In this document: positions 1 through 64,000 of the stretch, one piece after another
Layout: each line of letters begins with the position of its first letter
Position numbering within the stretch: position 1 is the first letter of the stretch
Source of the DNA: an uncultured Cytophagia bacterium
Lineage (GTDB): Bacteria; Zhuqueibacterota; Zhuqueibacteria; Thermofontimicrobiales; Thermofontimicrobiaceae
Assembly: GCA_964605145.1 (NCBI GenBank)
Contig: CAZSBG010000003.1
Location: 55,028 to 119,027, forward strand
Reading direction: 5' to 3'
Length of the DNA: 64,000 nt
Position numbers and translations under genes: made by a program
Notes under the pieces: model-generated
Seen by the model: only the letters and a program-made list of their open reading frames with translations
Told to the model about the DNA's origin: nothing
Database searches by the model: none

Positions 1-124
1 GTACATAAACCACCAAAGCGCACATTAGCGTAAATTGCCTGAACGTCATCATTTTTCCTGTCATATTTGTCCTTTTCATTTTAACGATTACAAGCGAAAT
101 ATTTTCATGTTTCGTTTGCACTCT

Positions 125-724
125 TCACTTCAGTTTGTACATCATTAATGTAATCAGCGAAAAAAAGAAAATTGTCGAAAAAATATAACAGGGCATGAAC
201 AAACGAATGCTCAGCAAACCGCTCTGAATTAAAGGACTGATAATTACGGCAACAAAATAAATCATCACGCCAAGCGTGACGCCGGCGCCCTGGGTCATAT
301 CGAAATTTTGCTTTTCATCATAAATTTCAGATGTCCTTTCAATCCGCATAATCAATGCAATATAAATCCAGAACAGCGCATACGGAAGAATAATCAATTT
401 CCATAAAACGCTGCGTACAAACAGGGGATCGAATACAAATATCGATACAAGGCCAAAGCCGCCAAATACAATGCCAAGAATATTCAAGATGACAAAAACA
501 CCTTCATTCATTTCAATAACTTTTGCCAATTTCGTTTTTGGGATAAAATAATACAAAATACCCGCAATTACTAAAACAACAACAACGAAAAGTCCCCATC
601 CGCTTGTTTCTATTTCATCTTCAAGATGAATAAAGACTTCCGAAACAATTCCGCCTCCGATTAAAATTAAAAATAGCAAGACGCCGAATAATTTGTTGAT
701 TGTGGCACTCATAATTCCCTCCAA
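125..724 (-). CDS. Hypothetical polytopic membrane protein (about 6 predicted TM helices), co-oriented with and 6 bp downstream of an XRE regulator
   Basis: 199-aa ORF that is almost entirely hydrophobic helices (LLFLILIGGGIV, FVVVVLVIAGILYYFI, ILGIVFGGFGLVSIFVF, VMIYFVAVIISPLI). Low GC (~40%) compared with neighbours. An XRE HTH gene paired with a membrane protein is a common two-gene unit. Confidence 0.5.
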   Translation of the reverse strand: MEGIMSATINKLFGVLLFLILIGGGIVSEVFIHLEDEIETSGWGLFVVVVLVIAGILYYFIPKTKLAKVIEMNEGVFVILNILGIVFGGFGLVSIFVFDPLFVRSVLWKLIILPYALFWIYIALIMRIERTSEIYDEKQNFDMTQGAGVTLGVMIYFVAVIISPLIQSGLLSIRLFMPCYIFSTIFFFSLITLMMYKLK

Positions 725-730
725 TAAAAT

Positions 731-955
731 TTATTTGTTCTCGTTTTCTGGCTCTTCAATAAGAAAGAACACCTCCTCCACCGGCTTGTTGAAAAAACGC
801 GCCAATTTCAAAGCCAGCAACGCCGATGGCACGAACCGTCCTTTTTCCAGCGAAAGAATCGTCTGCCGTGTCACTCCCACGGCTTTGGCGAGATATTCCT
901 GGGACATCTCCCCCCTTTCGAAGCGACACCGCCTGAGTGTGTTTCCTAATTTCAA
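731..955 (-). CDS. XRE-family (Cro/C1-type) helix-turn-helix transcriptional regulator
   Basis: 74 aa. The motif SQEYLAKAVGVTRQTILSLEKGRFVPSALLALKLARFF is a canonical HTH_3 / XRE family sequence. Confidence 0.8.
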   Translation of the reverse strand: MKLGNTLRRCRFERGEMSQEYLAKAVGVTRQTILSLEKGRFVPSALLALKLARFFNKPVEEVFFLIEEPENENK

Positions 956-1340
956 TGAATCACCTCCGATCTGGTGAATGGTTTACTGGTGAGTGGTGAA
1001 TTGTAAATTGGTAAATGGTAGCATCGTGGACTGGCCTTTTCATTTTAATTAAATTGATACGGTGAGATTTGGTAACATATTTCATACTAATTGTAAATCA
1101 AACTGTACACAATATACAAATGTAATTAGAAAATGTCAAGCTTTTTTTACATTTTGTTAGAATTATCTTACTTATAAAAATAGTATTTGATGATAAGATT
1201 TATTTGTGAGAAAATTGAAAATGAAAAGACGCAGGACTTATTGCTGAAGAGATGGTCAAAATCCAATCAAAAGTTGCAGGTGTGAAAAGTTTTATTGAAA
1301 AATGAAAAACGATTGTTCATTCATGTACGAGATAATAGAA

Positions 1341-1571
1341 TCAACCGCCGCCGACTAATTGAAACAGCTTCACCGAGTCTCCCTCCTTCAATGCATGAGT
1401 TAGCGGAACGCGCGAGCCATTCACCGCCACAAACGCGATTTCTTCCTTTGGCACACTCACCTGGCCAAGCACCCGAACGAGTGCGGATTTCTCTGGGAGG
1501 GTCAGTTCCAGCTCGGGATTGCCGTTGTTATACTTTTTCAGACTGCCGTGAAATGTTAGTGTTATTTTCAT
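1341..1571 (-). CDS. MoaD/ThiS-family ubiquitin-like sulfur carrier protein (C-terminal Gly-Gly)
   Basis: 76 aa with the beta-grasp size and a C-terminal ...KLFQLVGGG diglycine, typical of MoaD/ThiS. GC is native (~52%). Confidence 0.6.
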   Translation of the reverse strand: MKITLTFHGSLKKYNNGNPELELTLPEKSALVRVLGQVSVPKEEIAFVAVNGSRVPLTHALKEGDSVKLFQLVGGG

Positions 1572-2178
1572 TAATTTCAGCCCATTATTTGAGATAAATT
1601 TTATTTGCCTTGAATTGAAAGAGAAAAATACAAAAATTGTAGAAAGATGTCAACCTGATTTTTAATTTTTTGACATAGATAGCTTATGGCACATCAATGA
1701 ATAAAGCGAAAAAATTAGATTGATCAGGAGTAATGTTAAACTATTTATCATATAATTTTTAAAACTATTGATTCATTCAATATTTTTTATCATAATGATG
1801 TGTTGTCACGAGTAACTTTACTGCCCCCTCTTTAGTTTTTTCTTATGCAGGTTTTTCTCGTTACACATTTTTAATTTGATGTTCGAAATTACAATTCAAA
1901 ACCAAAATAGTAACTATTCAGCCACCGAGTCACAAAGAACACGGAGAAAAATTCAATCAAAAATTGCCATCATTTTTTGTAAATAGGATTGCCAAACAGT
2001 GAATACTATCTTTAAAAAGTTACATACATTAAAAACGAATTCATATTTATGCGAAGAATACGTATTGCATCATGTTATTCTGTTTCCAAATAGTTAATGA
2101 AAATATATTTCAATCACATTATGAGACACACTTTCCGAAAATAATTCATGAGAATATCTCTGAGCCCTCTGTGTCTCG

Positions 2179-3600
2179 GTGGCATTTTTCATAAGGCTGA
2201 ATAGTTACCCAAAATATAAGGATGATATTATGGAGACTTTTGAATCCAAGGTCTCTGATATTTTTAAAGAAAATCCCAGGCTTGCCAGAAAAATACCTGT
2301 TGTCATCCGGCAACTTTTCAAAGAATCCGAGGCTGAATTTCGAAGACGAATAAACAAAGCCTCAGAGCATGAACAACAGGTCGAAATGATGAAACTTTTC
2401 GACATCCTATTCATTGATTACTATTTTGATGAGATTGAAGACAACTTTTTAGCCTGGGTCATCAAAAATTATCCGAAGCGATTCACCAGCTCTGAATTAG
2501 AAGAAATGCGGGCACAGGCTTTTTCACATCTCGATTATTATGAAATTCAGGAAGCGATACCGGGAAAGGGAAGCTATTTTAAATCCCTGACTACCAACAC
2601 CGAAGGATTTTTGAAAGATATTTCTTCTTCTTCTGTTTTAGTCAAATGGGATATTCTTTTAGGGCGCTACTATTTTTATCAAGACACATATTTTGCAACA
2701 GGTGCAACCTCTCTATATAGCCAGTCTGATAAGGAATACATTGTAGAACAAATCGAGAAAGCTAAGCAGGAATATTTCGAAGCCAATCCGGAAGCCGACC
2801 ATGCTGAATTCGCTAAAAAACGTTGGGATATTTTTTTCAAGATTGATGACGGCCTGCGCGACAAGGCAAAGAACAAAAAATTCTATACAACATTCGGCGA
2901 GCTTCAATTCTGCGAAGTTCGGTTCAATATAAAAAATTTCCAGGCAATATTGAATACGATTGATAATTTAGACGAATTCGAGTTCGTCGAAGCCAAGACG
3001 ATCCGAAGAGGAAAGAAGAAAAGATTAAATCGCTTCGAGTTTGATTGGCTTACACTGGGAATAGAGGACGAATTGAATCCCATCCGCGTAACTGAATTTA
3101 ATAATGGACTCATGTTAAAAACAGAGCGATTGGACGCCGACGGAAATAAAATCAGAAATGAAACAATAGGGACTTTTTATCTGGATGTATTTCTGGGCCG
3201 GCTCGAAACAAAATCGCTGGAAATTGCCGAGTTTGCCAGGCACCATTTTGTGGATATTTTTGGGGGAGCGCTCACGTTCAAGCGCATTAACAAGTTGGAT
3301 ATTGATATCAAATCAAAACTCGAAGCACAATCCGATGAGACTGAACCTCTTCCTGTAGGTGACATAGATCCATCGCTGAAAGCCCGCGTAGAAGAACAGC
3401 TATTTCTGGATACGCTGGACGAAAAAATTCCCATGTTGAACAACAAAACGCCCCGCGAAGCCAGCCAAATCCCGGAACTGCGCCCCATACTGATAGACTG
3501 GCTCAAAAGCCTGGAAAACATAATGGAACGAAAGCAAAAATCAGGAGAATCCACGGCTTCCATTGAAAAGATAAAGAGGGAGCTGGGTATTGATTGGTGA
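2179..3600 (+). CDS. Hypothetical protein, compositionally atypical (low-GC) orphan gene
   Basis: 473-aa uninterrupted ORF, one of only two plus-strand genes. GC is ~38-40% against ~55% for its neighbours. It is flanked by a 580-bp AT-rich noncoding stretch upstream and a hairpin-rich 356-bp intergenic region downstream. It is rich in charged and aromatic residues and I recognise no motif. Confidence 0.5.
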   Translation: MAFFIRLNSYPKYKDDIMETFESKVSDIFKENPRLARKIPVVIRQLFKESEAEFRRRINKASEHEQQVEMMKLFDILFIDYYFDEIEDNFLAWVIKNYPKRFTSSELEEMRAQAFSHLDYYEIQEAIPGKGSYFKSLTTNTEGFLKDISSSSVLVKWDILLGRYYFYQDTYFATGATSLYSQSDKEYIVEQIEKAKQEYFEANPEADHAEFAKKRWDIFFKIDDGLRDKAKNKKFYTTFGELQFCEVRFNIKNFQAILNTIDNLDEFEFVEAKTIRRGKKKRLNRFEFDWLTLGIEDELNPIRVTEFNNGLMLKTERLDADGNKIRNETIGTFYLDVFLGRLETKSLEIAEFARHHFVDIFGGALTFKRINKLDIDIKSKLEAQSDETEPLPVGDIDPSLKARVEEQLFLDTLDEKIPMLNNKTPREASQIPELRPILIDWLKSLENIMERKQKSGESTASIEKIKRELGIDW

Positions 3601-3780
3601 GGGGAGGGGACACGAACCAATCTGATTCATTACAATCAGAACCTGACATTTACAATTCTATGCTAAATATTTTTAGCATGATCGGTTAGTCAAATCCGCC
3701 CTTTTTCCCTTTTGGGAGCAATTCCCTAAAGTTGTTAAAAACCGTTGAAACGGTTGTAATTGGTTTATTTGTCATTGACC

Positions 3781-3853
3781 ATCACCATAATAAATTATGG
3801 TGTTGATTTGATTCAACTGAGATTGAGCGAACACCACAATTTATTGTGGTGTT
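3781..3853. repeat. Two related palindromes ACACCA(Y)AAT-NN-ATT(R)TGGTGTT, 49 bp apart
   Basis: ATCACCATAATAAATTATGGTGTT (3781-3804) and AACACCACAATTTATTGTGGTGTT (3830-3853). Neither is followed by a U-tract. Confidence 0.45.
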
Positions 3854-3956
3854 AACTGCATAATAAAATGAGAAATAATTTCAGCAGTTTTCAGTAGTGC
3901 TATTTCATAAAGAAAAATAGGAATTTATGGGACTTGCACCCGTCCCTTTTTATATT

Positions 3957-5756
3957 TTATTTGGAAATATCCCCCAAAATTTCATCCAACTGCAACTCGC
4001 GCAGTTTCTCCGGCGTGGGAATGCCATTTTCATCCCAGCCCATGAGCTGGTAATATTCGGCGCGCATTTCGTCCAATTCCACTACGTGGCCTTTGGCCGG
4101 ACCTTTTGCAAGCGGCTCGCTCAGGCAGCGTTTGGGAAGGGTATCATCCTTTTTGGTGAGTCCTTCTCGCACATTGAACATGCGGGCCAGGGTGGTCACG
4201 CGCTCCCCCACTTTTTCCAGTTCGCGCGGATTTTTATAATCAAACCCGGTACATGGATTGACCATCTGCCACACCTCTTTCAGCGTGAAGCCGAACTTGG
4301 TGAAATAGCAAATAATGGCGCAGTCGATGACCGCGGTGTCCAACTGATTCATCTTGAACAACGACGCTTTGCCGGAGACCTCCAGCGGATCGGCGCCGCC
4401 CATAAGCTCGCTCAGCGGCGAACCGTGGAGATGACACGCGCCCCGTTCGGAAATGGCGTAGCTGAGTCCCACACCTTTGGCCCCGCGCGGCAGATAACCG
4501 GGCATTTCCAGGCCCTTCACGTGCATGGCATATTCTTCACTGCCGGGATAATTTTTGCTGAATTCGCGCACGCCTTTTTCCAGTTTCGCACCGATTCCTT
4601 CCCCGGCACAGATTTTTTTCGTCAGTTCAATGAGCGCTTCGCTGCTGCCCCATGTAGCCTCAATGCCATCGAGGTCAGCATTTGACAATATTTTGCGCTG
4701 ATAAAGTTCCATGACAAAACCGATAATCACGCCCACGCTGATGGTATCGATACCGAAATCATCGCACAGGTGGTTCACCTTGATGATAGCCTCGCGATCA
4801 GTGACGCCGCAGTTACTGCCCAGCGCGAAAATGGTTTCATACTCCGGGCCGTCCACGCGCATGCCCAGTTTTTTGTGCTGAGCGATCTTTGTGCAGCCAA
4901 TGCCGCAGCCGTAACACGCAGCCGACTCGTTCCAGTATTCATCGGTCCATGTTTCCCCCCACAATTCCTGATGGCCTTCGAATTGTCCTTCCTGGAAATT
5001 GCGCGTCGGCAATCCCCCGGCCGCGTTGATGAGCTCGACGATATTGGCAGTGCCGTGCTCCTTCATCCGCTGAATCTGCGAGCTCATGCGCAGCATTCGA
5101 TTGGCGACCCACACCATCTCCTGGAACAGAGCAGGGTCTTTCACAGCCACCGCGCCGGTGCCCCGAACTGCCACAGCTTTGAGATTTTTCGAGCCCATAA
5201 CAGCGCCGGCGCCGCCGCGTCCGGCAGTGCGCAGATCGCAGAAAATTCCTGCGATGGGCGCCATACGCTCCGCTGCCTGGCCTATCACCGCGGTTTTGAA
5301 CTCCTTGCCATATTTTTCCGTCAGCTTTGTCGTTGCTGCCATGGTGCCGGTTCCCCAAAGATCGCCGGCATCGTCCAGCCGAACCGAGTCGTTATCGATG
5401 ACCAGCACTTTTGGCGAAGCAGCCCGGCCGGTCATCACGATGGCGTCGTAGCCGGCCCATTTCATGGTCTGGCCGAAAAAACCACCGGCATAGGAATCGA
5501 GAATGGTGCCGGTGGCCGGACTTTTGGTGAATACGCCCAATCGCCCGGCAGTGGGCGCTGTGGTGCCGGTGAGCGGGCCGACCGCAAAAATGAGCGGGAC
5601 TTTAGGCGCGAGCGGATCGGTATGCGGCGCCAATTCGTTGTACAAAATCAAGCTGGCCAAACCCTTTCCGCCAAGCACCAGCCGCATGACTTTTTCATTC
5701 AATTCTTCAGTTTTAATCGTCCCGGTCGAAAGATCGACGCGCAGTATTTTATTCAT
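3957..5756 (-). CDS. aor: Tungsten-containing aldehyde:ferredoxin oxidoreductase (AOR family)
   Basis: AOR-family N-terminus (MNKILRVDLSTG...) and the conserved 4Fe-4S cysteine ligand cluster (ESAACYGCGIGCTKI), ~600 aa. The ORF extends to 5807, but the AOR-like start (MNKILRVDL) is the internal Met at 5756. Confidence 0.85.
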   Translation of the reverse strand: MNKILRVDLSTGTIKTEELNEKVMRLVLGGKGLASLILYNELAPHTDPLAPKVPLIFAVGPLTGTTAPTAGRLGVFTKSPATGTILDSYAGGFFGQTMKWAGYDAIVMTGRAASPKVLVIDNDSVRLDDAGDLWGTGTMAATTKLTEKYGKEFKTAVIGQAAERMAPIAGIFCDLRTAGRGGAGAVMGSKNLKAVAVRGTGAVAVKDPALFQEMVWVANRMLRMSSQIQRMKEHGTANIVELINAAGGLPTRNFQEGQFEGHQELWGETWTDEYWNESAACYGCGIGCTKIAQHKKLGMRVDGPEYETIFALGSNCGVTDREAIIKVNHLCDDFGIDTISVGVIIGFVMELYQRKILSNADLDGIEATWGSSEALIELTKKICAGEGIGAKLEKGVREFSKNYPGSEEYAMHVKGLEMPGYLPRGAKGVGLSYAISERGACHLHGSPLSELMGGADPLEVSGKASLFKMNQLDTAVIDCAIICYFTKFGFTLKEVWQMVNPCTGFDYKNPRELEKVGERVTTLARMFNVREGLTKKDDTLPKRCLSEPLAKGPAKGHVVELDEMRAEYYQLMGWDENGIPTPEKLRELQLDEILGDISK

Positions 5757-5842
5757 GTATCCACAATCTCGAAGCGACATTTTCAGGCTCCTGGTATTTT
5801 CAATCAAAAAATTCTTTATGAATTAACCTTATTTTAGAAGCA

Positions 5843-6970
5843 CTACAAACCAACAAATACTTCAAAATTTTCCTGTGTAATAAATTGGAATTCGCTGTTT
5901 GGATAATTTTCTATAAATGAATTCGGTATTTTCTTTTTTGCTTTTTGCCATTTTATTTCAAACGCATGAAGCATACCACCTTCTTCTTCAATATAGTCGA
6001 TTTCCTGTTGTTTATGCGTTCTCCAAAAATACGTATTCACGAAATAATCAGTATTCGAATTTCGTTTCAATCGTTCACTAATAATGAAATTTTCCCATAG
6101 CTGGCCTTTATCCTGTCTAAGATGCATTGGATTTAAATTATTTATCAATGCATTTCGAACTCCTGTATCGTAGAAATATATCTTTCGAAGACGTTTTAAT
6201 TCATTTCTTATATTTCGACTAAATGGGGAAAGTCTAAATATCACGAATGCCTTCTCTAATAGCTGAATATAATTCGAAACCGTTTCTTTTGAAACACCTA
6301 ATAAATTGGACAATTCTTTAAACGAGACTTCCTGACCTATTTGTAAAGCAAGCGCAGTCAAAAGTTTTTCAAGCATTTCAGGACGTCGAATATCCTGGAA
6401 TTGAAAAACGTCTTTGAAAAGATAACTCGAAGTCAATTCTCTTAATAATTTTGAACTTTCTTCTGGTTTCGTTTCTACTTCGGGGTACATACCAAATATT
6501 ATTTTGCGCTCAAGAATTCTTCGAATTTCTATGAGGGAATACTTTTGAGTCAATTCAATTAAGGATAATGGGAACAGTTGAAATTCGTATTTCCTTCCAG
6601 TCAAAGGCTCTGTTACACTATTTGATAAATCAAAAGACGACGACCCGGTCGCTATAACCTGTACATCAGGAAAATTATCAACCAGAAGCTTCAAAGTAAG
6701 CCCGATATCCGGCACTCGCTGAGCTTCATCGATGAAGATAATCTTTCTGTTGCCTAAAAGGAGTTGCAAATTTGTTGACGTGGCATTTGTTAAACTGTTT
6801 CGAATATCTGTTTCATCGCAATTCAAAAAAAGAGTATCATCCATGGGATAGTTCTCCATGATTGTCTTAATCATGGTTGTTTTCCCAACCTGCCGTGCAC
6901 CATAAATTATAATGCACTTTTGTTTAAAGAAATGCTTTTCAATTGTATTTTGAATATTTCGAATAAACAT
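5843..6970 (-). CDS. AAA+ superfamily ATPase (COG1373, DUF4143-type)
   Basis: Walker A motif GARQVGKTT and Walker B motif IIFIDEAQ, 375 aa, with the COG1373/DUF4143 architecture. GC is very low (~36%), so the gene appears to be a foreign insertion between the AOR and aldolase genes. Confidence 0.75.
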   Translation of the reverse strand: MFIRNIQNTIEKHFFKQKCIIIYGARQVGKTTMIKTIMENYPMDDTLFLNCDETDIRNSLTNATSTNLQLLLGNRKIIFIDEAQRVPDIGLTLKLLVDNFPDVQVIATGSSSFDLSNSVTEPLTGRKYEFQLFPLSLIELTQKYSLIEIRRILERKIIFGMYPEVETKPEESSKLLRELTSSYLFKDVFQFQDIRRPEMLEKLLTALALQIGQEVSFKELSNLLGVSKETVSNYIQLLEKAFVIFRLSPFSRNIRNELKRLRKIYFYDTGVRNALINNLNPMHLRQDKGQLWENFIISERLKRNSNTDYFVNTYFWRTHKQQEIDYIEEEGGMLHAFEIKWQKAKKKIPNSFIENYPNSEFQFITQENFEVFVGL

Positions 6971-7137
6971 TCTGCCATCCTTTTTAATAGTAAATTAGGC
7001 GATTATACTCGCTTAATTTACTAGAAATAAGGCTAATTGTCAAGAAAGATTTTACTTTTAACGCCAAATTCATACAATTCCGATATCCCTGGAACACAAA
7101 CAGAACTATCAAAATCGCGTTGCGAATAATACTCTTA

Positions 7138-8385
7138 TTATTTCACCAATATCGCACCATACTTGCACCAGCGCGCGCATTGGGGAGTGCCGCCGCACAG
7201 ATCGCAAATGACAGGGAATCCTTCGCCGTCAAAATAGATCACGCTGAATGGGCACACCTCCGCGCAAACGCCGCATTTGTTGCAGAGTGATTTGTTCAAC
7301 TCGATGTGGCCCTTTTCATTGATGAACAACGCTCCCGGCGCGCACGATTTGATGCATTTTTCACACAGCGTGCACACGTTCACTTTGTTCAGCGGCGGCT
7401 CCTGATCCACCGGTTTGGAATCGATTCGCAGCCGCGCGCCGTCGATGCCAAATCTTGATTGATGCGCCTGAACGCAGACTGTTTCGCACACCAGGCATCC
7501 GACGCAATTCTTTGAATTGGCCCGCAATCGAATTTTGCCCTCGCGCGGCGCTTCATAAATTTCTTCGATGGTTTTGTAACCGTGGACGAGATCGCACAAA
7601 TCCTCCACCATTTTTTTTGGGTCTTTGGCTTTGGTCACATTTCGGCCAAACACGGTGCCGCTGGCCCCGGCGCGCAGGGCTTCATCGACCAACTCCAGTG
7701 CATCGCGGGGCACATCGGACTTGGCGCCGCCCAACACCAGCACCGGCACTTTGGACTGATCCACCAATTGCTTGAACGTCATCACATCCCCGGTGTACGG
7801 AATTTTCAGGGCGTCCGCCCCAATTTCGACCGCGATTCGCGCCGAAGCGATGAGGATTTCCGCAATGTTCACCCCGGTGACCATGCCGCCCACAGCCATG
7901 GGCTCGATAATGAGCGGCAGTCCCACCTTGCGGCATTCCTGTGCAAACACCGCCGCCTGCTCGATGTTGAGCGATTCAAATTCATCGCTGTAACCGATGA
8001 AATAATAAATCGTAATCGCCGAAACGCCTATATGCAGCGCGTGTTTGGCGCGGGAGGTCGCCATTTTCCTGAACTTGATCACCGGCAGCACATTGCTGAC
8101 ATTGGCGCCACCCAATCGCGGCAGGTTCATCCAGTCTGCGCGGGCGATGACCGCCGGCTTGTCTTTACCCTGAAACATGTGCCCCATACGCTGCACCGTG
8201 CCGAACGACATGAGCACGCCATCGGCTCCCCCGGCAATTACCTGTGCCAGAATATTCTTCAAATTGATCACATTGGCCGTCGGGTCGGACATCCAGCCGT
8301 GATCCGCCGCTACACAGACCGCTTTTCCATCGGCAGGATTGAACAACCGATTCATCCTGGCCGTTTTGCCTGGACTCGAATACAT
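7138..8385 (-). CDS. DhnA-type class I aldolase domain fused to a C-terminal 2x[4Fe-4S] ferredoxin domain
   Basis: The N-terminal ~270 aa carry DhnA/FbaB-family motifs (VCVAADHGWM; the Schiff-base lysine context GADALKIPYTG). The C-terminal ~140 aa carry two clusters, CVGCLVCETVC and CNKCGVCAEVCP, plus additional CxxC motifs. Confidence 0.7.
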   Translation of the reverse strand: MYSSPGKTARMNRLFNPADGKAVCVAADHGWMSDPTANVINLKNILAQVIAGGADGVLMSFGTVQRMGHMFQGKDKPAVIARADWMNLPRLGGANVSNVLPVIKFRKMATSRAKHALHIGVSAITIYYFIGYSDEFESLNIEQAAVFAQECRKVGLPLIIEPMAVGGMVTGVNIAEILIASARIAVEIGADALKIPYTGDVMTFKQLVDQSKVPVLVLGGAKSDVPRDALELVDEALRAGASGTVFGRNVTKAKDPKKMVEDLCDLVHGYKTIEEIYEAPREGKIRLRANSKNCVGCLVCETVCVQAHQSRFGIDGARLRIDSKPVDQEPPLNKVNVCTLCEKCIKSCAPGALFINEKGHIELNKSLCNKCGVCAEVCPFSVIYFDGEGFPVICDLCGGTPQCARWCKYGAILVK

Positions 8386-8388
8386 ATT

Positions 8389-9150
8389 CTATTTTCCCTC
8401 TTTTAATTTCGTTATCGAATTGAGAAAATCTGCTTCCTCCAAAATCTTCTCGGAAAAAAGCAGGCCCTGCACGCCCAGATCGAAAACAGTGTCGGACTTG
8501 GCTTTGCTTAGCATTTTTTCCGTCCGCGCGATGACCGGCACCGTTGACCAGCCGGTAATGAGCGACAAGCTTTCTTCGCTGCAAAGTGGAATAATCATTG
8601 CGTCAGCCCCTGCTTCCATCATGAACGACACGCCCAATTTAATGGTGTCCTCATAATTAATTTCACCCACGTTCGGTCCGATGGGACGAATGTCCACAAA
8701 TACCGGCAGCGAAATTTCGTAGCTATCCCGCAGCAGATGGGAAATGGAGCGAATATTTATGGCTTCGAAATCGTCGCCAAAGCCCATGAACAGCGTTGCT
8801 ACAGCAGCCGAACCTCCCAGAGCCAGCACATCCCGGGCCGACGAAATTTCAATGCGCCGCACATCGCTCACCGGCAGACAGAAATCGGCGCCGCGATAGG
8901 CGTTTGTCCAATCCACGCGCACCAAACCGGTTCCGCGTTTTTTCCCGCCAAGTTCGTGGGAGAGATGTTCCATCTGGCCGGGATTCACAATAATTCCATC
9001 GAACGCGGGGCTGCATTCCCGAAGCACAGATTTTAAATTCTCCAAATTGGGAGGCGCGCCGATGCTGGAAGCAATGGTGGTGTCCAGCAGCAGTGCACGC
9101 TGGTGCAGAATATCACTCATTCGAATGGCTTTGCCAATAAATGTTTGCAT
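8389..9150 (-). CDS. DhnA-type aldolase-like paralog lacking the Schiff-base lysine (probable non-catalytic or divergent subunit)
   Basis: 253 aa, and it aligns to the N-terminal domain of the downstream gene. Examples are EAGADAMIIPLCSE against EIGADALKIPYTG (K to I) and LLDTTIAS against VAADHGWM (DHG to DTT). It ends 3 bp before the next gene, so the two form an operon. Confidence 0.6.
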   Translation of the reverse strand: MQTFIGKAIRMSDILHQRALLLDTTIASSIGAPPNLENLKSVLRECSPAFDGIIVNPGQMEHLSHELGGKKRGTGLVRVDWTNAYRGADFCLPVSDVRRIEISSARDVLALGGSAAVATLFMGFGDDFEAINIRSISHLLRDSYEISLPVFVDIRPIGPNVGEINYEDTIKLGVSFMMEAGADAMIIPLCSEESLSLITGWSTVPVIARTEKMLSKAKSDTVFDLGVQGLLFSEKILEEADFLNSITKLKEGK

Positions 9151-9380
9151 AGTTACCTCGTTTTTATTTTGCCCGCGGAATACGCGAAATGACTCAAAAA
9201 AAAATCCAGAAAAAAAATTACTTAAAAATTCAAGCGACGTAAATTTAAACGGATTCGTGGGACACTGATGACACGGATTTGCACAGATAAAAAATTATAT
9301 TTCGTTTTTTTTAGCGCGATTCCGCGTGTTCTGTGAGCTATATTCTTTTCTTTAAGTCTTAGTGCCTCGTATATTAAAAC

Positions 9381-12300
9381 CTATTTTTCGAATTTCAGAT
9401 TCAGCCAGGTCCCACTCTGAGAAAAATTGGGCAGCCAATCCTGGGTGCGGATGACCAATCTCAATTCCTTCACACCGAAGGCAGGCACCGAAAATCTCTG
9501 CACCTCCGAATCCAGCGTCATCGGGCGGCTGACATAAATTTCGTTATCGTCACCATACACGGCAAACTGCATTTTGCTTTTGCCATTGGTCATATTTTCC
9601 GCCTTCACCTGGGGATTCAAATCCACGGACACTGCGCCGGACAGGTTTTTCCACGAGCCATCCAAAGAATAAACCAGCTCGCAATTGGGCATCACCCCAA
9701 TTCCTTTGGTTGAACCGTCCTTTAACGCACGCCCCCAGAAATTGCGATCCATTTCCGGCAGTCCGGTCCAAAAGTCTGTCTGGTCCGGTCTCACATCGCT
9801 CAAATAAACAGCGTTGGCTTCCATTGCAGATATTGGTTTTTCAACTACCTTTCGGGGCAATATTTTTCCGCGGACCTCCTCATCCGTTTTCCACTGGTAT
9901 TTCGGATTCACCTGCCAGTCCTGGTCAAAAAAACCGCAGGCGAGCGGAGAGCCGTCAACCGTCATATTTCCCTGGTGAAAATTGATGCCGGTGGTTCGCT
10001 CGTCAAAAATAATATAATCAAAGTCCGAACCCATCCGCCGCACAATGCCATCCATTGCCTGCCACGAATTGCCGGCGTTGACAACCACGTATCGCCCGCG
10101 ATTCAGCGGATTGGGATAGATGAAAACAGCCCCAACATTCTGGCCACGATACTTCTTTTCTCCAACAATCACAGCATTTTTTTCGAACCGAATCGGCAGG
10201 TCAGCTTCAATCTTTTTCGTGACGCCGTTGTTGTTCGGTCCGCCGAACAAAATTAGGTTGAACTGCGCGATATCGTTTTCAGAAATTTCACTATCCTTTT
10301 TCAAACGACATGGCACATGCTGCCAGGCCTGCCACTGCTCAGAAAACGCCTCTGCTTCCCGAATGTTCATTTTCGTTTCCATTTTCGAACCGGCTGTTCC
10401 GGCCACCAGCATAAATCCCGAATTGTACGCATCCAGAATGGGACCGCACAGAATTTCCGTTTTCACCAATTCGCTTTTATTTGAATCTGGCAAAACCGTC
10501 CAGCCAGATACAGTGCCATCTTTTTTCTGTTTCGCACCAAAACGAATCAATAATTCGCCCGAAACCGAAGCGGATAAGGCAGGTTCATCGTTCACTGATA
10601 TTTTAATTTCTGCGGGAATATCCACCAAGTTCTTATTGAGGCGCAGGCTGAATTCAGAGATATTATCCGTCCGAACATGGATTGTCCTTCTATCCATTAT
10701 TTCCCCTTCGATTTTGGCAAATGCCATAACATCCGCGAAACGGTCGATCTCGGCCCAATAGGCGCGATTGTGTTTCAGGCTGGCTGTCTTGTAAACCACG
10801 CGTTTCGGAAATCCGTCGCGTTTTTTATCCTCGAACCCGTTGTAAATATCATAATCCATTTGCGGATCAAACCCGCCGTGCATGGCTTCCGGGTGCTCTT
10901 TGTACGTGATGTTGTAGCCCAACGCCCGCAAACGCTTCACAATTTTTCGGCTCTGGGCGATTGGGACAATATCGTCCTTCACGCCGTGATTGCACAGCAC
11001 AGGCAGATTCGACGCATTTTCCGCAAAGGAAAGCGCGCTGCGTTTTGCCAGGATGAACGTCCGCTCCGGCGACAAATCCGTGGTATCCAGACCGGTCCAG
11101 AAGGCGTATTCGGTCGGACCCATAATCGGCGCCAAAGCGGCGAATTTATCCGGAAAAGCCAGCCCGATATTCCACGTTCCGGCGCCGCCCATGGAGCCGC
11201 CGGTCAGATAAATTCGGTTTTCGTCGATGTCATAGAGCCGCTTCACTTCGGCCAGCACTGTTAGAACATCATTCTCACCGATGTTCTGGTACATGGTGTT
11301 TCCGCGGCCAAACGGGTTGACAACAATGTACCGGCCTTTTTCCGTGGCAAACGGCATAAACGCCGGCAAAAACTGGTTCTCGTGCCAGGCCGCAAATCCA
11401 GGGTCGTAGCCGTGCAAATTGATCACCAGCGGATAGGGCTGGCCCGGCTCGTATTCGTTCGGCGCGTGCACCGCGTAACCCTGCAAACTTCCCTCGATAT
11501 CGGAATAATAGCCGCGCAAAAAGCTGCCTTTTTGGCCGATGAACGGATTTCCTTCCTCACTCATTTTAATGAATAAAGAATCAACTTCGGCCAGACCGTT
11601 GCTCAAAAAATCTTCGAACAAAGCAAGGTAGCCCGGCTTATCCGAATTGTTCAGCATTTTTTTCAGCGGCAACAATTTCACTTCCAGGCTCGCCAAATCA
11701 TTGGAATGAATCCTGGTAATCGTATCGCCCTTCTTCTTACCAATTTCATTTTCAATGGATTGAATTTTGTCTGCCAGTTCCTCGTATTTATTTCGGACAA
11801 TTTCGAAACCGGCGGTCCCTTTGAATTCTTTTCCGCCGGAATTGGTCACTGCCACGGCCGTTTCGTAATTTCCATCCCCCCACTTTGAAATGTCAATTTT
11901 CTTTTCAATGAAGTTAGTTTTGACAGAAATCTTCTCGCTGAAATCCGCTCGCAATGTGCCGTTTGAATCGTACACCGCCAATTTGCAGAGAATATCCTTC
12001 TCAGAATCTTCAAATACAGAATGAAACGCGCCGATTTTGAAAATCAGTTGGCCGGTTTGTCGATAGACCTTCTTATCCGGTTTTAAAATAACAAACGGGA
12101 AATCACCTTCACTTTTTGAAGCGATAAGACCTTCGCGTGCCGCGCAGTACCAGACCCATTTCGAATTGTGTTGAACCGCCTCATTTTCCGGGGCGATTTC
12201 CCGGGCCTTGGTGATCTGCTTCAGCGCTTCTTCGAAATCATTGTTCTCCGCGCTGATGATGGCCAGGTTGTTGTGGATGATGGATTTATTTTCAAACCGG

Positions 12301-13106
12301 TCAAGATTTTCTTTCAGCGTCGATTCCGAAAAAAACAATTCGCCCCGAAGAAAATTCACTTTTGCCCCGGTCAGTGCGTCCAAATCTTTCTCGCCATCGA
12401 GCCAGCGCCATATTTTCGACGGACGAATTTTGCTGTACACATTGAAATCATCTACGCCGGCATGCGCCCCGCCATCCTGAATCATGCTGATGGAACAGAC
12501 CGTGTTCGCCGGTTTCATCGGCGCATAATCCAGCGCGATAGCATTGTAAAATGGCGGCTCATCCGATTGGTCCCCCTGCCAGATTTTCATTTTGAACGAC
12601 GCCGGCCTCTCCCCTTTCACATCCACGCGCACCCATTGCCAGACGCCGAATTCGATCTGCCCTGGCTCCGAAGCGAACAGTGTTTCCGGCAAACTGCCCA
12701 CCTCGGCTTTTTTGATGCTGATGACGCCATCCTTTGAAATCTCGAATTTATAGTCGCTCCATCCCTGCTGCCTTACGGCAATGGTGAATAAAAAATTTGT
12801 ACCGTTGATGGGCTTGAACCGAAACAGGGTGGAAAAATCGCGATTCAACACGGCATTTTCGAACGTGGGAATGGCTGCATAAATCTGTTGGGTGATATTG
12901 CTGCTGTCCAGCGATATGAATATGCCGTCCCTCACCTGCCAGGCGCCAAATCCCCACACTTTCATGTCCTGCCATTTTTCTGCGGTTCCGCTTTCGAAAT
13001 TATCGGAGAATAAATCGCCCTTTTGAATGAACTGGCCTCTCGCCGTTACCGAAGCAAAGAAAAGCACGATTAACACTGACATACAGAAAATGGTAATTTT
13101 TTCCAC
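9381..13106 (-). CDS. Secreted 1241-aa multidomain protein: N-terminal LamG/DUF1080-like domain, TPR-like region, S9/esterase-type alpha/beta-hydrolase domain, C-terminal beta-sandwich domain
   Basis: Signal peptide MEKITIFCMSVLIVLFFASVTARGQ. Alpha/beta-hydrolase nucleophile elbow LTGGSMGGAGTW with a downstream D and H (CNHGVKDD, AMHGG). The concanavalin-like N-terminal region is assigned by similarity only. Confidence 0.55.
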   Translation of the reverse strand: MEKITIFCMSVLIVLFFASVTARGQFIQKGDLFSDNFESGTAEKWQDMKVWGFGAWQVRDGIFISLDSSNITQQIYAAIPTFENAVLNRDFSTLFRFKPINGTNFLFTIAVRQQGWSDYKFEISKDGVISIKKAEVGSLPETLFASEPGQIEFGVWQWVRVDVKGERPASFKMKIWQGDQSDEPPFYNAIALDYAPMKPANTVCSISMIQDGGAHAGVDDFNVYSKIRPSKIWRWLDGEKDLDALTGAKVNFLRGELFFSESTLKENLDRFENKSIIHNNLAIISAENNDFEEALKQITKAREIAPENEAVQHNSKWVWYCAAREGLIASKSEGDFPFVILKPDKKVYRQTGQLIFKIGAFHSVFEDSEKDILCKLAVYDSNGTLRADFSEKISVKTNFIEKKIDISKWGDGNYETAVAVTNSGGKEFKGTAGFEIVRNKYEELADKIQSIENEIGKKKGDTITRIHSNDLASLEVKLLPLKKMLNNSDKPGYLALFEDFLSNGLAEVDSLFIKMSEEGNPFIGQKGSFLRGYYSDIEGSLQGYAVHAPNEYEPGQPYPLVINLHGYDPGFAAWHENQFLPAFMPFATEKGRYIVVNPFGRGNTMYQNIGENDVLTVLAEVKRLYDIDENRIYLTGGSMGGAGTWNIGLAFPDKFAALAPIMGPTEYAFWTGLDTTDLSPERTFILAKRSALSFAENASNLPVLCNHGVKDDIVPIAQSRKIVKRLRALGYNITYKEHPEAMHGGFDPQMDYDIYNGFEDKKRDGFPKRVVYKTASLKHNRAYWAEIDRFADVMAFAKIEGEIMDRRTIHVRTDNISEFSLRLNKNLVDIPAEIKISVNDEPALSASVSGELLIRFGAKQKKDGTVSGWTVLPDSNKSELVKTEILCGPILDAYNSGFMLVAGTAGSKMETKMNIREAEAFSEQWQAWQHVPCRLKKDSEISENDIAQFNLILFGGPNNNGVTKKIEADLPIRFEKNAVIVGEKKYRGQNVGAVFIYPNPLNRGRYVVVNAGNSWQAMDGIVRRMGSDFDYIIFDERTTGINFHQGNMTVDGSPLACGFFDQDWQVNPKYQWKTDEEVRGKILPRKVVEKPISAMEANAVYLSDVRPDQTDFWTGLPEMDRNFWGRALKDGSTKGIGVMPNCELVYSLDGSWKNLSGAVSVDLNPQVKAENMTNGKSKMQFAVYGDDNEIYVSRPMTLDSEVQRFSVPAFGVKELRLVIRTQDWLPNFSQSGTWLNLKFEK

Positions 13107-13306
13107 TGCAAAAATCCTACTTTTTGTTCATCTCCCTAAAAAAAAATAGACAGGATTACAGGATAAAAAAGCATCTTACAAGAACAAATCCTCACATTCC
13201 CGACATGAATAAAAAACTATCCTGAAAAAGAAGTGGGTTGCTGTTTGCACTTCGAACTTTCGCTACGTATATTTGTTTTGAATCCTGTTATCCTGCCAAA
13301 AAAAAA

Positions 13307-14227
13307 TCACTTTTCAAGTCGTTTGAATAAAAATCGACTGGCGCCGAGCATGGCGCTGTTTTCGATATTTTGAGCCAGCTTGATCACCGTGGTCATCTTT
13401 TCATTAGCAAATACCTGTCGCAGCGTCGCCCCAAAAAAGTGAAACGCTTTGGCAATCTGTCCGCCAACGACCACGCAATCCGCCTGAAATTGCTGCGCGT
13501 GCCAGATAAGGAAGTATCCCATGATGGAGCCGGTTTCCTCGAATACGCTCAGCGTGCGTTTATCGCCGTCTTCGGCCCGCTCGGCGATATCTTTGACCGT
13601 CAAATTCTTTTCTTCGTTCCGAATCAAATTCCGATAGGCTTCGATAATCCCCCGGCTGGAGATTCGGTCGTCGAGGATGCCGCTTTTGTACTTTCGCCCG
13701 CCAATCCACGCCAACGCCGGAATGCCGGGGCCTTGTTCGAGAATTTCGTCATCAGCCAAAAAGCCGGATCCCATGCCGGTGCCCAGCGTCACGCCAATAA
13801 TTCGGTTGAAGCCCCGCGCCGCGCCCTGCCAGGCTTCGCCGCGGACAAACGCCCAGGCGTCGTTTTCGAAAAGTATCGGAAAATCCGAAGCCAGTCCGAG
13901 ACCGTTTCGAAACTCATCCCTTAAATTTACCCCGTAAATCGCTTCGTATTTATCCACGCCCTGTATCTGGCTGATGCCGTTCTCATAATCAAATGGCCCG
14001 GGCATACCAATTCCGATGCCGGCGATTTTCACTTTTTGCTTTTCGGCTATTTGAAATGCGCTTGTGAATGTGTTCAAAAACGGATTGATAATTTGTTCGA
14101 AGGTTCCTTTGGAATTTACCGAAGTTCGCTGGACGGAGCCGTCAACGATCTTCCCCGAATCCGAGACAATCGCTGATTTAATGGACATGCCGCCAACATC
14201 CAGCGCAATGGCGAATCGTTCGGTCAT
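13307..14227 (-). CDS. ROK-family sugar kinase (glucokinase/N-acetylglucosamine kinase-like)
   Basis: N-terminal actin-fold ATPase motif IALDVGGMSIKSAIV, 306 aa, ROK/glucokinase-like layout. Confidence 0.55.
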   Translation of the reverse strand: MTERFAIALDVGGMSIKSAIVSDSGKIVDGSVQRTSVNSKGTFEQIINPFLNTFTSAFQIAEKQKVKIAGIGIGMPGPFDYENGISQIQGVDKYEAIYGVNLRDEFRNGLGLASDFPILFENDAWAFVRGEAWQGAARGFNRIIGVTLGTGMGSGFLADDEILEQGPGIPALAWIGGRKYKSGILDDRISSRGIIEAYRNLIRNEEKNLTVKDIAERAEDGDKRTLSVFEETGSIMGYFLIWHAQQFQADCVVVGGQIAKAFHFFGATLRQVFANEKMTTVIKLAQNIENSAMLGASRFLFKRLEK

Positions 14228-14230
14228 TCC

Positions 14231-15106
14231 CTATACCCTCTTGTTCCAGATCATTTTGGACAAAATCTGCGTAAGTTTTGCTTTAACATTCGAATTCAAT
14301 TCCGGATCAGGATTTTGCTGCCAAGTTTCATTCAATTCCAAAATACGCCTTCTCTCCACTTCGGATATCTTCCCGCGCGACCATTCGTCCTCAATCCATT
14401 CCTCAAAAGTGCCCAACCACTTTGTGCTCGAACCGATATCGTCAGGATTGCGGACGAGATTCTGTCTGTCGATTTGACCAAAATAGAGTCGCGGCGCCGA
14501 ATGCCCGGCCGTTGCGATGGCAGTTTCGAACACCGGATCGAAATTCAATATGCCGAAGGCCAGTGGGTTTTCCATATCCTTCTGAAGCATCTCGCCGGAA
14601 ACAGAAATGCCAACCGCCTGGCAGACAAAAAGCGTGTAATGATCTCCCACAGCGCAGGAAGTCTTCACGATGGCTTCGATATTCACAGGGCATTCTTTTA
14701 TCCCGCTTGGTTTTATTTTCTGGGAAGAAAGCGCTGTCAGTCTCGACACTTCGATTTCATTGATGCCCCGGGGAAGCGGCAAACCTGCCACCCAGATTTG
14801 ATCCATCAATTCTGCCCCCGGAAAACTGATGACGCATTCTTTCGTTTCATTTAAATTTGCGAACGCCTGACGAACCGGGATGTTCGGCACATCCTTGCTT
14901 CCCACAGAAAAAGCAAAATAATAGTTGGATTCGCTGGCGTCGGCCAGGGAATTGACGCCCACACAGGTTCCCAGCGTCACCGGGGTGGCATTGTTATTTC
15001 CGAAAGAATCAATGGTTGAAACGAGATAAACAACTTGCGGAGGCTGAATCCAGCGATAGTTGAAGCCCTTATCTGATTTCATGAGATCGAAGAACGTTCG
15101 CGACAT
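14231..15106 (-). CDS. Flavin reductase-like (FMN-binding split-barrel) domain protein with a C-terminal extension
   Basis: VVYLVSTIDSFGNNNATPVTLG and HYTLFVCQAVGISV resemble PF01613 core motifs. This assignment is only partly supported. Confidence 0.4.
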   Translation of the reverse strand: MSRTFFDLMKSDKGFNYRWIQPPQVVYLVSTIDSFGNNNATPVTLGTCVGVNSLADASESNYYFAFSVGSKDVPNIPVRQAFANLNETKECVISFPGAELMDQIWVAGLPLPRGINEIEVSRLTALSSQKIKPSGIKECPVNIEAIVKTSCAVGDHYTLFVCQAVGISVSGEMLQKDMENPLAFGILNFDPVFETAIATAGHSAPRLYFGQIDRQNLVRNPDDIGSSTKWLGTFEEWIEDEWSRGKISEVERRRILELNETWQQNPDPELNSNVKAKLTQILSKMIWNKRV

Positions 15107-15233
15107 GTTGATTTCCGTAAATTTGGGTAGGCTTATATAAAATATGTATCAATCAATTTTTATCAGCATACATCAGCGAAAACGGGCCGAAGGATGCATC
15201 TGCCTTTGGAATGATCCATGTCCAAACTTGAAT

Positions 15234-15917
15234 TTAATAAATTTTCTCAGGCTTGAACAGAAACTTAGCATACACATAGGCAATCGCTTCGCTGATTATC
15301 GTCCGCACGCCTTCGCCGTATTTCCACCATCGTTTTGGATCGTAATCCTGATCCGTAATAGCGATAATCCCAATTTTGACTTCATGCTCGAGCGCCCGCT
15401 CGAACAGCATACGGCTTCGCCGGGAATGCGTGCCCAGCGAAATAAGGTTTAGCGATTTTACAGCCAAATCCGATTCATCCAGCCATTTTCTCAGGGCCAC
15501 TGCTGTTTCGTACGTGCGATCACGAATCACAAATGGCGCAGGCACGGCCACAACCTGTTCAGGATTCACGCCCAATTTCACCAGGGATTGCGCCCCGATT
15601 TCAGCGAAATTGTTGAACTCAATTAAATACGATCCTTTTTCCGTTGGCTCGCCGGTTACAATGAGCAGTTTGTAATTATTGGCTTCAAATTCGGATTTTG
15701 CATATTCAAAAACATAATCCGGCACCCAGCCCTCAACCACCAGCAACTCGCTCTCGACAGGACGATTTGGCGCTAAAAATGGATGGATAGTTAATATAAT
15801 CGCCGTTGCCATTCCGAAAAATATGATACCAATCAACAGCCATCCATACGCCGAAGGAAGCCAGCACTGTCTGCGTTTCAGTAATCCGAATAAAGCCATC
15901 AATCCATCCCTTTCCAC
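15234..15917 (-). CDS. DUF218 (ElyC/SanA/YdcF) family membrane-anchored protein
   Basis: N-terminal TM helix followed by a DUF218-like core (LLIVTGEP...; NLISLGTHSRRSRMLFERAL, compare FHCERA in SanA). Confidence 0.55.
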   Translation of the reverse strand: MERDGLMALFGLLKRRQCWLPSAYGWLLIGIIFFGMATAIILTIHPFLAPNRPVESELLVVEGWVPDYVFEYAKSEFEANNYKLLIVTGEPTEKGSYLIEFNNFAEIGAQSLVKLGVNPEQVVAVPAPFVIRDRTYETAVALRKWLDESDLAVKSLNLISLGTHSRRSRMLFERALEHEVKIGIIAITDQDYDPKRWWKYGEGVRTIISEAIAYVYAKFLFKPEKIY

Positions 15918-15961
15918 TTCCCGTTTACCGTAAAATCAAAGATGAATATTCTACAGTTCTT

Positions 15962-16702
15962 TTATGCTTCAGGATAAATCTGCTCGCCATTATTGAACCG
16001 GGCGACCAACTCGAATTCATAATCAAAGTAATCTGTGTTGGCGAAATGCGCCGGCGCGGTGGCTTCCACGTCCGTGCCCCGGTAATCTTTGATTTTTTTC
16101 TCGGGCCACTTTTCCGGGTTCAATTTGTAGAAAAGCAGTTTTCCCGGCCGGGAATCGGTTGTGCGAATATCGCTTTGATAGAGAAATTCGAACACAGCTC
16201 GCACGCCCACGCTGCACACTTTTTTCCGCTTGCCCAAATCAAAAAATTTCAATCGCCGTTGATGGTCGTAGCCAAGAATATTGTTGATAGCCAGATCCAG
16301 CACCTGCCCGAGATCGTAGTCTTCGCCGACCATGTCCATCACAGCTTTGCGCATGGTTCGCAGATGGGCCGGCGTTAGCTCGACAAATTTTAATCGATAA
16401 ATAGTGAGATTGGCAAGACAATACTCGCGCAGGTGTTTGGTTGTGGCTTTGGGCAGTTCAACGGAAAACGTATTGGACTCGTCCAAATAAAACATGGCGT
16501 GGGTGTCTTTCCAGTTGGACTTTTTTCCGAACATTCGCCGCTGCTGCCATTGAATGCCGGCATGGATTATGGCCGACCAGATTTCCCACCATTTGTGCGA
16601 GCCAATCCAGGTGACTACATCGCCCGGTTTGATGACATCAAGAATGGATTCGTAAGCGCGATTGACGAGCGCGCGATCCTTATAATTTCCCGACATGCTC
16701 AT
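15962..16702 (-). CDS. Putative permuted papain-fold (NlpC/P60 superfamily, YiiX/DUF830-like) hydrolase
   Basis: The order of GDVVTW, then ...THAMFYLDE..., then ...YDLGQ..., then ...KKVCSVGVRAVFE matches the His-before-Cys permuted papain pattern of YiiX-like proteins. There is no signal peptide. Confidence 0.4.
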   Translation of the reverse strand: MSMSGNYKDRALVNRAYESILDVIKPGDVVTWIGSHKWWEIWSAIIHAGIQWQQRRMFGKKSNWKDTHAMFYLDESNTFSVELPKATTKHLREYCLANLTIYRLKFVELTPAHLRTMRKAVMDMVGEDYDLGQVLDLAINNILGYDHQRRLKFFDLGKRKKVCSVGVRAVFEFLYQSDIRTTDSRPGKLLFYKLNPEKWPEKKIKDYRGTDVEATAPAHFANTDYFDYEFELVARFNNGEQIYPEA

Positions 16703-16734
16703 TTTTACACTCCGGTAAAAAGTAAATAATCAAA

Positions 16735-16986
16735 TTATTCACGTTTTAATGAAGCAATGATTTTTGTATCCCAGTCGTCATCCACCTCAACTAACAAGGT
16801 ACAGCGTTCATTTTCGCGATAATTTATTTCCCTGAGCAAAGCGTCCATGTTCTGTATTTCAGAAGTTTCGAGATCCTGATTTTTCAATAATTCTTTTAGA
16901 TGCCGCTTGAATTCTGTTTCCCATAACACTTTCATTATATTCAAATACTCCACATTTTTCAGTTTTAATACATATTTAACAATCAC
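16735..16986 (-). CDS. Small hypothetical acidic protein (83 aa), immediately upstream of the YiiX-like gene
   Basis: ORF only, with no recognisable motif. Confidence 0.3.
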   Translation of the reverse strand: MIVKYVLKLKNVEYLNIMKVLWETEFKRHLKELLKNQDLETSEIQNMDALLREINYRENERCTLLVEVDDDWDTKIIASLKRE

Positions 16987-17090
16987 AGGTTACGCATGAA
17001 ACACTAATTATTAATGTCCATACAATACAAAAGTGAAACCATAAAATCAAGCGTTTTTTAAAATGGTTTTCGACAAAAATAATCAGAAAA

Positions 17091-18878
17091 TTATCTCAGG
17101 AGGGCTTTGGCGATTTTACACGGCGTCGCCCCCAAATTTTCAACCCGGTATTTTCCAAGGCAGGCCGGCACAATGATCGTTTCGGAATAGTTAAAAATGA
17201 AAAATATGTTTGAATCACTGACTGACGAAAGCTTCACCGACTCACCTTCAACCAGGGTAAGCACATGAAATTTTCCATCGGTGTTGTCCTCCATCTTTCT
17301 GTCGAATTCCAATCTGAACACCACATGAAAAAATTCCCGCCGGTCGCCGATGAGATATTCAGCCCAGCCCCTGCCTGAACGAACCAGCTTCGGTTCCTGC
17401 ACGAGATTTTGCGCCACCCACTTTTTCCGCCGGAACCATTTTATCACGTTGAACGCATGCGCCACATGAATGGGCCGCATGACTCCGTTCAGATCCGGGC
17501 GCAGATGGTCGTAAATTTTGAACGTGTAGCGGTAGGTCGTGGCGCTGATTTCCAGCACCACCTGGCCTTCGCCGGAGCCGTGTACGGTACCCGGGGGAAT
17601 CATCAGCAAATCGTGTCTTTTGCTGGGCACACTGTTCACAAAATCGCGATAGTTGAAGCCAATCCCCTTCTCATCGGCTAATTTCGCGGCCTGGTGGAAT
17701 TCCTCCTTTTGGGTTTCGTCCTTCACCCCCAAATTGACGCTGGTTCCCTCTTTCGCCTCAACGATGTAGTACATTTCTCCCTGGTGATACGGTTCGTTAA
17801 AATGTTTACGGATGTACGGCGTTGGCGGGTGCACCTGTATGGACAGATCGCCGCCTTCCATTGTGTCCAGGTAATCGTAACGAATCGGGAATTCACCGCC
17901 GAATCGCCGTTTTGGCACATCGCCCATAATGCTATCGTAACCAAAATGGAAGAAGGTCGTCCACGGTAATTCCAATATTTCTTTTTGAACCGAAACGAGC
18001 AGGCTCATCTCCTGGGCAATCACCTCAAAACTCCACGCACAGTTGAGCCATTCGTCCGGGAGGTTGCGGACTTTTTTCAGCCATTGCCCGCCCCAGGGGC
18101 CAGGTTCGTACATGGGCTTAAGCCGAAACGGAGAAGTGGCCAGTGCACCAGCGATTTTGCGAAGAGCTGACAGCGAAATCAATTTCGGTGAATCAGGGAC
18201 ATTTCCATCGATGTAATAATCAGCCTTTGCCATCAAACTATTTCGATGTCGGTCATTGACTTGAAAATCAACATAATAAAGCTTTTTCGGACTGACGCTC
18301 TGCGTTTTCCCGGCCATCTGCGTCCATGTTTTCGAGCGCTTCAGAACCTCCTGCCGTGTTAAATCAATGTAGAAAATCGAATCATACAATTTTCGAAGCC
18401 GGCTCAGCGCTGCGCCGGGACCAAAGCAAATGACAAACTCCCGCGCTTCGGTCTTCTTCTTCGAACCGGATATTTCCTTCTTCAGCGAGGCTAATTTTTG
18501 TTTGTCGAATAAAGTGACCAAATCCTTCTTATAAATTCTTCCGAACACCGGATCATCGGTTAAAAACGGTGTCAACATTTCATCGATCTCGGACTGCGAT
18601 TTGAGCCCGCTTCCAACATTGAAAAAGGAAACGGAATATCCCCTCTCCGAAAGCTCCGCTTCCATCTGGCCGATTATGAATTGCCAGTCATTGCCAACAT
18701 ACCCATCCAGCGCGATTATCGCTGGTCTATTTTTATTCGGAAATTGGCTCGCATAAAGCTGATCCAGAAATCCGGCAATCGCCTTCCACCCCACAATCGT
18801 TTCATTGTCATTTTCGAGATTGATAAATGGTTGATTTAAAGCTTCTATTCTGCTCTCAAATTCTGCCTGAGTTGTCAT
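17091..18878 (-). CDS. Fusion protein: unknown ~250-aa N-terminal domain plus C-terminal type I mannose-6-phosphate isomerase (cupin)
   Basis: The C-terminal half has PMI type I hallmarks (YEPGPWGGQWLKK, SIQVHP, YHQGEMYYIVEA, and a second cupin region near the end). The N-terminal IIALDGYVGNDW...FVICFGPGAAL region is not recognised. Confidence 0.6.
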   Translation of the reverse strand: MTTQAEFESRIEALNQPFINLENDNETIVGWKAIAGFLDQLYASQFPNKNRPAIIALDGYVGNDWQFIIGQMEAELSERGYSVSFFNVGSGLKSQSEIDEMLTPFLTDDPVFGRIYKKDLVTLFDKQKLASLKKEISGSKKKTEAREFVICFGPGAALSRLRKLYDSIFYIDLTRQEVLKRSKTWTQMAGKTQSVSPKKLYYVDFQVNDRHRNSLMAKADYYIDGNVPDSPKLISLSALRKIAGALATSPFRLKPMYEPGPWGGQWLKKVRNLPDEWLNCAWSFEVIAQEMSLLVSVQKEILELPWTTFFHFGYDSIMGDVPKRRFGGEFPIRYDYLDTMEGGDLSIQVHPPTPYIRKHFNEPYHQGEMYYIVEAKEGTSVNLGVKDETQKEEFHQAAKLADEKGIGFNYRDFVNSVPSKRHDLLMIPPGTVHGSGEGQVVLEISATTYRYTFKIYDHLRPDLNGVMRPIHVAHAFNVIKWFRRKKWVAQNLVQEPKLVRSGRGWAEYLIGDRREFFHVVFRLEFDRKMEDNTDGKFHVLTLVEGESVKLSSVSDSNIFFIFNYSETIIVPACLGKYRVENLGATPCKIAKALLR

Positions 18879-19050
18879 TTAATTTCCCGGTATTTTTTTC
18901 GAAATCAATTTCTGCCTCAAAGGCTCGGAGGCTCGAAGAAAAAATTAAAAGCAAAAAAAAGAATTATTGCATACAAAAGTGAAATTTTTATTCGCGTAAT
19001 TCTCGGTGGCTCTTTTATATTGGAGTTTTCGCGCCTTCGTGGCAAACGGA

Positions 19051-20922
19051 CTAAATGCACCCTCTGCTTTTCATGAATCTGGCGAATCGCACCACTTCGT
19101 GCGGTTTGGCTAAAAACAACCGACCGCTGTCACCGCCATTTTTGGCAAAGGTCATGGCTTTTTGTACCTCGGCCAGACTCAATCCTTTGGACGCCAGCCC
19201 AAAATAACACGGCACAAATCCCCAAAATGGCGAATCCAGCCCAAGAATAATCCATCCTTTTTGATGGGAGTTGACGATTTTGTTCTCCCATTTCCGCAAA
19301 TCCGCGAACGGATCGAAGCTCCAGTGCTCTGATTGCTGGTTCAGCACGATGAAATTTTCACTCGAAAACAGAATTTCCGGAAACTGGTTTTCATGTTTGT
19401 AAGAGATCGCGTACTGGAACCCGGCCTCGGCTAACACCTCGAACTGCGGTTCGGCCGTGTTGTGCTTGTACTGCGGACACGCATCCTGGAATGAATAATG
19501 GCCGATGGGAAGATGCTTCTTGCCGGCGTAATGTTCGATCACCCCGAACGCCTGCTTCAGACTTTTGAGATAATGCTCCGGGCTGATGTAGCCTTTGGCT
19601 TCGGTGGCCGCGCCAATGCCGGCGCTCACGAGCAACGGTTCGATGGTTGGATAAACGCCCCCCATTTCTTTGCTGATGTACATCTGCTCGATTCCCTCCT
19701 CGGCGTATTCCCACCACGAACTGGGGAACGCCAGACCAGCGGTCAAACCATCGATGGTGTGCAAATCCAGAATCCGCGGTAACACTGGCAAATGTCCCAA
19801 ATCAGAAGCGTAATGCATGAAACATACCGGGATTTTGCCGTTCTCCAACTGGTCTATCAGAAAATCATCGCTGTATTCCTGCTGCCACGGCGGGATCACA
19901 TCCGGCAGCCAGTCATTTGGCATCTTGATTTTATTTTTGATGGTGATTCCCAATTCCACGTCGTGCACCAGCGAAAAAACGATGTTGTGCTTCGATGCAT
20001 CCGCGATGATCATGTCGTTGAATACCTGGCTGCCCCAGACCAGTTTGTTGCCGACAATGTCGGTCAACTCGCCCAACAATTCCACAGCCCGCGGCAGAGA
20101 CTGCACCGCGGCGATGGCAAGAATGCGGTCGCGCAAATATTTTGGCGTCCAGCGCAGGGTGATGGGATCGTTGCCCAGAGCGAATCCCTTTGCCTCTGAA
20201 ATCCAGCGTCGAGCGATCCGTTCGGTGATGGTGACGTAATTATCTTCCGGCTGTACCGAATCGATGATTTCCACTGCCAATCCAAGCTCTTCAAATCGCG
20301 CAGCCGCTTCGGTGGGACAAAAAATGAGATGGACTTTCTTCAATCCCAGGGAAATCAATCGCTGCCACTGGGAATCATCCAATTCACAATGAAATGCCAG
20401 CGCGTTCCGGAAGAAAATTTCCGGATAGCAGAAGGTATCCAATCTCGATTCCCCGGCAATTTTGAAATTACCCAATACAATTTTTTCGTTGGGAAAGGGA
20501 AGTGTTTCGGCCGAGAAAACCACAGCCTCTGTCGGAAATGGTTCATTGAATTGCTCAAAAATTTCAACATAAAAATCGACAAGCTCGTTCGATGTTTTTT
20601 TCACGATGGCGCCGCGATTCCGCGCTCGCAAAAAACGTTCGAATTGAATCGGCGCTTCTTCGGTCAATGCATAAAAATGAACCGAATCGTAAAAGTTGCA
20701 CAGGTAATAGAATTGCTCATCGTGCTTGTTTCCCGTGTACGGCAAGGCATCGCCGATGTCTGCCACACTGGGCCGGACCGCGAAATAACCATCGTAATCC
20801 ATTCCATGTTTTTCCGCTAACCAGGCTAAAACAGGCAACGCGGTCGCGCGAGCGGGGCAGTTTTCATGGCTGTAGAAAAATAGAAGATCGTTATTTTTAT
20901 GAGATTTTTCTATGTTTGACAT
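19051..20922 (-). CDS. Hypothetical 623-aa protein, probably carbohydrate-active (no confident family)
   Basis: Long ORF at native GC in a carbohydrate-metabolism neighbourhood. No catalytic motifs recognised. Confidence 0.4.
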   Translation of the reverse strand: MSNIEKSHKNNDLLFFYSHENCPARATALPVLAWLAEKHGMDYDGYFAVRPSVADIGDALPYTGNKHDEQFYYLCNFYDSVHFYALTEEAPIQFERFLRARNRGAIVKKTSNELVDFYVEIFEQFNEPFPTEAVVFSAETLPFPNEKIVLGNFKIAGESRLDTFCYPEIFFRNALAFHCELDDSQWQRLISLGLKKVHLIFCPTEAAARFEELGLAVEIIDSVQPEDNYVTITERIARRWISEAKGFALGNDPITLRWTPKYLRDRILAIAAVQSLPRAVELLGELTDIVGNKLVWGSQVFNDMIIADASKHNIVFSLVHDVELGITIKNKIKMPNDWLPDVIPPWQQEYSDDFLIDQLENGKIPVCFMHYASDLGHLPVLPRILDLHTIDGLTAGLAFPSSWWEYAEEGIEQMYISKEMGGVYPTIEPLLVSAGIGAATEAKGYISPEHYLKSLKQAFGVIEHYAGKKHLPIGHYSFQDACPQYKHNTAEPQFEVLAEAGFQYAISYKHENQFPEILFSSENFIVLNQQSEHWSFDPFADLRKWENKIVNSHQKGWIILGLDSPFWGFVPCYFGLASKGLSLAEVQKAMTFAKNGGDSGRLFLAKPHEVVRFARFMKSRGCI

Positions 20923-21155
20923 ACGCCTCCTTTTTATTTGCCTGCAAGAAACAAGATGCGATTTATTTTTTTAAGTGGTGGTTATGATTCGGTAAAGCAT
21001 CGAATCTAATTAATCCAGAAAAAATTGAAATTCATCTCGATTGCAAATTCCGATTAAACCTTTAAATTATCACAAGTAATAGATTCCCGCTAAAAGCATG
21101 CGGGAATGACAGCGGTGATAAATTCAATCTTCTTGATCGGTCGAAATGAGTACAT

Positions 21156-21192
21156 CTAAAAGCAATTAAAGAGGAGCGGCGTCCTTCGCTCC
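21156..21192 (-). terminator. Candidate intrinsic terminator after the COG0523 gene
   Basis: GC hairpin GGAGCG-N8-CGCTCC (21173-21192) directly after the stop codon. On the minus strand it is followed by TCTTTAATTGCTTTT. Confidence 0.4.
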
Positions 21193-21204
21193 ACGCCCCA
21201 CGCC

Positions 21205-22122
21205 TCACTCTCCCAGCAATTCCAAAAACCTTTCCTCAATTTCATCCTCATCAATATCCTGCCCGATGATAACGAACCGATTCAACCGGCTATCCTTATT
21301 GCTCGCAGGTGTGATGGACCACATTTCAGACGTGGCATCAACGAAATATACCTGATTTTCGATGGACACGAAGCCCTTCAACCGCATCACTTTTGAATCA
21401 ACGGTTTCCCGGAACTTGTCCCAATTCGCGTTGGAGAACGTGCCTGTTTTTTCCAGGGTCACGGAAATAACAGGATCGGGCCGGCCTTCGCCGGGACTTT
21501 CGCTGGCGCCGGCATCCGGATGTCTCAATTTTGTTAGCCTGTCTAACGGAAAATCCGCATATTGCGTTTCAATTATTTCTGCTGTAGAATTCATCGCTTT
21601 TACAGCTTTGACCACATCCGCCACCTGGGATTCAGAAACCAGGTCAGTTTTATTCACAAGCACCAAATCGGCGCTGCGAATTTGGGACGCTGGCGCTTTG
21701 AGGTTATCTTTAATTTTCATAAAATTCTGACAATCGACCACACACAGGCAGGCCTGCAATTCAATGTAATCCTTTAAATTGGGCAGTGCGAGCATTTTTT
21801 CCATTTCTGTGGTGTCGGCCAAGCCGGTCGCTTCAACAATGAGCAGGTCAGGCTTAATTTGGGTAGCGATCTTTTCCACCTCAAAAATGAAATCCGTGCG
21901 CACACAGATGCAAAACAGGCTGCCCTTGTTGAGTTCCACCTTTTCATAATTGCCCTGTACAAGCATTTCACCATCGATGCCCACTTTGCCGAATTCATTG
22001 ATTAGCAACACGGTTCGCTGGCTTTTGTAGAATTCGATCAATCGATTCAGCAGCGTGGTTTTCCCGGCGCCCAAAAAACCGGTCAGTAATATTGTTGGAA
22101 TCATTCCAGGTTTTTCAGCCAT
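21205..22122 (-). CDS. COG0523-family (CobW/YjiA/ZigA-like) metallochaperone GTPase
   Basis: G1 motif GFLGAGKTTLLN, metal-binding CxCC-like motif (SLFCICV) and a C-terminal CobW_C-like domain. It overlaps the upstream gene by 22 nt. Confidence 0.75.
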   Translation of the reverse strand: MAEKPGMIPTILLTGFLGAGKTTLLNRLIEFYKSQRTVLLINEFGKVGIDGEMLVQGNYEKVELNKGSLFCICVRTDFIFEVEKIATQIKPDLLIVEATGLADTTEMEKMLALPNLKDYIELQACLCVVDCQNFMKIKDNLKAPASQIRSADLVLVNKTDLVSESQVADVVKAVKAMNSTAEIIETQYADFPLDRLTKLRHPDAGASESPGEGRPDPVISVTLEKTGTFSNANWDKFRETVDSKVMRLKGFVSIENQVYFVDATSEMWSITPASNKDSRLNRFVIIGQDIDEDEIEERFLELLGE

Positions 22123-23774
22123 TCTTTAATCACCTCCACGGATGGGACTCGGCCAACCGATTTAACATTTTGATCAATTGTAATGATGGCCGGTGTGGAT
22201 GCCACACCATATTTATAAATTTCTTTTTCATCTTTCACATGTACAATTTCGACGAGGCTGCCTAATTCTTTCGCCGCCTGAACCACATTTTGCCACGCTT
22301 CATCGCACGTCTCGCAGCCATCACCCAGCATAATCAGTTTGCCCTTGTGCTGTTGTAATTTCATAAAAAATTTCTCGTTAATTCGTTCCTGGATGGCTTT
22401 TATTAACTCATCGCGAGATGGAATGGTGCTGACAAACTTAATTTTCCCATCGATGCAAATTGTGGGAATATTTTTCACCATCAAGCCCATCATGAATTCC
22501 ACGGACTCCTTTTCCTTGATTTTATGCTCCCGCCAGATGAGGAGATCGTTGAACTGCGGGGCAACTGTTTTCACCGCTTCCACCATGTACTGACAAGGCG
22601 CACACCCCTCAGAATCCAACGTGATGACATCGATGATCACTTTATCCGCCTGCCCATAATCAGCGAGATTGATCTTGGTTGCGACTTTTTCTCGCTTTTC
22701 CAGCAATTCACGAGCGACATCCAATTTATAGGGATCGTGGATGATTTCCGTGATGGCTATTAAATTTTTGGGTGGCACGGCGTATGGCAGGTCACAGCCG
22801 GGTGCAAGGATGAATCCGGTATCCCCGCCCACGTCAAGGCATTCAAGGGCATTCCGTTTGGAATCGTCTTCGCTTCCCATGAGTAATACGACAGTCAATT
22901 GCAAATTTCCGCCAAATGAAATGCCAAATTTTTGACAGATATTTTTCACATAATCCAGTGGGATGTTTTCATCAATGGACACGTTGTCCGGGCGTGTCTC
23001 GCACATGGCTTCAATATTTCTCTGGGCATGTCCGCACACGAAAAATGAGGAATAAGCGCCCTGTTTACGAATTTCATCGAAGAAATCCGTGGCTGCCGGT
23101 GTGACAAATTCACGAAAAGCTTCCGGCGAGATCTGGCTGGTCATGGGATCGACCATAGCAATGACGTCGCAGCCGGCTTCGATGTACATACGGGCCATCT
23201 TTTTCGCTATCTCATTTGAAAAATGAACCAGTTCTTTCACAGAATCCGGATTATCAAACATATCCATGAAAATATCGGTCCCTTTCAAATGCAGCGACAG
23301 GGTGAAGGAACCAGTGACAAGTCCGTATAACGCAACATCATCAGTCTCTTTTTTGAGCGTCCGGATAGCTTTTAAAATCTCTGGAATTCTGCCTGAATTT
23401 TCATCCGGAATTTTCAAATCGCTGATTGACTTTCCATTGGCCAGCACATGATCCACCACAGCCGGGGGATTGTCTTTAGACCATTGCAACTGGCAGCCCA
23501 TGGCCTCGGCTTCAATTTGAAGATCGAACATCACAGGAATGCCATCCGGTTTGTACTGCTTGATTGCTTCTTTGGCGCCCTGCACCATCAAATCACCTGA
23601 CTTCAAATATTCATCAGCCTTTTTCCCGATTAACGCGCCGCCATGGCAACCAACAAATGGCAGCCAGGGTGCGCGTTCGGTTTTTTTACCTTTCAATGCA
23701 TCGAATAAAAGTTGTTTGCTCATTTCATTGCCCTCTATTAATTTGAAATTGTATAATTGTCGTAACTCACCCAA
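22101..23774 (-). CDS. URO-D/MtaA-superfamily (methyltransferase-like TIM barrel) protein fused to two C-terminal thioredoxin-like CxxC domains
   Basis: The N-terminal ~350 aa are uroporphyrinogen-decarboxylase-family-like (ERAPWLP..., ...FILAPGCDLPYAVPP). Two ~85-aa thioredoxin-fold modules follow, with CAPC and CETC motifs and ...GVASTPAIIID..., typical of small redox-active disulfide proteins. An alternative start is Met18, at 23723. Confidence 0.65.
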   Translation of the reverse strand: MGELRQLYNFKLIEGNEMSKQLLFDALKGKKTERAPWLPFVGCHGGALIGKKADEYLKSGDLMVQGAKEAIKQYKPDGIPVMFDLQIEAEAMGCQLQWSKDNPPAVVDHVLANGKSISDLKIPDENSGRIPEILKAIRTLKKETDDVALYGLVTGSFTLSLHLKGTDIFMDMFDNPDSVKELVHFSNEIAKKMARMYIEAGCDVIAMVDPMTSQISPEAFREFVTPAATDFFDEIRKQGAYSSFFVCGHAQRNIEAMCETRPDNVSIDENIPLDYVKNICQKFGISFGGNLQLTVVLLMGSEDDSKRNALECLDVGGDTGFILAPGCDLPYAVPPKNLIAITEIIHDPYKLDVARELLEKREKVATKINLADYGQADKVIIDVITLDSEGCAPCQYMVEAVKTVAPQFNDLLIWREHKIKEKESVEFMMGLMVKNIPTICIDGKIKFVSTIPSRDELIKAIQERINEKFFMKLQQHKGKLIMLGDGCETCDEAWQNVVQAAKELGSLVEIVHVKDEKEIYKYGVASTPAIITIDQNVKSVGRVPSVEVIKEWLKNLE

Positions 23775-23807
23775 TCAAACTGGTTCACTTTTTTTTATAA
23801 TGCCATC

Positions 23808-26800
23808 TTACTTCAACAATAGTAGCTTTCGCTGCTTCACCACTTCACCGACCTGCATTCTGTAGAAATATACGCCGCTTGAAACCGCCTGTCCCGCAGA
23901 ATTCAGCCCGTCCCATTCCGCCACATGAAATCCACTGGTTTGTTCCGCATCCACAAGCGAGCGAACCAATTGGCCACTCACATTGTAGATTTGAAGTCTC
24001 ACGCGAGCCGGCCGGGGCAGTTGATACCGGATCGTGGTTTTCGGGTTGAATGGATTGGGATAATTCTGAAACAGGCGATACGATTCGGCTGGTTGAGAAT
24101 TATGCGCGGCGATTCCGGACACGGTGAAATTCGCCCTGACAGTTTTCACCTCATGCGGAATGAGTGAGACCTGCACGCCAGCCTCTGTTACCGAAGCCGC
24201 CGATGTTTCATTTTCCACGCCGTCCGTCACGCTGGCCGAACTCCACCTGAAGATATCCGAAGACAGCGTTGCATTGGCTGTGGTTCCGGCCCATTCCAGC
24301 AGCCGAAAAATAGCACCATTCCCATCTTCGGCCTGTTTGGCATTCACCAACATCACATTAGCCGGCACCACATTGAAAAAGCTTGCGGCCGGTTCCCGAA
24401 ATTTACCGTTCGGATTACTGTCCACCAATTCAGCCAGCAGCGGGTTGCTGAACGCCCAATTGAATCGGGCTGACTGAACCTCATCGAAGGATCGGCTCTT
24501 CCCGCAGAACGAGTAGTGCATTACAATGAGCGGACTGGCGCCAGGCTCGCCAATGATGGGACCGACGCTTCCATCGGCGAACATGCCCTCATCCTCTTTT
24601 TTGATGAAGCGGGAAATCAGTGTGGCCGCAGTCGGGTTGAATTCCGAATTGAGTCCGTGGAATTTTTCGAACTCCACCACGAACGCTTCGCGGTTCGCCC
24701 AATTTATGGAATACGCGCCGTCGCTCATGGCGCCCCCGTGCTGGATGGCGAAATATCCGCGCGGCGCCCCGGGCAGGTGATCGGTGGCCGGATTCAAAAA
24801 TCCATGCGCGCCTTCCAGGCGTACCTCAAAATTCGGCAGATCGAATGGAAACGTGTAGGCATAATATTCGAAATTAATATTCTGCGGAACCCAATCCATC
24901 AAATCGCGATCCGCAGTGTTCACAATATCCACGCGGTCGATATCGTTGTAGAGCCAGATTTCGGTTCGAACGATGGGCGTGCCGGTTCGGGTAATCACCA
25001 GGACTTTGGCCACATCGCCCTGAATCGACGTATCCATCTGGGCAACACCTGATGGAATGGACACATAACTTCCCCCGGCAGCCTCTGCGCTGTTCGCCTT
25101 GATGCAGCCGTTGAAGCTGTGCTCACTCGCAATGTTGACCAGCTCGCGTTGTTCCCGTTTGTCATAAATACTGAGAATGCTCCCATCGACTGAACTGACC
25201 TCAATCCGGTAAAAATCGTTTTCAATGGCAGGCTCGACGAAGGTCTTTGTATTTTCAACCAGCGGCTTTTCATCAGGCGATTCTTTTCCGGGCGAGGCCA
25301 CAAGTTTATAAATTTTGTACCCAATCGAAGGAACATCCTTTGCTGCGAACAGAATCTCCCCGGTCGATTCAATTTTCTGACAAGCAATTGCGCTGTCGTT
25401 CGCGGCGTCGATCAGCGAAAAGCTTTGATTCAGCCATTCGTTGTTCAACGGCATTTTCACAACATCGGTTCGATCCCAGGAAAGCGGATTGAAAACCAGT
25501 ATCGAAGGCGACTTCGTCTGGACTTCTGCTGCCAAATTCGCAAGCCCTGTTTCAACCAGAAAGCAGGACGAATCGTACGCGTCTTTGGCATAATGAAACG
25601 CAATCTCACTTTGATGCCGGGCTTCATCGTAAGTCATTAAACCGGGCCACGGGGTGCCGCCGCCGCTGTGCTCGTCGAATTGCAGCATGTTTTCATAAAT
25701 GCCATTCATTTCCGCAGCCGGATATTCCGAAGCCTGCACCGACAAATTAATGAGCGAAAGTTTTTCCGCCGTGGTGGCAAAGTCATGCGCCGCGCGATTC
25801 ATTCCCATGCTCTGCGGCGTGTTGAGCGAGATGTGATCCCAGCCTCCGCTCCAGTCACCGCGATAGGTTTCGAACTGGCTCCCGTATTTTTCTTCCAAAT
25901 GAATGAAAAAATCTTCCGGCCGCGCCACAATCAGTTTCGGATTGGCATAGCTTTTATTCCACAAACTGGTCATACCGACGTGCAGCGTATTCGGTTCGGT
26001 ATTTTCAATTTTCCCGACCATAATCATAATCGCGTCATAGGGATAGCCGGCTGCTTCCAACCGTGTCAATTCATTGTACAGCGCCTCGTAAAATGTGGTT
26101 ATATGCGACATTTCAAAGGTGGTGTACCATTCGATATAGCTGCCATAGCTGATCCATGTGAGCACTTTGCTGCCATCCGGTCCCTGCCAATAAAACGGAT
26201 TGTGCGCGGCCGGCAATTTCGGACCGCCGCCAAACGCATCGTTAATGCCGGTTGCCATGTATTTCACCCCGGCTTTTGCCAGCGCCGAGGGCATTGCCCA
26301 GGCATAGCCGGGCACATCGTTCTGAAAAATTGTGTTCAATTTAAATCCAAATTCCTGCCGGTACTTTTCCGCCGGGTAGAGGAATCGATTCAACTCCTCG
26401 GTGCCCAGTGTGGCCGAGTGCATGGTAGCGTAGCCGGCGCACATGTCCATTCGGCCGGATTGTACCAGTTCCCGGAAATGGTCAATTTCCGCGGGAGTAC
26501 TTCGCTTCAGCCACTGCTCCAATTGCCAGATGCTTTCAATTGTCCATTTGTAGGTGGGAATATTATCGATGTAGTTGATGGCTTTATCGATGATGGTTTT
26601 GTACTGATCCGCCACAACATCCTGGGGATCGGTGAAGCCGATGTCGAGATGCGTGAAATGCACGAGGTAAATGTATCGAATCGGCGACGCAATGCCTGGC
26701 TGGGCAAAATGAAACGCGCCCAAATCTGCAATGGTCCCGTCCGGGTCGACTTCGCTGGCAGGGTCGCCGGCATCGATGCAGGGCGAGCCGGGGCTGAGTC

Positions 26801-28109
26801 CGTAGAACAACGAATCCGCGCCGGAAAAAAGCGGATCCGCCGAAATAGCGCCCTCTCCCCCGTCGCAATTGAGGTAATCACCGCCGGCGTTATTCCAGAC
26901 GTCATTGTAGGAGATGGTCACGTTGCCCCGGGCTTTGACGCCGAAACCACTTGCATTGACAAAAATATTATTAAAAAGTGATAACGTCGAGCCGTAACTT
27001 TCCAGTCCGTTGTGATAATCGCTCAGCGTATTATTATAAAATGAGCTGCCGGAACAGAGATTGAACACCGCGGCGATGTTGCCGGAACCGGTGAGGAGAT
27101 TGCGGGAGATATCGACGACGCTGCTGTTTGCGTCGATGCCGATGGCGCACGAGCGTATGGCATTGGCCCGAAAAACCAGTTCGCTGTTCAAGACCTGAAT
27201 GCCCATGTCCTGGCTGTTTGTTCCGAAAAACTCATTGTCCGTCACCGACAGACCATTGGAGAATTCGATCGAAATTCCTCCCTCTCCGGACGCGAGCGAG
27301 AATCGATTATCTGCAATCACCACACGATCCGCCGAATGGATTTCGACCAATGGAAATCCCGTGCCGGAATTCTGCACGACTAAATTTTTTATCGTCGAAG
27401 CAGTCGCGCATTGAATCACCGATCCCTCGCTGTTGCCGTCAACAACTATTCCTTCGGGTGAAGCGCCTGCCAGTGTGATGCCCGGGGATAAAACAAGATT
27501 TTCAATATAGGTTCCCGGGGAAATATAAATAACCACGCCGGAATCAGCCGCATTAATCGCTTGCTGAATGGTGGGATAATCGCGCGGCACCTGAATTTGC
27601 GCAACCACACTGACCGGATTGTCGAACGAATAATCGTACACATTGCCCCAGCCGGTATCGTAGCCCAGGGCATCTTCGCCCAATGTGTAGCTCAACTGAA
27701 AATCGCCCAATTGCTCGCCGGCGCGCAGCGTGCACGTGAGCGTGGCCGGGATAATTTCTTCATCCGCCAAAAATGATTCGGATGTGAGGAATCCTTTCCA
27801 AACATAATCAGGCCCGCTTGGATGCACAACTTCGCAGGAATCGGCCCAGTACCGGCTTGGCAGAAAATCACCGCTGCCAAACTTGGCGCTGTTGTACTGC
27901 ACGCTGAGAACGTCCCAGTCGTTGGGCACGAGCACGGTAAAAAACACCGCGTGCGGATTCGGGTCTGTATCCTGACTGTGAATATCCACGGTAACTGTCA
28001 TGACATCATTCGGCGCCACTGTTGTCTGCTGATGCACAACATCGATTTCCAGGCAGCTCGTAAAAAGAACAACACCGGCCAGGACTATCAAAATAAAATG
28101 TTTGGACAT
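23808..28109 (-). CDS. T9SS-secreted giant glycoside hydrolase: right-handed beta-helix region, GH38-like (alpha-mannosidase family) core, type-A Por C-terminal sorting domain
   Basis: Lipoprotein-type signal MSKHFILIVLAGVVLFTSC. Beta-helix repeats (NNTLSDYHNGLESYGSTLSLFNNIFVNASG...). GH38 N-domain motifs LVHFTHLDIGFTD, SGRMDMCAGYATMHS and NDVPGYAWAMPSALAKAGVKY. C-terminal ...QNYPNPFNPKTTIRYQLP...GVYFYRMQVG..., a typical T9SS CTD. The ORF extends to 28142. Confidence 0.6.
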   Translation of the reverse strand: MSKHFILIVLAGVVLFTSCLEIDVVHQQTTVAPNDVMTVTVDIHSQDTDPNPHAVFFTVLVPNDWDVLSVQYNSAKFGSGDFLPSRYWADSCEVVHPSGPDYVWKGFLTSESFLADEEIIPATLTCTLRAGEQLGDFQLSYTLGEDALGYDTGWGNVYDYSFDNPVSVVAQIQVPRDYPTIQQAINAADSGVVIYISPGTYIENLVLSPGITLAGASPEGIVVDGNSEGSVIQCATASTIKNLVVQNSGTGFPLVEIHSADRVVIADNRFSLASGEGGISIEFSNGLSVTDNEFFGTNSQDMGIQVLNSELVFRANAIRSCAIGIDANSSVVDISRNLLTGSGNIAAVFNLCSGSSFYNNTLSDYHNGLESYGSTLSLFNNIFVNASGFGVKARGNVTISYNDVWNNAGGDYLNCDGGEGAISADPLFSGADSLFYGLSPGSPCIDAGDPASEVDPDGTIADLGAFHFAQPGIASPIRYIYLVHFTHLDIGFTDPQDVVADQYKTIIDKAINYIDNIPTYKWTIESIWQLEQWLKRSTPAEIDHFRELVQSGRMDMCAGYATMHSATLGTEELNRFLYPAEKYRQEFGFKLNTIFQNDVPGYAWAMPSALAKAGVKYMATGINDAFGGGPKLPAAHNPFYWQGPDGSKVLTWISYGSYIEWYTTFEMSHITTFYEALYNELTRLEAAGYPYDAIMIMVGKIENTEPNTLHVGMTSLWNKSYANPKLIVARPEDFFIHLEEKYGSQFETYRGDWSGGWDHISLNTPQSMGMNRAAHDFATTAEKLSLINLSVQASEYPAAEMNGIYENMLQFDEHSGGGTPWPGLMTYDEARHQSEIAFHYAKDAYDSSCFLVETGLANLAAEVQTKSPSILVFNPLSWDRTDVVKMPLNNEWLNQSFSLIDAANDSAIACQKIESTGEILFAAKDVPSIGYKIYKLVASPGKESPDEKPLVENTKTFVEPAIENDFYRIEVSSVDGSILSIYDKREQRELVNIASEHSFNGCIKANSAEAAGGSYVSIPSGVAQMDTSIQGDVAKVLVITRTGTPIVRTEIWLYNDIDRVDIVNTADRDLMDWVPQNINFEYYAYTFPFDLPNFEVRLEGAHGFLNPATDHLPGAPRGYFAIQHGGAMSDGAYSINWANREAFVVEFEKFHGLNSEFNPTAATLISRFIKKEDEGMFADGSVGPIIGEPGASPLIVMHYSFCGKSRSFDEVQSARFNWAFSNPLLAELVDSNPNGKFREPAASFFNVVPANVMLVNAKQAEDGNGAIFRLLEWAGTTANATLSSDIFRWSSASVTDGVENETSAASVTEAGVQVSLIPHEVKTVRANFTVSGIAAHNSQPAESYRLFQNYPNPFNPKTTIRYQLPRPARVRLQIYNVSGQLVRSLVDAEQTSGFHVAEWDGLNSAGQAVSSGVYFYRMQVGEVVKQRKLLLLK

Positions 28110-28304
28110 GCATTCTCCGGAGTTTATTGCTTCAATATACAAAATAAAATAGAAAATATCTTGTTTAATTGTGTTGTATTTTTGTCATATCTTGCTGAAG
28201 CATTTTTTGTCTTTGATAAAAATCAAAACCTCATTTTACCAAATTCGAGAAAATTAGTTTCTCTGAATTCAATTTTTTCAACCCATGATTTAATAATTTA
28301 TGTC

Positions 28305-28397
28305 TGTCCGAAAAAGAAAAATTTAGTCACCCTGAGCGGAGTCGAAAGGTGATAAGATATTGATTTTAAATCACACATCGACTCCGCTCGGTGTGAC
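28305..28397 (-). terminator. Long imperfect hairpin plus T-tract, candidate terminator of the URO-D gene
   Basis: GTCACCCTGAGCGGAGTCGA (28326-28345) pairs with TCGACTCCGCTCGGTGTGAC (28378-28397). On the minus strand it is followed by TAAATTTTTCTTTTTCGG. Confidence 0.45.
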
Positions 28398-28505
28398 AAT
28401 GCGCCTTTTCGGACAGACGCTAATTAGTTAATGAATAAAGATGAAACGAGGAATGACCAATCGGGGCAGTTTAATTTTTAGAAAGATATTGCTGTAATTT
28501 TATTT

Positions 28506-29525
28506 TTAATTTTTATATCGTTCGAACGCATCAGCAGAACAAAAAGCAGCAACATTGGCTTTAGGAGTGCCAGGCGGAACTTCACAGCCGGGACTGAGAA
28601 TGAGCCGGCCCTTTCCTTCGGTGAGACATTTCGTCGCAGATTCGAATATTTTTTCGGGTGAAGATTTAAGAAGAATTTCGACAGGGTCAAAATTGCCGCA
28701 AATAACTGTTTCCGGAGGCAGGTATTTTAGCGCCTCGTCAATGGGCACCATCCAATCGAAATCGATGATGTCGGCGTTGATCTTGAATAAATCAGGCAGG
28801 TGATTTGTGATATTTCCGCAGATATGAACTTTGACGCGAGCATTGTGTTGATGAATGAATTCGACCAGCTTGACATGTTTCGGGAAGATTAATTTCCGAT
28901 AAAGCGCCGGTGAAATCAAAGAAACCGCTGCATCGCCGATGCCTATCCAGTCAGCCCCGGACTGAATTTGCGCCAGTGCAAAACTTTTCTCCAGTTCAAT
29001 GACAAAATCAAGAAGCTCGGAAATGAATGACGGTTCATCGATTAAATCCAGCATGAGTTCATTCATTCCCCGCAGGTTGGTCATCTGCGCCATCGGTCCC
29101 TCGATCCAGCCGAGGACTGGCATGGCGACTCCGAATTTTTTCCTCAGCAGAGCACACGCCTGCAATCGATCGTTCATTCGCGGATTTTCCCGGGGAATTG
29201 GTATTGGTGGAAAATCGAAATTGTCAATATTCTCGATGGGGCGAACCAGGCATTTGGGGACATTGTCCGCCGGGTATTCGAACGTTCCGCCGACGGCTTC
29301 GGTCTCGCGGTACGGATCGGAAATTACCATGGCCATATCGAAGGAAAATCGCTCGTAGCAGCGAAACACCGCTTCGACCAGGATTTTATGATCAAGATAA
29401 AATTCCCGGTACGATTTGTTGATGAATTCGGCGGCATACCGCATCATTATCGGCGTCACCAACGGCCGGTCGATGATCTCGTTTTTTAGGAATTTTCCGA
29501 GCCTAAGGGCTGAATAAATATTCAT
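28506..29525 (-). CDS. URO-D-superfamily protein with an MtaA/CmuA-like zinc-site signature (putative methyltransferase)
   Basis: 339 aa. HxCG motif (KVHICGNITNHL) and LILSPGCEVPPGTP are characteristic of the zinc-dependent MtaA/URO-D family. Confidence 0.65.
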   Translation of the reverse strand: MNIYSALRLGKFLKNEIIDRPLVTPIMMRYAAEFINKSYREFYLDHKILVEAVFRCYERFSFDMAMVISDPYRETEAVGGTFEYPADNVPKCLVRPIENIDNFDFPPIPIPRENPRMNDRLQACALLRKKFGVAMPVLGWIEGPMAQMTNLRGMNELMLDLIDEPSFISELLDFVIELEKSFALAQIQSGADWIGIGDAAVSLISPALYRKLIFPKHVKLVEFIHQHNARVKVHICGNITNHLPDLFKINADIIDFDWMVPIDEALKYLPPETVICGNFDPVEILLKSSPEKIFESATKCLTEGKGRLILSPGCEVPPGTPKANVAAFCSADAFERYKN

Positions 29526-29688
29526 AAACTTTGCTCGAAGTTCTTTATATTTACAAAGTTTCTTGATAATTGTAAAAAAAATTCAATGTTTGGTATTTTA
29601 AAGTTGAAATTTATTTGTTTTTTGTATTCTGGGATTTTGTTTTTTTTCTTGGCCGAAAATCCAAACATCTTTCAAAAAAGGAATTCTC

Positions 29689-30708
29689 TCATCTTACAAC
29701 AGTCATCGCTGCGGTTTTAACAACATCGAGCAAATCGAAAACGCGGGCAAAATAATGATCCCGGATTTCGAATTTGGTTTTCCCGATGCCCTTCAGTTCA
29801 TTGCCAAGCGCATCGATGAATTTGCGCAATCGTTTCTGGTGAATGCCCAGCTTCGCCTGCACCGGGTCGGTGATGATGCCGGCAAAGGATGTAACGATTG
29901 CCATGGCCGCCATGATCGAGCCGGTGGCGGCGGCAATCAGCCCCAGTGATGCAGACGCGGGAAAAATACTGTACCAGACTGAGCCCAGCGCCGAGCCCAG
30001 GAAAAAATTGGAAATAGCTGCCTGCTGTGCGATGACCGTTGCAACTGCGCTGCCGGTGGCCATGGCGCCCGGGGTCATCTGTTTGAACAGCGTCGTTCCC
30101 ACAGCAATGGTGATGATGCTCCCGGCCAGGTCCGCTGCGGCTGTTCGGCTCGTGGAATATTCCTGCAAATTTTTCTCAAGCATGGCGCGGAATTTCGGGT
30201 CCTTTGATTTCATCTTTATCGTCGACAAATATTTCACGAACAAACCTTCAATTCCCGGCTGGTTGAGGATTTTTTCGAAAAGTGCGTCTTTTTCGGAAGT
30301 TCGCTTTCCCTGCTCAAAAGGTAGCTCCAGCAATTCCGTGTAAATGAGCCACTTCACTTCTTTTTGAACTTTCGTCTCGAATCCGCGCGGTAGTTTGTTT
30401 ATTCCGAATGAAACGCTTTTAATCCCAACCAGTTTGAAAACAGAACCCACAGCCCGGAATCCGGTGAACACCAGCGACCACGTGATATTAATTGGGCCTT
30501 TGATAATATCCGCGCCCAACGCCTTTTTGTGCAATTTCAACGCACCACGCAACGAGAAATATTTCTTCACAAAGCCGTGCACTTTTTCCTGCCGGGATTC
30601 TATATAAATATCAATGGCCCGATTTATTCCATCGGCGACGATCTTTTCTTCTGCGTCAGCGTCATTTTTCAGGTTATCCTTTTTCATATTTTTTTCAGAA
30701 TTTCCCAC
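29689..30708 (-). CDS. Hypothetical protein with Ala/Gly-rich hydrophobic segments, translationally coupled to an acyl-ACP thioesterase
   Basis: 339 aa. Hydrophobic stretches AADLAGSIITIAVGTTLF and ATGSAVATVIAQQAAISNFFLGSALG...LGLIAAATGSIMAAMAIVTSFAGII. It overlaps the downstream gene by 25 nt. Confidence 0.45.
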   Translation of the reverse strand: MGNSEKNMKKDNLKNDADAEEKIVADGINRAIDIYIESRQEKVHGFVKKYFSLRGALKLHKKALGADIIKGPINITWSLVFTGFRAVGSVFKLVGIKSVSFGINKLPRGFETKVQKEVKWLIYTELLELPFEQGKRTSEKDALFEKILNQPGIEGLFVKYLSTIKMKSKDPKFRAMLEKNLQEYSTSRTAAADLAGSIITIAVGTTLFKQMTPGAMATGSAVATVIAQQAAISNFFLGSALGSVWYSIFPASASLGLIAAATGSIMAAMAIVTSFAGIITDPVQAKLGIHQKRLRKFIDALGNELKGIGKTKFEIRDHYFARVFDLLDVVKTAAMTVVR

Positions 30709-31457
30709 TTTGTCCTCATCCGAGTTAATTCCTTGCCATCTTTTTCACGAACGATCTGATGAACGAACGCCGGCGCTTCGCCATCTTCCACCTTTTCTGT
30801 TCTGGAAAGAACCCGATCCCCGTAAAACGCCTCGCCGCGAAACGCCGCTTCGATTTCGGAAAGATGATAGTTTTTCAAAATCTCCTGGGGCACCGTTTCA
30901 ATTCCCCATTCGATGGATGTCACGTGATTTACATGATTGTTCAAATCCAGGTCGTGCATGCGCGCGCGGAACGGAAGCTCGATTTCAGGATTATTGATTT
31001 TTGGCAGGGATTCAAATTTATCGTCGATCATCCGTTTTGGATTGTGGGGATAATCCGGTAAAAATTCCGCCGGCAGCACCGGTTTTTTCGTCTTCAAATC
31101 GAGCAAGATCCAAGAGCTTGTGCCCAACACCATTGGATTGTCTTTTTCATCCACCATTTGAAATTCGCGCAGCGAAAAAAACGTATCCCTCGTGGACGGC
31201 CATGTGTTGATTTTGATTTGCTGGCCCCAGGAAGGATAGCAGTCAATTTTGATGTGGTATCGCGACAACACCCACGTTAAATTTCGCGCGAACAAATCGA
31301 CGACCGAAGCACCCAACCGACCGGCATGATCGGCAGCCATTTCCTGAAGAAAATTGAAAATCGTCGATAATTTTACTCGCGCTTTCGCATCCACTTCATA
31401 CGTTCGAATTGTAAAATTTCGTGTGTAAATATTTTCCAAACGATTCCTCCAATACAT
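30684..31457 (-). CDS. Acyl-[acyl-carrier-protein] thioesterase (FatA/FatB-like)
   Basis: N-terminal hot-dog motif FTIRTYEVDAKARVKLSTIFNFLQEMAADHAGRLG, 257 aa, tandem hot-dog layout. Confidence 0.7.
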   Translation of the reverse strand: MYWRNRLENIYTRNFTIRTYEVDAKARVKLSTIFNFLQEMAADHAGRLGASVVDLFARNLTWVLSRYHIKIDCYPSWGQQIKINTWPSTRDTFFSLREFQMVDEKDNPMVLGTSSWILLDLKTKKPVLPAEFLPDYPHNPKRMIDDKFESLPKINNPEIELPFRARMHDLDLNNHVNHVTSIEWGIETVPQEILKNYHLSEIEAAFRGEAFYGDRVLSRTEKVEDGEAPAFVHQIVREKDGKELTRMRTKWEILKKI

Positions 31458-31585
31458 TTCCGAATTTTTAATACATTTTAAAAAGACAGTATCGCTTTAA
31501 TTTGTGATTTGTCTTTTTGATTATTGATTTTTATTTGTATTTTGAGAGTTGTATTTTATAATTTTTGATCACTGTGAATTAATAG

Positions 31586-32854
31586 CTATCTCCCCCCAAC
31601 AACCTCCATCGCCATGTGCGCCCACTCCCACAATCGCTGCGGCTGGTACTGCACCGTGCTGATGTCTTTCATAATTATTTCAACAACGCAGCCCTGTAAT
31701 TTCTCCAAATCAGCGACTAATTTTTTGCGGGCTGCTTCCAAATTCCAATTATCAGTTGCCAGCACTGCCGGATTGGGTTTGTATGAAATAACATAATTTT
31801 CACCAATATTCGCGGCGGCTTTGTCCAGATCGGCCCACGGGCTGATGGAAATCTTTCGCAGATTCGGGATGGATTTCAAAATACTCATTTTATGGTGAAG
31901 AGGCTCACAGCACCCATAATAATTCAATCCGAACCGCTCCAGCCAGCGGCGCTCGTATTGCAGGGCAAATTCTTCATGCATGGCCGGAGATACATCGCAG
32001 AATATCTGCGCTGTGGCGCAGCCCCACAAATCAACCGTCCGCACCGTTTTTGGATCGAATCCCGGCTTCGGCAGTTCATCGGTGTAGCCCAGGCCACCGG
32101 AACCGACGCGAAAATTACCCTCAGCATAGGAGAGAAGATTCAGATCGATGTACTGATCCAGCCGGCACAAATACGCGGAAATCAATCGTTCCATAACCAG
32201 ATGAACCAGCTCCGGCCGCATCGCCAAATCCATCAGCGCGTCCTGCACATCCCACCAGCGAATCAGTTCATCCCACGGTGCAAACCATTGATGAACGATA
32301 CCCCGCTTTTTCACTGGTAAAATATCACCAAAGATATTCGACAAAACCTGAAAATTCTCCTCACTGGCGTTTTCATCGTGATGTATCACCGGCATTTTAA
32401 TTTTCTCGATATCCGATTCATTTTGGATTTGCTGATGAAATCCCCGCGAGAGAATATTGCTCTTTTCATCCTGTTTGATAAAATCCACGTCCTCTGTGAT
32501 GCCGAAACCGGAGTCGCGAATAACCAGGGGCGAGTAAAACGCATTTTCAACCAGCATATCGAACGGCGCATGCATCCAAAGGTATATTGTGCGCCGAAGC
32601 TCCTGTTCTGTCCATCGGCAATATTCATTTTCGCATTGCAGCGTTAACTCGCCGTTCACGTCCATTTCATGCCAGGGGAATTCATTAATCCAAACCAGCG
32701 GCCGAACTTTTTTGAGTCCATTGAGCCTGCGCCACAAATCCGCCTTGTGTTGATGTAAAGGTAAAGCGGCAATTTCAGCGACTTTTTCAGCGAGTTGTCT
32801 CAGGATGGATTTGTCATTTGAGGATATTTTCATTCCATTATATTTTTCTATCAA
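31586..32854 (-). CDS. Hypothetical protein, distant URO-D-superfamily-like (third paralog in the region)
   Basis: C-terminal pattern YYGCCEPLHHKMSILKSIPNLRKISISPWAD...NYVISYKPNPAVL...LQGCVVEI parallels HICGNITNHLPDLFKINADIIDFD...TVICGNFDPVEIL...SPGCEVP of the 28506-29525 gene. Confidence 0.4.
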   Translation of the reverse strand: MIEKYNGMKISSNDKSILRQLAEKVAEIAALPLHQHKADLWRRLNGLKKVRPLVWINEFPWHEMDVNGELTLQCENEYCRWTEQELRRTIYLWMHAPFDMLVENAFYSPLVIRDSGFGITEDVDFIKQDEKSNILSRGFHQQIQNESDIEKIKMPVIHHDENASEENFQVLSNIFGDILPVKKRGIVHQWFAPWDELIRWWDVQDALMDLAMRPELVHLVMERLISAYLCRLDQYIDLNLLSYAEGNFRVGSGGLGYTDELPKPGFDPKTVRTVDLWGCATAQIFCDVSPAMHEEFALQYERRWLERFGLNYYGCCEPLHHKMSILKSIPNLRKISISPWADLDKAAANIGENYVISYKPNPAVLATDNWNLEAARKKLVADLEKLQGCVVEIIMKDISTVQYQPQRLWEWAHMAMEVVGGR

Positions 32855-32884
32855 TATACGTCAAATAAAACTGATTTTATCTAT

Positions 32885-33060
32885 CCTCGATTATTCACAT
32901 GATATTCCTAAAGGTATCGAGATAACCTGAATGGTGCTGAATTTAGAGAGTAGTGCATTTTTACGTCTAAAACTGAGTTTCAAATTAATTGATAATTCAA
33001 TTTGCTAATAATCAGGTAATTGAATCAATTTTATTATAATTACATGAATAATTCAGGCTA
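32885..33060. repeat. Intergenic repeat element, copy A (~176 bp, 13-bp terminal inverted repeats)
   Basis: The ends CCTCGATTATTCA ... TGAATAATTCAGG are inverted. There is an internal stem CCTCGAT/ATCGAG and a conserved core GATAACCTGAATGGTGCTGAATT. It lies 31 bp upstream of the start of gene 31586-32854. Confidence 0.6.
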
Positions 33061-33141
33061 TATCAAAATTATGACCAGGACTTATTTTCCTCTACAATTC
33101 AATTCCTTCGAGTCCTGGAGACTTCGCGGCAATATTTCGCA

Positions 33142-33915
33142 CTAGGATTTTAGAACATAAAAAACATACCCATAATAATCCGAGTATTTCCTGTAAAAGG
33201 CCATCTCCTTTTCTTCCAAAGCAAACACCCGGGCCGCGATTTCATCACCTTTATATTTTTCCCTGAGCAATTGAATCCGCTGTTGAAGGGGATTATAATA
33301 ATCATCCCACCACGCGTTTTCCGGGAGAGCAAAATAATCGACCACTTGATACCCGGCGCTTCTGGCGACATTCAGATTTGCTTCGATGCTTTGAATGGCC
33401 GGGTATTCCCGGGTCCAGAATTCATCCAGTTCGTCTGGAGGATTTGGTTTGAGCCACGAAATCTCTGTAACAGCAACATAACCGCCGTCTTTCAAGAATC
33501 GTTTCCATTGGCGCAATCCTTTTTCAAAACCAATGATGTAAATGGCGCCCTCGGACCAAATGACATCGAATTCAGCCGGGCTGAACTGAAGATTGAACAT
33601 GTCTCCGTTTTGAGGGAAAACTCGCTCTTCGTATTTAAGCGAATTCACCTGCCGCTGCAACTGATCTATAAATGGCTGATGATTATCCACGGCATGAATG
33701 ACACCGGTTGAAAGTTCAGCCAAATCCAGCGTTTGATTGCCCGGGCCGCAGCCGACATCGAGAATTTTCGGATTATTGGGAAGATTTTTCAAAGCTGAAA
33801 ACGCTCTTCTCGTTGATTCAAGATCGCCTGGGCCCTGTCGGGGCATATCGCTGTGAATTTCAAAAAAAATATTTTCCATGTGCTGCTTTGGATTAATTCC
33901 ATTTTCTTGACTCAT
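33142..33915 (-). CDS. Class I SAM-dependent methyltransferase
   Basis: Motif I ILDVGCGPGNQTLDLAE; 257 aa. Confidence 0.8.
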   Translation of the reverse strand: MSQENGINPKQHMENIFFEIHSDMPRQGPGDLESTRRAFSALKNLPNNPKILDVGCGPGNQTLDLAELSTGVIHAVDNHQPFIDQLQRQVNSLKYEERVFPQNGDMFNLQFSPAEFDVIWSEGAIYIIGFEKGLRQWKRFLKDGGYVAVTEISWLKPNPPDELDEFWTREYPAIQSIEANLNVARSAGYQVVDYFALPENAWWDDYYNPLQQRIQLLREKYKGDEIAARVFALEEKEMAFYRKYSDYYGYVFYVLKS

Positions 33916-33919
33916 TTCA

Positions 33920-34642
33920 TCACTTCTGTATTTTATGTTTCAAAAACCATTCATATAATTTCGGATTAGCGTATGTTTCGGTCCAGGAATCATGGGCAGC
34001 CTCCGGATAAACAGTGAATTTCACATCCGCGCCCAGCGCGGTGAGCGCGGCCACCATTTCCTGAGATTTTTCAATGGGCACGACTTCATCCTTTGCCCCG
34101 TGAAATACCCAGACCGGGATATGTTTGATTGTTTCCACTTTTGAGGGATCGCCGCCTCCACACACCGGCGCAATGGCAGCAAATCGATTGGGATATTCCG
34201 TAGCCAGCGCCCACGTGCCATATCCGCCCATGCTCAGTCCGGTGAGGTACTGGCGCGTTGTATCGATCCGATATTCGGCTGTAACATCTTTCAGAAGTTT
34301 GTCCAGATTTTCAATATCCCACCACTGATCTTCAGGACACTGAGGGGCAACAACGATAAATGGAAATTGCTGTCCATGCTCAATCAGCTTGGGTGGACCA
34401 TGCAGCTTCACTTTCTGGAGATCGTTGCCGCGTTCACCTGCGCCATGCAGAAATAATAGTAGGGACCATTTTTTATGGCTTGATTGATAGCTTTCAGGCA
34501 GGTAGAGCAGATATTTCACTTTTCCATCATCTTTCATCTCTTTTTCCAGCATGGTTCCGGGATCTCCTTGTTTATGGATTGTAACTTTGTGTGAACAATT
34601 CGAAAGGAATAAAATAACTGTGAATATCACTATTTTTTTCAT
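33920..34642 (-). CDS. Lipoprotein alpha/beta-hydrolase (carboxylesterase / S9 peptidase family)
   Basis: Lipobox signal MKKIVIFTVILFLSNCSH. Nucleophile elbow LTGLSMGGYGTW with a downstream HGAKDEVVP and AAHD. The ORF extends to 34666. Confidence 0.75.
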   Translation of the reverse strand: MKKIVIFTVILFLSNCSHKVTIHKQGDPGTMLEKEMKDDGKVKYLLYLPESYQSSHKKWSLLLFLHGAGERGNDLQKVKLHGPPKLIEHGQQFPFIVVAPQCPEDQWWDIENLDKLLKDVTAEYRIDTTRQYLTGLSMGGYGTWALATEYPNRFAAIAPVCGGGDPSKVETIKHIPVWVFHGAKDEVVPIEKSQEMVAALTALGADVKFTVYPEAAHDSWTETYANPKLYEWFLKHKIQK

Positions 34643-34912
34643 TTCAATCCCCGATAATTTCTGCATTCAGCCTTTGGAATAATTTAGTACAAACTGTTAA
34701 AATGTCAAGAGAAAATTTTGAATTGAGAACAAATCATTAATCTTTATGAAGGGTGATGTCAATTGGAAACATCGGACATTCTATCGTGGTTCATCCGTCT
34801 AAGGAAGAAATTGATGGCGTTTCGACCTTTTATACAAATACATTGCATTTTACAATAGAATTTCATATTATGACAATCACATACAAAATAATATCTTTAA
34901 ACGAGGTGAAAT

Positions 34913-36244
34913 ATGAATAAAATTTTCTTGCTGGTGATTTTTCTTATTCCAGCGCTCCTGTTAGCGGATGAAGATGAATTCAATACAGATAGATTGCCGC
35001 TCGGCAATCCGGCTACAAGATACGATTTTGCCGCTGTTTATAAGGATAGCATTCTGGATTGCGGAACTCAAAAAAATATTTCATTCGAGAACCTGATTCA
35101 GGAACTGAAAAATTACAAGCTCATTCTCATTGGCGAAAGCCACACCAACGATTCTCACCACCAGGTGCAATTACAAATCATGAAAGGCCTCATCGAAACA
35201 GGGAAAAGCGTTTGTCTCGCGCTGGAAATGTTCAATCCAGCTCAAAATGAAATATTGAATCAATATACTTCCGGCGCGATTACAGAAGAGAACTTTTTGA
35301 ACCAATCCGATTATTTCAATACCTGGGGACACAATTATCGATATTATAAACCAATTTTCGATTTTGCGCGAGCGAATAAAATTGACATGCACGGCGTGAA
35401 TACGGAACACTCGTTTGCATCCAAAATTGGGCGCGGAGGATTAGAATCACTTACAGCGGAGGAACTCGCGCAGCTACCGACCATTGACACCACCAATGCT
35501 GAGCACCGATTTTACATTAAATCGGTGATGGAAGGCATGGATGCCACATCCCCGAAACAATTTGAACGAATCTACCAGGCCCAGAGTCTGTGGGATACGG
35601 TCATGGGTGAAGGCGCTATCTCGGTGGCCAAAGAAAATCCGGGTGCAATTGTCATCGTGCTTGCCGGAAGCGGCCACGTGGTGTATAACCTGGGAATTGG
35701 CAGAATCATTCAGGATCGGAGCGAGTTCTCGTTTGCTTCGCTGGTATCCGTGGATATTCCGGACACAGTTAAAAAATCTGTGATGATGCAAGTTAAACAA
35801 GGCTTGAAAAAGAAAAAAGCGCAGGCAGATTCGACCGGATCGAAACGTAAACATGGTAAATCAAAAATGCAAATGGCAATGATGCACGGAGCCATGTCAG
35901 ATGCTGTTCCCTATCGAATTGTGGCGCGCAGCCTGGCCGATTTCCTGTGGGGCCTTCCGGAAGAAAAACGGGAAAAATATCCATCCCTGGGATTTTCAGT
36001 GAATGATAAATCTGAATTCGGGTTTGAAATTAAAATGGTTTACCCTGAATCGATTGCCGAGCAACAGGATTTGAAGCGCGGGGATATTATTCAGTCTGTC
36101 GACGAAAAAACATTCGCAAACAAAGCGGCGCTGAAAAGATACCTGGGTTCGAAAAATTGGGACGAGATAATCTCATTTGAAATTATTCGCGGCGACAAGG
36201 AGGTTCAATTTAAATTTACCATCGTGGATGAAGATGAAGAATAG
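34913..36244 (+). CDS. Secreted ChaN/Tiki-family (haem-binding uptake-like) protein with C-terminal PDZ domain
   Basis: Signal peptide, ChaN motif LILIGESHTNDSHH, and a C-terminal PDZ-like GFSVNDKSEFGFEIKMVYPESIAEQQDLKRGDIIQSVDE. Confidence 0.6.
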   Translation: MNKIFLLVIFLIPALLLADEDEFNTDRLPLGNPATRYDFAAVYKDSILDCGTQKNISFENLIQELKNYKLILIGESHTNDSHHQVQLQIMKGLIETGKSVCLALEMFNPAQNEILNQYTSGAITEENFLNQSDYFNTWGHNYRYYKPIFDFARANKIDMHGVNTEHSFASKIGRGGLESLTAEELAQLPTIDTTNAEHRFYIKSVMEGMDATSPKQFERIYQAQSLWDTVMGEGAISVAKENPGAIVIVLAGSGHVVYNLGIGRIIQDRSEFSFASLVSVDIPDTVKKSVMMQVKQGLKKKKAQADSTGSKRKHGKSKMQMAMMHGAMSDAVPYRIVARSLADFLWGLPEEKREKYPSLGFSVNDKSEFGFEIKMVYPESIAEQQDLKRGDIIQSVDEKTFANKAALKRYLGSKNWDEIISFEIIRGDKEVQFKFTIVDEDEE

Positions 36245-36296
36245 CTTTTTCGATTCATTTTTATTTCTAATTTATCACAATTAAAATTTGAGTAAA

Positions 36297-36335
36297 CCAG
36301 TGGCATAAGCCACTGGCCTACCCGCTGTTTTCTTT
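36297..36335 (+). terminator. Intrinsic terminator after the ChaN-PDZ gene
   Basis: Perfect 8-bp stem CCAGTGGC-ATAA-GCCACTGG followed by CTGTTTTCTTT, 53 bp after the stop codon. Confidence 0.6.
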
Positions 36336-36423
36336 ATCAATGCAATCGAATATCAGCGCTGTACTCGGATGTCATTTCTGTGAGACGACGAAATAATTCC
36401 GAATCATCGCTTTTGCAAATATT

Positions 36424-36912
36424 TTAATACTCTTCCAGCTTATTGAATTCAGCATTTTCCACCCATGCATCCGGCCGGGAAAGATATTCTGCAAGGCTAT
36501 CCATCAGGAAGATGTGTTTCTTTTCTTCCTCGGCAATCTTCAGCAGTAATTTTTTCGCGGCGTCGCCTTCAACTTCGTTGGCCTTTTCAAGATAAAATTG
36601 ATGGCTTTTCTCTTCGATATCTTTTGCTTTTTCATAAAATTCAACTTGCGGCATTTCCTGATTGAATGTCTCATTTTTTTCTTTCATTTCAAAGAATACA
36701 TTTTTCGCGTCCGACAATATGCTGGTTTCCCTCAATGCTGGATTATCCTGTTTTTCGTTTAGTTTTTTCAACAGTTCGAAATGCTTCACTTCCTCGTTCG
36801 CCAGGAGATTCAAGATATTTTTCAATCCCGAATGATTTGTTTTTTCTGCCAGTTCCCGGTAGTAATTTTCACCGTCTTTTTCCATTTGCATCGCGAATTC
36901 GTAAATATTCAT
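36424..36912 (-). CDS. Rubrerythrin-like ferritin-fold diiron protein (no rubredoxin domain)
   Basis: MEKDGENYY start and two E..H motifs (NEEVKHFELL, EEEKKHIFLM) typical of the rubrerythrin/ferritin-like family. Confidence 0.6.
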   Translation of the reverse strand: MNIYEFAMQMEKDGENYYRELAEKTNHSGLKNILNLLANEEVKHFELLKKLNEKQDNPALRETSILSDAKNVFFEMKEKNETFNQEMPQVEFYEKAKDIEEKSHQFYLEKANEVEGDAAKKLLLKIAEEEKKHIFLMDSLAEYLSRPDAWVENAEFNKLEEY

Positions 36913-37095
36913 GTTTCGTTCTCCTTGTTAACAATTTATTAAATGATTATCTGATTTCCTCATCAAACTAAATAAAATTCAAAATTCCAAAAATCGAAAA
37001 AAAAGTTCACATAAATAACAATTTCAAAACTACAATGTTCCAAAATACAGGGTAATATTTCGTGCGCACTTTATTGATTAATTGCCAATCAAATG

Positions 37096-40426
<3,331 letters not shown>

Positions 40427-40446
<20 letters not shown>

Positions 40447-41287
40447 TTTCGCGGACGGCTAAAATCTCGACAAATTTCGACAGAACTTCATCGCGATCTT
40501 TCCCACTCAACGCCAGCGCCAGTTGCGCCATGAGCAATCCATATTTCACGCCGACATCGTAACGCCAGTCATCTTTTTCAATGGCAAGGTACTGCTCCCG
40601 TTTTGCCAGTTCTGCCAGAGCCTCTGAAAGTGTTATGCCGGGACTCTCACCGGGATCTTCGATGAGTCGTTCCAGGATATCAAAAACAGTGGGCGTAAGC
40701 ACATGCATGCCAAAGAAACAAAGATAATAGCCGGCGCGCAGGCCGGGCACGATCAATCGCTGCTCCGCTTCCGTGGGCGTGGCTTTTTCGATGACTTCAT
40801 CAATGCGGTACAAATCCGGCTGGCCCTGAATCCGACCGCCACCAATGGCGCCGTAAAATGGAAGAAGATTTTCCCGCGACGCCTGCACGGCTGATACCGC
40901 GCATTCTTTAGTCTCCGCCACTCGCACAAGATGCTGAGCGCATCCTTCTTCGTGACGGCTCACATAAAGATGGTCTCCCACCAGATGCAAAAATGAATCA
41001 TTCCCGATGAAATTTTTGGCGCAATACACAGCATGGCCATAGCCAAGCTGCTGCTGTTGATGTTCAAAATGGAGGCGCCCGGCATGATCGCCCACAACAT
41101 CCCGGAACGCAACTTCATCTCCGGGTTGTGTGATCACGCAAATTTCCTCCACACCGGCTCTCAGCGCCTCTTCCACAATGATTCGCAGCACAGATTTTTC
41201 AGTCCCGTCCCGATCGATGAGCGTCTGAATCGGCAAAGTGCGCTGATTTTTCCCGGCTGCTGTAATAACAGCTTTGGTGATTTTCAT
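40427..41287 (-). CDS. Sugar-1-phosphate nucleotidyltransferase, UTP--glucose-1-phosphate uridylyltransferase (GalU) family
   Basis: [15 protein letters not shown] (compare KAVIPVAGLGTRMLP in GalU), GYGHAV and EKATP motifs; 286 aa. Confidence 0.65.
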
Positions 41288-41411
41288 TTTTCACTCCAAA
41301 ATAAAATAGAATTAATATACTCGTCCCGGCCCAAAATATCAAGCGGAAAAAAGGTAAACATAAAGATTAAGATTTTTCACATTTGTCTTTGCCTTTGCCC
41401 TATCTTCTGCC

Positions 41412-42071
41412 CTATTTTCCAATGCTCAGCGCAATAAGTAGCTGTCCTGAGTAATAAAACGCCAGGCTGATCCTATTTAATTTGAAAGGATGACGAAATT
41501 TATTGATCGCCAAAATCAGATCTGACAGGTAAAACAGCACTGCACCACCAGTAATGAACACAGCCCTGGTAAAGCTGAAATATTCATTGTAAAGACTTGC
41601 AAAAGCTCGATTCAGCATGACTGTGATAATGATGACATAAAATAAAACAGGCAGCTTCATCCCTCCAAGCCCTTTGAAGAGATAGGCATAGACAATTGCC
41701 GCAACGGTGAATAGAATAACCCCGGGGATCAAATCGTGTCGGCTTAACTGAAATGGAATTGAAAACGCGATGGTATAAATAATATGCGTCACCAGAAAAA
41801 ATATCAGCCCCAGCATAAATGCTTTTTTGGATTTTCTGATGAGCGCCACATCGCCTCCAAAAGAAAAGAGGAGACCGGCAAGGATGAAATAAAAATAAAT
41901 TGGAGAGGCGAGCTCCCGACTTAACACAGGGATTAAAGCAATGAAAATAACGGTCAGTGTGGACAAAGGTTTGAATATGCAAATTTGAGTGAGCTTTTCA
42001 GCGAATTCAGCCCGAATCAGCAGTGTCACTAAAACAAAGAGAATTCCGATAGCAACACAATAAATAATCAT
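41412..42071 (-). CDS. YhhN-family (lysoplasmalogenase-like) polytopic membrane protein
   Basis: 219 aa, ~8 TM helices, with the FKPLSTL motif (compare FKPLTM in YhhN). Confidence 0.45.
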   Translation of the reverse strand: MIIYCVAIGILFVLVTLLIRAEFAEKLTQICIFKPLSTLTVIFIALIPVLSRELASPIYFYFILAGLLFSFGGDVALIRKSKKAFMLGLIFFLVTHIIYTIAFSIPFQLSRHDLIPGVILFTVAAIVYAYLFKGLGGMKLPVLFYVIIITVMLNRAFASLYNEYFSFTRAVFITGGAVLFYLSDLILAINKFRHPFKLNRISLAFYYSGQLLIALSIGK

Positions 42072-42123
42072 TGATCTCCTTTCATTATATTAAAATTCTA
42101 CAGAATTAAAAATAATCAACTAA

Positions 42124-42288
42124 CCTGGATTATTCATTGTAATTCATTAAGGAATCCAGATAGCCTGAATGGTGCTTAATTCAGAATTCGTTATATCAAA
42201 CTCTGTTAAATTTCACACATCTCGTTAATCTTTTTAATAACATTTATTTATATATGTTTAGGTTGAAATCTGTGAATAATTCAGGCTA
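42124..42288. repeat. Intergenic repeat element, copy B (~165 bp, 13-bp terminal inverted repeats)
   Basis: Ends CCTGGATTATTCA ... TGAATAATTCAGG match 12 of 13 bp as inverted repeats. Internal stem CCTGGAT/ATCCAG; core GATAGCCTGAATGGTGCTTAATTCAG. It lies 52 bp upstream of the YhhN-like gene start. Confidence 0.6.
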
Positions 42289-42333
42289 AAAGTAATGAAT
42301 GATCATTCATCACACAAATTGGCAATTTCTATT

Positions 42334-42903
42334 TCATTCTTGGTTCATAAATTCGTCCCTCAGGATTCCGTAAAATTCGATGTCTTCAAATACTCCCCAT
42401 TTCTTCACATGTTTTCTGAGCGTTCCTTCCTTTTTCATCCCGAGCTTTTGCATCACCCGCCCCGAAGAAGAATTACGGCTCAAGTGATGGGCATAAATTT
42501 TATGCAATTCTAATTGTTCAAATCCATATTGCAGCATTGCTCGCGCAGCTTCTGTGCAGTAGCCATGATTCCAGTATTTTCTTCCGATCCAGTAGCCCAT
42601 GGCAGCAGTTTCATGAACTTCGGAGATTTCCGAGAGTCCAATGGCGCCAATGAGATCCTTTTTCTGGCGGTGGATAATCGCTAAAATCACCTCAGTTTTC
42701 TCCTCAAACAAACGTTGATGCGTACTGATCCATGTATTGGCCATGCCATCTTCGTAGGGATGTGGAATATTTAGCGTGGTGGAAGCGACTGATTTGTCAC
42801 CGGCAAGTTCGGTTACAACTTGTGCGTCATCCAGCGAGAATTGCCTGAGAATTAATTTTTCAGTGGTCAAGCGCGGATATTTTTTTGTGGATGTTGGATT
42901 CAT
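42334..42903 (-). CDS. GNAT-family N-acetyltransferase (RimJ/RimL-like)
   Basis: LILRQFSLDDAQVVTEL...; 189 aa with the GNAT motif A region (IGAIGLSEI...GYWIGRKYWNHGYCTEAARAM). Confidence 0.8.
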   Translation of the reverse strand: MNPTSTKKYPRLTTEKLILRQFSLDDAQVVTELAGDKSVASTTLNIPHPYEDGMANTWISTHQRLFEEKTEVILAIIHRQKKDLIGAIGLSEISEVHETAAMGYWIGRKYWNHGYCTEAARAMLQYGFEQLELHKIYAHHLSRNSSSGRVMQKLGMKKEGTLRKHVKKWGVFEDIEFYGILRDEFMNQE

Positions 42904-42933
42904 TTTTTCTTCAGTCTAATAAATGTGTGTTCT

Positions 42934-45900
42934 TCATTTCTCCAACGCATTCTTTAAAACAGTTGCCAATTCTTCTATTTTGAAAGGTTTTGATAAATAA
43001 CCGCAAAAACCATATTTTTCATAGTTGGACATCACCGGCGCGTTGGAATAGCCACTGGTTACAATTGCCCTGACATCAGAATCAATCTTTTTGAGATTTG
43101 AAATAGTTTCTTTGCCGCCCATGCCACCAGGCACAGTGAGATCCATGATTAGCACGTCGTAGGGATGTCCATCTTCTCGGGCCTGGCGAAATTTTTTTAT
43201 CATTTCAGTTCCGTCGCTCACGCTATCAACCGTGTAACCCAGTGTTCCGACCATGCGCTTAAAGGATGTTCGTATGATTTCTTCATCATCCATGACCAAA
43301 ATTCGTCTATCTCCGCCGCTGTGCTTTATTTCTGTTCGCGGCCTGGTAATATTGATTTTTTCTGAAGCGGGCAGATATACCTTAAACGTCGTTCCTTTAC
43401 CTAATTTGGAATCGACTGTAATATATCCCCGATGCTTTTTGATTATCGAGTAAACAGTGGCCAGTCCCAGTCCGCTGCCCTTTTGTTTTGTGGTAAAATA
43501 AGGATCGAAAATTTTGTCGAGATGCTCTTTCTGGATGCCATGCCCCTGATCACGAATGGATATTTCCACAAAACTACCGCGAATACTTTTCTGGCCAAAA
43601 ATTTTTGTATGTTTATCCAAAACAATGTTTGAGCATTCTACTTTAACGACTCCGCCTTCCGGCATTGCCTGATCTGCATTAATCACTAAATTCTGAATCA
43701 CCTGGTTCATTTGTCCAACATCCACTTCCACCGGCCACAAATCGTTCGGCAGGATGAATTCATACTGGACATTGGAGCCGCGCAGGGCAAATGCGGTGGA
43801 ATCTTTGATCAGGTCATGAATCGTCGCTGTTTTTTTCACCGGCGCGCCTCCAATTGAAAAAGTGAGCAGTTGCTGCGTCAGATCTTTCGCTCGGAGCGAT
43901 GCTTTTTCAACCTCGGAAAGCACCTCGTATGTTTCTGATGCCTGGTCAATATCCATCTTGGCCAGGGTGATATTGCCGAGAATTGCAGTCAGAATATTAT
44001 TGAAATCATGGGCAATCCCGCCGGCCAGTGTTCCAACGGACTCCAGTTTATTGGCTTTCTGAAGTTCTTCCTCAATTTTTCGTCGTTCTGTGATGTCACG
44101 AAATACCAGAACCGCGCCAACAACTTTGTTATTCATATCCTTGATTGGCGCCCAGCTATGCGAAATCATTTTTTCGCTTCCATCCTGAGCAATGAGCCGG
44201 GAACCATTTTCTATATTGATAATTCTGCCGGTTCGTAACACGCGATCAATCGGATGTTTCCTCGGTGGTTTATTGTTTTTGGTGAGGAAATTGAATATTT
44301 TTGAAATATGTTCGCCTTCGGCATCTTTTTGTCGCCAGGCAGTGAGCACTTCAGCGACTTTATTGATGAGTAAAATGTTTCCGTAGATATCGGTGGTAAT
44401 AACGCCGTCCGCAATGCTTCGCAACGTTACAGCGAGCCGCTCTTTTTCTTCAGCCAGTATTGTTTTGGACTGTTTTAATTCAGTGATATCTCGGGCAATG
44501 CCACACAGACCAAAAATCGCTCCAGCGCTATCCTTCATTGGCACACGAATGACATCAAAACTTCTTTGCTCGCCCTCTTTTACCAATCCTGATTCTTCCC
44601 GAACAACGATCTCACCACTTAGCGCCTTCCTGTCAATGGCTTCATTGAATTGTGCCACATCTTCACCAAAAACATCTGCATCGGTTTTACCCACAATAAC
44701 TTCGGACTTCATCTTGAAAATATTCTCCGTTGCAGGATTGATGGTAATATAGCGTAAATCTTTATCTTTAAGAAAAATGATATCCTGAGCCGTTTCAAAA
44801 ATTGCTCGAAATCGCTCTTCACTTTCGCGCAGAGCCTCTTCACCTTGTTTTCGATCAATAGCCACAGCAGCCTGATTTCCAATGGCGACCAACAGTTCCC
44901 GATCGCGCTCCGTGTATTTATGTTTCGGGTCATAACTCTGAACAACCAGCACTCCCATCGCTTTATACCGAACATACAATGGCACCGCCAGCCATGATTC
45001 CGGCAGCGTGCCGATAATTTCTACTTCGCCCTTCTCATACAAATCATCTAAAATTTCGGGAGTAAGCAACAACGGTTTGCCGGTTCGCAATATGTACTCA
45101 GTCAGTCCACGTCTTTTGGCACGCGGTTTCGGTGGGGGATCGTATTTATCGACAAACAGCGGAAATGAAACCTGTTCAGCGAGAGGATCATACAATGCAA
45201 TGTAACAATTTTCCGCATACATCACTTTTTCAATATTTCGGCGAATTGTCATCAACAATTCATCAAGATTTTCGGTGGTACTGACAGCCTCGCCAATTTC
45301 ATATAAAATTTCCCGCTCATTTTCAGTGCGCTTTCTTTCCAATGATTCCATGGCCAGAGAAACCATGTCAGCAATGGTGCCGGCAAAATCCTGATCCTCT
45401 GATGTCCATTCTCTTTGCGGGCCGATATGTTCACAGCAGACAACGCCCACAGTTTTTCCGTGAATTCGAACCGGAGCATCCAGTATTGAAGTGATGCCAT
45501 AATTCGCCAGGTAATCATCTGCAAATTCGCTGGTCACAGGATCGGTAATGGCGTCAACCGCGGCAATGGTGCGGCTCATTTCCAACGCGCTAAAATATTT
45601 TGGGTATTTGTCGACCTGAATAATTTCATCGATGGTGAAATATCCTGAGCTGAGCTTCAATCCTAACAGACCACGCATTTGTGCATGATTTTTATCAAAT
45701 TTCCAGATAGTCACCTGCTCTGCATCAAGGGTTGAAGCTGCTACATCCGCGATTTTTCTGAGGGCAAACTTCAAATCAGAAAAATTTTCTTTGGCCAGTT
45801 CAACAATCGCTTTTTGATTGCGAAGTATTTGCTCGGTACGATGCCTTTCCATGGCCTCTTCTCTCTTGCGATCTGTGATATTTTTTATCGTACCAATACT

Positions 45901-46722
45901 CACCATCTTGCCGCGGTAATTGACAACTCCAACATTCATGTTCACATAAACTTTTCTTTTGCCATCCTTATGAAGCAATCGGAATTCATACTCCCTGGGC
46001 ACACGAATCCCCTTCAATCTTTTTTCGTAACGATCGAGTACGAGTTCGATATCGTTTTTTGGAATCACTTCATCAAAGGATTTTTTCAGCAATTCTTCAA
46101 CTTTATAACCAATCATACGTGCAAAAGCCTCGTTGACGAAAATCAACTTTTTGTCCTGAATGAGAAAAACCCCATCCTGGATATTATCAACGAGCGTCCT
46201 GTACTTATCTTCCGATTCAACCAATGCCTCTTCAGTCCGCTTACGCTCGGAAATATCACGAACCACGCAAATCAATCCGCCGTCATCAATTGCAGTCAGC
46301 GAAACTTCCTGGTTAAATTTAGAACCATCCTTTCGCTTTCCAACGGATGTGCCGAACCAATGTCCCTTTCTGGCCAAAACTGGCATATAAAATTTTTCGA
46401 AAGTATCAATTTCAGACTTGTAATAAAGCGTTCGCCAGCTTTTGCCAATCAATTCCTCGGGACTTTCATAGCCGTAAATTTGGGCATGCGCTTTGTTGAG
46501 ATAAATATACGTCTCGTTCTCATCCAAAATGGCGATTCCATCATGAGCGGCTTCTATGGCCAAAAGTTGAACCAAGTAATTATTTTTCTTTCTCTCAATT
46601 TTGTTTTCTGTCGCTCCGATTTCCTTGAGTTCTTTTTTAAGGCGTTCGTTCTCTGCGATTAACTGTTCTTTTGTCATTCCTTTTTCCGACTTCATCTTTC
46701 CTCCAGCCCATTTCATTTTCAT
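42934..46722 (-). CDS. Hybrid sensor histidine kinase/response regulator with multiple PAS domains and a GAF domain
   Basis: H-box GGIAHDFNNILTAILGNITLA, a HATPase_c region (GSGLGLATVYSII), a C-terminal receiver domain (ILVMDDEEII...DVLIMDLTVPGGMGG) and repeated PAS-like segments; 1262 aa. Confidence 0.9.
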   Translation of the reverse strand: MKMKWAGGKMKSEKGMTKEQLIAENERLKKELKEIGATENKIERKKNNYLVQLLAIEAAHDGIAILDENETYIYLNKAHAQIYGYESPEELIGKSWRTLYYKSEIDTFEKFYMPVLARKGHWFGTSVGKRKDGSKFNQEVSLTAIDDGGLICVVRDISERKRTEEALVESEDKYRTLVDNIQDGVFLIQDKKLIFVNEAFARMIGYKVEELLKKSFDEVIPKNDIELVLDRYEKRLKGIRVPREYEFRLLHKDGKRKVYVNMNVGVVNYRGKMVSIGTIKNITDRKREEAMERHRTEQILRNQKAIVELAKENFSDLKFALRKIADVAASTLDAEQVTIWKFDKNHAQMRGLLGLKLSSGYFTIDEIIQVDKYPKYFSALEMSRTIAAVDAITDPVTSEFADDYLANYGITSILDAPVRIHGKTVGVVCCEHIGPQREWTSEDQDFAGTIADMVSLAMESLERKRTENEREILYEIGEAVSTTENLDELLMTIRRNIEKVMYAENCYIALYDPLAEQVSFPLFVDKYDPPPKPRAKRRGLTEYILRTGKPLLLTPEILDDLYEKGEVEIIGTLPESWLAVPLYVRYKAMGVLVVQSYDPKHKYTERDRELLVAIGNQAAVAIDRKQGEEALRESEERFRAIFETAQDIIFLKDKDLRYITINPATENIFKMKSEVIVGKTDADVFGEDVAQFNEAIDRKALSGEIVVREESGLVKEGEQRSFDVIRVPMKDSAGAIFGLCGIARDITELKQSKTILAEEKERLAVTLRSIADGVITTDIYGNILLINKVAEVLTAWRQKDAEGEHISKIFNFLTKNNKPPRKHPIDRVLRTGRIINIENGSRLIAQDGSEKMISHSWAPIKDMNNKVVGAVLVFRDITERRKIEEELQKANKLESVGTLAGGIAHDFNNILTAILGNITLAKMDIDQASETYEVLSEVEKASLRAKDLTQQLLTFSIGGAPVKKTATIHDLIKDSTAFALRGSNVQYEFILPNDLWPVEVDVGQMNQVIQNLVINADQAMPEGGVVKVECSNIVLDKHTKIFGQKSIRGSFVEISIRDQGHGIQKEHLDKIFDPYFTTKQKGSGLGLATVYSIIKKHRGYITVDSKLGKGTTFKVYLPASEKINITRPRTEIKHSGGDRRILVMDDEEIIRTSFKRMVGTLGYTVDSVSDGTEMIKKFRQAREDGHPYDVLIMDLTVPGGMGGKETISNLKKIDSDVRAIVTSGYSNAPVMSNYEKYGFCGYLSKPFKIEELATVLKNALEK

Positions 46723-46843
46723 GTATTCATTGAAACAGTTCAGAATTTAGGCGCAATATTTATTCTAAATGAATAGTACTCATCTTTTCAAAATGTTGTC
46801 TGGGAGCTGAATTTCACTAAAACATTGATAAGTCCACTAAAAT

Positions 46844-47060
46844 CCGGAATTATTTTTAATACCTTCCAAAGAATGGATCATCAATTCAGCGCACAATCCT
46901 GTAATTTGAATATTGGGTAATATAATTATTCTGTTTTCTATTTTCAAGAAAAAACAGGTTGTTAATATTATTTAATTTTGTCAAAAAAAAAGATTGAAAC
47001 GTAACATCCATATCTGTTTCAATCTTCACTTTTAATCGTATTATTGAGATTTCGAGGCTA
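46844..47060. repeat. Degenerate third copy (copy C) of the intergenic repeat element
   Basis: CCGGAATTATTTTT...GAATGGATCATCAATTCAG...ATTATTGAGATTTCGAGGCTATCATCAAATT has stepwise similarity to the copy A/B start, core and end (GGCTAT[A/C]ATCAAA[A]TT shared with copy A). Confidence 0.35.
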
Positions 47061-47080
47061 TCATCAAATTCTCTTATGAT

Positions 47081-48028
47081 TTACTTCTGATTTTGCTGAA
47101 AAACCTCCAATAGCTCCTCGCTGACTGAATACGGCGAACGCTTTTTATTGATAATCTGTTCCAGCCGGGTGGCCAACTGGTCTTCAATTTGAGGCTGCCA
47201 GAACTGTTCGAGCAACCTGGATTTTACAATTTGCCGTACATAATGTTCAATCCTCGCTCGATGCTTTTCAACACGAATATTGGTTTTGTTCTGATATTTT
47301 AAATGGTCTGTCAGGGCGAGAACCAGTTCTTCGATCCCTTCTCCAGAATTTGCTATGGTTTTAACCAGGGGAGGATTCCATCTGCGTTTTTCTTTGCCCA
47401 GCTCCAGCACATAGTTTAATTCCATCAAGACGCGGTCTGCGCCCTCGCGATCCGATTTGTTGATACAAAATACATCCGCGATTTCCATCAGTCCGGCTTT
47501 CATGGCCTGAATGGAATCGCCGGACTCCGGCACGAGCACGACCGCGGTCGTATCAGCCGCTTCGACAATATCCAGCTCGGACTGGCCCACACCGACTGTT
47601 TCGAAGATGATGATATCCATTCCAAATGCATCCAGTAAATCTGCGGCTTCCTGCGTCCTCATGGCCAATCCTCCCAGGCTTCCCCGCGTGGCCATGCTTC
47701 GGATGAACACGCCGGGGTCCAGGGCAAGGTCGCCCATGCGAATCCTGTCGCCCAACAGCGCGCCGCCGGTAAAGGGGCTGGTCGGGTCCACGGCGATGAT
47801 GCCCACTGTTTTTTTCTGGTTTCGGTAATATTTTGTCAATTGATTGACCAGCGTACTTTTCCCGGCGCCGGGAGGGCCGGTAATGCCAATGCGATAACTG
47901 CGTCCGGTTCGATAATAGACTTTATCGAGCATCTGAACCGCGCCATCGGTTTCATTTTCAATGAGAGAAATCAGGCGAGACAACGCGCGTCGGTCGCCGG
48001 ATAAAAATCGTTTCACTAAATCTTCCAT
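47081..48028 (-). CDS. meaB: Methylmalonyl-CoA mutase-associated G-protein MeaB/ArgK family GTPase
   Basis: P-loop GITGPPGAGKSTLVNQL, and 315 aa with the MeaB-like layout. Confidence 0.8.
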   Translation of the reverse strand: MEDLVKRFLSGDRRALSRLISLIENETDGAVQMLDKVYYRTGRSYRIGITGPPGAGKSTLVNQLTKYYRNQKKTVGIIAVDPTSPFTGGALLGDRIRMGDLALDPGVFIRSMATRGSLGGLAMRTQEAADLLDAFGMDIIIFETVGVGQSELDIVEAADTTAVVLVPESGDSIQAMKAGLMEIADVFCINKSDREGADRVLMELNYVLELGKEKRRWNPPLVKTIANSGEGIEELVLALTDHLKYQNKTNIRVEKHRARIEHYVRQIVKSRLLEQFWQPQIEDQLATRLEQIINKKRSPYSVSEELLEVFQQNQK

Positions 48029-48133
48029 GAATCATTCCGGGTAATTTAAATAATATGTTCTTCCCACAAAACACACGAATTGACGCGAAATGCAAGATAG
48101 AAATTTTTACTTTTTTGAATACTATTTTTTCAT

Positions 48134-48904
48134 TTATTCCGCATGTTCCGCGTGCTCACTAAAATTATCGCGTTCCCACAGCTTGGCATATTTGGTGAAC
48201 ACATAATTGGCTGAAAAAACGCATAGCAGAAATCCCTGGATTCCATCGAGGAATCCCCGCTTCAAAATATACATTTTGAAAAATGCAAACAGGGGCCTGA
48301 ACAGCAGATCACTGAGTCTAAATGTTTTATTCCGCGCTGCCAGATCGTCGATGGCCAGCGATGTGTACCGGTTGAATTTGGTGTAGTAATGTTCGATATT
48401 TCGATCCGTGAAATGCAGGAGATCGTGCTGCAACCGGCCGCGCGGTTTTTCGAACTGCAAACCTTCGTGCACGCTGGAATTATCAAACGTCGCGGTCCCG
48501 CGCTTGAACAAGCGCAGTACATAACCGGGGTACCAGCCGCAATGCTTGATCCAGCGACCCAAAAAATACGCCTTTCGCGGGATTTCATAGCCATCGAATT
48601 CCCCGTTCCCTGCAACTATATTTTCAATTTCTTCTCTCAGGCCGTCGGTCACACGCTCATCCGCATCGATCCACAAAATCCAGTCCGACGTGGTTTGTTC
48701 CAGCGCAAAATTTTTAGCGGCCGCATAGCCCTGCCAGTCCACATCAAAAACTTTTTCGGTATATTGTGCGGCAATGTCCCTTGTTCGGTCGGCGCTGTGG
48801 GAATCGACAATGACGATTTCATCGGCCCATTTCACCGATTCCAGGCATTCTCCGATGTTGCGCTCTTCGTTCAGCGTGATTATTATCGCGGAAATGCTGC
48901 TCAA
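48134..48904 (-). CDS. Family 2 glycosyltransferase (LPS-core KdtX/WaaE-like)
   Basis: ISAIIITLNEERNIGECLESVKWADEIVIVDS...IDADE (DxD motif). It is a paralog of 53208-53966. Confidence 0.8.
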   Translation of the reverse strand: MSSISAIIITLNEERNIGECLESVKWADEIVIVDSHSADRTRDIAAQYTEKVFDVDWQGYAAAKNFALEQTTSDWILWIDADERVTDGLREEIENIVAGNGEFDGYEIPRKAYFLGRWIKHCGWYPGYVLRLFKRGTATFDNSSVHEGLQFEKPRGRLQHDLLHFTDRNIEHYYTKFNRYTSLAIDDLAARNKTFRLSDLLFRPLFAFFKMYILKRGFLDGIQGFLLCVFSANYVFTKYAKLWERDNFSEHAEHAE

Positions 48905-50046
48905 ACCGTCTCCCGTTTCAATTCACCGTTTCTGAATTTCTCATAATAATTTTTGATGTGCCCAAAGAATTCATCCATGTTCAACTCATCGATGCAGCGG
49001 AAATAATTACAGAGCGAATCCCAGCAGGGTGCGCAATCGACGCTGGAGACAATTTTCACGCCGCGGTCGTACAGGTCAATTTCCTGGGGACAGCTCATAC
49101 CAAACCAGGCAATCACATGCTTTTTCAATCCGATGGCTGCGTGCATGCCAAACGTATCGCCGGTGATGACGAGATCCGCCAGGTTGATGAAACACAATCC
49201 TTTTCTCAGTCCCATGGTCGTCGGCGTGCTGATGACCGGCCCGCGAATTTCGGCAGCAATTTGCTCGTTTCGCTCGGTATCTTCTTTGCCGCCCAAAAGC
49301 AGCACTTTCGTTTCCGGCAATTCAGCGAAAATTTGATTGATCAGTTCAATATGCTGGTCAATTTTCATTTTCTTCTGGGGCCACTTGGCGGAACAGCCGG
49401 TGTTGAAACCAATGACAAAATCGTCCGTTGAAATTCCATTTTCTGTTCGATATTTTTGGCAGAACGCCTTTTCTGCGAATGATAAATTCAGAATATACTC
49501 ATCCCGCTGAAATTCCAGATCGAATGTCTCGGCTAAAATATGCTGGCCGGTTCGTTGATTTTCGAAGAATTTGTAATGGTCGTCCAGTCCCAGTTTGTAA
49601 TTGTAAATGGCTCCCTCGTTCAGTGCAATCACCGCGCCGTTTTCGTTGATGCCAAATCCCATTTTCTTTTCAGCGTGCAGGCGATTGATGAAAGCGCCGG
49701 AGTTCTGATTTTTGTCCGCGTTCAACACAACATCGAATTGCATCTCCCCGAGGATGAGCCGCGTTTCATCGTCCCAGCGGTAAATTTTGTCGATGAGCGG
49801 ATTGTGCAGCAGCAGCGGATACGCATTGGGCAGCGTAATCCAACTGATGAAGCTCTGCGGATATTTTTTCTTCAGCGCCGGAAGCTGGGCCGTGGTCATA
49901 ATCACATCGCCCATGGCGTCCAGATTGATGATAAGAATTTTGGTGCCGAACGGCCGTTCATCTTTGCATTCCAGGCATTTTTTACCTGGCTCGCAGGGGC
50001 TGTAGCCGGTGAATGTTTTGCATTGCGGAATTCGGAGATTCATCAA
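48901..50046 (-). CDS. Family 9 glycosyltransferase (ADP-heptose:LPS heptosyltransferase-like) with a Cys-rich N-terminal extension
   Basis: ILIINLDAMGDVIMTTAQLPALKKKYP is a GT9 signature. The N-terminus CKTFTGYSPCEPGKKCLECKDE carries 4 Cys. Confidence 0.75.
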   Translation of the reverse strand: MMNLRIPQCKTFTGYSPCEPGKKCLECKDERPFGTKILIINLDAMGDVIMTTAQLPALKKKYPQSFISWITLPNAYPLLLHNPLIDKIYRWDDETRLILGEMQFDVVLNADKNQNSGAFINRLHAEKKMGFGINENGAVIALNEGAIYNYKLGLDDHYKFFENQRTGQHILAETFDLEFQRDEYILNLSFAEKAFCQKYRTENGISTDDFVIGFNTGCSAKWPQKKMKIDQHIELINQIFAELPETKVLLLGGKEDTERNEQIAAEIRGPVISTPTTMGLRKGLCFINLADLVITGDTFGMHAAIGLKKHVIAWFGMSCPQEIDLYDRGVKIVSSVDCAPCWDSLCNYFRCIDELNMDEFFGHIKNYYEKFRNGELKRETV

Positions 50047-51164
50047 CGTTGATTTCCCTTTCTTAAATTAACGGTTTGCTGAAAAAACAGTGATTCGTAA
50101 TGATCGATCATTCGATTGAGAGTGAATTTTTCATCCACGACTTTTTTCCCGTTTTCCCCCATTGTTTTTGCCAGGGCTGGATTTTGAATTAATTTTGAAA
50201 TCGCCTCAGCTAATTGCGCTGAATCTTTCGGCGGCACCACAAAACCGGTTTTTTCATGAATAACAATTTCAGGCATGCTGCTGATTTGCGTGGTGACGCA
50301 CGGCTTGCCCGCTGCCATGGCTTCGATGAGAACAATGCCGAAACCCTCCCACAGCGAAGGCAGCACCAGCATGTTTATCGTTCGCATAATGTCCGGCGTG
50401 TCTTTGCGGAATCCCAGAACATGAATACGTTCGGTCAAACGATTTACGTTAGAAAAGGCTCGGATAGTCGCGTCTAAATCGCCCTGTCCTGTCATCAGCA
50501 AATGCGCATTTTCGTGACTGTCCGCAACCTTTTTGAATGCTTCCAGCAGATACACAATTCCTTTTTGCACGTTCAATCGACCGACGAATCCGATGACGGG
50601 TGCATCCGAAGGAAGATTCAGCGATTCCCGCAAATCCCTGGTGCGATGATTTTGAAACCAGTCCGGTTCAATGCCATTGTAAATGACGTGTATTCGATCC
50701 GGATCGAGCCACGGTGCGTTGGAAATCAGCGTGTTTTTGGTGGATTCCGAATTTGCCACGATCACATCCGCGAGACTGTTGTAGGTGAACCGATAATGCA
50801 GCCTGTTTTTCAGCGGCGTATCAATTCCCCGGCGGGAAAAGATGATGGGTTTTCCGCCAAAACGAGACGCGATTCCGCTGATTCGAAGTTCTTTATCCAT
50901 GTTGGTCAGCACAATATCGATATTGCGCTTTCGCATCAATTTCGCCATTTGATAAATGGTCACCGGATCGAAATCACCGCGGATGCGCATTGGGACGACG
51001 TCAATTCCCTGCTCCCGTGCATGGGGAAACATGTCCGCGTCCTTTCGGCACACTAGCGTGACGCGATGCCCGCGCCTTCGCAGTTCCGAGAGCGCTGTCA
51101 CCATCCATACTTCGCCGCCGCCGTACATCTGCACAGAATTGATAAAGAGAATATTCAGCTTCAT
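50043..51164 (-). CDS. Family 4 glycosyltransferase
   Basis: EGFGIVLIEAMAAGKPCVTT (E-x7-E region) and GT-B architecture; 373 aa. Confidence 0.85.
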   Translation of the reverse strand: MKLNILFINSVQMYGGGEVWMVTALSELRRRGHRVTLVCRKDADMFPHAREQGIDVVPMRIRGDFDPVTIYQMAKLMRKRNIDIVLTNMDKELRISGIASRFGGKPIIFSRRGIDTPLKNRLHYRFTYNSLADVIVANSESTKNTLISNAPWLDPDRIHVIYNGIEPDWFQNHRTRDLRESLNLPSDAPVIGFVGRLNVQKGIVYLLEAFKKVADSHENAHLLMTGQGDLDATIRAFSNVNRLTERIHVLGFRKDTPDIMRTINMLVLPSLWEGFGIVLIEAMAAGKPCVTTQISSMPEIVIHEKTGFVVPPKDSAQLAEAISKLIQNPALAKTMGENGKKVVDEKFTLNRMIDHYESLFFQQTVNLRKGNQR

Positions 51165-51166
51165 AA

Positions 51167-53077
51167 TTACCGACGGAATTGTAAATCATACAACATTTTA
51201 TAAACACCCTGCTGATCGAGAAGTTCTTCATGCGTGCCGGACTGGACGATTCTGCCCTCTTTCAACACCAAAATTCGATCCACATTTTGAACTGTGGACA
51301 ATCGGTGCGCAATCACGATGGTGGTGCGGTCTTTCATGAGATTTTCGATGGCTTCCTGCACCAGCAGTTCCGACTCTGTATCCAGCGACGACGTGGCCTC
51401 ATCAAAAATGAGAATGGGCGGATTCTTCAAAATCGCGCGCGCAATGGATATTCGCTGCCGTTGCCCGCCGGACAATTTCACCCCGCGATCGCCAATGATT
51501 GTGTCGTATCCTTCAGGCATATCCAGGATGAACTCGTGCGCGTTTGCGGCTTTCGTCGCCTGAAAAATCTGTTCATCCGAAATATATGACATGCCATAAG
51601 CAATATTGTTCCGAACCGTGTCATTGAATAAAATGATTTCCTGGGTTACGATGCCCATCTGGCTGCGCAGTGAATGTAATTTTACCTGCGAAATATCCAC
51701 GCCGTCGATGGTGAGGTTCCCTTTCACCGGATCGTAAAATCTCGGAATTAAATCCACGAGTGTGGATTTACCTGCGCCGCTGGGACCAACCAGCGCCACT
51801 ACTTCGCCGGGCTTCACCTCAAAATTTATATCGGAAAGAACCCATTCTTCATCCTTATACGCAAAAGATACATCATGAAAAACGACGTGGCCCCGGGGTT
51901 CGGACAGTTTTAGTTTGCCGGTATTTTCGACTTCCTCGATGGGACTGTCGAGTACCCGGAAAATTCGTTCCGCAGCAGCCAATCCTTCCTGAATGCTATT
52001 ATTCACTCCGCTCAGCGCTTTGATGGGATGAACCAGCGAAAAAATACAGACCAGAAAAAGGATGAAATACTCCGCGTCCAATCCCTGTCCGCTGAGCACC
52101 TGGGTGCCGCCGTACCATAGAATGACCAATCCTACTAACACGGAGAGCTGTTCCGTGAGCGGCGATGACAGCTTTTGGATGGCTGCGATTTTAAAGACAT
52201 CCCGGAACCATCTTTCGGATTCCCGTTTGAACCGTTCGATCTCGAATTTTTCCATGGCAAACGCCTTGACCACACGAATGCCGCTCACTGTTTCCTGCAA
52301 AATGGATGTGAGCACCGCCATTTTTTCCTGCTGCCGCGTGCTGTATTTGCGGAGCTTTTTACCGATTCGGATAATCACCACCATACTCAACGGCAGCACC
52401 GTAAATGCGATAATGGTCAGTTTCCAGCTAATGACCAACGCCATACCGAGATACATCATAATCAAAATTGGGTCACGTGAAAGATTGGTGAAACTGACGT
52501 TGATTCCCTTGTTGGCGATCTCCACGTCGTTGGTCACGCGGGAAATGAGCTGGCCGGCGCGACGTTTGTGAAAATAACTCAGCGGCAATCGCTGGAATCG
52601 ACTGAACAGATCATCGCGAATATTTTTCATCACGCGCCGTTCGATGTACGCCATAGTAAACGCCTGGCCATAACCGAAAATATTCTTCAGCAGAAAAAGC
52701 ATGAAAAAGACGAACACAATACGACGCAGCGAGGCCATTTTCGTGCCCGCCATCAAATGCGTATCGACTTTTTCCTGCAACTCCGCGCGAAGCCTTTTCA
52801 GCAGATTCATTTTATTCTGAACATTTTCAACGGCATCACGCGGGCTGGCTTCCACATTGGCATTCGAAGAAAAGGAATCGCCGTTTGCCACCGCCTGCAC
52901 TGAAGTCGTCTGATTCACCTGCGGCATGTCCACGGAAAACAATGTCCCCAGAAACGGCGCAATCATCCAGATGGATACACTGCTCAGCACAGCAAAAATC
53001 ACCATACAAATGATGGAAACAATTAGCCAGCTAATGTAGGGCTTGATATATTTTAAAAGCCGAAAATAGAGTTTCAT
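51167..53077 (-). CDS. msbA: ABC transporter permease/ATPase, MsbA-like lipid A/lipid exporter
   Basis: Six-TM permease domain followed by an NBD with Walker A GPSGAGKST, signature LSGGQRQRISIARA and Walker B ILIFDEATSSLD. There is a ~60-aa insertion after TM1. Confidence 0.8.
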   Translation of the reverse strand: MKLYFRLLKYIKPYISWLIVSIICMVIFAVLSSVSIWMIAPFLGTLFSVDMPQVNQTTSVQAVANGDSFSSNANVEASPRDAVENVQNKMNLLKRLRAELQEKVDTHLMAGTKMASLRRIVFVFFMLFLLKNIFGYGQAFTMAYIERRVMKNIRDDLFSRFQRLPLSYFHKRRAGQLISRVTNDVEIANKGINVSFTNLSRDPILIMMYLGMALVISWKLTIIAFTVLPLSMVVIIRIGKKLRKYSTRQQEKMAVLTSILQETVSGIRVVKAFAMEKFEIERFKRESERWFRDVFKIAAIQKLSSPLTEQLSVLVGLVILWYGGTQVLSGQGLDAEYFILFLVCIFSLVHPIKALSGVNNSIQEGLAAAERIFRVLDSPIEEVENTGKLKLSEPRGHVVFHDVSFAYKDEEWVLSDINFEVKPGEVVALVGPSGAGKSTLVDLIPRFYDPVKGNLTIDGVDISQVKLHSLRSQMGIVTQEIILFNDTVRNNIAYGMSYISDEQIFQATKAANAHEFILDMPEGYDTIIGDRGVKLSGGQRQRISIARAILKNPPILIFDEATSSLDTESELLVQEAIENLMKDRTTIVIAHRLSTVQNVDRILVLKEGRIVQSGTHEELLDQQGVYKMLYDLQFRR

Positions 53078-53207
53078 TTTTGACAGTCGTTAGTAGTTAG
53101 GTGTAAGGTGTTAGCACAAGACTTATAACTAACTACTAACACCTAATAACTTTTCCTTTTTTTAAATTTAAACTGGGCACAATTGAATTTACACAATTCA
53201 GCAACAC

Positions 53208-53966
53208 TCAACTTTTCCTCTGCAATTCCCACAGCTTCATATACAATGCCATTTTAACGGTTGCTGAAATGAGCGCTAAAATGAATCCCTGGATGCCATC
53301 GCGATAGCCCTGATGCACAAAAAATTGCCGTGCGAACGCAGAAAAAGGATGCACGACAAAATGATACCAGCGAACCGTCTTTTTCTTCTTTCGCTCGAAC
53401 CGATCCAGCGCTTCCAGGCTGGAATAGCGGTTCATTCGCTTCAGGCTTTCCTCGACCGAGGGATGCGTGTAATGCAGCAAATCGCCCTGCAAATATCCGA
53501 CGCTACCCTCCACGAGAAATCCTTCGTGTACGCGCGATGTACTGACCTTCGTTTTCTCCCGCCTGAATAAGCGAAGCTGGTACCCGGGATACCACCCTGA
53601 GTGGCGGATATCTTTCCCCAGAAAGTAGCTCAACCGGGGAATCTTGTAGCCGTCTTCAGTTTTATTTTCTTCAGTCAGAATTTGCTGGATTTCTTCACGA
53701 AGCCCCGGGGTTACCCGCTCGTCGGCATCGATGCTCAGCACCCAGTCATGGGTCGCCTTGTCGAGCGCAAACTGTTTCTGTGCGGCGAATCCCGGCCATT
53801 CGCGCTCAAAAATTTTATCGGTAAATTCTCTGCAAATGGAAACAGTGCTGTCGCTGCTGTTCGCGTCCACGACAATAATTTCGTCGGCCCAGCGAACGCT
53901 CTCCAGGCAGTCGCGAATGTTTTTTTCCTCATTTTGAGTAATAATGATGACCGATATTTTTTTCAT
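53208..53966 (-). CDS. Family 2 glycosyltransferase (paralog of 48134-48904)
   Basis: ISVIIITQNEEKNIRDCLESVRWADEIIVVDANSSD...IDADE. Confidence 0.8.
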   Translation of the reverse strand: MKKISVIIITQNEEKNIRDCLESVRWADEIIVVDANSSDSTVSICREFTDKIFEREWPGFAAQKQFALDKATHDWVLSIDADERVTPGLREEIQQILTEENKTEDGYKIPRLSYFLGKDIRHSGWYPGYQLRLFRREKTKVSTSRVHEGFLVEGSVGYLQGDLLHYTHPSVEESLKRMNRYSSLEALDRFERKKKKTVRWYHFVVHPFSAFARQFFVHQGYRDGIQGFILALISATVKMALYMKLWELQRKS

Positions 53967-55021
53967 ACGAAATCCGTCGATTCAAGATTATTCTTGGCCA
54001 TGCATTGTACCACTGCGTCCCATACTTCTTCGACAGTAAGTTTTTCCATGCACTGTAAATCGTCGCAATCGGTTTTACGGCAACCCAAACAGGGTAAATC
54101 AGTTTTTTGAACCGTCACATTTTTCGGTCCCCACGGTCCCTGCAACCGCGGCTTGGTCGGGCCGAAAACGCCGACTGTGGGCGTGCCAACTGCGGCGGAA
54201 ATATGCATGGGACTGGTATCGTTGCTGATTACGATGCTGCAATGTTTAAGCAGTGCTGCCAACTGTTTCAGCGTTGTTTTCGGCGCGACCAGCGCCGGTT
54301 GATTCATTTTCCTGAGAATGGATTCAGCAACGGGCTGCTCGCCAGGCCCCCAGACAAGAATAATCTTTGCGTTGAATTGCTCGGTCAGGCGATCCGCAAG
54401 CGCAGCGTATTTTTCCAGAGGCCAGCTTTTTGCTTTCCAACTGGCGCAGCCATTGATTCCCACGAGAAACGAATTTTCCAGTTTTCGTTCTTTCAAATAC
54501 GCATCGATGAAAGCCAGATCGCTCTCGCCAATCGGGAAGAACAAGTCTTTGGTTACCACAGGAATGCCGATGCGAATCAGCGCATCCAGATTGAACTCCA
54601 CCTCGTGGACATCGTTGCTTCGGTGCACAACCCGGTGCGTATAAAAATGCTTTCGTCCCCGAAAATCAAAACCAACGCGATATTGCGCTCCTGTCACGGT
54701 CGTCAAAAACGCAGAGCGGGCGTTCCCGTACAAATCGATCACCAAATCGTATCGCGCCCTGGCCAATCGCGACAAATACTGGCAGGTCGCCTTCATCCCG
54801 GTAAACGTTTGCAACCGATGATGTCCCTTGGGCTGAATCCAAATAACCTCATTTATATCGGGATTCCCCTCCACCACCGGGGTGCAATATTTCATTGTTA
54901 AAAAATCAATGTGCGCATCGGGAAAGGTTTGGCGGAAATTGGGAATGACTGCCGTGGACATGACCACATCACCGATTGCCTGCAATTTTATGATTAAAAT
55001 TCTCCGGATATTTTTGAGCAT
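53963..55021 (-). CDS. Family 9 glycosyltransferase (heptosyltransferase-like)
   Basis: ILIIKLQAIGDVVMSTAVIPNFRQTFPDAHIDFLT; 352 aa. Confidence 0.8.
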   Translation of the reverse strand: MLKNIRRILIIKLQAIGDVVMSTAVIPNFRQTFPDAHIDFLTMKYCTPVVEGNPDINEVIWIQPKGHHRLQTFTGMKATCQYLSRLARARYDLVIDLYGNARSAFLTTVTGAQYRVGFDFRGRKHFYTHRVVHRSNDVHEVEFNLDALIRIGIPVVTKDLFFPIGESDLAFIDAYLKERKLENSFLVGINGCASWKAKSWPLEKYAALADRLTEQFNAKIILVWGPGEQPVAESILRKMNQPALVAPKTTLKQLAALLKHCSIVISNDTSPMHISAAVGTPTVGVFGPTKPRLQGPWGPKNVTVQKTDLPCLGCRKTDCDDLQCMEKLTVEEVWDAVVQCMAKNNLESTDFV

Positions 55022-55243
55022 TGGAAAAGGTACGAAAAATTTAGTCGAGATTCAAGGTATTTTTTTGGGATTTAGAATGTTATAAGGCATGATATTGCCA
55101 CGCACGAGGGTGCAAACAAGCGGCAGGATTGTCGAAAATACGAAAACGCAATACCCAAACATCAAATAAATCGCAAATTCAAAAATCCAATTTCATGCAC
55201 GATTTTTAGAAATTCAAAAGCTTGAAACTGACAATTTATTCTT

Positions 55244-56683
55244 CTAAAGCGCCAGCGCTTTTCTATCGTCCTGCACAATTTCATTTATGACATCGTCTTT
55301 AACCAGTGCGATGTGGGGACTCACCGAGGCGAGCGTTTTCAAAATCTGGCTCGTCCACGTGTACTGGTTCAATATTTTTTGCAGGCCATTCGTGCGAATC
55401 TGCTGCTTTTCCGTTTCGCTGAGGGCCTGAATTTTCTGAATGGTTTTCACCACATCGTCCACGTCGTCCTGTTTGGTGATAAATCCATCGGCACCATTTT
55501 CCACCTGCTCCGGTAATCCGCCGGTATCGGACACAACTAACAGCGGCCCGGACTTTCTGGCGTGCATGCGAATTTCCATGGGCGTGAGTCCGCACGGTTC
55601 CAAATAAGCCAGAATTGGCGTGACCAGCGTGTTTTCCCACTGAAGCAGGCAGGCGGCTAATTCAGAGTCAAACGCGAAAATGAGGGACATGTCTGGATTC
55701 AATTCATCCCGAAGCTTTACCAGCTCTTCGGAAGCCGGCGAAACGACGACGACGGTGTGCATTTCGTCCTTCAATTTCGCACCGACTTTTATAACCAAAT
55801 CGAATCGTTTATAAGGCACGGTGCGGCCCCAGGAGAAAATCAGTTTTTTATCCAGTGGAATTTTGTATTGCTCCAATTTTTGAATGATTTCCTCCCTCGC
55901 TCGCAGCCTGAAATAGTGATCTGCCGGATTCAATCCATTGCCGGTGGGAACCGTATCCGAACGCCGCGCAGCGTAATCCAGCACCAAATGGCCCCGAATA
56001 AACTCGCTGATGTACCCGATTTTCACCGACGGATTGATTTTACCCCATTGAATGGTCGCGCATTCGGCCATGAGCCGATCCGGATTGGGCCGCGGCAATT
56101 CGTGCGTCAGCGCTGTGGAATGCACGACGTAAATGGCCCGAATATCCGTTCCGAACGCTTCTGCCTGAAGCGACGCGTACAAAGCCGTCAGGGCAAAGAC
56201 GCAATCGTGACAGTAAATGACGGCTGCCTGATGCTGTTTAGCATAATTCAACGCCACGGTGGCCGCCGACGCGCACGCCGCTTTCCACTTGTCCACCGGG
56301 CCAAGATCTTCCTCTCCCCAGGCGGTATGCGGCTGCTCACCCCAACTGTAATTGGCCAGATAGGCTATTTCACCGCCCATATTTTTCACTGCTTCCATTG
56401 CGTATGCTTCGTACTTTTTGTCCCGCCGCGGATGGTCGTCCGCGTACGCGATCTCTGCGAAATAGGGCGTCACATTAATGTTAAAATTTTTCAGATGGTG
56501 CTGCACGTATGTCAGAGCTTTTAGGTGTCCGCGCGTTACCGTGCACACGCCGCCGCCAAATATCTGAATTCCCTCAAAAGTAATATGAATAATTGCCAGA
56601 TCGAGACCTCGATCTTCTGGCGATAATTGTGATACCATTTCCGGATCGAGTTCAAATATGCTGTTCATTTTCCATTCCCGCAA
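55244..56683 (-). CDS. GT-B fold glycosyltransferase (GT4-like)
   Basis: C-terminal EPCGLTPMEIRMHARKSGPLLVVSDTGGLPEQVENG resembles the GT4 E-x7-E nucleotide-sugar-binding region; 479 aa. Confidence 0.55.
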   Translation of the reverse strand: MREWKMNSIFELDPEMVSQLSPEDRGLDLAIIHITFEGIQIFGGGVCTVTRGHLKALTYVQHHLKNFNINVTPYFAEIAYADDHPRRDKKYEAYAMEAVKNMGGEIAYLANYSWGEQPHTAWGEEDLGPVDKWKAACASAATVALNYAKQHQAAVIYCHDCVFALTALYASLQAEAFGTDIRAIYVVHSTALTHELPRPNPDRLMAECATIQWGKINPSVKIGYISEFIRGHLVLDYAARRSDTVPTGNGLNPADHYFRLRAREEIIQKLEQYKIPLDKKLIFSWGRTVPYKRFDLVIKVGAKLKDEMHTVVVVSPASEELVKLRDELNPDMSLIFAFDSELAACLLQWENTLVTPILAYLEPCGLTPMEIRMHARKSGPLLVVSDTGGLPEQVENGADGFITKQDDVDDVVKTIQKIQALSETEKQQIRTNGLQKILNQYTWTSQILKTLASVSPHIALVKDDVINEIVQDDRKALAL

Positions 56684-59002
56684 TTAGTTGGTAAATTTGA
56701 AGTAAATTTTTTCTCGATTCTTCAGAATCAAACTTCCGTTGTGCTGATGCGTTCTTTCTCTCGATTGAAAAATTGCTTCGCCTGACTCTGTCACAACTGA
56801 AACTGCCTGTGCTTCCCGGCTATCCAATTCAAATCGACAAATCAGCCTGGATTCTGATTCGATTTCATACGTCAATGAAAATTGGTTTTCCTGAAACTTC
56901 AACTTATTGATGGAGTATTTTTTACCCGGCAAGAAAAATTCCTTCGGCAAATTTGGACAGAGAGAGAAAGTACTGCCATCCGCAGTGATTTCTTCGCGAA
57001 AGCCAATCAGGCTGCGGATAATGTGAATCGGCATGGTCGCGCCCCATCCGTAGCCTTCGGATCCGTATGGCTTGTCATATCCCCAACACTCGATGGATAC
57101 GCCGGGCATGGCCTCACCCTGTTGCCATTCGCGGCGATCCCAATTCCGATACACCCGGTCTGCTGTTTCGAACAACACCTCAGCCGCAAGTTTTTTGAAG
57201 CCGGTCCGCCAGCACGCTTCCAGGTACATGAAGAAAAATGAGGCCCATTCCAGCCAGTACTTCCGATTTTTTTTGAAATGCCGAAACCAGTGCGCAATGG
57301 TCGACAACTGGTCTTCTGAAAAAATACCGCAGAAAAATGGCGCCAGATTGGTGATATCGCGGTATTCGTCTTTGGACACCCAGGATTCGGTTCGCCTGTC
57401 GAAATCACAGAACCAATCCTGCTGCCACATAGCTTGAGTTTTTTCCTCGAATTGCTTTTGAAGCTGTTCCCATTTATGAGGGCTTTTCCCAAGGATTTTG
57501 GAAAAAACGCTCAACACAGCAGCGGATTGGGCCATGGCTGCCTGCAAGTCAACGGCGCGCAGGTGATCGACGATTTCCCCGCCGGTGGGCTGCTCGATCA
57601 AAAATTTAATGGAATCATCCTGACCGCTCTCCCAACTGCAATTGTACACCGCCCAGCCCTGTTCGTCCGTTCGGTTTTTCAGCCACCAATCCAGATAATT
57701 CTCCAGGTGCGGATAAAGCGATTCCAGCCAGTCCCGATCACCTGTTCGCCCAAAAATTGATTGGAAGCAATAAAACGGCCAGCACCAGGCCGGCGATGTG
57801 CCGCATTCGCTGCCGTCCTCGGAGATCATGTTCAGCGAGCCATCCTCACGAGCGCACGGCACATGAGGCCCCAGCGCATCCTGGTACAATCCTGAAATCA
57901 CCCGCTGGCTGCGCTTTGGATCGGCATAGCTCATCATCAGCATGTCCAGCGCAGTCTCGGCCAAAACAATTCGCGGCATCTGAATTTGCATGGCGTCCCA
58001 TTCCGCAGTGAAAATGCCAACCGGCTTTCGCAGGTTCATTCGCTGGGTTTCCCAGTCATACACCCAGCCGCGCTGCCAGTGCGCCGGCCAATCCCCGGAG
58101 AGCTGCGGACAGTGTTCCCAAAATGCTGCATCCTCCTCCAATTTTTCATTTCGAAGTCCTTTTAGCCGAGGAATTAACTCCCGAGCCAATTGCATCGTCT
58201 CATTCTCGCTTACGCCCCGGGTTAGAACACAATCCATTCTCCATTCAGTTCCCTCACTGAAATCAACAGGGATTTTCACCAGTGATACTATTTCTTCTTT
58301 TGGCGTGGAGCAAAACTTCGTGTCCGGCTGCGTTGAGACGTTGGCAGGATCGATATTTTCAGGTTCATCTGTAATGATATAATTATTGCACGGTTCAGAA
58401 AAATTCAGCGTGAAACAATAGCCTTCGGCAAAGCTTTTTAGCACGCTTGTTTTCAAATCGGATTTCACAGTGCCAGTCAATCCAAAATCCCATAAATTGG
58501 TCTGCCGGTATGTTAATTGAACCGATTGTTGCAGGAGCACGGTCAATTTGCTTTTGATTGAATTCGAATTTTTGACGCGGAGTTTAACCGCCAATCCTTT
58601 TTCATCCGCAAGAAAAAACTCGCATTGTAACGAAAAACCATGCCAGTTCCATGAGAATGTAAAAAGATTCTTGCTGTGATATGGTGAGTTCAGCGGAACA
58701 ACCTGTTCGTGCCAATTTACCTGCGAAAAGAGCACCTGATCGTTGATTTGAAGTCCAATATTGATGGAAGATTTGAGAAATGGTTTTAGTGCATTGGGAA
58801 ACAGCCATTCGAAACCAACTGGCGGTGAAACACGGAACACACCGCTGCGATTTGATTTCCATGTGTGAAAGGGATTGTCAAGATAACCGTACGGCGTATA
58901 ATCATGTTCAGGAAACATCGGGTTTGTTCCTTCAACCAGTTTTTTTACCATTGTATCTTCGAGGTAGGTTTTAATGTAAAAGGCCACGAACCACGTGGCC
59001 AA
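56684..59002 (-). CDS. Putative (alpha/alpha)6-barrel glycoside hydrolase (GH63/MGH1-like)
   Basis: 772 aa, rich in W/Y with acidic patches and an overall GH63-like layout. The family-level call is uncertain. The probable start is the internal Met at 58951. Confidence 0.4.
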   Translation of the reverse strand: MATWFVAFYIKTYLEDTMVKKLVEGTNPMFPEHDYTPYGYLDNPFHTWKSNRSGVFRVSPPVGFEWLFPNALKPFLKSSINIGLQINDQVLFSQVNWHEQVVPLNSPYHSKNLFTFSWNWHGFSLQCEFFLADEKGLAVKLRVKNSNSIKSKLTVLLQQSVQLTYRQTNLWDFGLTGTVKSDLKTSVLKSFAEGYCFTLNFSEPCNNYIITDEPENIDPANVSTQPDTKFCSTPKEEIVSLVKIPVDFSEGTEWRMDCVLTRGVSENETMQLARELIPRLKGLRNEKLEEDAAFWEHCPQLSGDWPAHWQRGWVYDWETQRMNLRKPVGIFTAEWDAMQIQMPRIVLAETALDMLMMSYADPKRSQRVISGLYQDALGPHVPCAREDGSLNMISEDGSECGTSPAWCWPFYCFQSIFGRTGDRDWLESLYPHLENYLDWWLKNRTDEQGWAVYNCSWESGQDDSIKFLIEQPTGGEIVDHLRAVDLQAAMAQSAAVLSVFSKILGKSPHKWEQLQKQFEEKTQAMWQQDWFCDFDRRTESWVSKDEYRDITNLAPFFCGIFSEDQLSTIAHWFRHFKKNRKYWLEWASFFFMYLEACWRTGFKKLAAEVLFETADRVYRNWDRREWQQGEAMPGVSIECWGYDKPYGSEGYGWGATMPIHIIRSLIGFREEITADGSTFSLCPNLPKEFFLPGKKYSINKLKFQENQFSLTYEIESESRLICRFELDSREAQAVSVVTESGEAIFQSRERTHQHNGSLILKNREKIYFKFTN

Positions 59003-59026
59003 AAGTCATCACAATAAGAGCTATTT

Positions 59027-59467
59027 TTATCTTGCATTTTTATTAATTTGAAACGCTTTTGCGAGCAAGGGTTGGGTGATTTCAGGAATATCCAGTTCAG
59101 TTAAATCCGCTTCTGAAAACCATCCGGCATCGCTCGCATCTGATTGGGGTGTTAGTTCACCCCCCAAGAAATCAGCCAGGTAATCAATCAAAACATAATG
59201 AAACCGGACGCCTTCTTCATCATCCTTCAGGATCAGGTCCACCACATCCAGTATCATTTTCGGTTCCACGTGCACATTGCACTCTTCCAGCACCTCCCTG
59301 CGAACGGCTTCCGTTACTTTTTCACCCAATTCCACCAATCCACCTGGCACGGACCATAAATTCTTACTGGGTTCATTCCCTCGCTTAATCAGCAGCGCGC
59401 GTCCATGTTCATTGAATGTAATTACACCCACGCCTACTCTCGGCACCGAGGGATACATCCGTGTCAT
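59027..59467 (-). CDS. NUDIX hydrolase
   Basis: Nudix box GGLVELGEKVTEAVRREVLEECNV. Confidence 0.85.
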   Translation of the reverse strand: MTRMYPSVPRVGVGVITFNEHGRALLIKRGNEPSKNLWSVPGGLVELGEKVTEAVRREVLEECNVHVEPKMILDVVDLILKDDEEGVRFHYVLIDYLADFLGGELTPQSDASDAGWFSEADLTELDIPEITQPLLAKAFQINKNAR

Positions 59468-59494
59468 TCATCCTCCAGCTATTCAATTTCAATT

Positions 59495-60184
59495 TTATCC
59501 AAACATCTTCCGGAACCGTGGATAATCAGGAATAATAACCTTCCGTCCGTGCCTTTCCATTAATCCTTCATCCTCCAAATAGCGGAAAACCCGCGAAATA
59601 GTTTCGCGCGATGTCCCGGCCATATTGGCTAAATCCTGCTGCAATGGAATTTTGTGGATCACAACGCGCCCCTGTTTGATGATGCCGGCATCCTCGGCAA
59701 GCAGGATCAACGTAGAGGCAACCCGTCCCATTGCGTCCTGCAACGACAGACTTTTAATTTGCGTATCACTCTTTCGAATTCGCGCCGCGAGTTCCTTGAG
59801 CAAGCTGATGGCTATCTGGGGATATTCCTCGAGGAGCCCCAGAAAATCACCGCGGCGCAACATTAGTACTTCCGAGTCTTCAATGGCCGTTACGCTGGCC
59901 GAGCGAGCCTTGCCATCAATCAGTGAAAGCTCTCCAAAAAATTCACCGCGTTCAAGAATGGAAAGAATCACTTCACGCCCATCATCGCTCATCCGGGAAA
60001 CCTTCACCCTGCCCTTCTGAATGATAAAAAGCGTATTTCCGCTTTCTTCTTCAATTAAAATGATGCGATCTTTTACGTAATGCTGTGTGACGCACAAATC
60101 CCTGATTTTGTCCAACTCATCATCCAGTAGCTGAGAAAAAATTGGCACTCGTTTCAGTAGATTTATTTCCATGGGACCTCCCAT
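59495..60184 (-). CDS. Crp/Fnr-family transcriptional regulator
   Basis: cNMP-binding domain (GEFFGELSLIDGKARSASV) plus a C-terminal HTH (RETISRVFRYLEDEGLM). Confidence 0.85.
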   Translation of the reverse strand: MGGPMEINLLKRVPIFSQLLDDELDKIRDLCVTQHYVKDRIILIEEESGNTLFIIQKGRVKVSRMSDDGREVILSILERGEFFGELSLIDGKARSASVTAIEDSEVLMLRRGDFLGLLEEYPQIAISLLKELAARIRKSDTQIKSLSLQDAMGRVASTLILLAEDAGIIKQGRVVIHKIPLQQDLANMAGTSRETISRVFRYLEDEGLMERHGRKVIIPDYPRFRKMFG

Positions 60185-60304
60185 AAAAAAGTATTATTTA
60201 AATTGTCCCCAGTTAAATGATAAAAAGCAATGATGCACGCATAACTATGGGAGTTGAAATTCCCCCTAAATTTAATTCTCAGAAAAGCTATCCGCGTGAA
60301 AATT

Positions 60305-60928
60305 CTACATCCTCTCCAATTCAGCGATCATATCATAAACGATATCCATCACATGATCCGCCTGCTGCTGAAGTTTTTCCTTGTTTTCTCTATTTGTGGG
60401 TATCTTTTCCAGGTTTATTGGTTCTCCAATTTTTGCCCGGACTTTCACCATCCGCGGAAACCACGCGCCGGGCGGCAACACTTTGTCCGTCCCGTACATG
60501 GCAATGGGAACAACCGGACAATCAGCCAACAAAGCCATGCGAACAAATCCGGTTCTCGGCCGGTTTCGCTGACCATTTTCTTTTTTGCGCGTGCCTTCAG
60601 GAGCGATATAAAGTACGTTGCCATCTTTGAGTAAATTCACTGCACCATTAAATGCTTTATGATCAGAAGCATCCCGAACAACAGGAAACATCCCCACGGC
60701 CTTTAACCACCATTTTAGCACCGGCACGCGAAACAGGGAGTCCTTTGCCATGGCGTAAGCCTTGCGGTTGACGACAAGCGCCATGGTCACAACATCCATA
60801 TTGCTGCTATGATTGATCACGCCAATATAAGCCCCTTTTTTCGGCAGATTTTCTCGTCCGTATACTTTCCCTCTGAGATAAGTTTTTGTAAATAGAAGTA
60901 GAATAAATCGAGAAATCCAAAAAACCAT
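60305..60928 (-). CDS. plsC: 1-acyl-sn-glycerol-3-phosphate acyltransferase (PlsC family)
   Basis: HX4D motif INHSSNMD and the APEGTR motif. Confidence 0.85.
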   Translation of the reverse strand: MVFWISRFILLLFTKTYLRGKVYGRENLPKKGAYIGVINHSSNMDVVTMALVVNRKAYAMAKDSLFRVPVLKWWLKAVGMFPVVRDASDHKAFNGAVNLLKDGNVLYIAPEGTRKKENGQRNRPRTGFVRMALLADCPVVPIAMYGTDKVLPPGAWFPRMVKVRAKIGEPINLEKIPTNRENKEKLQQQADHVMDIVYDMIAELERM

Positions 60929-61071
60929 ATTATTTCCTCACAGACAAAAATTTAATTAGTGCTTCCCCCCGGATTTTCAAAATTACGATTTTAGAATTTT
61001 AAAATCAAGGATATTTTTTCATGTATTTTAAATAAAATCAATTTGAAATTATCGTACTTATCAAAGAATAT

Positions 61072-61683
61072 TCACTGCGATCTTTCCCGATACAATCCTT
61101 TGTTATCAATATATGTTACGACATCATGTGGAATCATATCTGAAATGGTTTTTTCAGCGGCGATTCTCTCTCGAATCGATGTTGAAGAAATATCGATTAA
61201 TGGCGTTTCAAGAATTTTGACGTGATTTGCAATAAAGCCTGGCACCGCTGACAAGTCTGCTCCTGGTCGTTGGAACACAACAACTGTGCATCTTTCGATG
61301 ATTTCGTCAGGACATCGCCAGAAGGGAAGATCGATCAGGCTATCGCCGCCAATTAAGAGAAAAAGCTGGTTCGGACCCAGCCCAAATTTATCACGATAAT
61401 AATTAATCGTATCAATCGTATATGAAATTCCCTTACGAAGAATTTCAACATCCGATATTTCAAAATCTGGGTGATTTTCAATTGCAAGTTGTGTCATTTT
61501 TAAACGATGTTCAGCGCTTGCAATAACAGCACCAAGCTTGTGTGGAGGATTCGCTGCAGGTATAAAGATGATTTTATCCAGAGATAATTTATTTTTTGTC
61601 CATTCGGCAATCTTCAAATGACCATTGTGAACTGGATCGAAGGATCCCCCAAATAGGCCAATTTTCATTTTTCCACTATCCAT
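61072..61683 (-). CDS. nadD: Nicotinate-nucleotide adenylyltransferase
   Basis: IGLFGGSFDPVHNGHL with the (H/T)xGH motif; 203 aa. Confidence 0.85.
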   Translation of the reverse strand: MDSGKMKIGLFGGSFDPVHNGHLKIAEWTKNKLSLDKIIFIPAANPPHKLGAVIASAEHRLKMTQLAIENHPDFEISDVEILRKGISYTIDTINYYRDKFGLGPNQLFLLIGGDSLIDLPFWRCPDEIIERCTVVVFQRPGADLSAVPGFIANHVKILETPLIDISSTSIRERIAAEKTISDMIPHDVVTYIDNKGLYRERSQ

Positions 61684-61738
61684 TCCGATCGAAAAAAGCA
61701 GATCTCAATTCTACATCATGGTAATAGAAAAGAGCTGC

Positions 61739-62512
61739 TCAGCCTTTCTGTTCCTCTGTCTTCATTTTGGACAATATATTTTTTACACGAGAAATTTTTG
61801 CGCTGTCCGGGTATTTTTCCAAATAAAGTTGATAGTATTTTGCTGCTTCGTCCATATCGCCGGCTTTCTGATACGCTTCTGCTTTGCCAAACAACGCTTT
61901 TTCTGCATATTTTGTATCGTAATAATTATCCAGCACATGATCGTAATATTTTATCGCGGCCGTGTATAACCTTCTCTTACGATAGGACATAGCATTTTCA
62001 TAATCTTTTCGGGCAAGTTTCTCCCGACATTTCGTCATATATTTATTGGCCTCAGGGACAAGGTCGCTGTTTGGATAGTCCTCGAGAAACCGCTGAAATT
62101 CCTCAATTGCTTTTTGCGTATTCGTTTGATCGAGAGAATATTTTGGCGACAGTTGATAATTGCTCATTGCAATTTTATACCGAGCGTCATCAACATATTC
62201 ACTATTTGGAAATATGCGCGTCAATTTTTGATATTCAGCGCTTGCCAGAATATATTCTTTTAAATTATAGTGGCACTCTCCTAAGTAAAATTGGGCGCGG
62301 TCACTTACGGTACTCCCCGGAAAATTCAGCGTAATTATTTTAAATTCAGTTTTTGCATCGAGATAATCGCCATCTTTGAACATTTTCTCAGCGATTTTCA
62401 TTCGTTCATCTGCAGTTAATGTGGCTTTAATTCGGTTTCTGCCACAAGACGTAAGAATCGCTATTAACATAATAAAGAAAAGTAAGTATTGTTTTCTCAT
62501 CACAAGTTTCAT
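61739..62512 (-). CDS. bamD: Outer membrane protein assembly factor BamD-like TPR lipoprotein
   Basis: Lipobox (LTSCG) and TPR repeats with a BamD-like pattern (...DRAQFYLGECHY...YPNSEYVDDARYKIAMSNYQ...). Confidence 0.7.
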   Translation of the reverse strand: MKLVMRKQYLLFFIMLIAILTSCGRNRIKATLTADERMKIAEKMFKDGDYLDAKTEFKIITLNFPGSTVSDRAQFYLGECHYNLKEYILASAEYQKLTRIFPNSEYVDDARYKIAMSNYQLSPKYSLDQTNTQKAIEEFQRFLEDYPNSDLVPEANKYMTKCREKLARKDYENAMSYRKRRLYTAAIKYYDHVLDNYYDTKYAEKALFGKAEAYQKAGDMDEAAKYYQLYLEKYPDSAKISRVKNILSKMKTEEQKG

Positions 62513-62523
62513 AAAATAATCCT

Positions 62524-63162
62524 TTAACTACTGCGCAATCTAAAAAAGAGATAAATAATGCTAAGTGTCGTCGCTATCACTACAGAAGGTTCAATGTATT
62601 TCTTTAATCCGGGATTTTGTGGAATTACGGCCTGGGTAAAATTGAAACTTTTGTTTTGAAGATTCTTTATTTTGTCTTTTTGAACCGTATCGCGATACGT
62701 CTCCGAGAATGTATCAAATGCCAATACTTTTCCGGTACGTGATTCAACAATTCGAACAGAAACAACAAGTTCAAATATTCGATCTAATTCATCTTTCTCC
62801 GCTCCTACCTCATACTTTACCTCAAGCGTCATTATCTGGAATTTCACTCCGTAATCGCAGCACGCAGAATCATTGACCTGATAGAGATAAATTTGGTCGA
62901 TACCGATTTTTGAGCATTCTTGCATCATCGCATTCTCGATCAGCCAATTTCCCTCAGCCTGCTTTTTCTGAGGTTGTATCGAGATGGAAATTGATGAATC
63001 CAGCGTGACCTGCTCCAATATTTCATGCACAGCTTTTGCAGCCAGTTGCTTGAATACTGTTAAATTTTTCACTGGTGTATCACTGGCTCCCAATGCCATA
63101 ACCGGGTAAATGAGGAAAAGAACGGGTAATCGGGTAACAATTGATTTGACTAATTTATTCAT
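62524..63162 (-). CDS. Hypothetical secreted/membrane-anchored protein
   Basis: N-terminal signal peptide and a C-terminal hydrophobic helix. No motif recognised. Confidence 0.4.
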   Translation of the reverse strand: MNKLVKSIVTRLPVLFLIYPVMALGASDTPVKNLTVFKQLAAKAVHEILEQVTLDSSISISIQPQKKQAEGNWLIENAMMQECSKIGIDQIYLYQVNDSACCDYGVKFQIMTLEVKYEVGAEKDELDRIFELVVSVRIVESRTGKVLAFDTFSETYRDTVQKDKIKNLQNKSFNFTQAVIPQNPGLKKYIEPSVVIATTLSIIYLFFRLRSS

Positions 63163-63270
63163 AAAATAATCAACAATTAATACTCATATAGTTTAATAAA
63201 GTTCCCGGTGAATATTCAGCGCTGATCGATTCCTTTCGCATTTAGCATTGTGTCAGGTGCGGCAATGAAT

Positions 63271-63999
63271 CTATAAACGAATAAGCAGAGAAAGCACATG
63301 CCAATGCTGTTCCTTTGTTGCCTGTTTTTGGTAGACAAAAGAGTAATTTAATAAAAACTGAGAATGGCTGAATCGATTTTGTTTTTGATAGAAAATATTG
63401 GAATCGATAAGACCGATCCCACCGGAAATTACGTGATTTTTTGAGAATCGTTCTCTATAATAGCCCCCGCGCAGCGCAAAAATTGAAAACACATTTTGTT
63501 CAAATCCAAAATGAGCCTCCCGCACTGTTTTCCGTTTGTCTTCGGTTAAATTCCGAAAATCGAAGGCAATTAAAGTGCTTGAGGTCGGGCGGTAAGCCAC
63601 GCCGATATTCATGGTCTCATCGGACATCCGCTCCACTGGCATTCGAATATCAGGAATATTTTTCGGGAAATCTACATAAGCCAGTCCAACATTCAATTTC
63701 TGCGACGGCTTCAACAAAATTCCATAACTGAATCCCAGATCCTGTTGCGTCTGACTATCTATTTTGTTCACATACAGACTGCCGGAAAACCCGAGGGATA
63801 CGCGTTCCGCCAGCTTAATGCGTGTATAAAAAGAGTGATAGCTATTTTTCCAGATATCGTTATTCTCAAAAAATTTTTTTTGCGCTGCGAGAACGCTGTT
63901 ATCAAGTATTTGTTCATGGAAAACAAGTGCCATATCCAAATATCGCCCGCTAAATGCAACGCTCTTGACAAATAACGCGCTTGATTTCAGAATATCCAC
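63271..63999 (-). CDS. Hypothetical protein (may extend beyond the window edge)
   Basis: ORF running to the window end; unknown function. Confidence 0.35.
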   Translation of the reverse strand: MDILKSSALFVKSVAFSGRYLDMALVFHEQILDNSVLAAQKKFFENNDIWKNSYHSFYTRIKLAERVSLGFSGSLYVNKIDSQTQQDLGFSYGILLKPSQKLNVGLAYVDFPKNIPDIRMPVERMSDETMNIGVAYRPTSSTLIAFDFRNLTEDKRKTVREAHFGFEQNVFSIFALRGGYYRERFSKNHVISGGIGLIDSNIFYQKQNRFSHSQFLLNYSFVYQKQATKEQHWHVLSLLIRL

Positions 64000-64000
64000 T

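Follow-up and report, generated by a model that had tools for sequence, protein, structure and literature searches.

A DhnA-type aldolase fused to a polyferredoxin domain and encoded with a tungsten-type AOR in uncultured bacteria

Gene content of the locus

The 64,000-nucleotide stretch of DNA analysed here (the window) encodes, all on the minus strand and as placed by the initial annotation, an AOR, a fusion of a DhnA-type aldolase with an iron–sulfur domain, a paralog of the aldolase domain separated from the fusion by 3 nt, and a MoaD-like protein (Table 1). The AOR had been described as lying beside two DhnA-type paralogs; the genes are as described, but AOR and fusion are not adjacent in the window, as an ATPase gene intervenes. 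This gene matches PF13173, PF13635 and, over its full length, the PADLOC model PDC-S01 (534.7 bits). It has no homolog in any of 83 related loci, and a counterpart is likewise absent from the closest ones (L005–L008); it is a window-specific insertion and a candidate defence ATPase. With this defence-type gene between them, fusion and AOR may not be co-transcribed in the window, which counts against reading the genes as a module. A low-GC segment (36–38% GC versus 53% in the AOR) also lacks a counterpart in L005–L008, and its 473-aa ORF has no Pfam, NCBIfam or PADLOC match. The module in the window is intact, yet split by these two insertions.

Table 1 Features of the locus, with positions counted along the window.
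Feature	Coordinates	Strand	Description
Pseudo-aldolase subunit (predicted)	8389..9150	-	253 aa; paralog of the TIM-barrel domain of the fusion
Aldolase–Fd fusion gene	7138-8385	-	415 aa; DhnA-type aldolase plus C-terminal Fe–S domain
Putative catalytic DhnA-type class I aldolase domain	7546..8385	-	fusion residues 1-280
Lys194 (predicted Schiff-base) codon of fusion	7804-7806	-	
Predicted 4x[4Fe-4S] polyferredoxin domain	7138..7533	-	fusion residues 285-415 plus stop
AAA_14/DUF4143 ATPase, PDC-S01 match	5843..6970	-	375 aa; outside module
Tungsten-type AOR catalytic subunit	3957..5807	-	616 aa; assigned to AOR sensu stricto clade
Low-GC inserted segment	1572..3956	.	between AOR and MoaD-like gene; outside module
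ORF, family not recognised	2179-3600	+	473 aa; inside low-GC segment
MoaD/ThiS-like sulfur-carrier protein	1341..1571	-	76 aa, C-terminal GG

The domains expected from the initial annotation (AOR, DeoC, Fer4 and MoaD-type) all have Pfam matches. For the AOR these are PF02730 (254 bits) and PF01314 (433 bits), and the protein aligns over its full length with Pyrococcus furiosus AOR (1AOR, 469 bits), ahead of 9MQX_D (460 bits), 9G7J (449 bits) and AorB (8C0Z_A, 415 bits); FOR (293 bits), WOR5 (243 bits) and BamB (174 bits) score lower. Cofactor and second-shell residues of P. furiosus AOR are kept, with Cys288/291/295/494, T243, Y312, E313 and H448 all conserved. By these comparisons the protein is assigned to the AOR sensu stricto clade and is neither a GAPOR nor a FOR; the GAPOR/FOR-like placement considered earlier is contradicted by a GAPOR_Arch match that is confined to the N-terminal 125 residues and scores 58.7 bits where the cutoff is 1300, and by the higher score of AOR than of FOR. 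The true start is probably an internal Met, because homology starts only at residues 16–18. Some AORs among the related loci look split (L002 and others).

The MoaD-like protein matches PF02597 (3.9e-8), and its gene is orthologous to a 76–83-aa gene found directly after the AOR gene in three relatives (L006, L008 and L016), which makes its link to the AOR firmer than first claimed. It is probably a cofactor-maturation factor of the AOR, moved away by insertion.

An aldolase pair and a fused iron–sulfur domain

The DeoC family (PF01791, 88 bits) spans residues 23–251 of the fusion, and the top PDB matches of the aldolase domain by both sequence and fold are the ADH synthase MJ0400, Thermoproteus tenax FBPA and LsrF (AF2 pLDDT 81; Foldseek TMt 0.84). 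The domain falls under the cutoff of every NCBIfam equivalog, with 174.7 bits for PRK07226 (cutoff 241) and 117 bits for Fbpase1_Arch, far under the cutoff of 430. Residues D28, H29, G30, E161, P162, K194, G219-G220 and G247-R248-N249 show no variation among 21 homologs and are kept almost throughout a set of 82 sequences, apart from one aberrant extraction and alignment gaps; D28 and K194 align with the T. tenax FBPA residues Asp24 and Lys177 (PMC4881948). The FBPA segment W-S-Y146-P-R148-G-G reads E-P-M-A-V-G-G in the fusion, with an invariant Glu in place of Trp144 and Val in place of Arg148, and the Tyr146 equivalent is Met, Leu or Ile in all fusions. Because Tyr146 is catalytic in T. tenax FBPA, the aldolase chemistry of the fusion may differ or be absent; Arg148 is presumably a ligand of the 6-phosphate.

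These substitutions bear on the analogy first drawn for the locus, a condensed FBA plus GAPOR step in which fructose-1,6-bisphosphate would be cleaved and glyceraldehyde-3-phosphate oxidised to 3-phosphoglycerate with ferredoxin. The aldolase is homologous to archaeal DhnA-type FBPA (1OJX, 95 bits; Fbpase1_Arch as above), and GAPOR enzymes of the AOR family exist (PMC12096430). However, the equivalents of Tyr146 and Arg148 are missing, which makes fructose-1,6-bisphosphate and glyceraldehyde-3-phosphate unlikely substrates, the FBA model stays far below its cutoff, and the AOR, with its short GAPOR_Arch match, has its closest relatives in the broad-specificity AOR clade, whose second-shell residues it shares. 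With neighbours that belong to peripheral sugar pathways and not to core glycolysis, such a step is extremely improbable.

The upstream paralog has no Pfam match and a weak NCBIfam match (PRK07226, 1.6e-8), but profile–profile alignment (hhalign) relates it to the fusion family with a probability of 99.95% and an E of 1.7e-38. Its position equivalent to Lys194 is I, A, V, L, T or S in all 75 orthologs, the D28 position is S or T, the H29 position is variable, and the GG and GRN phosphate-binding loops are missing; W85 and N87 are still invariant. Since the Schiff-base lysine is absent throughout the orthologs, we class the paralog as a predicted pseudo-aldolase, catalytically dead. The paralogy proposed for this second aldolase stands, but the catalytic lysine is missing.

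Retention of the catalytic residues and phosphate loops in the fused barrel, all of which are lost in the paralog, indicates that the fused barrel is under selection for catalysis, as judged from sequence. A non-catalytic role would make the TIM-barrel pair an oligomerisation platform or a sugar-phosphate-binding regulator, with the polyferredoxin and AOR oxidising aldehydes that come from elsewhere. One barrel of the pair is clearly dead, the other lacks the catalytic Tyr146 equivalent, some Chloroflexota loci carry a separate set of isomerase, kinase and class II aldolase just upstream, and decamers of DhnA aldolases could act as a scaffold (PMC4881948). We nevertheless consider a scaffold or sensor unlikely, given that all 21 homologs, down to 50% identity, share Asp28, His29, Glu161, Lys194 and the two phosphate loops without exception and that the aldolase domain is better conserved than the iron–sulfur domain (mean identity to the window 63% versus 45%).

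Several Fer4 families match residues 292–384 of the fusion (Pfam). Four CxxCxxCxxxC-type motifs (C294/297/300/304, C338/341/344/348, C368/371/374/378 and C394/397/403/407) hold 16 conserved cysteines, 15 of them invariant and C371 present in at least 90% of sequences. From these four motifs we predict a 4x[4Fe-4S] domain; the initial annotation had the ferredoxin type right but counted two clusters. Taken alone, the domain gives alignments running from one end to the other with the WOR5 iron–sulfur subunit (6X6U_B, 57.7 bits), AorA (8C0Z_C, 43 bits), 9MQX_E (42 bits) and BamC (31 bits). The Fer4 matches and these alignments support a ferredoxin fold for the Cys clusters, and the domain is, by sequence, a homolog of the small subunits that serve enzymes of the AOR family. 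It had been viewed as the external electron acceptor of the AOR; it corresponds instead to the small subunit that such enzymes themselves carry (WOR5 beta, AorA, 9MQX_E and BamC).

Conservation and gene neighbourhoods in relatives

The search for related loci used peptide patterns from the aldolase alone, so AOR synteny is independent of the search criterion. The Fd domain is present in 79 of 81 loci, the AOR gene lies immediately downstream on the same strand in all 71 Fd-fusion loci whose downstream flank is 1 kb or longer (median gap 13 nt), and the paralog lies upstream of the fusion in 76 of 77. Because this order recurs in 71/71 informative loci, the arrangement is far above chance, and the fusion–AOR synteny that the window itself obscures is borne out in its relatives. 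An AOR is also downstream in divergent fused clades (44–46% identity; L085 and L087) and probably in L084, whose fusion is followed by a gene truncated at the end of the contig. The only two close unfused relatives (L079 and L081) lack an AOR, and distant unfused relatives (41–44% identity) are in sugar loci with no AOR. Pairwise identity matrices correlate between fusion and AOR at r = 0.97, no more than any co-inherited neighbouring genes would give, and between fusion and paralog at 0.96. The strict synteny, this correlation and the AOR-less unfused pair support the original suggestion that aldol cleavage and AOR oxidation are coupled through the fused iron–sulfur domain. The three-gene unit of pseudo-aldolase, fusion and AOR recurs among uncultured bacteria from six or more named phylum-level groups; the carriers listed, all bacterial, are MAGs of KSB1/Zhuqueibacterota, Bacteroidota/Ignavibacteriota, Aminicenantes, Planctomycetota and Chloroflexota.

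Neighbouring genes vary by lineage. Across loci they encode a PfkB kinase, DUF4432, a XylA-like isomerase, a ketose 3-epimerase-like protein, PMI, a sugar ABC transporter, glycoside hydrolases and LacI/GntR regulators; PfkB, DUF4432 and LarA are all absent from the 64-kb window. Enzymes of 2-hydroxyacids are represented by LarA-like and GlcD-like proteins, the latter adjoined by a Cys-rich protein (cluster c11), without Pfam match, that we read from its sequence as GlcF-like.

In 20 loci, nearly all of them Chloroflexota (Anaerolineales-type) MAGs, a TauE/SafE gene (PF01925) follows the AOR directly or one ORF on. This would suit a ferredoxin-linked sulfoglycolysis, in which sulfofructose-1-phosphate or a related sulfo-ketose phosphate would yield DHAP and sulfolactaldehyde, the AOR would oxidise the latter to sulfolactate, and a TauE/SafE-type protein would export it. 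A PfkB kinase and a class I DeoC-superfamily aldolase are the enzyme types of YihV and YihT, and YihT and other SFP aldolases are, weakly, among the fold matches. TauE-family proteins, however, are generic anion exporters, none is encoded with the module in KSB1, Bacteroidota, Planctomycetota or the window, and neither a sulfoquinovosidase nor a desulfonating enzyme was seen among recurrent neighbours. Although the top PDB match of the iron–sulfur domain is the small subunit of WOR5/ASOR, and ASOR is sulfonate-active, the AOR itself belongs with the AOR clade (469 bits) and not with WOR5 (243 bits), and retains Thr/Tyr residues that WOR5 lost (PMC12096430). Sulfonated sugars are, on balance, improbable substrates.

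Proposed function and comparison with known systems

Our preferred reading, to which we give a probability of about 0.6, is a conserved three-part module in which a heteromeric aldolase, docked on a tungsten AOR through the fused small subunit, cleaves a ketose phosphate and the AOR oxidises the released aldehyde. The pseudo-aldolase and the catalytic TIM barrel would form a hetero-oligomer, and Lys194, which like its companion residues is conserved, would bind a ketose phosphate as a Schiff base, with the retained GG and GRN loops holding the phosphate. Retro-aldol cleavage would then give DHAP and a non-phosphorylated aldehyde, probably a 2-hydroxy one, with glyceraldehyde, lactaldehyde and glycolaldehyde as candidates; lactaldehyde is oxidised by the AOR-type enzyme WOR1 (PMC11725836). 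By homology, the AOR would dock on the fused polyferredoxin as WOR5-alpha does on WOR5-beta or AorB on AorA, and its W-pterin site would convert the aldehyde to the acid. Two electrons would leave the AOR by its [4Fe-4S] cluster and travel along the four clusters of the fused domain, with soluble ferredoxin or some other partner as acceptor.

The same proteins might run in reverse, with reduced ferredoxin driving the AOR from acid to aldehyde and the tethered aldolase condensing the aldehyde with DHAP to a sugar phosphate. AOR enzymes also work in the acid-to-aldehyde direction (PMC12096430), aldol reactions run both ways, tethering would aid capture of an aldehyde that is scarce at steady state, and MJ0400, the closest solved homolog, is biosynthetic. 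We judge this direction very unlikely, because the surrounding genes are typical of catabolic operons (LacI/GntR regulators, a sugar ABC transporter, glycoside hydrolases, isomerases and kinases) and the adjoining 2-hydroxyacid racemase and dehydrogenase genes fit onward use of an acid product. If the cleaving and oxidising module is real, it would be a ferredoxin-linked counterpart of aldolase–dehydrogenase channelling complexes, placed within sugar catabolic operons. We found no description of an aldolase–AOR small-subunit module in the searchable literature, in line with the early remark that the fusion resembles no characterised system, which suggests a complex that has yet to be described.

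Polyferredoxin small subunits are well established in the AOR family (PMC12096430). Like WOR5/ASOR alpha–beta of P. furiosus (6X6U), AorAB(C) of Aromatoleum aromaticum (8C0Z), 9MQX D/E and WOR1 L/S, the module pairs a W-type AOR gene with a 4x[4Fe-4S] subunit; the match of the fused domain to WOR5 beta, AorA and 9MQX_E runs the full length, the AOR scores 415–469 bits against AOR-clade structures, and a MoaD-like gene accompanies it in three relatives. Unlike in WOR5 and AorAB, the small subunit is not a polypeptide of its own but forms the C-terminus of a class I aldolase, and a pseudo-aldolase is added; neither an FAD subunit (AorC) nor a HydABC-like module is conserved in the vicinity. None of the subunit architectures in a 2025 review of the AOR family includes an aldolase (PMC12096430).

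The DhnA-type aldolase family forms decamers (PMC4881948). The fusion shares the TIM-barrel fold of MJ0400 from Methanocaldococcus jannaschii (2QJG), T. tenax FBPA (1OJX) and Escherichia coli LsrF (3GLC) (Foldseek TMt 0.82–0.85; 25–32% identity in fold alignments), as well as the Asp24 and Lys177 equivalents and phosphate loops of the family. It differs from known DhnA aldolases in a family-specific R-A-D-W-M-N-x-P-R-L-G insert, the fused iron–sulfur domain and the dead paralog partner. In archaeal ferredoxin-dependent glycolysis (DhnA-type FBPA plus GAPOR), as proposed for the module, an AOR-family enzyme oxidises an aldolase product with ferredoxin as acceptor, and the branched Entner–Doudoroff route, with KD(P)G aldolase and an AOR-type glyceraldehyde oxidoreductase that also uses ferredoxin, is likewise similar. 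In both of those pathways, however, each enzyme is a protein of its own and the genes do not form a fixed unit; moreover, the module AOR is not a GAPOR, and its listed carriers are bacterial MAGs.

Aldolase–dehydrogenase channelling has an established precedent in DmpFG, BphIJ and HsaFG (1NVM, 4JN6), which join an aldolase to an aldehyde-oxidising enzyme and keep the reactive aldehyde from release (PMC12041015), as the module may do. Their proteins are not homologous to those described here: a metal-dependent pyruvate aldolase is paired with an NAD/CoA-dependent acylating dehydrogenase of the GapDH superfamily, whereas the module would combine a Schiff-base DhnA-type aldolase with a tungsten-pterin AOR and iron–sulfur electron transfer. 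Its product would be a free acid, and that of the DmpFG type is an acyl-CoA.

Composition and conservation of the module

The module comprises three genes, encoding the paralog, the fusion (a DhnA-type aldolase with a C-terminal Fe-S domain) and the aldehyde oxidoreductase (AOR); these and an AAA_14/DUF4143 gene occupy 3957-9150 and are all read from the minus strand. The initial annotation had described an AOR adjoining two DhnA-type aldolases, one of them carrying a ferredoxin. These genes do exist, whereas the Fe-S cluster count, the status of the paralog as an aldolase and the unbroken adjacency of AOR and fusion needed correcting.

Features of the window in and around the aldolase-AOR module
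Feature	Position	Strand	Basis
ThiS/MoaD-like gene, 76 aa, protein ending in Gly-Gly	1341-1571		
Low-GC segment (GC 36-38%)	1572-3956		
ORF within the low-GC segment, 473 aa	2179-3600	+	
AOR, 616 aa	3957-5807	-	PF02730, PF01314
AAA_14/DUF4143 ATPase, 375 aa	5843-6970	-	Pfam
Fusion, 415 aa: DeoC/DhnA aldolase (residues 23-251), Fer4-type matches (residues 292-384)	7138-8385	-	Pfam
Paralog, 253 aa, no Pfam match	8389-9150	-	
S9 peptidase/esterase with C-terminal NPCBM, 1241 aa	9381-13106	-	
CobW-type GTPase; URO-D-like/thioredoxin fusion; 1444-aa GH38 with T9SS sorting tail; second URO-D-like gene	21205-29525	-	

More than 100 full-length homologs of the fusion are present in metagenomic protein data, under generic source annotations ('4Fe-4S dicluster domain-containing protein', 'class I fructose-bisphosphate aldolase'). 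Two aldolase peptide motifs alone, scanned across 185,579 species at one genome each, yielded 98 loci. The best 80 of these 98 were kept, and their carriers are all metagenome-assembled genomes (MAGs), mostly Chloroflexota (Anaerolineales), with others from Zhuqueibacterota/KSB1, Bacteroidota/Ignavibacteriota, Aminicenantes, Planctomycetota and Neomarinimicrobiota. The Fe-S domain occurs in 79 of 81 non-redundant loci, a same-strand AOR lies downstream in every Fe-S-fused locus with at least 1 kb of 3′ sequence (71/71; median gap 13 nt), and the paralog is found in 76 of the 77 loci with enough 5′ sequence. Pairwise identities of fusion and AOR are correlated (r = 0.97). The arrangement extends to divergent fused clades (44-46% identity): AOR is directly downstream in the related loci L085 and L087, with the paralog after AOR in L085, and in L084 the fusion is followed by a gene truncated by the contig end.

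Only two of the 81 loci, L079 and L081 (66% identity), have an aldolase that lacks the Fe-S domain, and AOR is missing from both. Each has a live/dead aldolase pair (L079 10016-12856, L081 70-1661), after which comes a URO-D-like gene. Nested among fused forms, these unfused pairs look like a secondary loss or a pre-fusion state; more distant unfused relatives occur at sugar loci that lack AOR. Direct observations for the module are its obligate synteny, the co-loss pattern, domain identity and residue conservation.

The AAA_14/DUF4143 gene is not a member of the module. Its entire length aligns with the PADLOC candidate PDC-S01 (534.7 bits), and no related locus contains it, so we regard it as a window-specific insertion; a candidate anti-phage gene here interrupts an otherwise invariant junction. 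The MoaD-like gene, directly 3′ of AOR in L006, L008 and L016, is displaced in the window by a 2.4-kb low-GC segment, probably a second insertion, the ORF of which has no match in Pfam, NCBIfam or PADLOC. The window is otherwise collinear with L004, from a Zhuqueibacterota MAG, and a search for transposon-like boundaries of both insertions gave short, weak repeats only, none of them convincing. The S9 peptidase/NPCBM protein directly upstream of the module is also kept in L004 and L006. In five loci from KSB1, Ignavibacteriota and unclassified MAGs, a membrane protein of approximately 210 aa lies 3′ of AOR, with or without MoaD (L008 13938-14570, L011 13079-13756, L013 13171-13794, L023 12803-13438 and L024 5178-5801); it has no Pfam or NCBIfam family and could be a transporter of substrate, product or tungstate. 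No Moco/Tuco riboswitch or other Rfam family was found across the 64-kb window at gathering thresholds.

The two aldolase-fold proteins

The fusion barrel has the (beta/alpha)8 fold of the DeoC/DhnA superfamily (PF01791, 88 bits). Its AF2 model (pLDDT 81) matches 2QJG/2QJI in Foldseek with E ~1e-21 and TMt 0.84, and also 1OJX (TMt ~0.84) and 3GLC; the top PDB sequence match is the ADH synthase MJ0400 (125 bits), followed by T. tenax FBPA and LsrF. Residues D28 and K194 align with the catalytic Asp24 and the Schiff-base Lys177 of T. tenax FBPA (PMC4881948), and are invariant in 21 fusion homologs and kept in nearly all of 82 sequences, the exceptions being one aberrant extraction and alignment gaps. 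Two loops, GG (219-220) and GRN (247-249), are invariant in the 21-sequence alignment. We take these to be the phosphate-binding loops of the DhnA-type aldolase fold.

The T. tenax segment W144-S-Y146-P-R148 corresponds to E161-P-M-A-V in the fusion. The catalytic Tyr146 is thereby aligned with Met163 in the window, and with Leu, Met or Ile across 82 fusions, and the position of Trp144 is an invariant Glu. Scores against the NCBIfam models covering ADH synthase, archaeal FBA and LsrF fall below cutoff (PRK07226, 174.7 versus 241; TIGR01949, 154 versus 299; NF040816, 117 versus 430; NF006081, 99.6 versus 297). These sub-cutoff scores and the changed Tyr and Trp positions mark the barrel, as judged from sequence, as a distinct subfamily of DhnA-type class I aldolases. 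The subfamily has its own insert, R-A-D-W-M-N-x-P-R-L-G, which adjoins the sole long stretch of low confidence in the model, a loop at residues 88-110.

The second protein is a true paralog of the fusion family (hhalign 99.95%, E 1.7e-38), and not the second aldolase for which it had been taken. The Schiff-base Lys is present in none of 75 orthologs, and on this ground we reject an active aldolase; I, A, V, L, T or S takes its place. Ser or Thr stands at the Asp28 position, and neither the GG nor the GRN loop is kept. The family-motif residues Trp85 and Asn87 are still invariant in these orthologs, and the paralog evolves faster than the fusion (mean pairwise identity 46% versus 63%). In our reading it is a partner subunit without catalytic activity, and the conserved live/dead pair offers a clean case for pseudo-enzyme function.

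The fused Fe-S domain and the AOR

Sixteen Cys are conserved in the fused Fe-S domain across 21 aligned homologs of 50-87% identity, 15 of them invariant and C371 present in at least 90%. They form four motifs of the CxxCxxCxxxC type, the last being CxxCx5CxxxC, which predicts four [4Fe-4S] clusters. Aligned alone with PDB sequences, the domain matches AOR-family small subunits end-to-end: WOR5 beta (6X6U_B, 57.7 bits), AorA (8C0Z_C, 43 bits), 9MQX_E (42 bits) and BamC (4Z3W_E, 31 bits). Higher total scores came only from multi-module polyferredoxins, for example MvhB, which match in several short pieces. The domain has the characteristics by which we recognize these small subunits, namely approximately 130-190 residues, four [4Fe-4S] Cys motifs (three in BamC) and full-length alignability. 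WOR5 beta- and AorA-type proteins are dedicated electron-transfer subunits for AOR-family enzymes (PMC12096430). As expected of such a subunit, the domain is encoded beside an AOR catalytic subunit at 71 of 71 loci, with a 1.3-kb insertion intervening in the window; it departs from the type in being joined to the aldolase at 79 of 81 loci instead of forming a free-standing polypeptide. The four Cys motifs and the PDB alignments thus replace the 2x[4Fe-4S] ferredoxin of the initial annotation, and by homology the domain is a putative AOR small subunit rather than a simple ferredoxin. Separately, the Chloroflexia MAG of the module-carrying locus L034 also encodes, at L034 8085-10341, a classical AorB/AorA-like pair. 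It consists of another AOR (41% identity) and, after it, a polyferredoxin that stands on its own and is 34% identical to the fused domain.

The AOR scores 254.4 bits against PF02730 (cutoff 29.8) and 432.6 bits against PF01314 (cutoff 27). Alignment with 1AOR shows that CYGCGIGC, GPEYE, GACH, GTA and the equivalent of Cys494 are kept, together with the [4Fe-4S] Cys ligands and second-shell residues T243, Y312, E313 and H448 of Pf AOR; the roles assigned to these residues are taken in part from PMC12096430. Bit scores are highest for AOR-clade enzymes (1AOR (Pf AOR), 469; 9MQX_D, 460; 9G7J, 449; AorB, 415) and lower for other clades (WOR83, 313; FOR, 293; WOR5, 243; BamB, 174). On these bit scores and residues, the enzyme is predicted to be a canonical aldehyde-oxidising AOR of the sensu stricto clade. 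A GAPOR or FOR identity is rejected on scores: the archaeal GAPOR equivalog NF040818 has a cutoff of 1300 bits but reaches only 58.7, with a match confined to residues 20-144, and FOR scores 293 against 469 for 1AOR. At some loci the AOR 3′ of the fusion appears to be divided into two neighbouring parts: L002 has two gene calls (9539-11106), and L020, L031, L039, L050, L061 and L082 give split tblastn matches. Frameshifts, pseudogenes or assembly errors may account for these two-piece AORs, which come from some of the Chloroflexota and Bacteroidota MAGs.

Candidate substrate, proposed mechanism and known systems

A PfkB sugar kinase and DUF4432 accompany the module in several lineages; full-text searches found no informative literature on DUF4432. 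On the single metagenomic contig L087, GntR, a sugar ABC transporter and PfkB precede the module, and PMI and DUF4432 follow it. The Anaerolineales operon has, on the 5′ side, PfkB, an XylA-like isomerase, a GlcD-like protein, a Cys-rich protein (cluster c11, no Pfam match) that we read as GlcF-like, and ketose-3-epimerase-like, UPF0261, creatininase-like and LarA-like proteins, and, on the 3′ side, TauE, UPF0261 and a PEP-hydrolase-like protein. Near the module at other loci are FucI-like and class II aldolase-like proteins, FGGY kinase and LacI. These recurrent neighbours point to catabolism of a phosphorylated ketose, with a 2-hydroxy acid used further or exported. None of them, including PfkB, DUF4432, LarA and TauE, lies within the 64-kb window, where the neighbour search found only MoaD and a weak resemblance to GH38 and URO-D. 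The URO-D-like and GH38 genes of the window belong to the 21205-29525 cluster, and such genes recur next to the aldolase pair at L079, L081, L083, L044 and L065, an association that may reflect the use of mannosides or methylated sugars.

Two features argue for a non-phosphorylated aldehyde as the product released by the aldolase: the Arg148 equivalent is lost, and the oxidoreductase belongs to the AOR clade. WOR1, an AOR-type enzyme, oxidises lactaldehyde (PMC11725836). A sulfonate pathway is a minor rival, against which stand the restriction of TauE to one lineage and an AOR that is not WOR5-like.

In the mechanism that we propose, live and dead barrels would assemble, Lys194 would form a Schiff base with a ketose phosphate, and retro-aldol cleavage would give DHAP and a hydroxy-aldehyde. 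This aldehyde would be oxidised by the AOR, which would sit on the four-cluster domain of the fusion much as the catalytic subunits do in WOR5 alpha-beta and AorAB, with electrons leaving through five clusters to ferredoxin. An FBP/GAP route, sulfoglycolysis, operation in reverse and a pure scaffold each appear less probable than this mechanism. The module may be a previously unrecognised type of tungsten holoenzyme, an alternating live/dead aldolase ring bearing AORs on polyferredoxin arms, in which the aldehyde is channelled to the W site of a ferredoxin-yielding anaerobic sugar branch; we put this at slightly under even odds (roughly 0.45).

If so, such a branch would operate in uncultured Chloroflexota, KSB1/Zhuqueibacterota, Bacteroidota-Ignavibacteriota, Aminicenantes and Planctomycetota, taking the place of the usual diol formation from the aldehyde or of NAD-dependent aldehyde oxidation. 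Should the proposed coupling be right, the 'second half' of the ketose phosphate would supply anaerobes with low-potential electrons, for H2 or energy conservation, as opposed to costing them reductant. As the carriers are abundant uncultured lineages of sediments, digesters and hot springs, the route may be relevant to the carbon flow of anoxic environments. The natural role of most AORs is still given as broad aldehyde detoxification, and here a pathway-specific physiological substrate would be assigned to one.

AOR-family tungsten enzymes are homodimers or monomers, or else combine polyferredoxin with flavin or HydABC-type partners, and we know of none joined to its substrate-making enzyme. 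No aldolase partner is among the tungsten-enzyme architectures covered by a 2025 review (PMC12096430), and full-text literature searches found no description of an aldolase-AOR or aldolase-polyferredoxin fusion; the parts of the module belong to known families, and the aldolase-AOR combination is undescribed in the literature searched. The nearest known relatives in architecture are AOR enzymes whose polyferredoxin subunit is a protein of its own, whereas in the module that subunit is fused to the aldolase, which would make it a new subunit architecture for the AOR family. Closest in function, by analogy only, are DmpFG-type aldolase-dehydrogenase complexes (PMC12041015). These pair a metal-dependent HOA aldolase with an acylating NAD-dependent aldehyde dehydrogenase, and neither domain family is present in the module proteins; the module would be a ferredoxin-dependent, non-homologous counterpart of DmpFG-type channelling.

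Follow-up and report, generated by a model that had tools for sequence, protein, structure and literature searches.

A thioredoxin-fused MtaA-like barrel protein and its translationally coupled CobW-like GTPase as a candidate unit of corrinoid methyl transfer

We report a two-gene unit encoding a URO-D/MtaA-like TIM barrel fused to two thioredoxin-fold domains and a CobW/COG0523-like G3E GTPase. The unit was analysed in a stretch of 64,000 nt (from here: the window) and in related loci of other genomes; it is real and strongly conserved and not an artefact. With moderate confidence, we propose that the two proteins act as one unit of a corrinoid methyl-transfer system, in which the GTPase and the thioredoxin domain with the CAPC motif build or repair a two-cysteine metal-thiolate site of the barrel.

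For most COG0523-type GTPases no client has been assigned, and only a handful of pairs are established. Here, a specific client candidate emerges from three independent genomic lines: adjacency of ~90% across phyla, translational coupling, and fusion and fission of a thioredoxin module. The systematically altered metal motif in the chaperone and the altered metal site in its client make this a testable pair, and Mariniphaga and Draconibacterium are cultured hosts. MtaA-like corrinoid systems are usually linked to methanogens and acetogens; they prove to be common also in heterotrophs that live by fermentation in sediments and guts, some of which connect them to modules for homocysteine methylation and MetH-type reactivation. 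The finding is relevant to how methyl groups, methionine and possibly methyl-sulfur or methyl-selenium compounds are cycled in anoxic habitats. In addition, the names of thousands of database entries, now 'uroporphyrinogen decarboxylase' or 'thioredoxin family protein', could be put right.

Organization of the two-gene unit

Both reading frames are located on the minus strand, at the coordinates of the original prediction. The fusion gene (22101..23723) encodes a protein of 540 aa, with ATG 23723 as the likely start and the stop at 22101. The ORF finder had set the start to TTG 23774, giving a 557-aa reading. This reading is probably 17 codons too long and its start probably not used, because a ribosome binding site (GAGGG, 23731-23735) lies 7 nt 5′ of ATG 23723, because the 120 homologues listed are 538–552 aa long (>100) or shorter fragments, and because a database protein with 100% identity to the fusion has 540 aa.

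The GTPase gene (21205..22122, minus strand) starts either at ATG 22122, which is preceded by GGAGGTG and yields 305 aa, or at ATG 22104, the start of the NCBI gene call, which yields 299 aa. The predicted overlap of 22 nt with the 3′ end of the fusion gene holds for the first of these starts, whereas it shrinks to 4 nt (ATGA) for the second; translational coupling is therefore implied by either. A GC-rich hairpin that resembles a terminator and is followed by a T-rich stretch (21173..21192, minus strand; from a consensus scan only) lies 13 nt past the GTPase stop and weakly suggests a bicistronic unit, such sites being no commoner in this region than in shuffled sequence.

Barrel domain and its putative metal site

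Residues 1–345 of the fusion protein (22689..23723, minus strand) matched PF01208 (URO-D) with an E value of 5e-62 and 210 bits against a Pfam gathering cut-off of 23.9 bits. The AlphaFold2 model of the fusion (mean pLDDT 88) consists of a URO-D-type TIM barrel followed by two beta-alpha-beta-alpha-beta-beta-alpha modules, so that score and fold both place the barrel within the URO-D superfamily. In Foldseek, MtaA (4AY7) was the top match (TM 0.90, rmsd 2.0 Å, 25% identity), and MtaA and many HemE structures matched at E values of 1e-15 to 1e-21. The scores stayed below the cut-offs of TIGR01463 (mtaA_cmuA; 163 versus 235 bits), PRK06252 (158 versus 244 bits) and the MtaA/MtbA equivalogs (145 versus 400 and 125 versus 600 bits). 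MtaA and CmuA are the closest families, yet the protein is outside their trusted range.

Alignment to 4AY7 showed F228-V-C230-G-H232 (23028..23042, minus strand) in place of the MtaA zinc motif H-x-C-G, Cys310 within P-G-C-D (22794..22796, minus strand) at the position of the third zinc ligand, and Glu252 (22968-22970, minus strand), which is invariant in the family. Compared to the zinc site of MtaA/CmuA (His-x-Cys ... Cys plus Glu), both cysteines and the glutamate are invariant (C230 in 87/87 members), and the zinc-binding histidine is replaced by phenylalanine in all 87. Residue 232 is H in 77, Q in 6 and D in 4 members, and D, N or T in sister clades. The resulting clade signature is F-x-C-G-[H/D/N] ... 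D-E-N ... P-G-C-D; URO-D paralogues encoded nearby all retain H-x-[C/D]-G. Given the loss of the histidine ligand and the variability of residue 232, the site may bind no zinc or another metal. The zinc dependence previously assumed from the MtaA type lacks its canonical ligand here, and zinc, or any metal, is putative at this site. Among UroD-type methyltransferases, those acting on S or Se keep both cysteines while O-methyltransferases lose them (Kountz & Balskus, PMC10418091).

Thioredoxin-fold domains

PF13192 (Thioredoxin_3) matched the fusion in two stretches (E 1e-25, 89.6 bits versus 24.8) and TIGR00412 scored 92.3 bits against a cut-off of 62. In the AlphaFold2 model, both CxxC motifs are placed at the N-terminal end of helix 1, with a proline ahead of strand 3 (P420, P511); score, fold, CxxC position and proline all assign the modules to the thioredoxin fold of the MTH895/redox_disulf_2 type. 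The predicted architecture of a URO-D/MtaA-like barrel with CAPC and CETC modules of thioredoxin fold was thereby borne out by PF01208, PF13192, TIGR00412 and further NCBIfam matches, the 1ILO match, AlphaFold2 and Foldseek.

The two domains differ in their conservation. The first (Trx1; aa 361–458, 22350..22643, minus strand), supported by partial TIGR00411 and PF00085 matches and the model, carries C-A-P-C at 22593-22604, with P420 as candidate cis-proline and C423 close to it. C[A/P]PC is present in 87/87 members, and a stand-alone Trx_3 gene in a related locus (L088) is orthologous to this domain with 45% identity. The second (Trx2; aa 459–540, 22104..22349, minus strand) contains the best PF13192 stretch and the TIGR00412 match and is spanned by the sequence match to MTH895 (1ILO). 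Its C-E-T-C (22305-22316) has both cysteines in only 27/87 members and neither in 42/87, and one-thioredoxin relatives lack the domain entirely. Of the two redox-active modules proposed before, only the first has an invariant CxxC; that of the second is present here but degenerate in most members.

Partner GTPase

The GTPase matched PF02492 (E 6e-41, 140 bits), CobW_C PF07683 (E 4e-10, 39.9 bits) and YjiA (1NIJ; E 1e-13). All domain hallmarks of COG0523 are present: Walker A (GFLGAGKTT, 22054-22080), the ExxG Walker B (EATG, 21823-21834), NKxD (NKTD, 21643-21654; all minus strand) and CobW_C. The scores were below the cut-offs for CobW (TIGR02475; 99.5 versus 332 bits), ZigA (NF038288; 93 versus 600 bits), YjiA-like proteins (PRK11537; 65 versus 361 bits) and MeaB (PF03308; 13.9 versus 23.1 bits). 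A true MeaB (306 bits) is encoded elsewhere in the window, at 47081..48028. G3E GTPases work as metal insertases (PMC11672702).

The GCxCC metal-binding motif is the defining COG0523 criterion (Haas et al. 2009, PMC2770081) and is absent from this protein and its orthologues. Alignments with orthologues and with YjiA identified G-S-L-F-C71-I-C73 (21904..21924, minus strand), followed by V74 instead of the third cysteine of the canonical motif, which corrects the 'CxCC-like' motif of the original prediction. C71 is conserved in 70/70 and C73 in 69/70 orthologues, none of which has a cysteine after C73. The pattern G-S-x-F-C-x-C-[not Cys] was found in ~120/120 aligned partner GTPases, with V, L, T or I as the next residue.

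Distribution and gene linkage

At least 583 species genomes encode the fusion, all matches having ≥ 54% identity, and it occurs in >5,700 database proteins. The hosts are anaerobic bacteria from KSB1, Planctomycetota, Verrucomicrobiota/Lentisphaerota, Bacteroidales, Spirochaetes and Clostridia, with the main share in KSB1, the PVC superphylum and Bacteroidales. Retention of the fusion in 114 sampled two-thioredoxin loci speaks against a frameshift artefact. Adjacency of the GTPase, also part of the original prediction, is conserved in about 89–95% of the loci with enough flanking DNA: the gene is located downstream on the same strand within 3 kb in 80/90 two-thioredoxin loci, in 56 of them directly adjacent, and downstream on the same strand in 18/19 one-thioredoxin loci. 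In L088, URO-D, Trx_3 and cobW are three neighbouring separate genes, which is independent fusion/fission evidence. Barrel, thioredoxin and GTPase hence constitute the conserved functional partnership that had been predicted.

Corrinoid and MetH-like gene context

A B12-binding protein with the DxHxxG motif is encoded directly upstream in 34/101 two-thioredoxin and 16/28 one-thioredoxin loci. Moreover, the reductive activase RACo occurs in L087 and L088, MttB and a corrinoid protein accompany the fusion in L089, a homocysteine S-methyltransferase (PF02574) is present in 39/114 two-thioredoxin loci (0/40 one-thioredoxin loci), and 22 loci encode a protein with the MetH activation domain (PF02965). 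In some relatives the operon order is B12-binding protein, fusion, PF02574 homocysteine module, GTPase and PF02965 activation module. From these neighbours in relatives, we conclude that the pair probably belongs to corrinoid methyl-transfer systems. This link, which the original prediction had missed, is clear in relatives; the 64-kb window, like most KSB1 loci, encodes neither a corrinoid protein nor a homocysteine module nor an activase within reach of the pair, so that the link proposed for the window's pair derives from other loci by homology.

The direction of methyl flow may differ between loci. Beside MttB, the fusion looks like a second methyltransferase, which would pass the methyl group from methyl-corrinoid to an acceptor; where it occurs with the homocysteine module only, it looks like a first methyltransferase, charging the corrinoid from a donor.

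A cobalamin riboswitch is located 4 kb upstream in L083. Upstream of 13 loci and in the window, no SAM- or methionine-type riboswitch was found. Genes of selenium, arsenic or sulfur metabolism did not recur among 166 loci, and selenocysteine (in-frame TGA) variants were found at none of the cysteine positions of the family. Regulators of the AraC and LacI types are encoded near the relatives of the pair, where GntP, TRAP or ABC transporters adjoin.

Discussion

According to the reading that we favour, the barrel would be an MtaA-like methyltransferase of a distinct clade that swaps a methyl group with a separate corrinoid protein. Most likely, Cys230, Cys310 and Glu252, possibly together with His232, form a metal-thiolate site that activates a thiol-type substrate. 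Trx1 and the co-translated GTPase would be dedicated maturation or repair factors of this site: the thioredoxin domain would hold the two active-site cysteines reduced or accept the metal, the GTPase would insert the metal, presumably zinc, by GTP hydrolysis, and the CAPC pair could stand in for the missing third cysteine of the GTPase at hand-over. Trx2 would be a decayed copy that serves a structural purpose. In the fuller operons, methyl groups would be exchanged with homocysteine via the separate PF02574 module, and the system would resemble a MetH-like enzyme split into proteins, with the fusion where the folate-binding module would sit. Several observations count against this proposal: the GTPase is devoid of CxCC, the high-affinity site by which zinc-type COG0523 proteins are defined, the barrel site has no histidine ligand and a variable residue 232, corrinoid partner genes are absent within reach in the window and in most KSB1 loci, and the role of the fusion seems to change with its partners.

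A wider reading appears unlikely to us but is worth stating. The pair could be the core of an unrecognised folate-free corrinoid pathway that is widespread in anaerobic polysaccharide degraders (KSB1, Planctomycetota, Verrucomicrobiota/Lentisphaerota, Bacteroidales), leading from methylated thiols or other methylated substrates via the corrinoid protein to homocysteine or another thiol. The metal-thiolate centre of the barrel would be assembled by a new type of hand-over, with the two cysteines of the GTPase and the CAPC pair jointly holding the metal. If true, CAPC would be part of the first docking domain for a COG0523-like chaperone that is encoded within the client.

Rather unlikely, too, is a catalytic function of the thioredoxin. 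Here, a soft metalloid or chalcogen bound by the cysteine pair (selenide, methylselenol, arsenite, sulfide or persulfide) would be methylated or demethylated and CAPC, which resembles the reductase-type CGPC, would resolve the disulfide or mixed selenosulfide formed at each turnover; alternatively, a methyl donor of the disulfide type, for instance dimethyl disulfide or dimethyl diselenide, would be reduced before demethylation. The GTPase would deliver the soft (metalloid) ligand or take it away. Retention of Cys-Cys in the barrel with loss of the histidine fits this idea, as do the best specific NCBIfam matches of Trx1, among them thioredoxin-like (seleno)protein families, and the GTPase match to 'CobW-related selenoprotein', although these are below cut-off, weak and generic for the fold. 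A part in the metabolism of methyl selenides has been suggested for the UroD-type proteins Mlp2 and SdmC, and selenide and, to a weak degree, sulfide are methylated by ClMlp2 (PMC10418091; PMC11097638). Against it stand the lack of recurring selenium, arsenic or sulfur genes and of in-frame TGA variants as well as the recurring homocysteine methyltransferase and MetH-type partners, which point to methionine-linked methyl transfer.

It seems quite unlikely that GTPase and thioredoxin instead serve cobalamin, with a MeaB-like GTPase gating corrinoid loading or cob(II)alamin ejection, the barrel docking and CAPC supplying reducing equivalents. The GTPase scores 140 bits as cobW versus 14 bits as MeaB, a genuine MeaB is already encoded in the window, and linkage of the GTPase is far tighter to the URO-D-Trx gene (89–95%) than to a corrinoid protein (34–57%), the pair often occurring without other partners. 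A dithiol (about −270 mV) is unable to reduce Co(II) to Co(I) unaided, and several loci already carry dedicated activases (RACo, PF02965). In favour of a cobalamin-directed role are the membership of the B12-enzyme chaperone MeaB and of the cobalt-delivering CobW in the G3E GTPases, the absence of the zinc-type CxCC motif from the partner, the corrinoid, RACo and MetH-activation proteins found alongside the pair, and the L083 riboswitch.

We consider it improbable that the fusion is the methyl-donor module of a housekeeping split methionine synthase, its barrel binding methyl-tetrahydrofolate or another central donor like the related MetE barrel. Operon order does mirror MetH with the folate domain swapped out, MetE barrels are remotely similar in structure (Foldseek E about 1e-6) and sequence conservation across phyla is very high (≥ 54%), but the homocysteine module is restricted to 39/114 two-thioredoxin and 0/40 one-thioredoxin loci, the upstream regions searched have no SAM/methionine-type riboswitch, and AraC/LacI regulators beside GntP, TRAP or ABC transporters are typical of catabolic operons. 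To our knowledge, folate-binding methyltransferases of such systems have the pterin-binding fold and not URO-D.

An ordinary HemE beside a cobalamin-biosynthesis CobW, or an assembly or frameshift artefact, is hardly credible: names such as 'uroporphyrinogen decarboxylase' and the naming of PF01208 after HemE suggest the former, but TIGR01464 scored 76.6 versus a cut-off of 302.95 bits, the N-terminal arginine motif M-R-Q-A-G-R is replaced by P-F-V-G-C-H-G, the best structural match is MtaA, the GTPase is far below the TIGR02475 cut-off, no tetrapyrrole-biosynthesis genes were found among the neighbours, and the same architecture recurs in hundreds of independent assemblies.

Comparison with known systems

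The fusion shares the URO-D TIM-barrel fold, both cysteine zinc-ligand positions and the glutamate with the methylcobamide:coenzyme M methyltransferases MtaA/MtbA of methanogens (4AY7), and its relatives are likewise encoded beside corrinoid proteins and corrinoid activases. It differs from them in the invariant phenylalanine at the histidine ligand, in its one or two C-terminal thioredoxin folds, in its occurrence in non-methanogenic bacteria and in reaching the curated cut-off of no MtaA/MtbA/CmuA model.

Association of COG0523 genes with mtaA/mtaB/mtaC/ramM is known from 'subfamily 13', for which comparative genomics alone had led to the proposal of a chaperone role for the zinc enzymes (Haas et al. 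2009, PMC2770081). In both cases a CobW-like G3E GTPase is encoded beside corrinoid-dependent methyltransferase genes. However, the partner described here has G-S-x-F-C-x-C-[V/L/T/I] instead of the COG0523 CxCC (Haas et al. 2009), and it is tied to a specific thioredoxin-fused barrel, often by translational coupling. The original view of an undescribed arrangement thus has to be narrowed: we found no description in the literature of a thioredoxin-fused, Phe-type barrel with a CxC-type GTPase, and this combination appears to be undescribed.

Bacterial and archaeal UroD-type MtaA homologues are also encoded alongside a corrinoid protein and an activase of the RACE/Ram type in type 1 mlp clusters and Methanococcus SdmABC, with methyl-sulfur or methyl-selenium compounds as proposed substrates (Kountz & Balskus 2023, PMC10418091; PMC11097638). 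The main text of Kountz & Balskus does not contain 'GTPase', and 'thioredoxin' and 'fused' occur in its reference list only. Mlps keep His-Cys-Cys and are mostly from Firmicutes, whereas the fusion keeps the cysteine ligands but not the histidine and belongs mainly to KSB1, the PVC superphylum and Bacteroidales.

The likeness to MetH lies in the 39/114 two-thioredoxin operons that encode separate PF02574 and B12-binding (PF02310/PF02607), often also PF02965, proteins. Unlike MetH, these operons have the URO-D-Trx fusion at the position of the pterin-binding module and an extra G3E GTPase; unlike these fuller operons, the window has none of the MetH-like modules.

Finally, ZNG1-METAP1, Nha3-nitrile hydratase, CobW-cobaltochelatase and MeaB-mutase are likewise pairs in which a G3E P-loop GTPase with CobW_C is genetically tied to one enzyme. 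In comparison, the metal-binding motif of the GTPase reported here is non-canonical, and the fusion differs from all clients of GTPase chaperones known to us in carrying its own thioredoxin-fold CxxC domain.

Results

The fusion gene (ORF 22101..23774) and the GTPase gene (ORF 21205..22122) are located on the minus strand, and the two ORFs overlap. The start of the fusion gene is most likely ATG 23723, yielding a protein of 540 aa, because this codon has a GAGGG ribosome-binding site 7 nt upstream, a database protein 100 % identical to the fusion comprises 540 aa, and essentially all homologues have lengths of 538–552 aa. For the GTPase, ATG 22122 with its GGAGGTG Shine-Dalgarno sequence gives the predicted 22-nt overlap, but only a 4-nt ATGA overlap results if ATG 22104 is used, as in an NCBI gene call. 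Terminator and promoter scans yielded counts no higher than in shuffled sequence, hence the extent of the operon is judged from gene spacing alone.

Pfam matched the fusion to URO-D (E 5e-62) and, in two stretches, to Thioredoxin_3 (E 1e-25). The closest NCBIfam families are MtaA/CmuA-type methyltransferases, at 163 bits below the 235-bit cut-off, and the MTH895 thioredoxin-like family, matched with 92 bits against a cut-off of 62. An AlphaFold2 model based on 87 homologues (pLDDT 88, pTM 0.73) has two minimal thioredoxin folds joined to the barrel by a short disordered linker; in these folds helix 1 begins at CAPC in one module and at CETC in the other. Its top structural match was methanogen MtaA (4AY7, TM 0.90, rmsd 2.0 Å), and the last module matched MTH895 (1ILO) in sequence. 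The GTPase matched the CobW G-domain (E 6e-41) and CobW_C (E 4e-10), and its Walker A, ExxG and NKTD motifs are intact. ORFs, domain matches, fold model and gene overlap thus confirm the arrangement in the original prediction, a barrel with two thioredoxin-fold modules followed by a CobW-like GTPase. A HemE or cobalamin-biosynthesis identity of the pair was ruled out by curated cut-offs, motifs and neighbouring genes.

More than 5,700 related proteins are in the database, of which the best 120 have the identical architecture at 57–100 % identity. When one genome per species was scanned, the fusion was found encoded in at least 583 species, among them members of KSB1/Zhuqueibacterota, KSB3, Planctomycetota, Verrucomicrobiota, Lentisphaerota, Kiritimatiellia, Chlamydiota, Bacteroidales, Spirochaetes and Clostridia, with cultured Mariniphaga strains and Draconibacterium MAGs also represented. 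Clustering at 50 % reduces the family to approximately one representative, and its nearest relatives are barrels with one thioredoxin domain (455–461 aa) and unfused barrels (333–372 aa). The same architecture in more than 100 independent assemblies rules out a frameshift or assembly artefact.

Linkage to the GTPase was analyzed in a sample of 166 loci (86 genomic, 80 metagenomic), counting GTPase genes that share the strand of the fusion gene in those loci that extend at least 1.5 kb downstream. The GTPase gene was present within 3 kb downstream in 80 of 90 loci encoding two thioredoxin domains (immediately adjacent in 56) and in 18 of 19 encoding one (adjacent in 17); the adjacency is therefore conserved. 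In one relative, locus L088, the parts are encoded separately by consecutive genes for URO-D, a 100-aa Thioredoxin_3 protein and CobW, followed by a RACo activase and another URO-D gene. The stand-alone thioredoxin possesses the CAPC motif and is a clear orthologue of domain 1 of the fusion. This fusion/fission pattern and the adjacency across phyla strongly indicate a joint function of barrel, thioredoxin domain 1 and GTPase, supporting the partnership originally suggested.

Several motifs depart from the canonical forms throughout the family. The first module carries C-[A/P]-P-C in all 87 homologues. Both cysteines of the second module are present in 27/87 and neither in 42/87, and the module is absent from the relatives with a single thioredoxin domain. 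Of the two proposed redox-active motifs, only the first is thus predicted to be essential. The zinc ligands His240/Cys242/Cys319 of MtaA align with Phe228/Cys230/Cys310 of the barrel, and Phe228, Cys230, Cys310 and Glu252 are invariant across the family. The canonical MtaA-type zinc site is thus altered, as the histidine ligand is replaced by Phe in all 87 members; both cysteines and Glu252 are kept. His232, two residues past Cys230, is H/Q/D in the family and D/N/T in sister clades, and every neighbouring URO-D paralogue, including the one at 28506..29525, retains the histidine of the canonical H-x-C-G motif. Nor does the GTPase bear the CxCC-like motif ascribed to it: all ~120 partner GTPases have G-S-x-F-C-x-C followed by V/L/T/I, lacking the third cysteine of the GCxCC motif that defines COG0523 according to Haas et al. 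2009 (PMC2770081).

By tblastn and Pfam, no corrinoid protein, homocysteine methyltransferase or module, activase or MttB was detected in the window. In relatives, a B12-binding corrinoid protein with DxHxxG is encoded directly upstream in 34/101 loci with two and 16/28 with one thioredoxin domain. A stand-alone homocysteine S-methyltransferase (PF02574) gene lies between or beside the pair in 39/114 two-thioredoxin loci, mostly of Bacteroidales, and a MetH activation-domain protein (PF02965) is encoded downstream in 22 loci. Gene orders include URO-D, corrinoid protein, URO-D-Trx, RACo (L087) and TRAP transporter, corrinoid protein, MttB-family methyltransferase, URO-D-Trx (L089). Because such genes adjoin the pair in relatives, it is classified from gene context as a component of corrinoid-dependent methyl-transfer systems. 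The fusion is very probably a corrinoid methyltransferase component whose GTPase partner is dedicated to it.

Regulators near the pair are of the AraC and LacI types, and no SAM or methionine riboswitch was detected when the window and 13 loci were scanned with Rfam, which together point to an inducible rather than housekeeping function. The sole cobalamin riboswitch in these scans (L083, 3763..3957 (+), 116 bits) lies 4 kb upstream, ahead of a KSB1 operon with the order fusion, GTPase, corrinoid protein, URO-D, homocysteine methyltransferase, MetH-activation protein and URO-D.

Insertions and additional genes were observed in some relatives. In some Prolixibacteraceae operons (L032, L060, L073) a toxin-antitoxin-like nucleotidyltransferase/HEPN pair separates the fusion gene from the homocysteine methyltransferase gene (at ~9640..10360 in L032 and L060). 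Planctomycetota and Anaerohalosphaeraceae loci (L036, L038, L039, L041) share a conserved gene run upstream of the pair, which encodes a P-loop ATPase of the ParA/NUBPL type carrying 4Fe-4S domains, a fusion of a NUBPL ATPase with a dinitrogenase FeMo-cofactor-binding-like domain, and a protein-isoaspartate methyltransferase. Additional roles in metallocentre assembly are possible for these genes.

Within the window, a second, unfused URO-D/MtaA-like gene (28506..29525, minus, 339 aa) is located 5 kb upstream of the fusion gene, and its product retains the canonical His-x-Cys ... Cys zinc motif in full. Four other loci (L014, L083, L094, L162) have an orthologue (37–41 % identity) adjoining the fusion gene, so it may encode the substrate-specific partner methyltransferase. 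Directly upstream of it lies a DUF6635 gene (29689..30708, minus, E 2e-47), followed by an acyl-ACP thioesterase gene (30684..31457). A GH38 alpha-mannosidase-like protein of 1,444 aa with FlgD-Ig and type IX secretion C-terminal sorting domains (23808..28142, minus) is encoded by a gene whose end lies 85 nt ahead of the fusion gene; in the close relatives L007 and L012 this giant gene likewise stands before the pair. Its T9SS tail is suggestive of a KSB1-like or FCB-group organism. Downstream of the GTPase gene, two large proteins of 623 and 595 aa (19051..20922 and 17091..18878, minus) have no Pfam match; this gene order is also found for their homologues in the KSB1-like loci L007, L011 and L012. 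An unusual combination of a DeoC/LacD-family aldolase domain with a C-terminal 4Fe-4S dicluster ferredoxin domain is encoded at 7138..8385 (minus). At 3927..5837, long ORFs overlap (3957..5807 minus versus 3927..4685 and 4770..5837 plus) and G+C is raised (0.53 versus ~0.46).

Discussion

The barrel would be a thiol-directed MtaA-like methyltransferase exchanging methyl groups with a corrinoid protein. That it keeps both Cys ligands is consistent with S/Se-type UroD sites, whereas O-demethylases lose them (Kountz & Balskus, PMC10418091). No other component is linked as closely to the GTPase as the fusion gene is, and G3E GTPases are metal insertases (PMC11672702); in the simplest model it would therefore metallate or repair the Cys2(Glu/His) site of the barrel. 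The CAPC domain could either hold both barrel cysteines reduced or take up metal. That the GTPase lacks the third cysteine and its client carries a Cys pair suggests a shared-ligand hand-over of the metal. We give this mechanism as a whole an even chance of being correct.

Other functions were considered. A housekeeping methionine synthase would fit the MetH-like operons, but these are limited in distribution and the regulators do not match. A catalytic redox role of the thioredoxin in the (de)methylation of selenium, arsenic or sulfur would agree with the chemistry, but finds no support in gene context, and no selenocysteine variants (in-frame TGA) were found at the family Cys positions in the 166 loci. 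A possible O-demethylation of methylated sugars was suggested by nearby glycoside hydrolases, sulfatases, sugar transporters and AraC/LacI regulators, but such neighbours are common in these genomes without any individual gene recurring, and a soft (S/Se) ligand is favoured by the kept Cys pair (cf. PMC10418091). A MeaB-like B12-chaperone role of the GTPase is possible but disfavoured by its linkage pattern, its profile match to cobW rather than MeaB, and a genuine MeaB-type G3E GTPase at 47081..48028 (minus, PF03308, 306 bits), by which the genome has a separate adenosylcobalamin-mutase chaperone.

The prediction had not matched the arrangement to any described system. Its general idea is not new, as COG0523 genes adjoining mtaA/mtaB/mtaC/ramM were reported in Methanosarcina, Methanococcus and Clostridium botulinum (Haas et al. 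2009, PMC2770081), but we found no description of the Phe-type barrel, the thioredoxin fusion or the G-S-x-F-C-x-C GTPase clade in a full-text library that lacks most papers from subscription journals. UroD-type 'Mlp' clusters that also include corrinoid proteins and RACE are known from Kountz & Balskus (PMC10418091); there, 'GTPase' is absent from the main text and 'thioredoxin' and 'fused' occur in the reference list only. The fusion represents a methyltransferase clade that is very widespread in non-methanogenic anaerobes but has been overlooked, and with its GTPase it constitutes a well-supported, testable chaperone-client candidate. The fullest operons resemble a MetH split into separate proteins, in which the URO-D-Trx fusion takes the position of the folate module.

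Follow-up and report, generated by a model that had tools for sequence, protein, structure and literature searches.

Two short non-coding repeats in front of unrelated genes of an uncultivated bacterium are probably MITE insertions

In a 64,000-nt stretch of bacterial chromosome (the window), two similar non-coding sequences, called copy A and copy B here, are found immediately upstream of two minus-strand genes. The copies have inverted ends and an internal stem in which both arms differ between them, which raised the question of whether they are structured RNAs acting on the genes behind them or mobile elements with a maintained hairpin. A reading made from the sequence alone had proposed both possibilities. 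We compared the two copies with each other, with the same spacers in close relatives and with known families of RNAs and mobile elements. We concluded that the repeat is ordinary selfish DNA in the spacers before two unrelated genes, not a conserved regulatory RNA. In our estimate, the probability that A and B are MITE insertions, that is, copies of a non-autonomous DNA transposon of 162-173 bp moved in trans, is about 85%.

The two copies and their surroundings

Annotation of all large ORFs with Pfam and NCBIfam indicated an ordinary stretch of chromosome, with genes for URO-D-like methyltransferases, CobW, glycosyltransferases, BamD, NadD, and a GH38 protein that has a type IX secretion tail. 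No transposase or recombinase domain was found in the large ORFs of the window with Pfam or NCBIfam. Exact matches to the proteins of the window were present only in the Logan assemblies of SRR7048224 and SRR7048225, and the nearest named homologues were from Zhuqueibacterota, KSB1, and Marinimicrobia MAGs, with identity of 51-58% in the case of YhhN. The window is almost entirely minus-strand, and the ORF at 2179-3600 is among its few large ORFs on the plus strand. This ORF and those at 17091-18878 and 19051-20922 (both minus) encode 473, 595, and 623 aa, respectively; none of the three had a Pfam match at 1e-5, and an NCBIfam match was marginal at most.

Both copies occupy intergenic spacers between co-directional minus-strand genes. 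Copy A is placed between a gene for a class I methyltransferase (33142-33915, minus) and a gene for a conserved hypothetical protein of 415 aa (31586-32833, minus), and copy B between a GNAT acetyltransferase gene (42334-42903, minus) and a YhhN/lysoplasmalogenase gene (41412-42071, minus). The start of the 415-aa protein was assigned to the ATG at 32833, because its homologues cover the protein from the first residue. Counted from this ATG and from that of YhhN at 42071, copy A is 51 nt and copy B 52 nt upstream of its gene start, and both have the same orientation, in agreement with what had been read from the sequence. The near-equal distances (32834-32884 and 42072-42123) and the common orientation come from two cases and may be coincidence. 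Alternatively, insertion at similar distances could mean that the upstream edge of promoter regions is a preferred target.

Some features of this neighbourhood are described in their own right. The 415-aa protein (31586-32833, minus) had no Pfam or NCBIfam match, yet it is unusually conserved, with thousands of homologues at 63-70% identity across many phyla, including Omnitrophota, Latescibacteria, Armatimonadota, Chloroflexi, and Firmicutes. Its gene neighbours code for a URO-D-like methyltransferase, CobW, DUF6635, and an acyl-ACP thioesterase, and this order is kept in relatives. Just past the methyltransferase stop, there is a hairpin of the AGTCT-NNNNN-AGACT type (33095-33140, minus), whose position is kept in the window and in the orthologous loci L012 (1070-1100) and L015 (1680-1715), with changes present in the stem.

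When copy A was compared with the window by blastn, copy B was matched at 80.6% over 67 nt (E 1.8e-11), and a further match, an exact and colinear 16-mer, was found at the far end (E 0.009). In the gene-proximal 66 bp, 51 of the 66 positions are identical between A and B, which gave an alignment score of 35 vs -2.6 +/- 3.6 for shuffled sequences, and the distal 13 bp of the two copies are the same. The interior between these shared parts (82-92 bp) scored 4.5 vs 5.4 +/- 3.6 for shuffled sequences. The similarity of A and B exceeds chance. The sequence-only reading had described a second copy with the same ends and core. The second copy is real, but the repeated part amounts to only ~80 of ~170 bp and the core differs at two positions (GATAACCTGAATGGTGCTGAATT in A and GATAGCCTGAATGGTGCTTAATT in B). 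Within the core, both copies have an exact CCTGAATGGTGCT, a 13-mer that the window contains at no other place.

Table 1. Coordinates of copies A and B and of their parts in the window
Feature	Position	Strand	Length or sequence	Remark
Copy A, non-coding MITE-like insertion	32885..33057	-	173 bp	Absent from orthologous spacers L012-L016
Copy B	42124..42285	-	162 bp	Clean insertion vs L020, L021, L022
Proximal terminal inverted repeat of A	32885..32897	+	CCTCGATTATTCA	11/13 complementary to distal repeat
Distal terminal inverted repeat of A	33045..33057	+	TGAATAATTCAGG	Same sequence in B
Proximal terminal inverted repeat of B	42124-42136		CCTGGATTATTCA	12/13 complementary to distal repeat
Distal terminal inverted repeat of B	42273..42285	+	TGAATAATTCAGG	
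Target-site duplication of A, gene-proximal	32881..32884		CTAT (plus strand), ATAG (gene orientation)	Abuts repeat directly
Target-site duplication of A, distal	33058..33061		CTAT	
Target-site duplication of B, gene-proximal	42120..42123		CTAA (plus strand), TTAG (gene orientation)	Relative has a single TTAG here
Target-site duplication of B, distal	42286..42289		CTAA	
Conserved subterminal block of A	32885..32950	-	66 bp	Proximal repeat, stem partner, and core
Conserved subterminal block of B	42124..42188	-	65 bp	CCTGGATTATTCA, stem partner ATCCAG, and core
Stem partner in block of A	32924-32919		ATCGAG	Minus-strand reading TCTCGAT
Core 13-mer in A	32926-32938		CCTGAATGGTGCT	
Core 13-mer in B	42164-42176		CCTGAATGGTGCT	

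The ends of both copies are indeed inverted, as had been claimed, and the 13-bp terminal inverted repeats of A and B have the general form CCTSRATTATTCA (Table 1). The starts of the elements had been placed correctly, but the true ends are at 33057 and 42285, and the next four bases in each case are target-site duplications. A search for such duplications had been suggested, and it found A to be flanked by CTAT, and B by CTAA, on either side; the layout of A in gene orientation is ATAG-(173 bp)-ATAG. Because three of the four duplicated bases (TAG) are common to both copies, the duplication may in part be target preference or element sequence. The heptamer CCTGAAT/CCTSGAT is present four times per element, once at each end and twice internally, and its orientation alternates. 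The G+C content of the elements is 28% vs 46% for the window. Neither element has coding capacity to speak of: copy B contains no ORF of at least 20 aa, and copy A contains only fragments of 25-41 aa.

No match was obtained with Rfam 15 over the whole window at the gathering score, and none at E<=5 within 32700-42450 overlapped either element. There was no consensus-like promoter within either element facing the genes. A near-consensus sigma-70-like sequence, TTGACG-16-TATAAT, was seen at 32837-32864 (minus), between copy A and its gene. It is doubtful as the promoter of the 415-aa gene because its second hexamer ends 3 nt before the ATG, and its transcript would at best be leaderless or internal. 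Three other candidates were rejected on reading the sequence: an integron attC site (no GTTRRRY core sites), a retron ncRNA (no reverse transcriptase downstream), and a sigma-54 promoter (no GG-N10-GC motif in the right orientation).

The known copy number is two in 64 kb. Neither an nhmmer profile of the block nor one of the whole element detected a third copy in the window, and nhmmer found none in contigs of the same organism or of related ones (~60 kb); the ~1.7 kb beyond the window held none either. The window also contained no autonomous partner and no other sequences like the terminal repeats. The pattern scans of contig collections required exact matches. In genome contigs, ATARCCTGAATGGTGCTKAAT gave 0 matches, and no copy was among the matches listed for GATTATTCAN{22,34}CCTGAATGGTGCT. 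The pattern ARCCTGAATGGTGCTKAAT hit 10 loci in metagenome contigs, all of them chance matches without any other part of the element, and the core combined with the distal end gave 0 matches in viral contigs. Neither element was matched by blastn in a plasmid collection.

All four same-species Logan contigs that reach the elements (L001, L017, L018, and L019) stop inside them, at window positions 42147, 42236, and 33031. L019 stops exactly 30 nt (k-1) past the TAG common to both target duplications, a stop point that would be expected from another near-identical copy of A but is ambiguous. L017 and L018 stop 30 nt past a T/C SNP at 42266. Because this break coincides with the SNP and with very AT-rich sequence there, the contig breaks are ambiguous as evidence of a repeat.

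Filled and empty sites in relatives

The deciding comparison was that of locus B with the contigs L020, L021, and L022, which represent one close relative recovered from three independent samples. The order of genes in these contigs is as in the window (GNAT, YhhN, and NTP-transferase), and YhhN of L020 is 94.7% identical to that of the window in nucleotides and 94% in protein. The GNAT-YhhN spacer is, however, 96 bp in the relative and 262 bp in the window. In the relative, the site reads ...CATAAATT TTAG ATGATTATTTT..., with a single TTAG. In the window, it reads ...CATTACTT TTAG, then the element (CCTGAATTATTCA ... TGAATAATCCAGG), then TTAG TTGATTATTTT.... When element B and one TTAG were taken out, the spacer of the window became exactly 96 bp and was 89.6% identical to that of the relative without any gap. 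An insertion of a transposon with a 4-bp target-site duplication leaves this signature, as does its precise excision.

None of the five orthologous loci compared at locus A (L012-L016) contained the element. The orthologous spacer is 103 bp in L012, L013, and L014 (93% aa). In L015 (92% aa), it is 227 bp and consists of unrelated sequence, and L016 (80% aa) is also without the element. The window without element A aligned with L015 across the junction. Because the spacer has diverged, the empty site at locus A is not base-precise.

We noticed that L015 carries a different extra segment of ~90 nt with a CCCCGA...TCGGGG hairpin at 1700-1870 (orthologous to ~33062-32880). The segment lies at roughly the same point of the spacer as copy A, and a second relative has neither insert. 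The spacer between the methyltransferase and the 415-aa gene may be an insertion hot spot.

The suggestion of a MITE-like element, one of the two possibilities offered earlier, was borne out by the terminal inverted repeats, the 4-bp direct repeats at both copies, the gap-free empty site, the lack of coding capacity, and the low G+C content.

Base pairing and rival explanations

The internal stem reads CCTCGAT/ATCGAG in A and CCTGGAT/ATCCAG in B, as reported earlier, which amounts to one double change from C-G to G-C. It belongs to a stem, P2, formed by the terminal repeat and an internal inverted copy of it, with arms 21-22 nt apart. A second pairing, P1, is a long-range one between the distal end and the core, and three of its pairs are borrowed from the flanking target duplication (TAG). 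Two G:U wobbles, one in P1 of copy A and one closing P2, pair only on the gene-sense strand. The sense strand of copy B folded into P1 and P2 with a z-score of -4.0, and 0 of 200 shuffled sequences folded as well. Copy A folded no better than shuffled sequences on either strand (z -0.6 for sense and -0.5 for antisense).

The double change had been taken as an argument for selection on base pairing. The change itself is real, but one pair in two sequences is suggestive at best. With six core stem pairs, and assuming ~23% divergence of the block and uniform rates, the calculated chance of seeing zero disruptive changes in the six pairs was ~0.05, and that of zero disruptive changes plus at least one compensatory double change was ~0.008. 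If the arm in the terminal repeat is free to vary, the calculated chance of its partner changing to match was ~0.08. Base pairing or the symmetry of the inverted repeats may therefore be maintained. Recognition by a protein is an unlikely cause of the covariation, because the three kinds of end have G, C, or G at position 4 of the repeat. This leaves a hairpin with a function in the element or its parent, at the level of DNA or RNA, or quasi-palindrome correction by template switching, which requires no selection, or else chance.

The sequence-only reading had offered a structured RNA leader or riboregulator as one possibility. Such a cis-acting RNA, a leader or an intergenic riboregulator, would be co-transcribed with the minus-strand genes, be selected for its base pairing, and control the downstream gene through P1 and P2. 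The compensatory change in P2, the two wobbles tolerated on the gene-sense strand only, the fold of the sense strand of copy B (z -4.0), and the common orientation of both copies 51-52 nt from an ATG are consistent with such an RNA. This proposal did not withstand comparison with relatives, in which the sequence is not conserved upstream of orthologues at 80-94% aa (L012-L016 at locus A, and YhhN in L020-L022). It is also made unlikely by the arrival of the sequence as an insertion with a target duplication, by the downstream genes being unrelated to each other (the 415-aa hypothetical gene and YhhN), by the folding of copy A, which equals that of shuffled sequences, and by the lack of any Rfam family at E<=5. 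Three pairs of P1 are supplied by the target duplication, which is outside the element, and the covariation is that of one pair in two sequences. We consider a cis-acting RNA improbable. Because transposition explains the covarying-looking repeat, the repeat should be dropped as a riboregulator candidate. A related and likewise unlikely idea is that the conserved 66-bp block is a portable structured module, made of the P2 hairpin, a semi-conserved loop of 21-22 nt, and P1 closing a variable insert. The MITE would then deliver the module to a set distance of ~51 nt upstream of start codons, where it would act in the host transcript, for example in processing, stability, or translation control.

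Explanations at the DNA level other than transposition fared worse. If the shared blocks were operators for one transcription factor that joins two operons in one regulon, the 11-bp palindrome TGAATAATTCA, which is exact at both distal ends and has related half-sites at the proximal ends, would be the binding site, and the spacing of ~150 bp between distal and proximal sites could allow DNA looping. Both copies are just upstream of gene starts, and the sigma-70-like TTGACG-16-TATAAT lies between A and its gene. The corresponding promoters of close relatives, however, lack the sites, inverted repeats and target duplications enclose the unit as a whole, and TGAATWATTCA is not above chance in the window (6 found vs 3.25 +/- 1.78 expected). 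Protein recognition does not predict the covarying C/G either, and position 4 (G, C, or G) appears to be freely tolerated. An operator is thus highly improbable. Least probable to us is an inverton, in which a site-specific recombinase would flip an invertible promoter segment at the 13-bp inverted repeats. The ~150-bp segment between inverted repeats immediately upstream of genes has the expected arrangement, but no recombinase domain was found in the large ORFs of the window, no promoter-like site inside the elements faces the genes, and only 11/13 positions match between the repeats in A. Of the same-species Logan contigs, all four that enter the elements do so in the orientation of the window, although the sampling is limited, and they break past the inner repeat edges instead of at them. 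The 4-bp direct repeats and the empty site would be left unexplained by inversion.

The intergenic position between co-directional genes and the ability to form a hairpin also recall REP/REPIN-like DNA spread by a RAYT (IS200/IS605-type), or a TA-duplicating MITE of the IS630/Tc1-mariner type like Correia, RUP, and Nezha, and the duplicated NTAG does contain TA. We give these little credence. To our knowledge, REP/REPIN and IS200/IS605 derivatives have no target duplication and no terminal inverted repeats of the kind in A and B. Both of these are present here. REP/REPIN units are also short palindromes that reach very high copy numbers and go with a RAYT gene, and no Y1 transposase was found in the window. 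A duplication of TA only would make the outermost bases G...T in B and G...A in A, unpaired and differing between the copies, whereas the 4-bp reading gives symmetric ends. A TA-duplicating MITE is in any case a sub-case of the best explanation and no true rival, because it would still be a MITE.

Insertion model and comparison with known elements

In the MITE reading, a DDE-type transposase encoded elsewhere in the genome would bind the 13-bp terminal repeats, and it may also bind the CCTGAAT/CCTSGAT heptamers as subterminal sites. An NTAG target would be cut with a 4-nt stagger and the element pasted in, and repair of the stagger would yield the target duplications (ATAG and TTAG in gene orientation). 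The 66-bp block is probably the remnant of one end of a parent insertion sequence, subterminal hairpin included. The asymmetric conservation (66 bp vs 13 bp) and the unrelated interiors would fit deletion derivatives of such a parent. The unrelated interiors also suggest that A and B may be independent derivatives or separate subfamilies that have only the mobility ends in common. That both copies lie ~51 nt upstream of a start codon reflects where each insertion landed or was tolerated.

Prokaryotic MITEs are shorter than 500 bp and AT-rich, have terminal repeats of 4-30 bp and flanking direct repeats, and are intergenic (PMC10969869). At 173 bp (A) and 162 bp (B), the elements are below the ceiling of ~500 bp, and their 13-bp repeats fall within the range of 4-30 bp. 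The known examples compared here were the Correia elements of Neisseria, RUP of Streptococcus pneumoniae, Nezha of cyanobacteria, and the QMITEs of Coxiella (PMC10969869). Like them, A and B are under 500 bp, AT-rich, and intergenic, have terminal inverted repeats and target duplications, encode no transposase, can form stem-loops in read-through transcripts, and vary in presence between close relatives. They differ in that no sequence similarity to A and B was detected in Rfam, in plasmids, or, among the matches listed, in the pattern scans of genome, metagenome, and viral contigs, and in that the two copies have only the ends and one 66-bp subterminal block in common, not the whole length. 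Correia, RUP, and Nezha elements duplicate TA, whereas the duplication of A and B is most simply 4 bp.

Target duplications of 4 bp are known for the IS5 group of IS5, some members of the IS427 group, IS1182, and the IS407 group of IS3, and those of IS1380 are 4-5 bp (PMC3281130 Table 2). The 4-bp duplication of A and B is like those of the IS5 group, some IS427-group members, IS1182, and the IS407 group, a length that is common to several families. The ends of A and B begin with CC. This is how IS1380-family ends begin, whereas IS5-group ends begin with GG or GA. YTAR is the preferred target of the IS5 group. The target of B (TTAG/CTAA) fits this preference, and that of A (ATAG/CTAT) does not.

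The ends of IS10 and IS50 form fold-back hairpins that protect against read-through. In a similar way, the terminal repeat of A and B can pair with an internal inverted copy 21-22 nt away, and on the inward-reading strand the stem ends 10 nt before the conserved ATGGTGCT(G/T)AAT, which may be what is left of a start codon. Unlike in IS10 and IS50, no Shine-Dalgarno sequence is evident, and the wobble pairs of A and B favour the opposite strand. The short ORFs (25 aa in A and 19 aa in B) have only four codons in common. The likeness to the IS10 and IS50 hairpins is purely inferential.

If the portable-module reading were true, A and B would represent a mobile riboregulator family in an uncultivated FCB-group-like lineage. 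Should further copies confirm that the subterminal hairpin is kept up, the elements would be a modest example of a structure conserved within a mobile element. As MITE insertions, A and B would be a new MITE family from an uncultivated bacterium, with CCTSRATTATTCA ends and an NTAG target, and the family would be a marker for strain-level insertion polymorphism in that lineage.

Follow-up and report, generated by a model that had tools for sequence, protein, structure and literature searches.

The spacer between a GNAT acetyltransferase gene and the gene of a YhhN-family membrane protein contains a non-coding element of 162 bp, here called copy B. It lies in a 64-kb stretch of DNA, the window. 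Homologues of the YhhN protein are named lysoplasmalogenase in the sources. The spacer measures 262 nt with copy B inside it, and the earlier placement of the element between these two genes, with 52 nt separating it from the YhhN start codon, holds. All genes near copy B and nearly all genes of the window are on the minus strand, and the ribosome-binding region of the YhhN gene is intact. No long open frame was found in a six-frame translation of the element. A second member of the same family, copy A, is located between a methyltransferase gene and a gene for a 415-aa protein of unknown function. Both copies have a G+C content of 28% against 41-46% locally. The features are collected in Table 1.

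Table 1. Positions of the two elements, of the parts of copy B and of the genes next to copy B, in window coordinates.
Feature	Position	Strand	Remarks
Copy A, same element family, 173 bp	32885..33057	-	4-bp duplication CTAT at 32881-32884 and 33058-33061
YhhN-family membrane protein gene, downstream of copy B	41412..42071	-	Pfam PF07947 (YhhN), E 4.9e-37; start codon ATG 52 nt from element
Target site duplication, proximal copy	42120..42123		CTAA on + strand, TTAG on gene strand; recurs at 42286-42289
Terminal inverted repeat, module side, CCTGGATTATTCA	42124..42136	+	Imperfect, G at position 5; 12/13 vs other end; fits CCTGAAWWATTCATA
Terminal hairpin P2	42124..42160	-	Arms 42124-42131 and 42153-42160, 21-nt loop; covarying pair 42127/42157
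Conserved 62-nt end module, common to copy A	42124..42185		51/62 aligned positions identical
Internal copy of repeat tip after TAG (TAGCCTGAAT, 42161-42170) and local hairpin CTGAAT/ATTCAG	42161..42184		Hairpin arms 42165-42170 / 42179-42184
AT-rich variable interior of copy B	42186..42272		Unrelated to copy A interior
Far-end terminal inverted repeat, CCTGAATTATTCA on minus strand	42273..42285	-	Complete match (13/13) to copy A and to both ends of Clostridium IS in L027
Target site duplication, distal copy CTAA	42286..42289		Matches 42120-42123
GNAT acetyltransferase gene, upstream of copy B	42334..42903	-	Pfam PF13302 (Acetyltransf_3), E 3.4e-35; stop codon 44 nt from distal duplication

The surroundings show several further features. 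A perfect 16-nt palindrome (ATGAATGA/TCATTCAT) at window positions 42295-42310, followed by a T-run on the gene strand, comes closely after the GNAT stop codon and directly precedes the insertion point. The relatives described below keep it with one change; beside the target it may form a weak, AT-rich hairpin resembling a terminator. In a metagenome-assembled genome (MAG) of Candidatus Zhuqueibacterota (L014:9841-10000) a PAS/GAF sensor kinase gene is followed by a 160-nt spacer and YhhN. The GNAT gene is missing there, which makes this gene itself a variable insertion in an otherwise syntenic region. The same MAG keeps, beside YhhN, the gene for an 1116-aa protein (window 37096-40446, minus strand) that overlaps the preceding NTP-transferase gene by 20 nt; the sole Pfam match of this protein is a UDPGP (UTP-glucose-1-phosphate uridylyltransferase) segment near the C-terminus. 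The G+C content is 0.36-0.40 at window positions 1-4000 and 60000-64000 and 0.43-0.53 elsewhere. A 473-aa plus-strand ORF (2179-3600) and a 199-aa ORF (125-724) are without Pfam match.

Copy B is bounded by the 13-bp terminal inverted repeats CCTGGATTATTCA and TGAATAATTCAGG, which match at 12 of 13 positions, as claimed in the original prediction. A repeat search returned these ends as a 16-nt inverted pair (42121-42136 and 42273-42288) with 88% complementarity. The predicted left end at 42124 was correct, but the right end had been placed at 42288, which includes three flank bases, and the true boundary is 42285. Directly outside these boundaries the four bases CTAA (plus strand; TTAG when read on the gene strand) stand on either side as a direct repeat. 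The first inverted repeat is adjoined by a hairpin, CCTGGATT...AATCCAG, followed by ATAGCCTGAATGGTGCTTAATTCAG, and the core GATAGCCTGAATGGTGCTTAATTCAG occupies 42159-42184. In both copies the hairpin of the module is formed by the terminal 8 nt and an inverted copy of these about 20 nt inside, and a further copy of the tip follows after TAG/TAA. In copy B the segment 42161-42170 is complementary at 10 of 10 positions to 42279-42288, which comprises the tip of the far inverted repeat and three nucleotides of duplicated target. A compensatory change had been noted in the stem, CCTGGAT...ATCCAG in copy B against CCTCGAT...ATCGAG in copy A, and one pair, 42127/42157, is indeed changed on both sides, from C-G in copy A to G-C in copy B. 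The stem has 8 pairs in B and 7 in A, and the other pairs are kept. The core hairpin CTGAAT/ATTCAG is also tighter in copy B, as stated, since it is perfect there and has one mismatch in copy A.

Copy A is flanked by ATAG on both sides, read on the gene strand, and its inverted repeats match at 11 of 13 positions. A joint profile built from both copies found them in the window with E values of 6e-46 and 2e-40 and gave no other match there. The 19-nt core occurs twice in the window, against 0.01 occurrences expected. What the copies have in common is a 13-nt end (13/13 identical) and a module of 62-63 nt at the other end (51/62 identical). The interiors of 87-97 nt have an identity of 0.69, compared to a null value of 0.669 +/- 0.027, and 86 of 300 shuffles scored as well. 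One 4-bp duplication per copy accounts for all eight flanking bases of A and B.

Comparison with related strains revealed an unoccupied version of the copy B site. A homologue of the YhhN protein with 94% identity is encoded on contigs L011, L012 and L013. These come from three other sequencing runs, SRR28369932, SRR28370466 and SRR28093312, have a DNA identity of 94-95% to the window along as much as 8.6 kb, and keep its gene order. These contigs are colinear with the window save for the absence of 42124-42285, and they carry a single TTAG at the site. The relatives read ...CATAAATT-TTAG-ATGATT..., and the window reads ...TTACTT-TTAG-(162 bp)-TTAG-TTGATT... In the blastn alignment of the relatives to the window the first segment ends at 42286 and the second resumes at 42123, with an overlap of exactly four query bases. 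Copy B and its counterpart in the relatives form a clean pair of filled and empty sites, of an element with a 4-bp target site duplication. As to the direction of the event, we infer, by parsimony only, an insertion here and not a precise loss in the relatives.

The element is not an assembly artefact of the window, since it is present at both sites, with one SNP, in the assemblies of SRR7048224 and SRR7048225, which contain the exact proteins of the window. Six Logan contigs reach copy A or copy B from a flank, and all of them end inside the element, covering all four junctions. One of these contigs stems from SRR7048224 and three stem from SRR7048225 on their own; two more duplicate the same junctions. 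Breaks inside the element are expected where a repeat with several copies enters a de Bruijn graph, and they hint at more copies, as supporting evidence only, in assemblies that are generally fragmented.

For copy A no clean empty site was found in the relatives. The corresponding site in related contigs L016-L018 has no element, with 56 unaligned nucleotides against 268, in spacers that are too diverged for a clean comparison. In a 92%-identical relative (L019:1790-1862, equivalent to about 32881-33061 of the window) a different, G+C-richer segment of about 64 nt occurs in place of copy A. This segment, enclosed by two ATAG motifs in flanks that look homologous to those of the window, contains the small hairpins CCCCGA...TCGGGG and GGGC...GCCC. 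It may reflect another small element at this target or else an unrelated divergence of the spacer. The 415-aa protein encoded next to copy A (window 31586-32833, minus strand) has no Pfam domain, but 6919 database proteins match it at E<1e-30. Its homologues are about 65% identical across many phyla and all named ones are called hypothetical. The gene is part of a cluster with two URO-D-like genes, a methyltransferase gene, a DUF6635 gene and a gene for a CobW-like GTPase, and this cluster is kept in relatives.

The inverted repeats connect the element to a known family of insertion sequences. A scan of viral contigs for TAGCCTGAATTATTCA, which is TAG followed by the 13-nt repeat, gave nine matches, eight of which are due to chance. 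The ninth, on contig L027, is accompanied by the same 13-mer in inverted orientation 1.6 kb away. The element at this locus (L027:2723-4371) is 1649 bp long, has perfect 15-nt ends (CCTGAATTATTCATA) and is flanked by a 5-bp duplication, TTTAG/TTTAG. Its product is an IS1380-family transposase of 440 aa (NCBIfam NF033539, E 3.6e-116; Pfam PF13701 (DDE_Tnp_1_4), E 8.7e-143) that is 100% identical to a protein of Clostridium sp. 2-1. The contig is classed as viral, the element adjoins a gene that resembles a phage tail-fibre gene by appearance, and the whole looks like an IS that has entered a prophage. The far repeat of copy B matches both ends of this IS completely and agrees with those of five further elements of the IS1380 family.

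Further IS1380-family ends were taken from annotated plasmids of Enterococcus, Vagococcus, Tetragenococcus and Alicyclobacillus. Ends reading CCTGAATAATTCATA are found in an Enterococcus faecium element between vanR and a Tn3-family resolvase gene (duplication TTATA), in an ISSsu5-like element with no recognisable duplication, and in an IS1678-like element of which the left flank lies beyond the start of the record. A Tetragenococcus element ends in CCTGAATGATTTATA and duplicated TTGGA, and an Alicyclobacillus element ends in CCTGAAATATTCATA and duplicated ATAT. The end pattern common to these Bacillota elements is CCTGAAWWATTCATA, and this is the repeat of the element described here. The proteobacterial IS1247-like and ISPme1-like ends have only the CC start in common with it. 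IS1247, a member of the IS1380 family, is reported to have 16/13 repeats and a 5-bp direct repeat (PMC3281130). Among the full-length IS copies with readable flanks the duplication is 5 bp in three of four, and it is 4 bp in both small copies. The similarity to the IS stops after about 13-18 nt at every IS end examined. The internal inverted copy of the tip and the terminal hairpin were absent from all full-length IS1380-family ends examined, which makes the internal tip copy a feature of the small-element lineage. The vanR-associated element was seen, as L036:1106-2780, in the E. faecium plasmid NZ_CP059757.1, where it is located between vanR-A and the Tn3-family resolvase gene in the vanA (Tn1546-type) region. 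Many E. faecium plasmids among the matches show this arrangement too.

The inverted repeats, the 4-bp target site duplication and the IS1380-type ends identify the element as a non-autonomous miniature transposable element (MITE). That copy B is such a MITE, with IS1380-type ends, inserted into the GNAT-YhhN spacer of this lineage, is very probable. The small size of 162 bp (173 bp for copy A), the lack of a transposase gene in either copy, the inverted repeats, the target duplication and the empty site are all as seen in MITEs. The description as a repeat element flanked by inverted repeats was right and has gained in strength through the duplication, the empty site and the IS1380-type ends. 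Most likely, a transposase of the IS1380 family moved the MITE in trans. In such a mechanism a DDE transposase of this family, with its gene at another place in the genome, would bind both CCTGRATTATTCA ends. It would make a 4-bp staggered cut at an AT-rich NTAG/CTAN target, to which the element would be joined, and repair of the gaps would then produce the target duplication. These steps are postulated, whereas the ends, the duplication, the empty site and the family-specific repeat were observed.

Some observations speak against the assignment. The IS with identical ends belongs to Clostridium, which is another phylum. The short reach of the similarity to that IS, the 5-bp duplications that prevail in the full-length relatives and the missing clean empty site of copy A also count against it. 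Only two copies are known, both in the 64 kb of the window, and their interiors are not shared; in a homogeneous MITE family this would be unusual. When the window and all fetched loci were searched with a profile for degenerate copies, none turned up beyond A and B. Searches for the conserved core gave, among the matches listed, five unrelated chance matches in genome contigs and a single unrelated match in metagenome contigs. Four patterns, of the core or of two blocks, gave chance matches or none in viral contigs, and blastn of the element against plasmids returned AT-rich noise only. No transposase gene is present within the window, and a protein search revealed no relative of the Clostridium transposase from the lineage of the window. 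The best 120 named relatives of that transposase are mostly from Clostridia.

The mosaic relationship of copies A and B can be explained in different ways. The two could be independent deletion derivatives of one parent, or they could result from recombination between MITE lineages. A third option lies in the surrogate ends that IS1380-family transposases are known to accept (PMC9330008).

A related question is whether the conserved 62-nt module has a function of its own. It combines the hairpin with the covarying pair and the tip copy that is complementary to the opposite junction. It could form a DNA or RNA structure that an IS1380/piggyBac-like transposase requires to move this MITE lineage, or it could act as an RNA element, for instance in processing, stabilisation or termination, which the host puts up with or makes use of in operon spacers. 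Such a function would account for a module that is kept while interiors are swapped, but we regard it as unlikely. Folded as DNA, the 66-67-nt modules have energies of -7.1 kcal/mol (B) and -3.5 kcal/mol (A), with z values of -1.7 and 0.0. Whatever role the internal hairpins and the tip copy may have, if any, they are features of the MITE lineage.

The 4-bp duplications raise the possibility that the MITE was moved by another family which makes TA-containing duplications of this length, such as the IS5 group. The CTAA/TTAG duplication of copy B fits the 4-bp YTAR motif of IS5 (PMC5009759), and MITEs derived from the IS5 family are known in Porphyromonas, which belongs to the FCB group (PMC4596501). 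Yet the CTAT/ATAG duplication of copy A is not YTAR, and the inverted repeats, which match IS1380-family ends at 13 of 13 positions, are unrelated to those of IS5; the IS5-family repeats in Porphyromonas start with GAGACC (PMC4596501), unlike the repeats found here. Mobilisation by such a family is very improbable.

The original prediction laid weight on the compensatory stem and on the possibility that the element drives or attenuates expression of the downstream gene. Beyond the bare observation, no support was obtained for this. The compensation concerns a single pair in weak hairpins. In a shuffle control 240 of 500 cases were as good for the covarying pair, which reflects that a test on two sequences has no power. 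By a rough estimate, a stem of 8 pairs that has diverged by 16-18% would show one such double change by chance with a probability of about 0.07. Concerted change of the palindrome arms through hairpin-templated repair offers a neutral alternative. Rfam searches of the whole window at gathering thresholds and of both copies at E<=10 gave only snoRNA and miRNA matches at noise level. Scans for sigma-70-like promoters and intrinsic terminators within the element found none, in a phylum of which the promoters may differ.

A rival explanation holds that the element is a cis-regulatory structured RNA, like a leader, an attenuator or a riboswitch, transcribed from the minus strand upstream of YhhN and the 415-aa gene, and switching between P1 plus P2 and paired ends. 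Both copies do have the same orientation, upstream of a gene start and on the transcribed strand, but nearly all genes of the window are on the minus strand and the shared orientation means little. Both copies retain P1 (10 pairs) and P2 (7-8 pairs), including the one compensatory pair, a G-C to G-U change is compatible only with the minus strand, and mutually exclusive pairings exist. Against this, P1 uses bases of the duplicated target, which lie outside the element, and the covariation test is powerless for the reason given above. The RNA fold of the whole region is better than that of shuffled sequences for copy B (z -2.9, 1/200), but not for copy A (z -0.5). The genes downstream of A and B are unrelated, and no Rfam match was found even at the relaxed threshold. 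The sequence stands between the two copies of a duplicated target, and strains that have the same genes and 94-95% identical flanks (L011-L013) lack it in this spacer. As an explanation for the origin of the sequence, a structured RNA is largely refuted, and we consider a regulatory RNA of this type very improbable. The element is ordinary selfish DNA and not a new regulatory RNA. An incidental effect of the MITE on YhhN expression is possible, given an insertion 52 nt upstream of the gene, but it would be a by-product and would not explain why the sequence is there. The ends of the IS1380-family elements ISEcp1 and ISPme1 can carry outward promoters (PMC9330008).

A hairpin-dependent single-strand element of the PATE (IS200/IS605-type) or REP-like kind, inserted 3' of a TAG-containing tetranucleotide without duplication, is extremely improbable: the hairpins at one end with a covarying pair, the internal segment complementary to the junction including flank bases, the single orientation of both copies and a single-TTAG empty site that equally fits insertion next to TTAG would agree with it, but 13-bp inverted repeats are absent from such elements, hairpins are confined to one end, the flanking tetranucleotides begin with a base that changes together on both sides (T/T in B, A/A in A), as in a duplication and unlike a fixed cleavage site carried by the element, and the ends are identical to those of an element with a DDE transposase.

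Two other proposals were rejected. A duplication of TA, as for IS630/mariner-like elements, or of the three bases TAG does not explain why, in A as well as in B, TAG is preceded by the same base on the two sides. With such a duplication the outermost bases would no longer form inverted repeats, and several coincidences would be needed. An IS110/bridge-RNA-like role of the junction-complementary segment was rejected because the insertion sites share only TAG, and inverted repeats and a duplication are present.

The MITE with IS1380-type ends can be compared to known systems. Correia elements duplicate TA. Full-length IS1380-family elements of Bacillota resemble the MITE in their inverted repeats, the CC start, the duplication of 4-5 bp of AT-rich targets and the intergenic insertion. 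They differ in length, being 1.65-1.7 kb with a DDE transposase of about 440 aa, whereas the MITE has 162 bp that encode nothing. The prokaryotic MITEs, such as Correia of Neisseria, BrickBuilt/MITE239 of Porphyromonas gingivalis and the QMITEs of Coxiella, are likewise small, AT-rich, non-coding and intergenic, with inverted repeats and target duplications (PMC4596501, PMC10969869). Filled/empty polymorphism, repeats shared with a full-length IS family and predicted stem-loop transcripts are further points of agreement (PMC4596501, PMC10969869). Unlike the MITE described here the Porphyromonas elements have IS5-family ends, and the two copies of this study share only their ends. The transposition units of ISPme1 and ISEcp1, also of the IS1380 family, tolerate imperfect and surrogate ends and mobilise variable DNA (PMC9330008, PMC3281130). 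By analogy, such tolerance could explain both the imperfect repeats (12/13 and 11/13) and the unrelated interiors. Those units consist of a complete IS with its transposase and adjacent host genes, whereas here both ends are conserved and a transposase is lacking.

Little documentation appears to exist for an assignment of MITEs to the IS1380 family. Among papers with both terms in title or abstract none was found that ties a MITE to this family, which is not proof of absence. The host is unusual, as it is an uncultured lineage with a Candidatus Zhuqueibacterota MAG as its nearest named relative, and the MITE itself is of an ordinary kind. In practical terms, the feature should be masked as a MITE and not pursued as a riboswitch or promoter element, and elements like this break metagenome assemblies at exactly these points. 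The finding links a MITE to IS1380-family ends, and it records that a transposon was active recently, with an insertion polymorphism between strains, in an uncultured lineage of the FCB group that is related to Candidatus Zhuqueibacterota.
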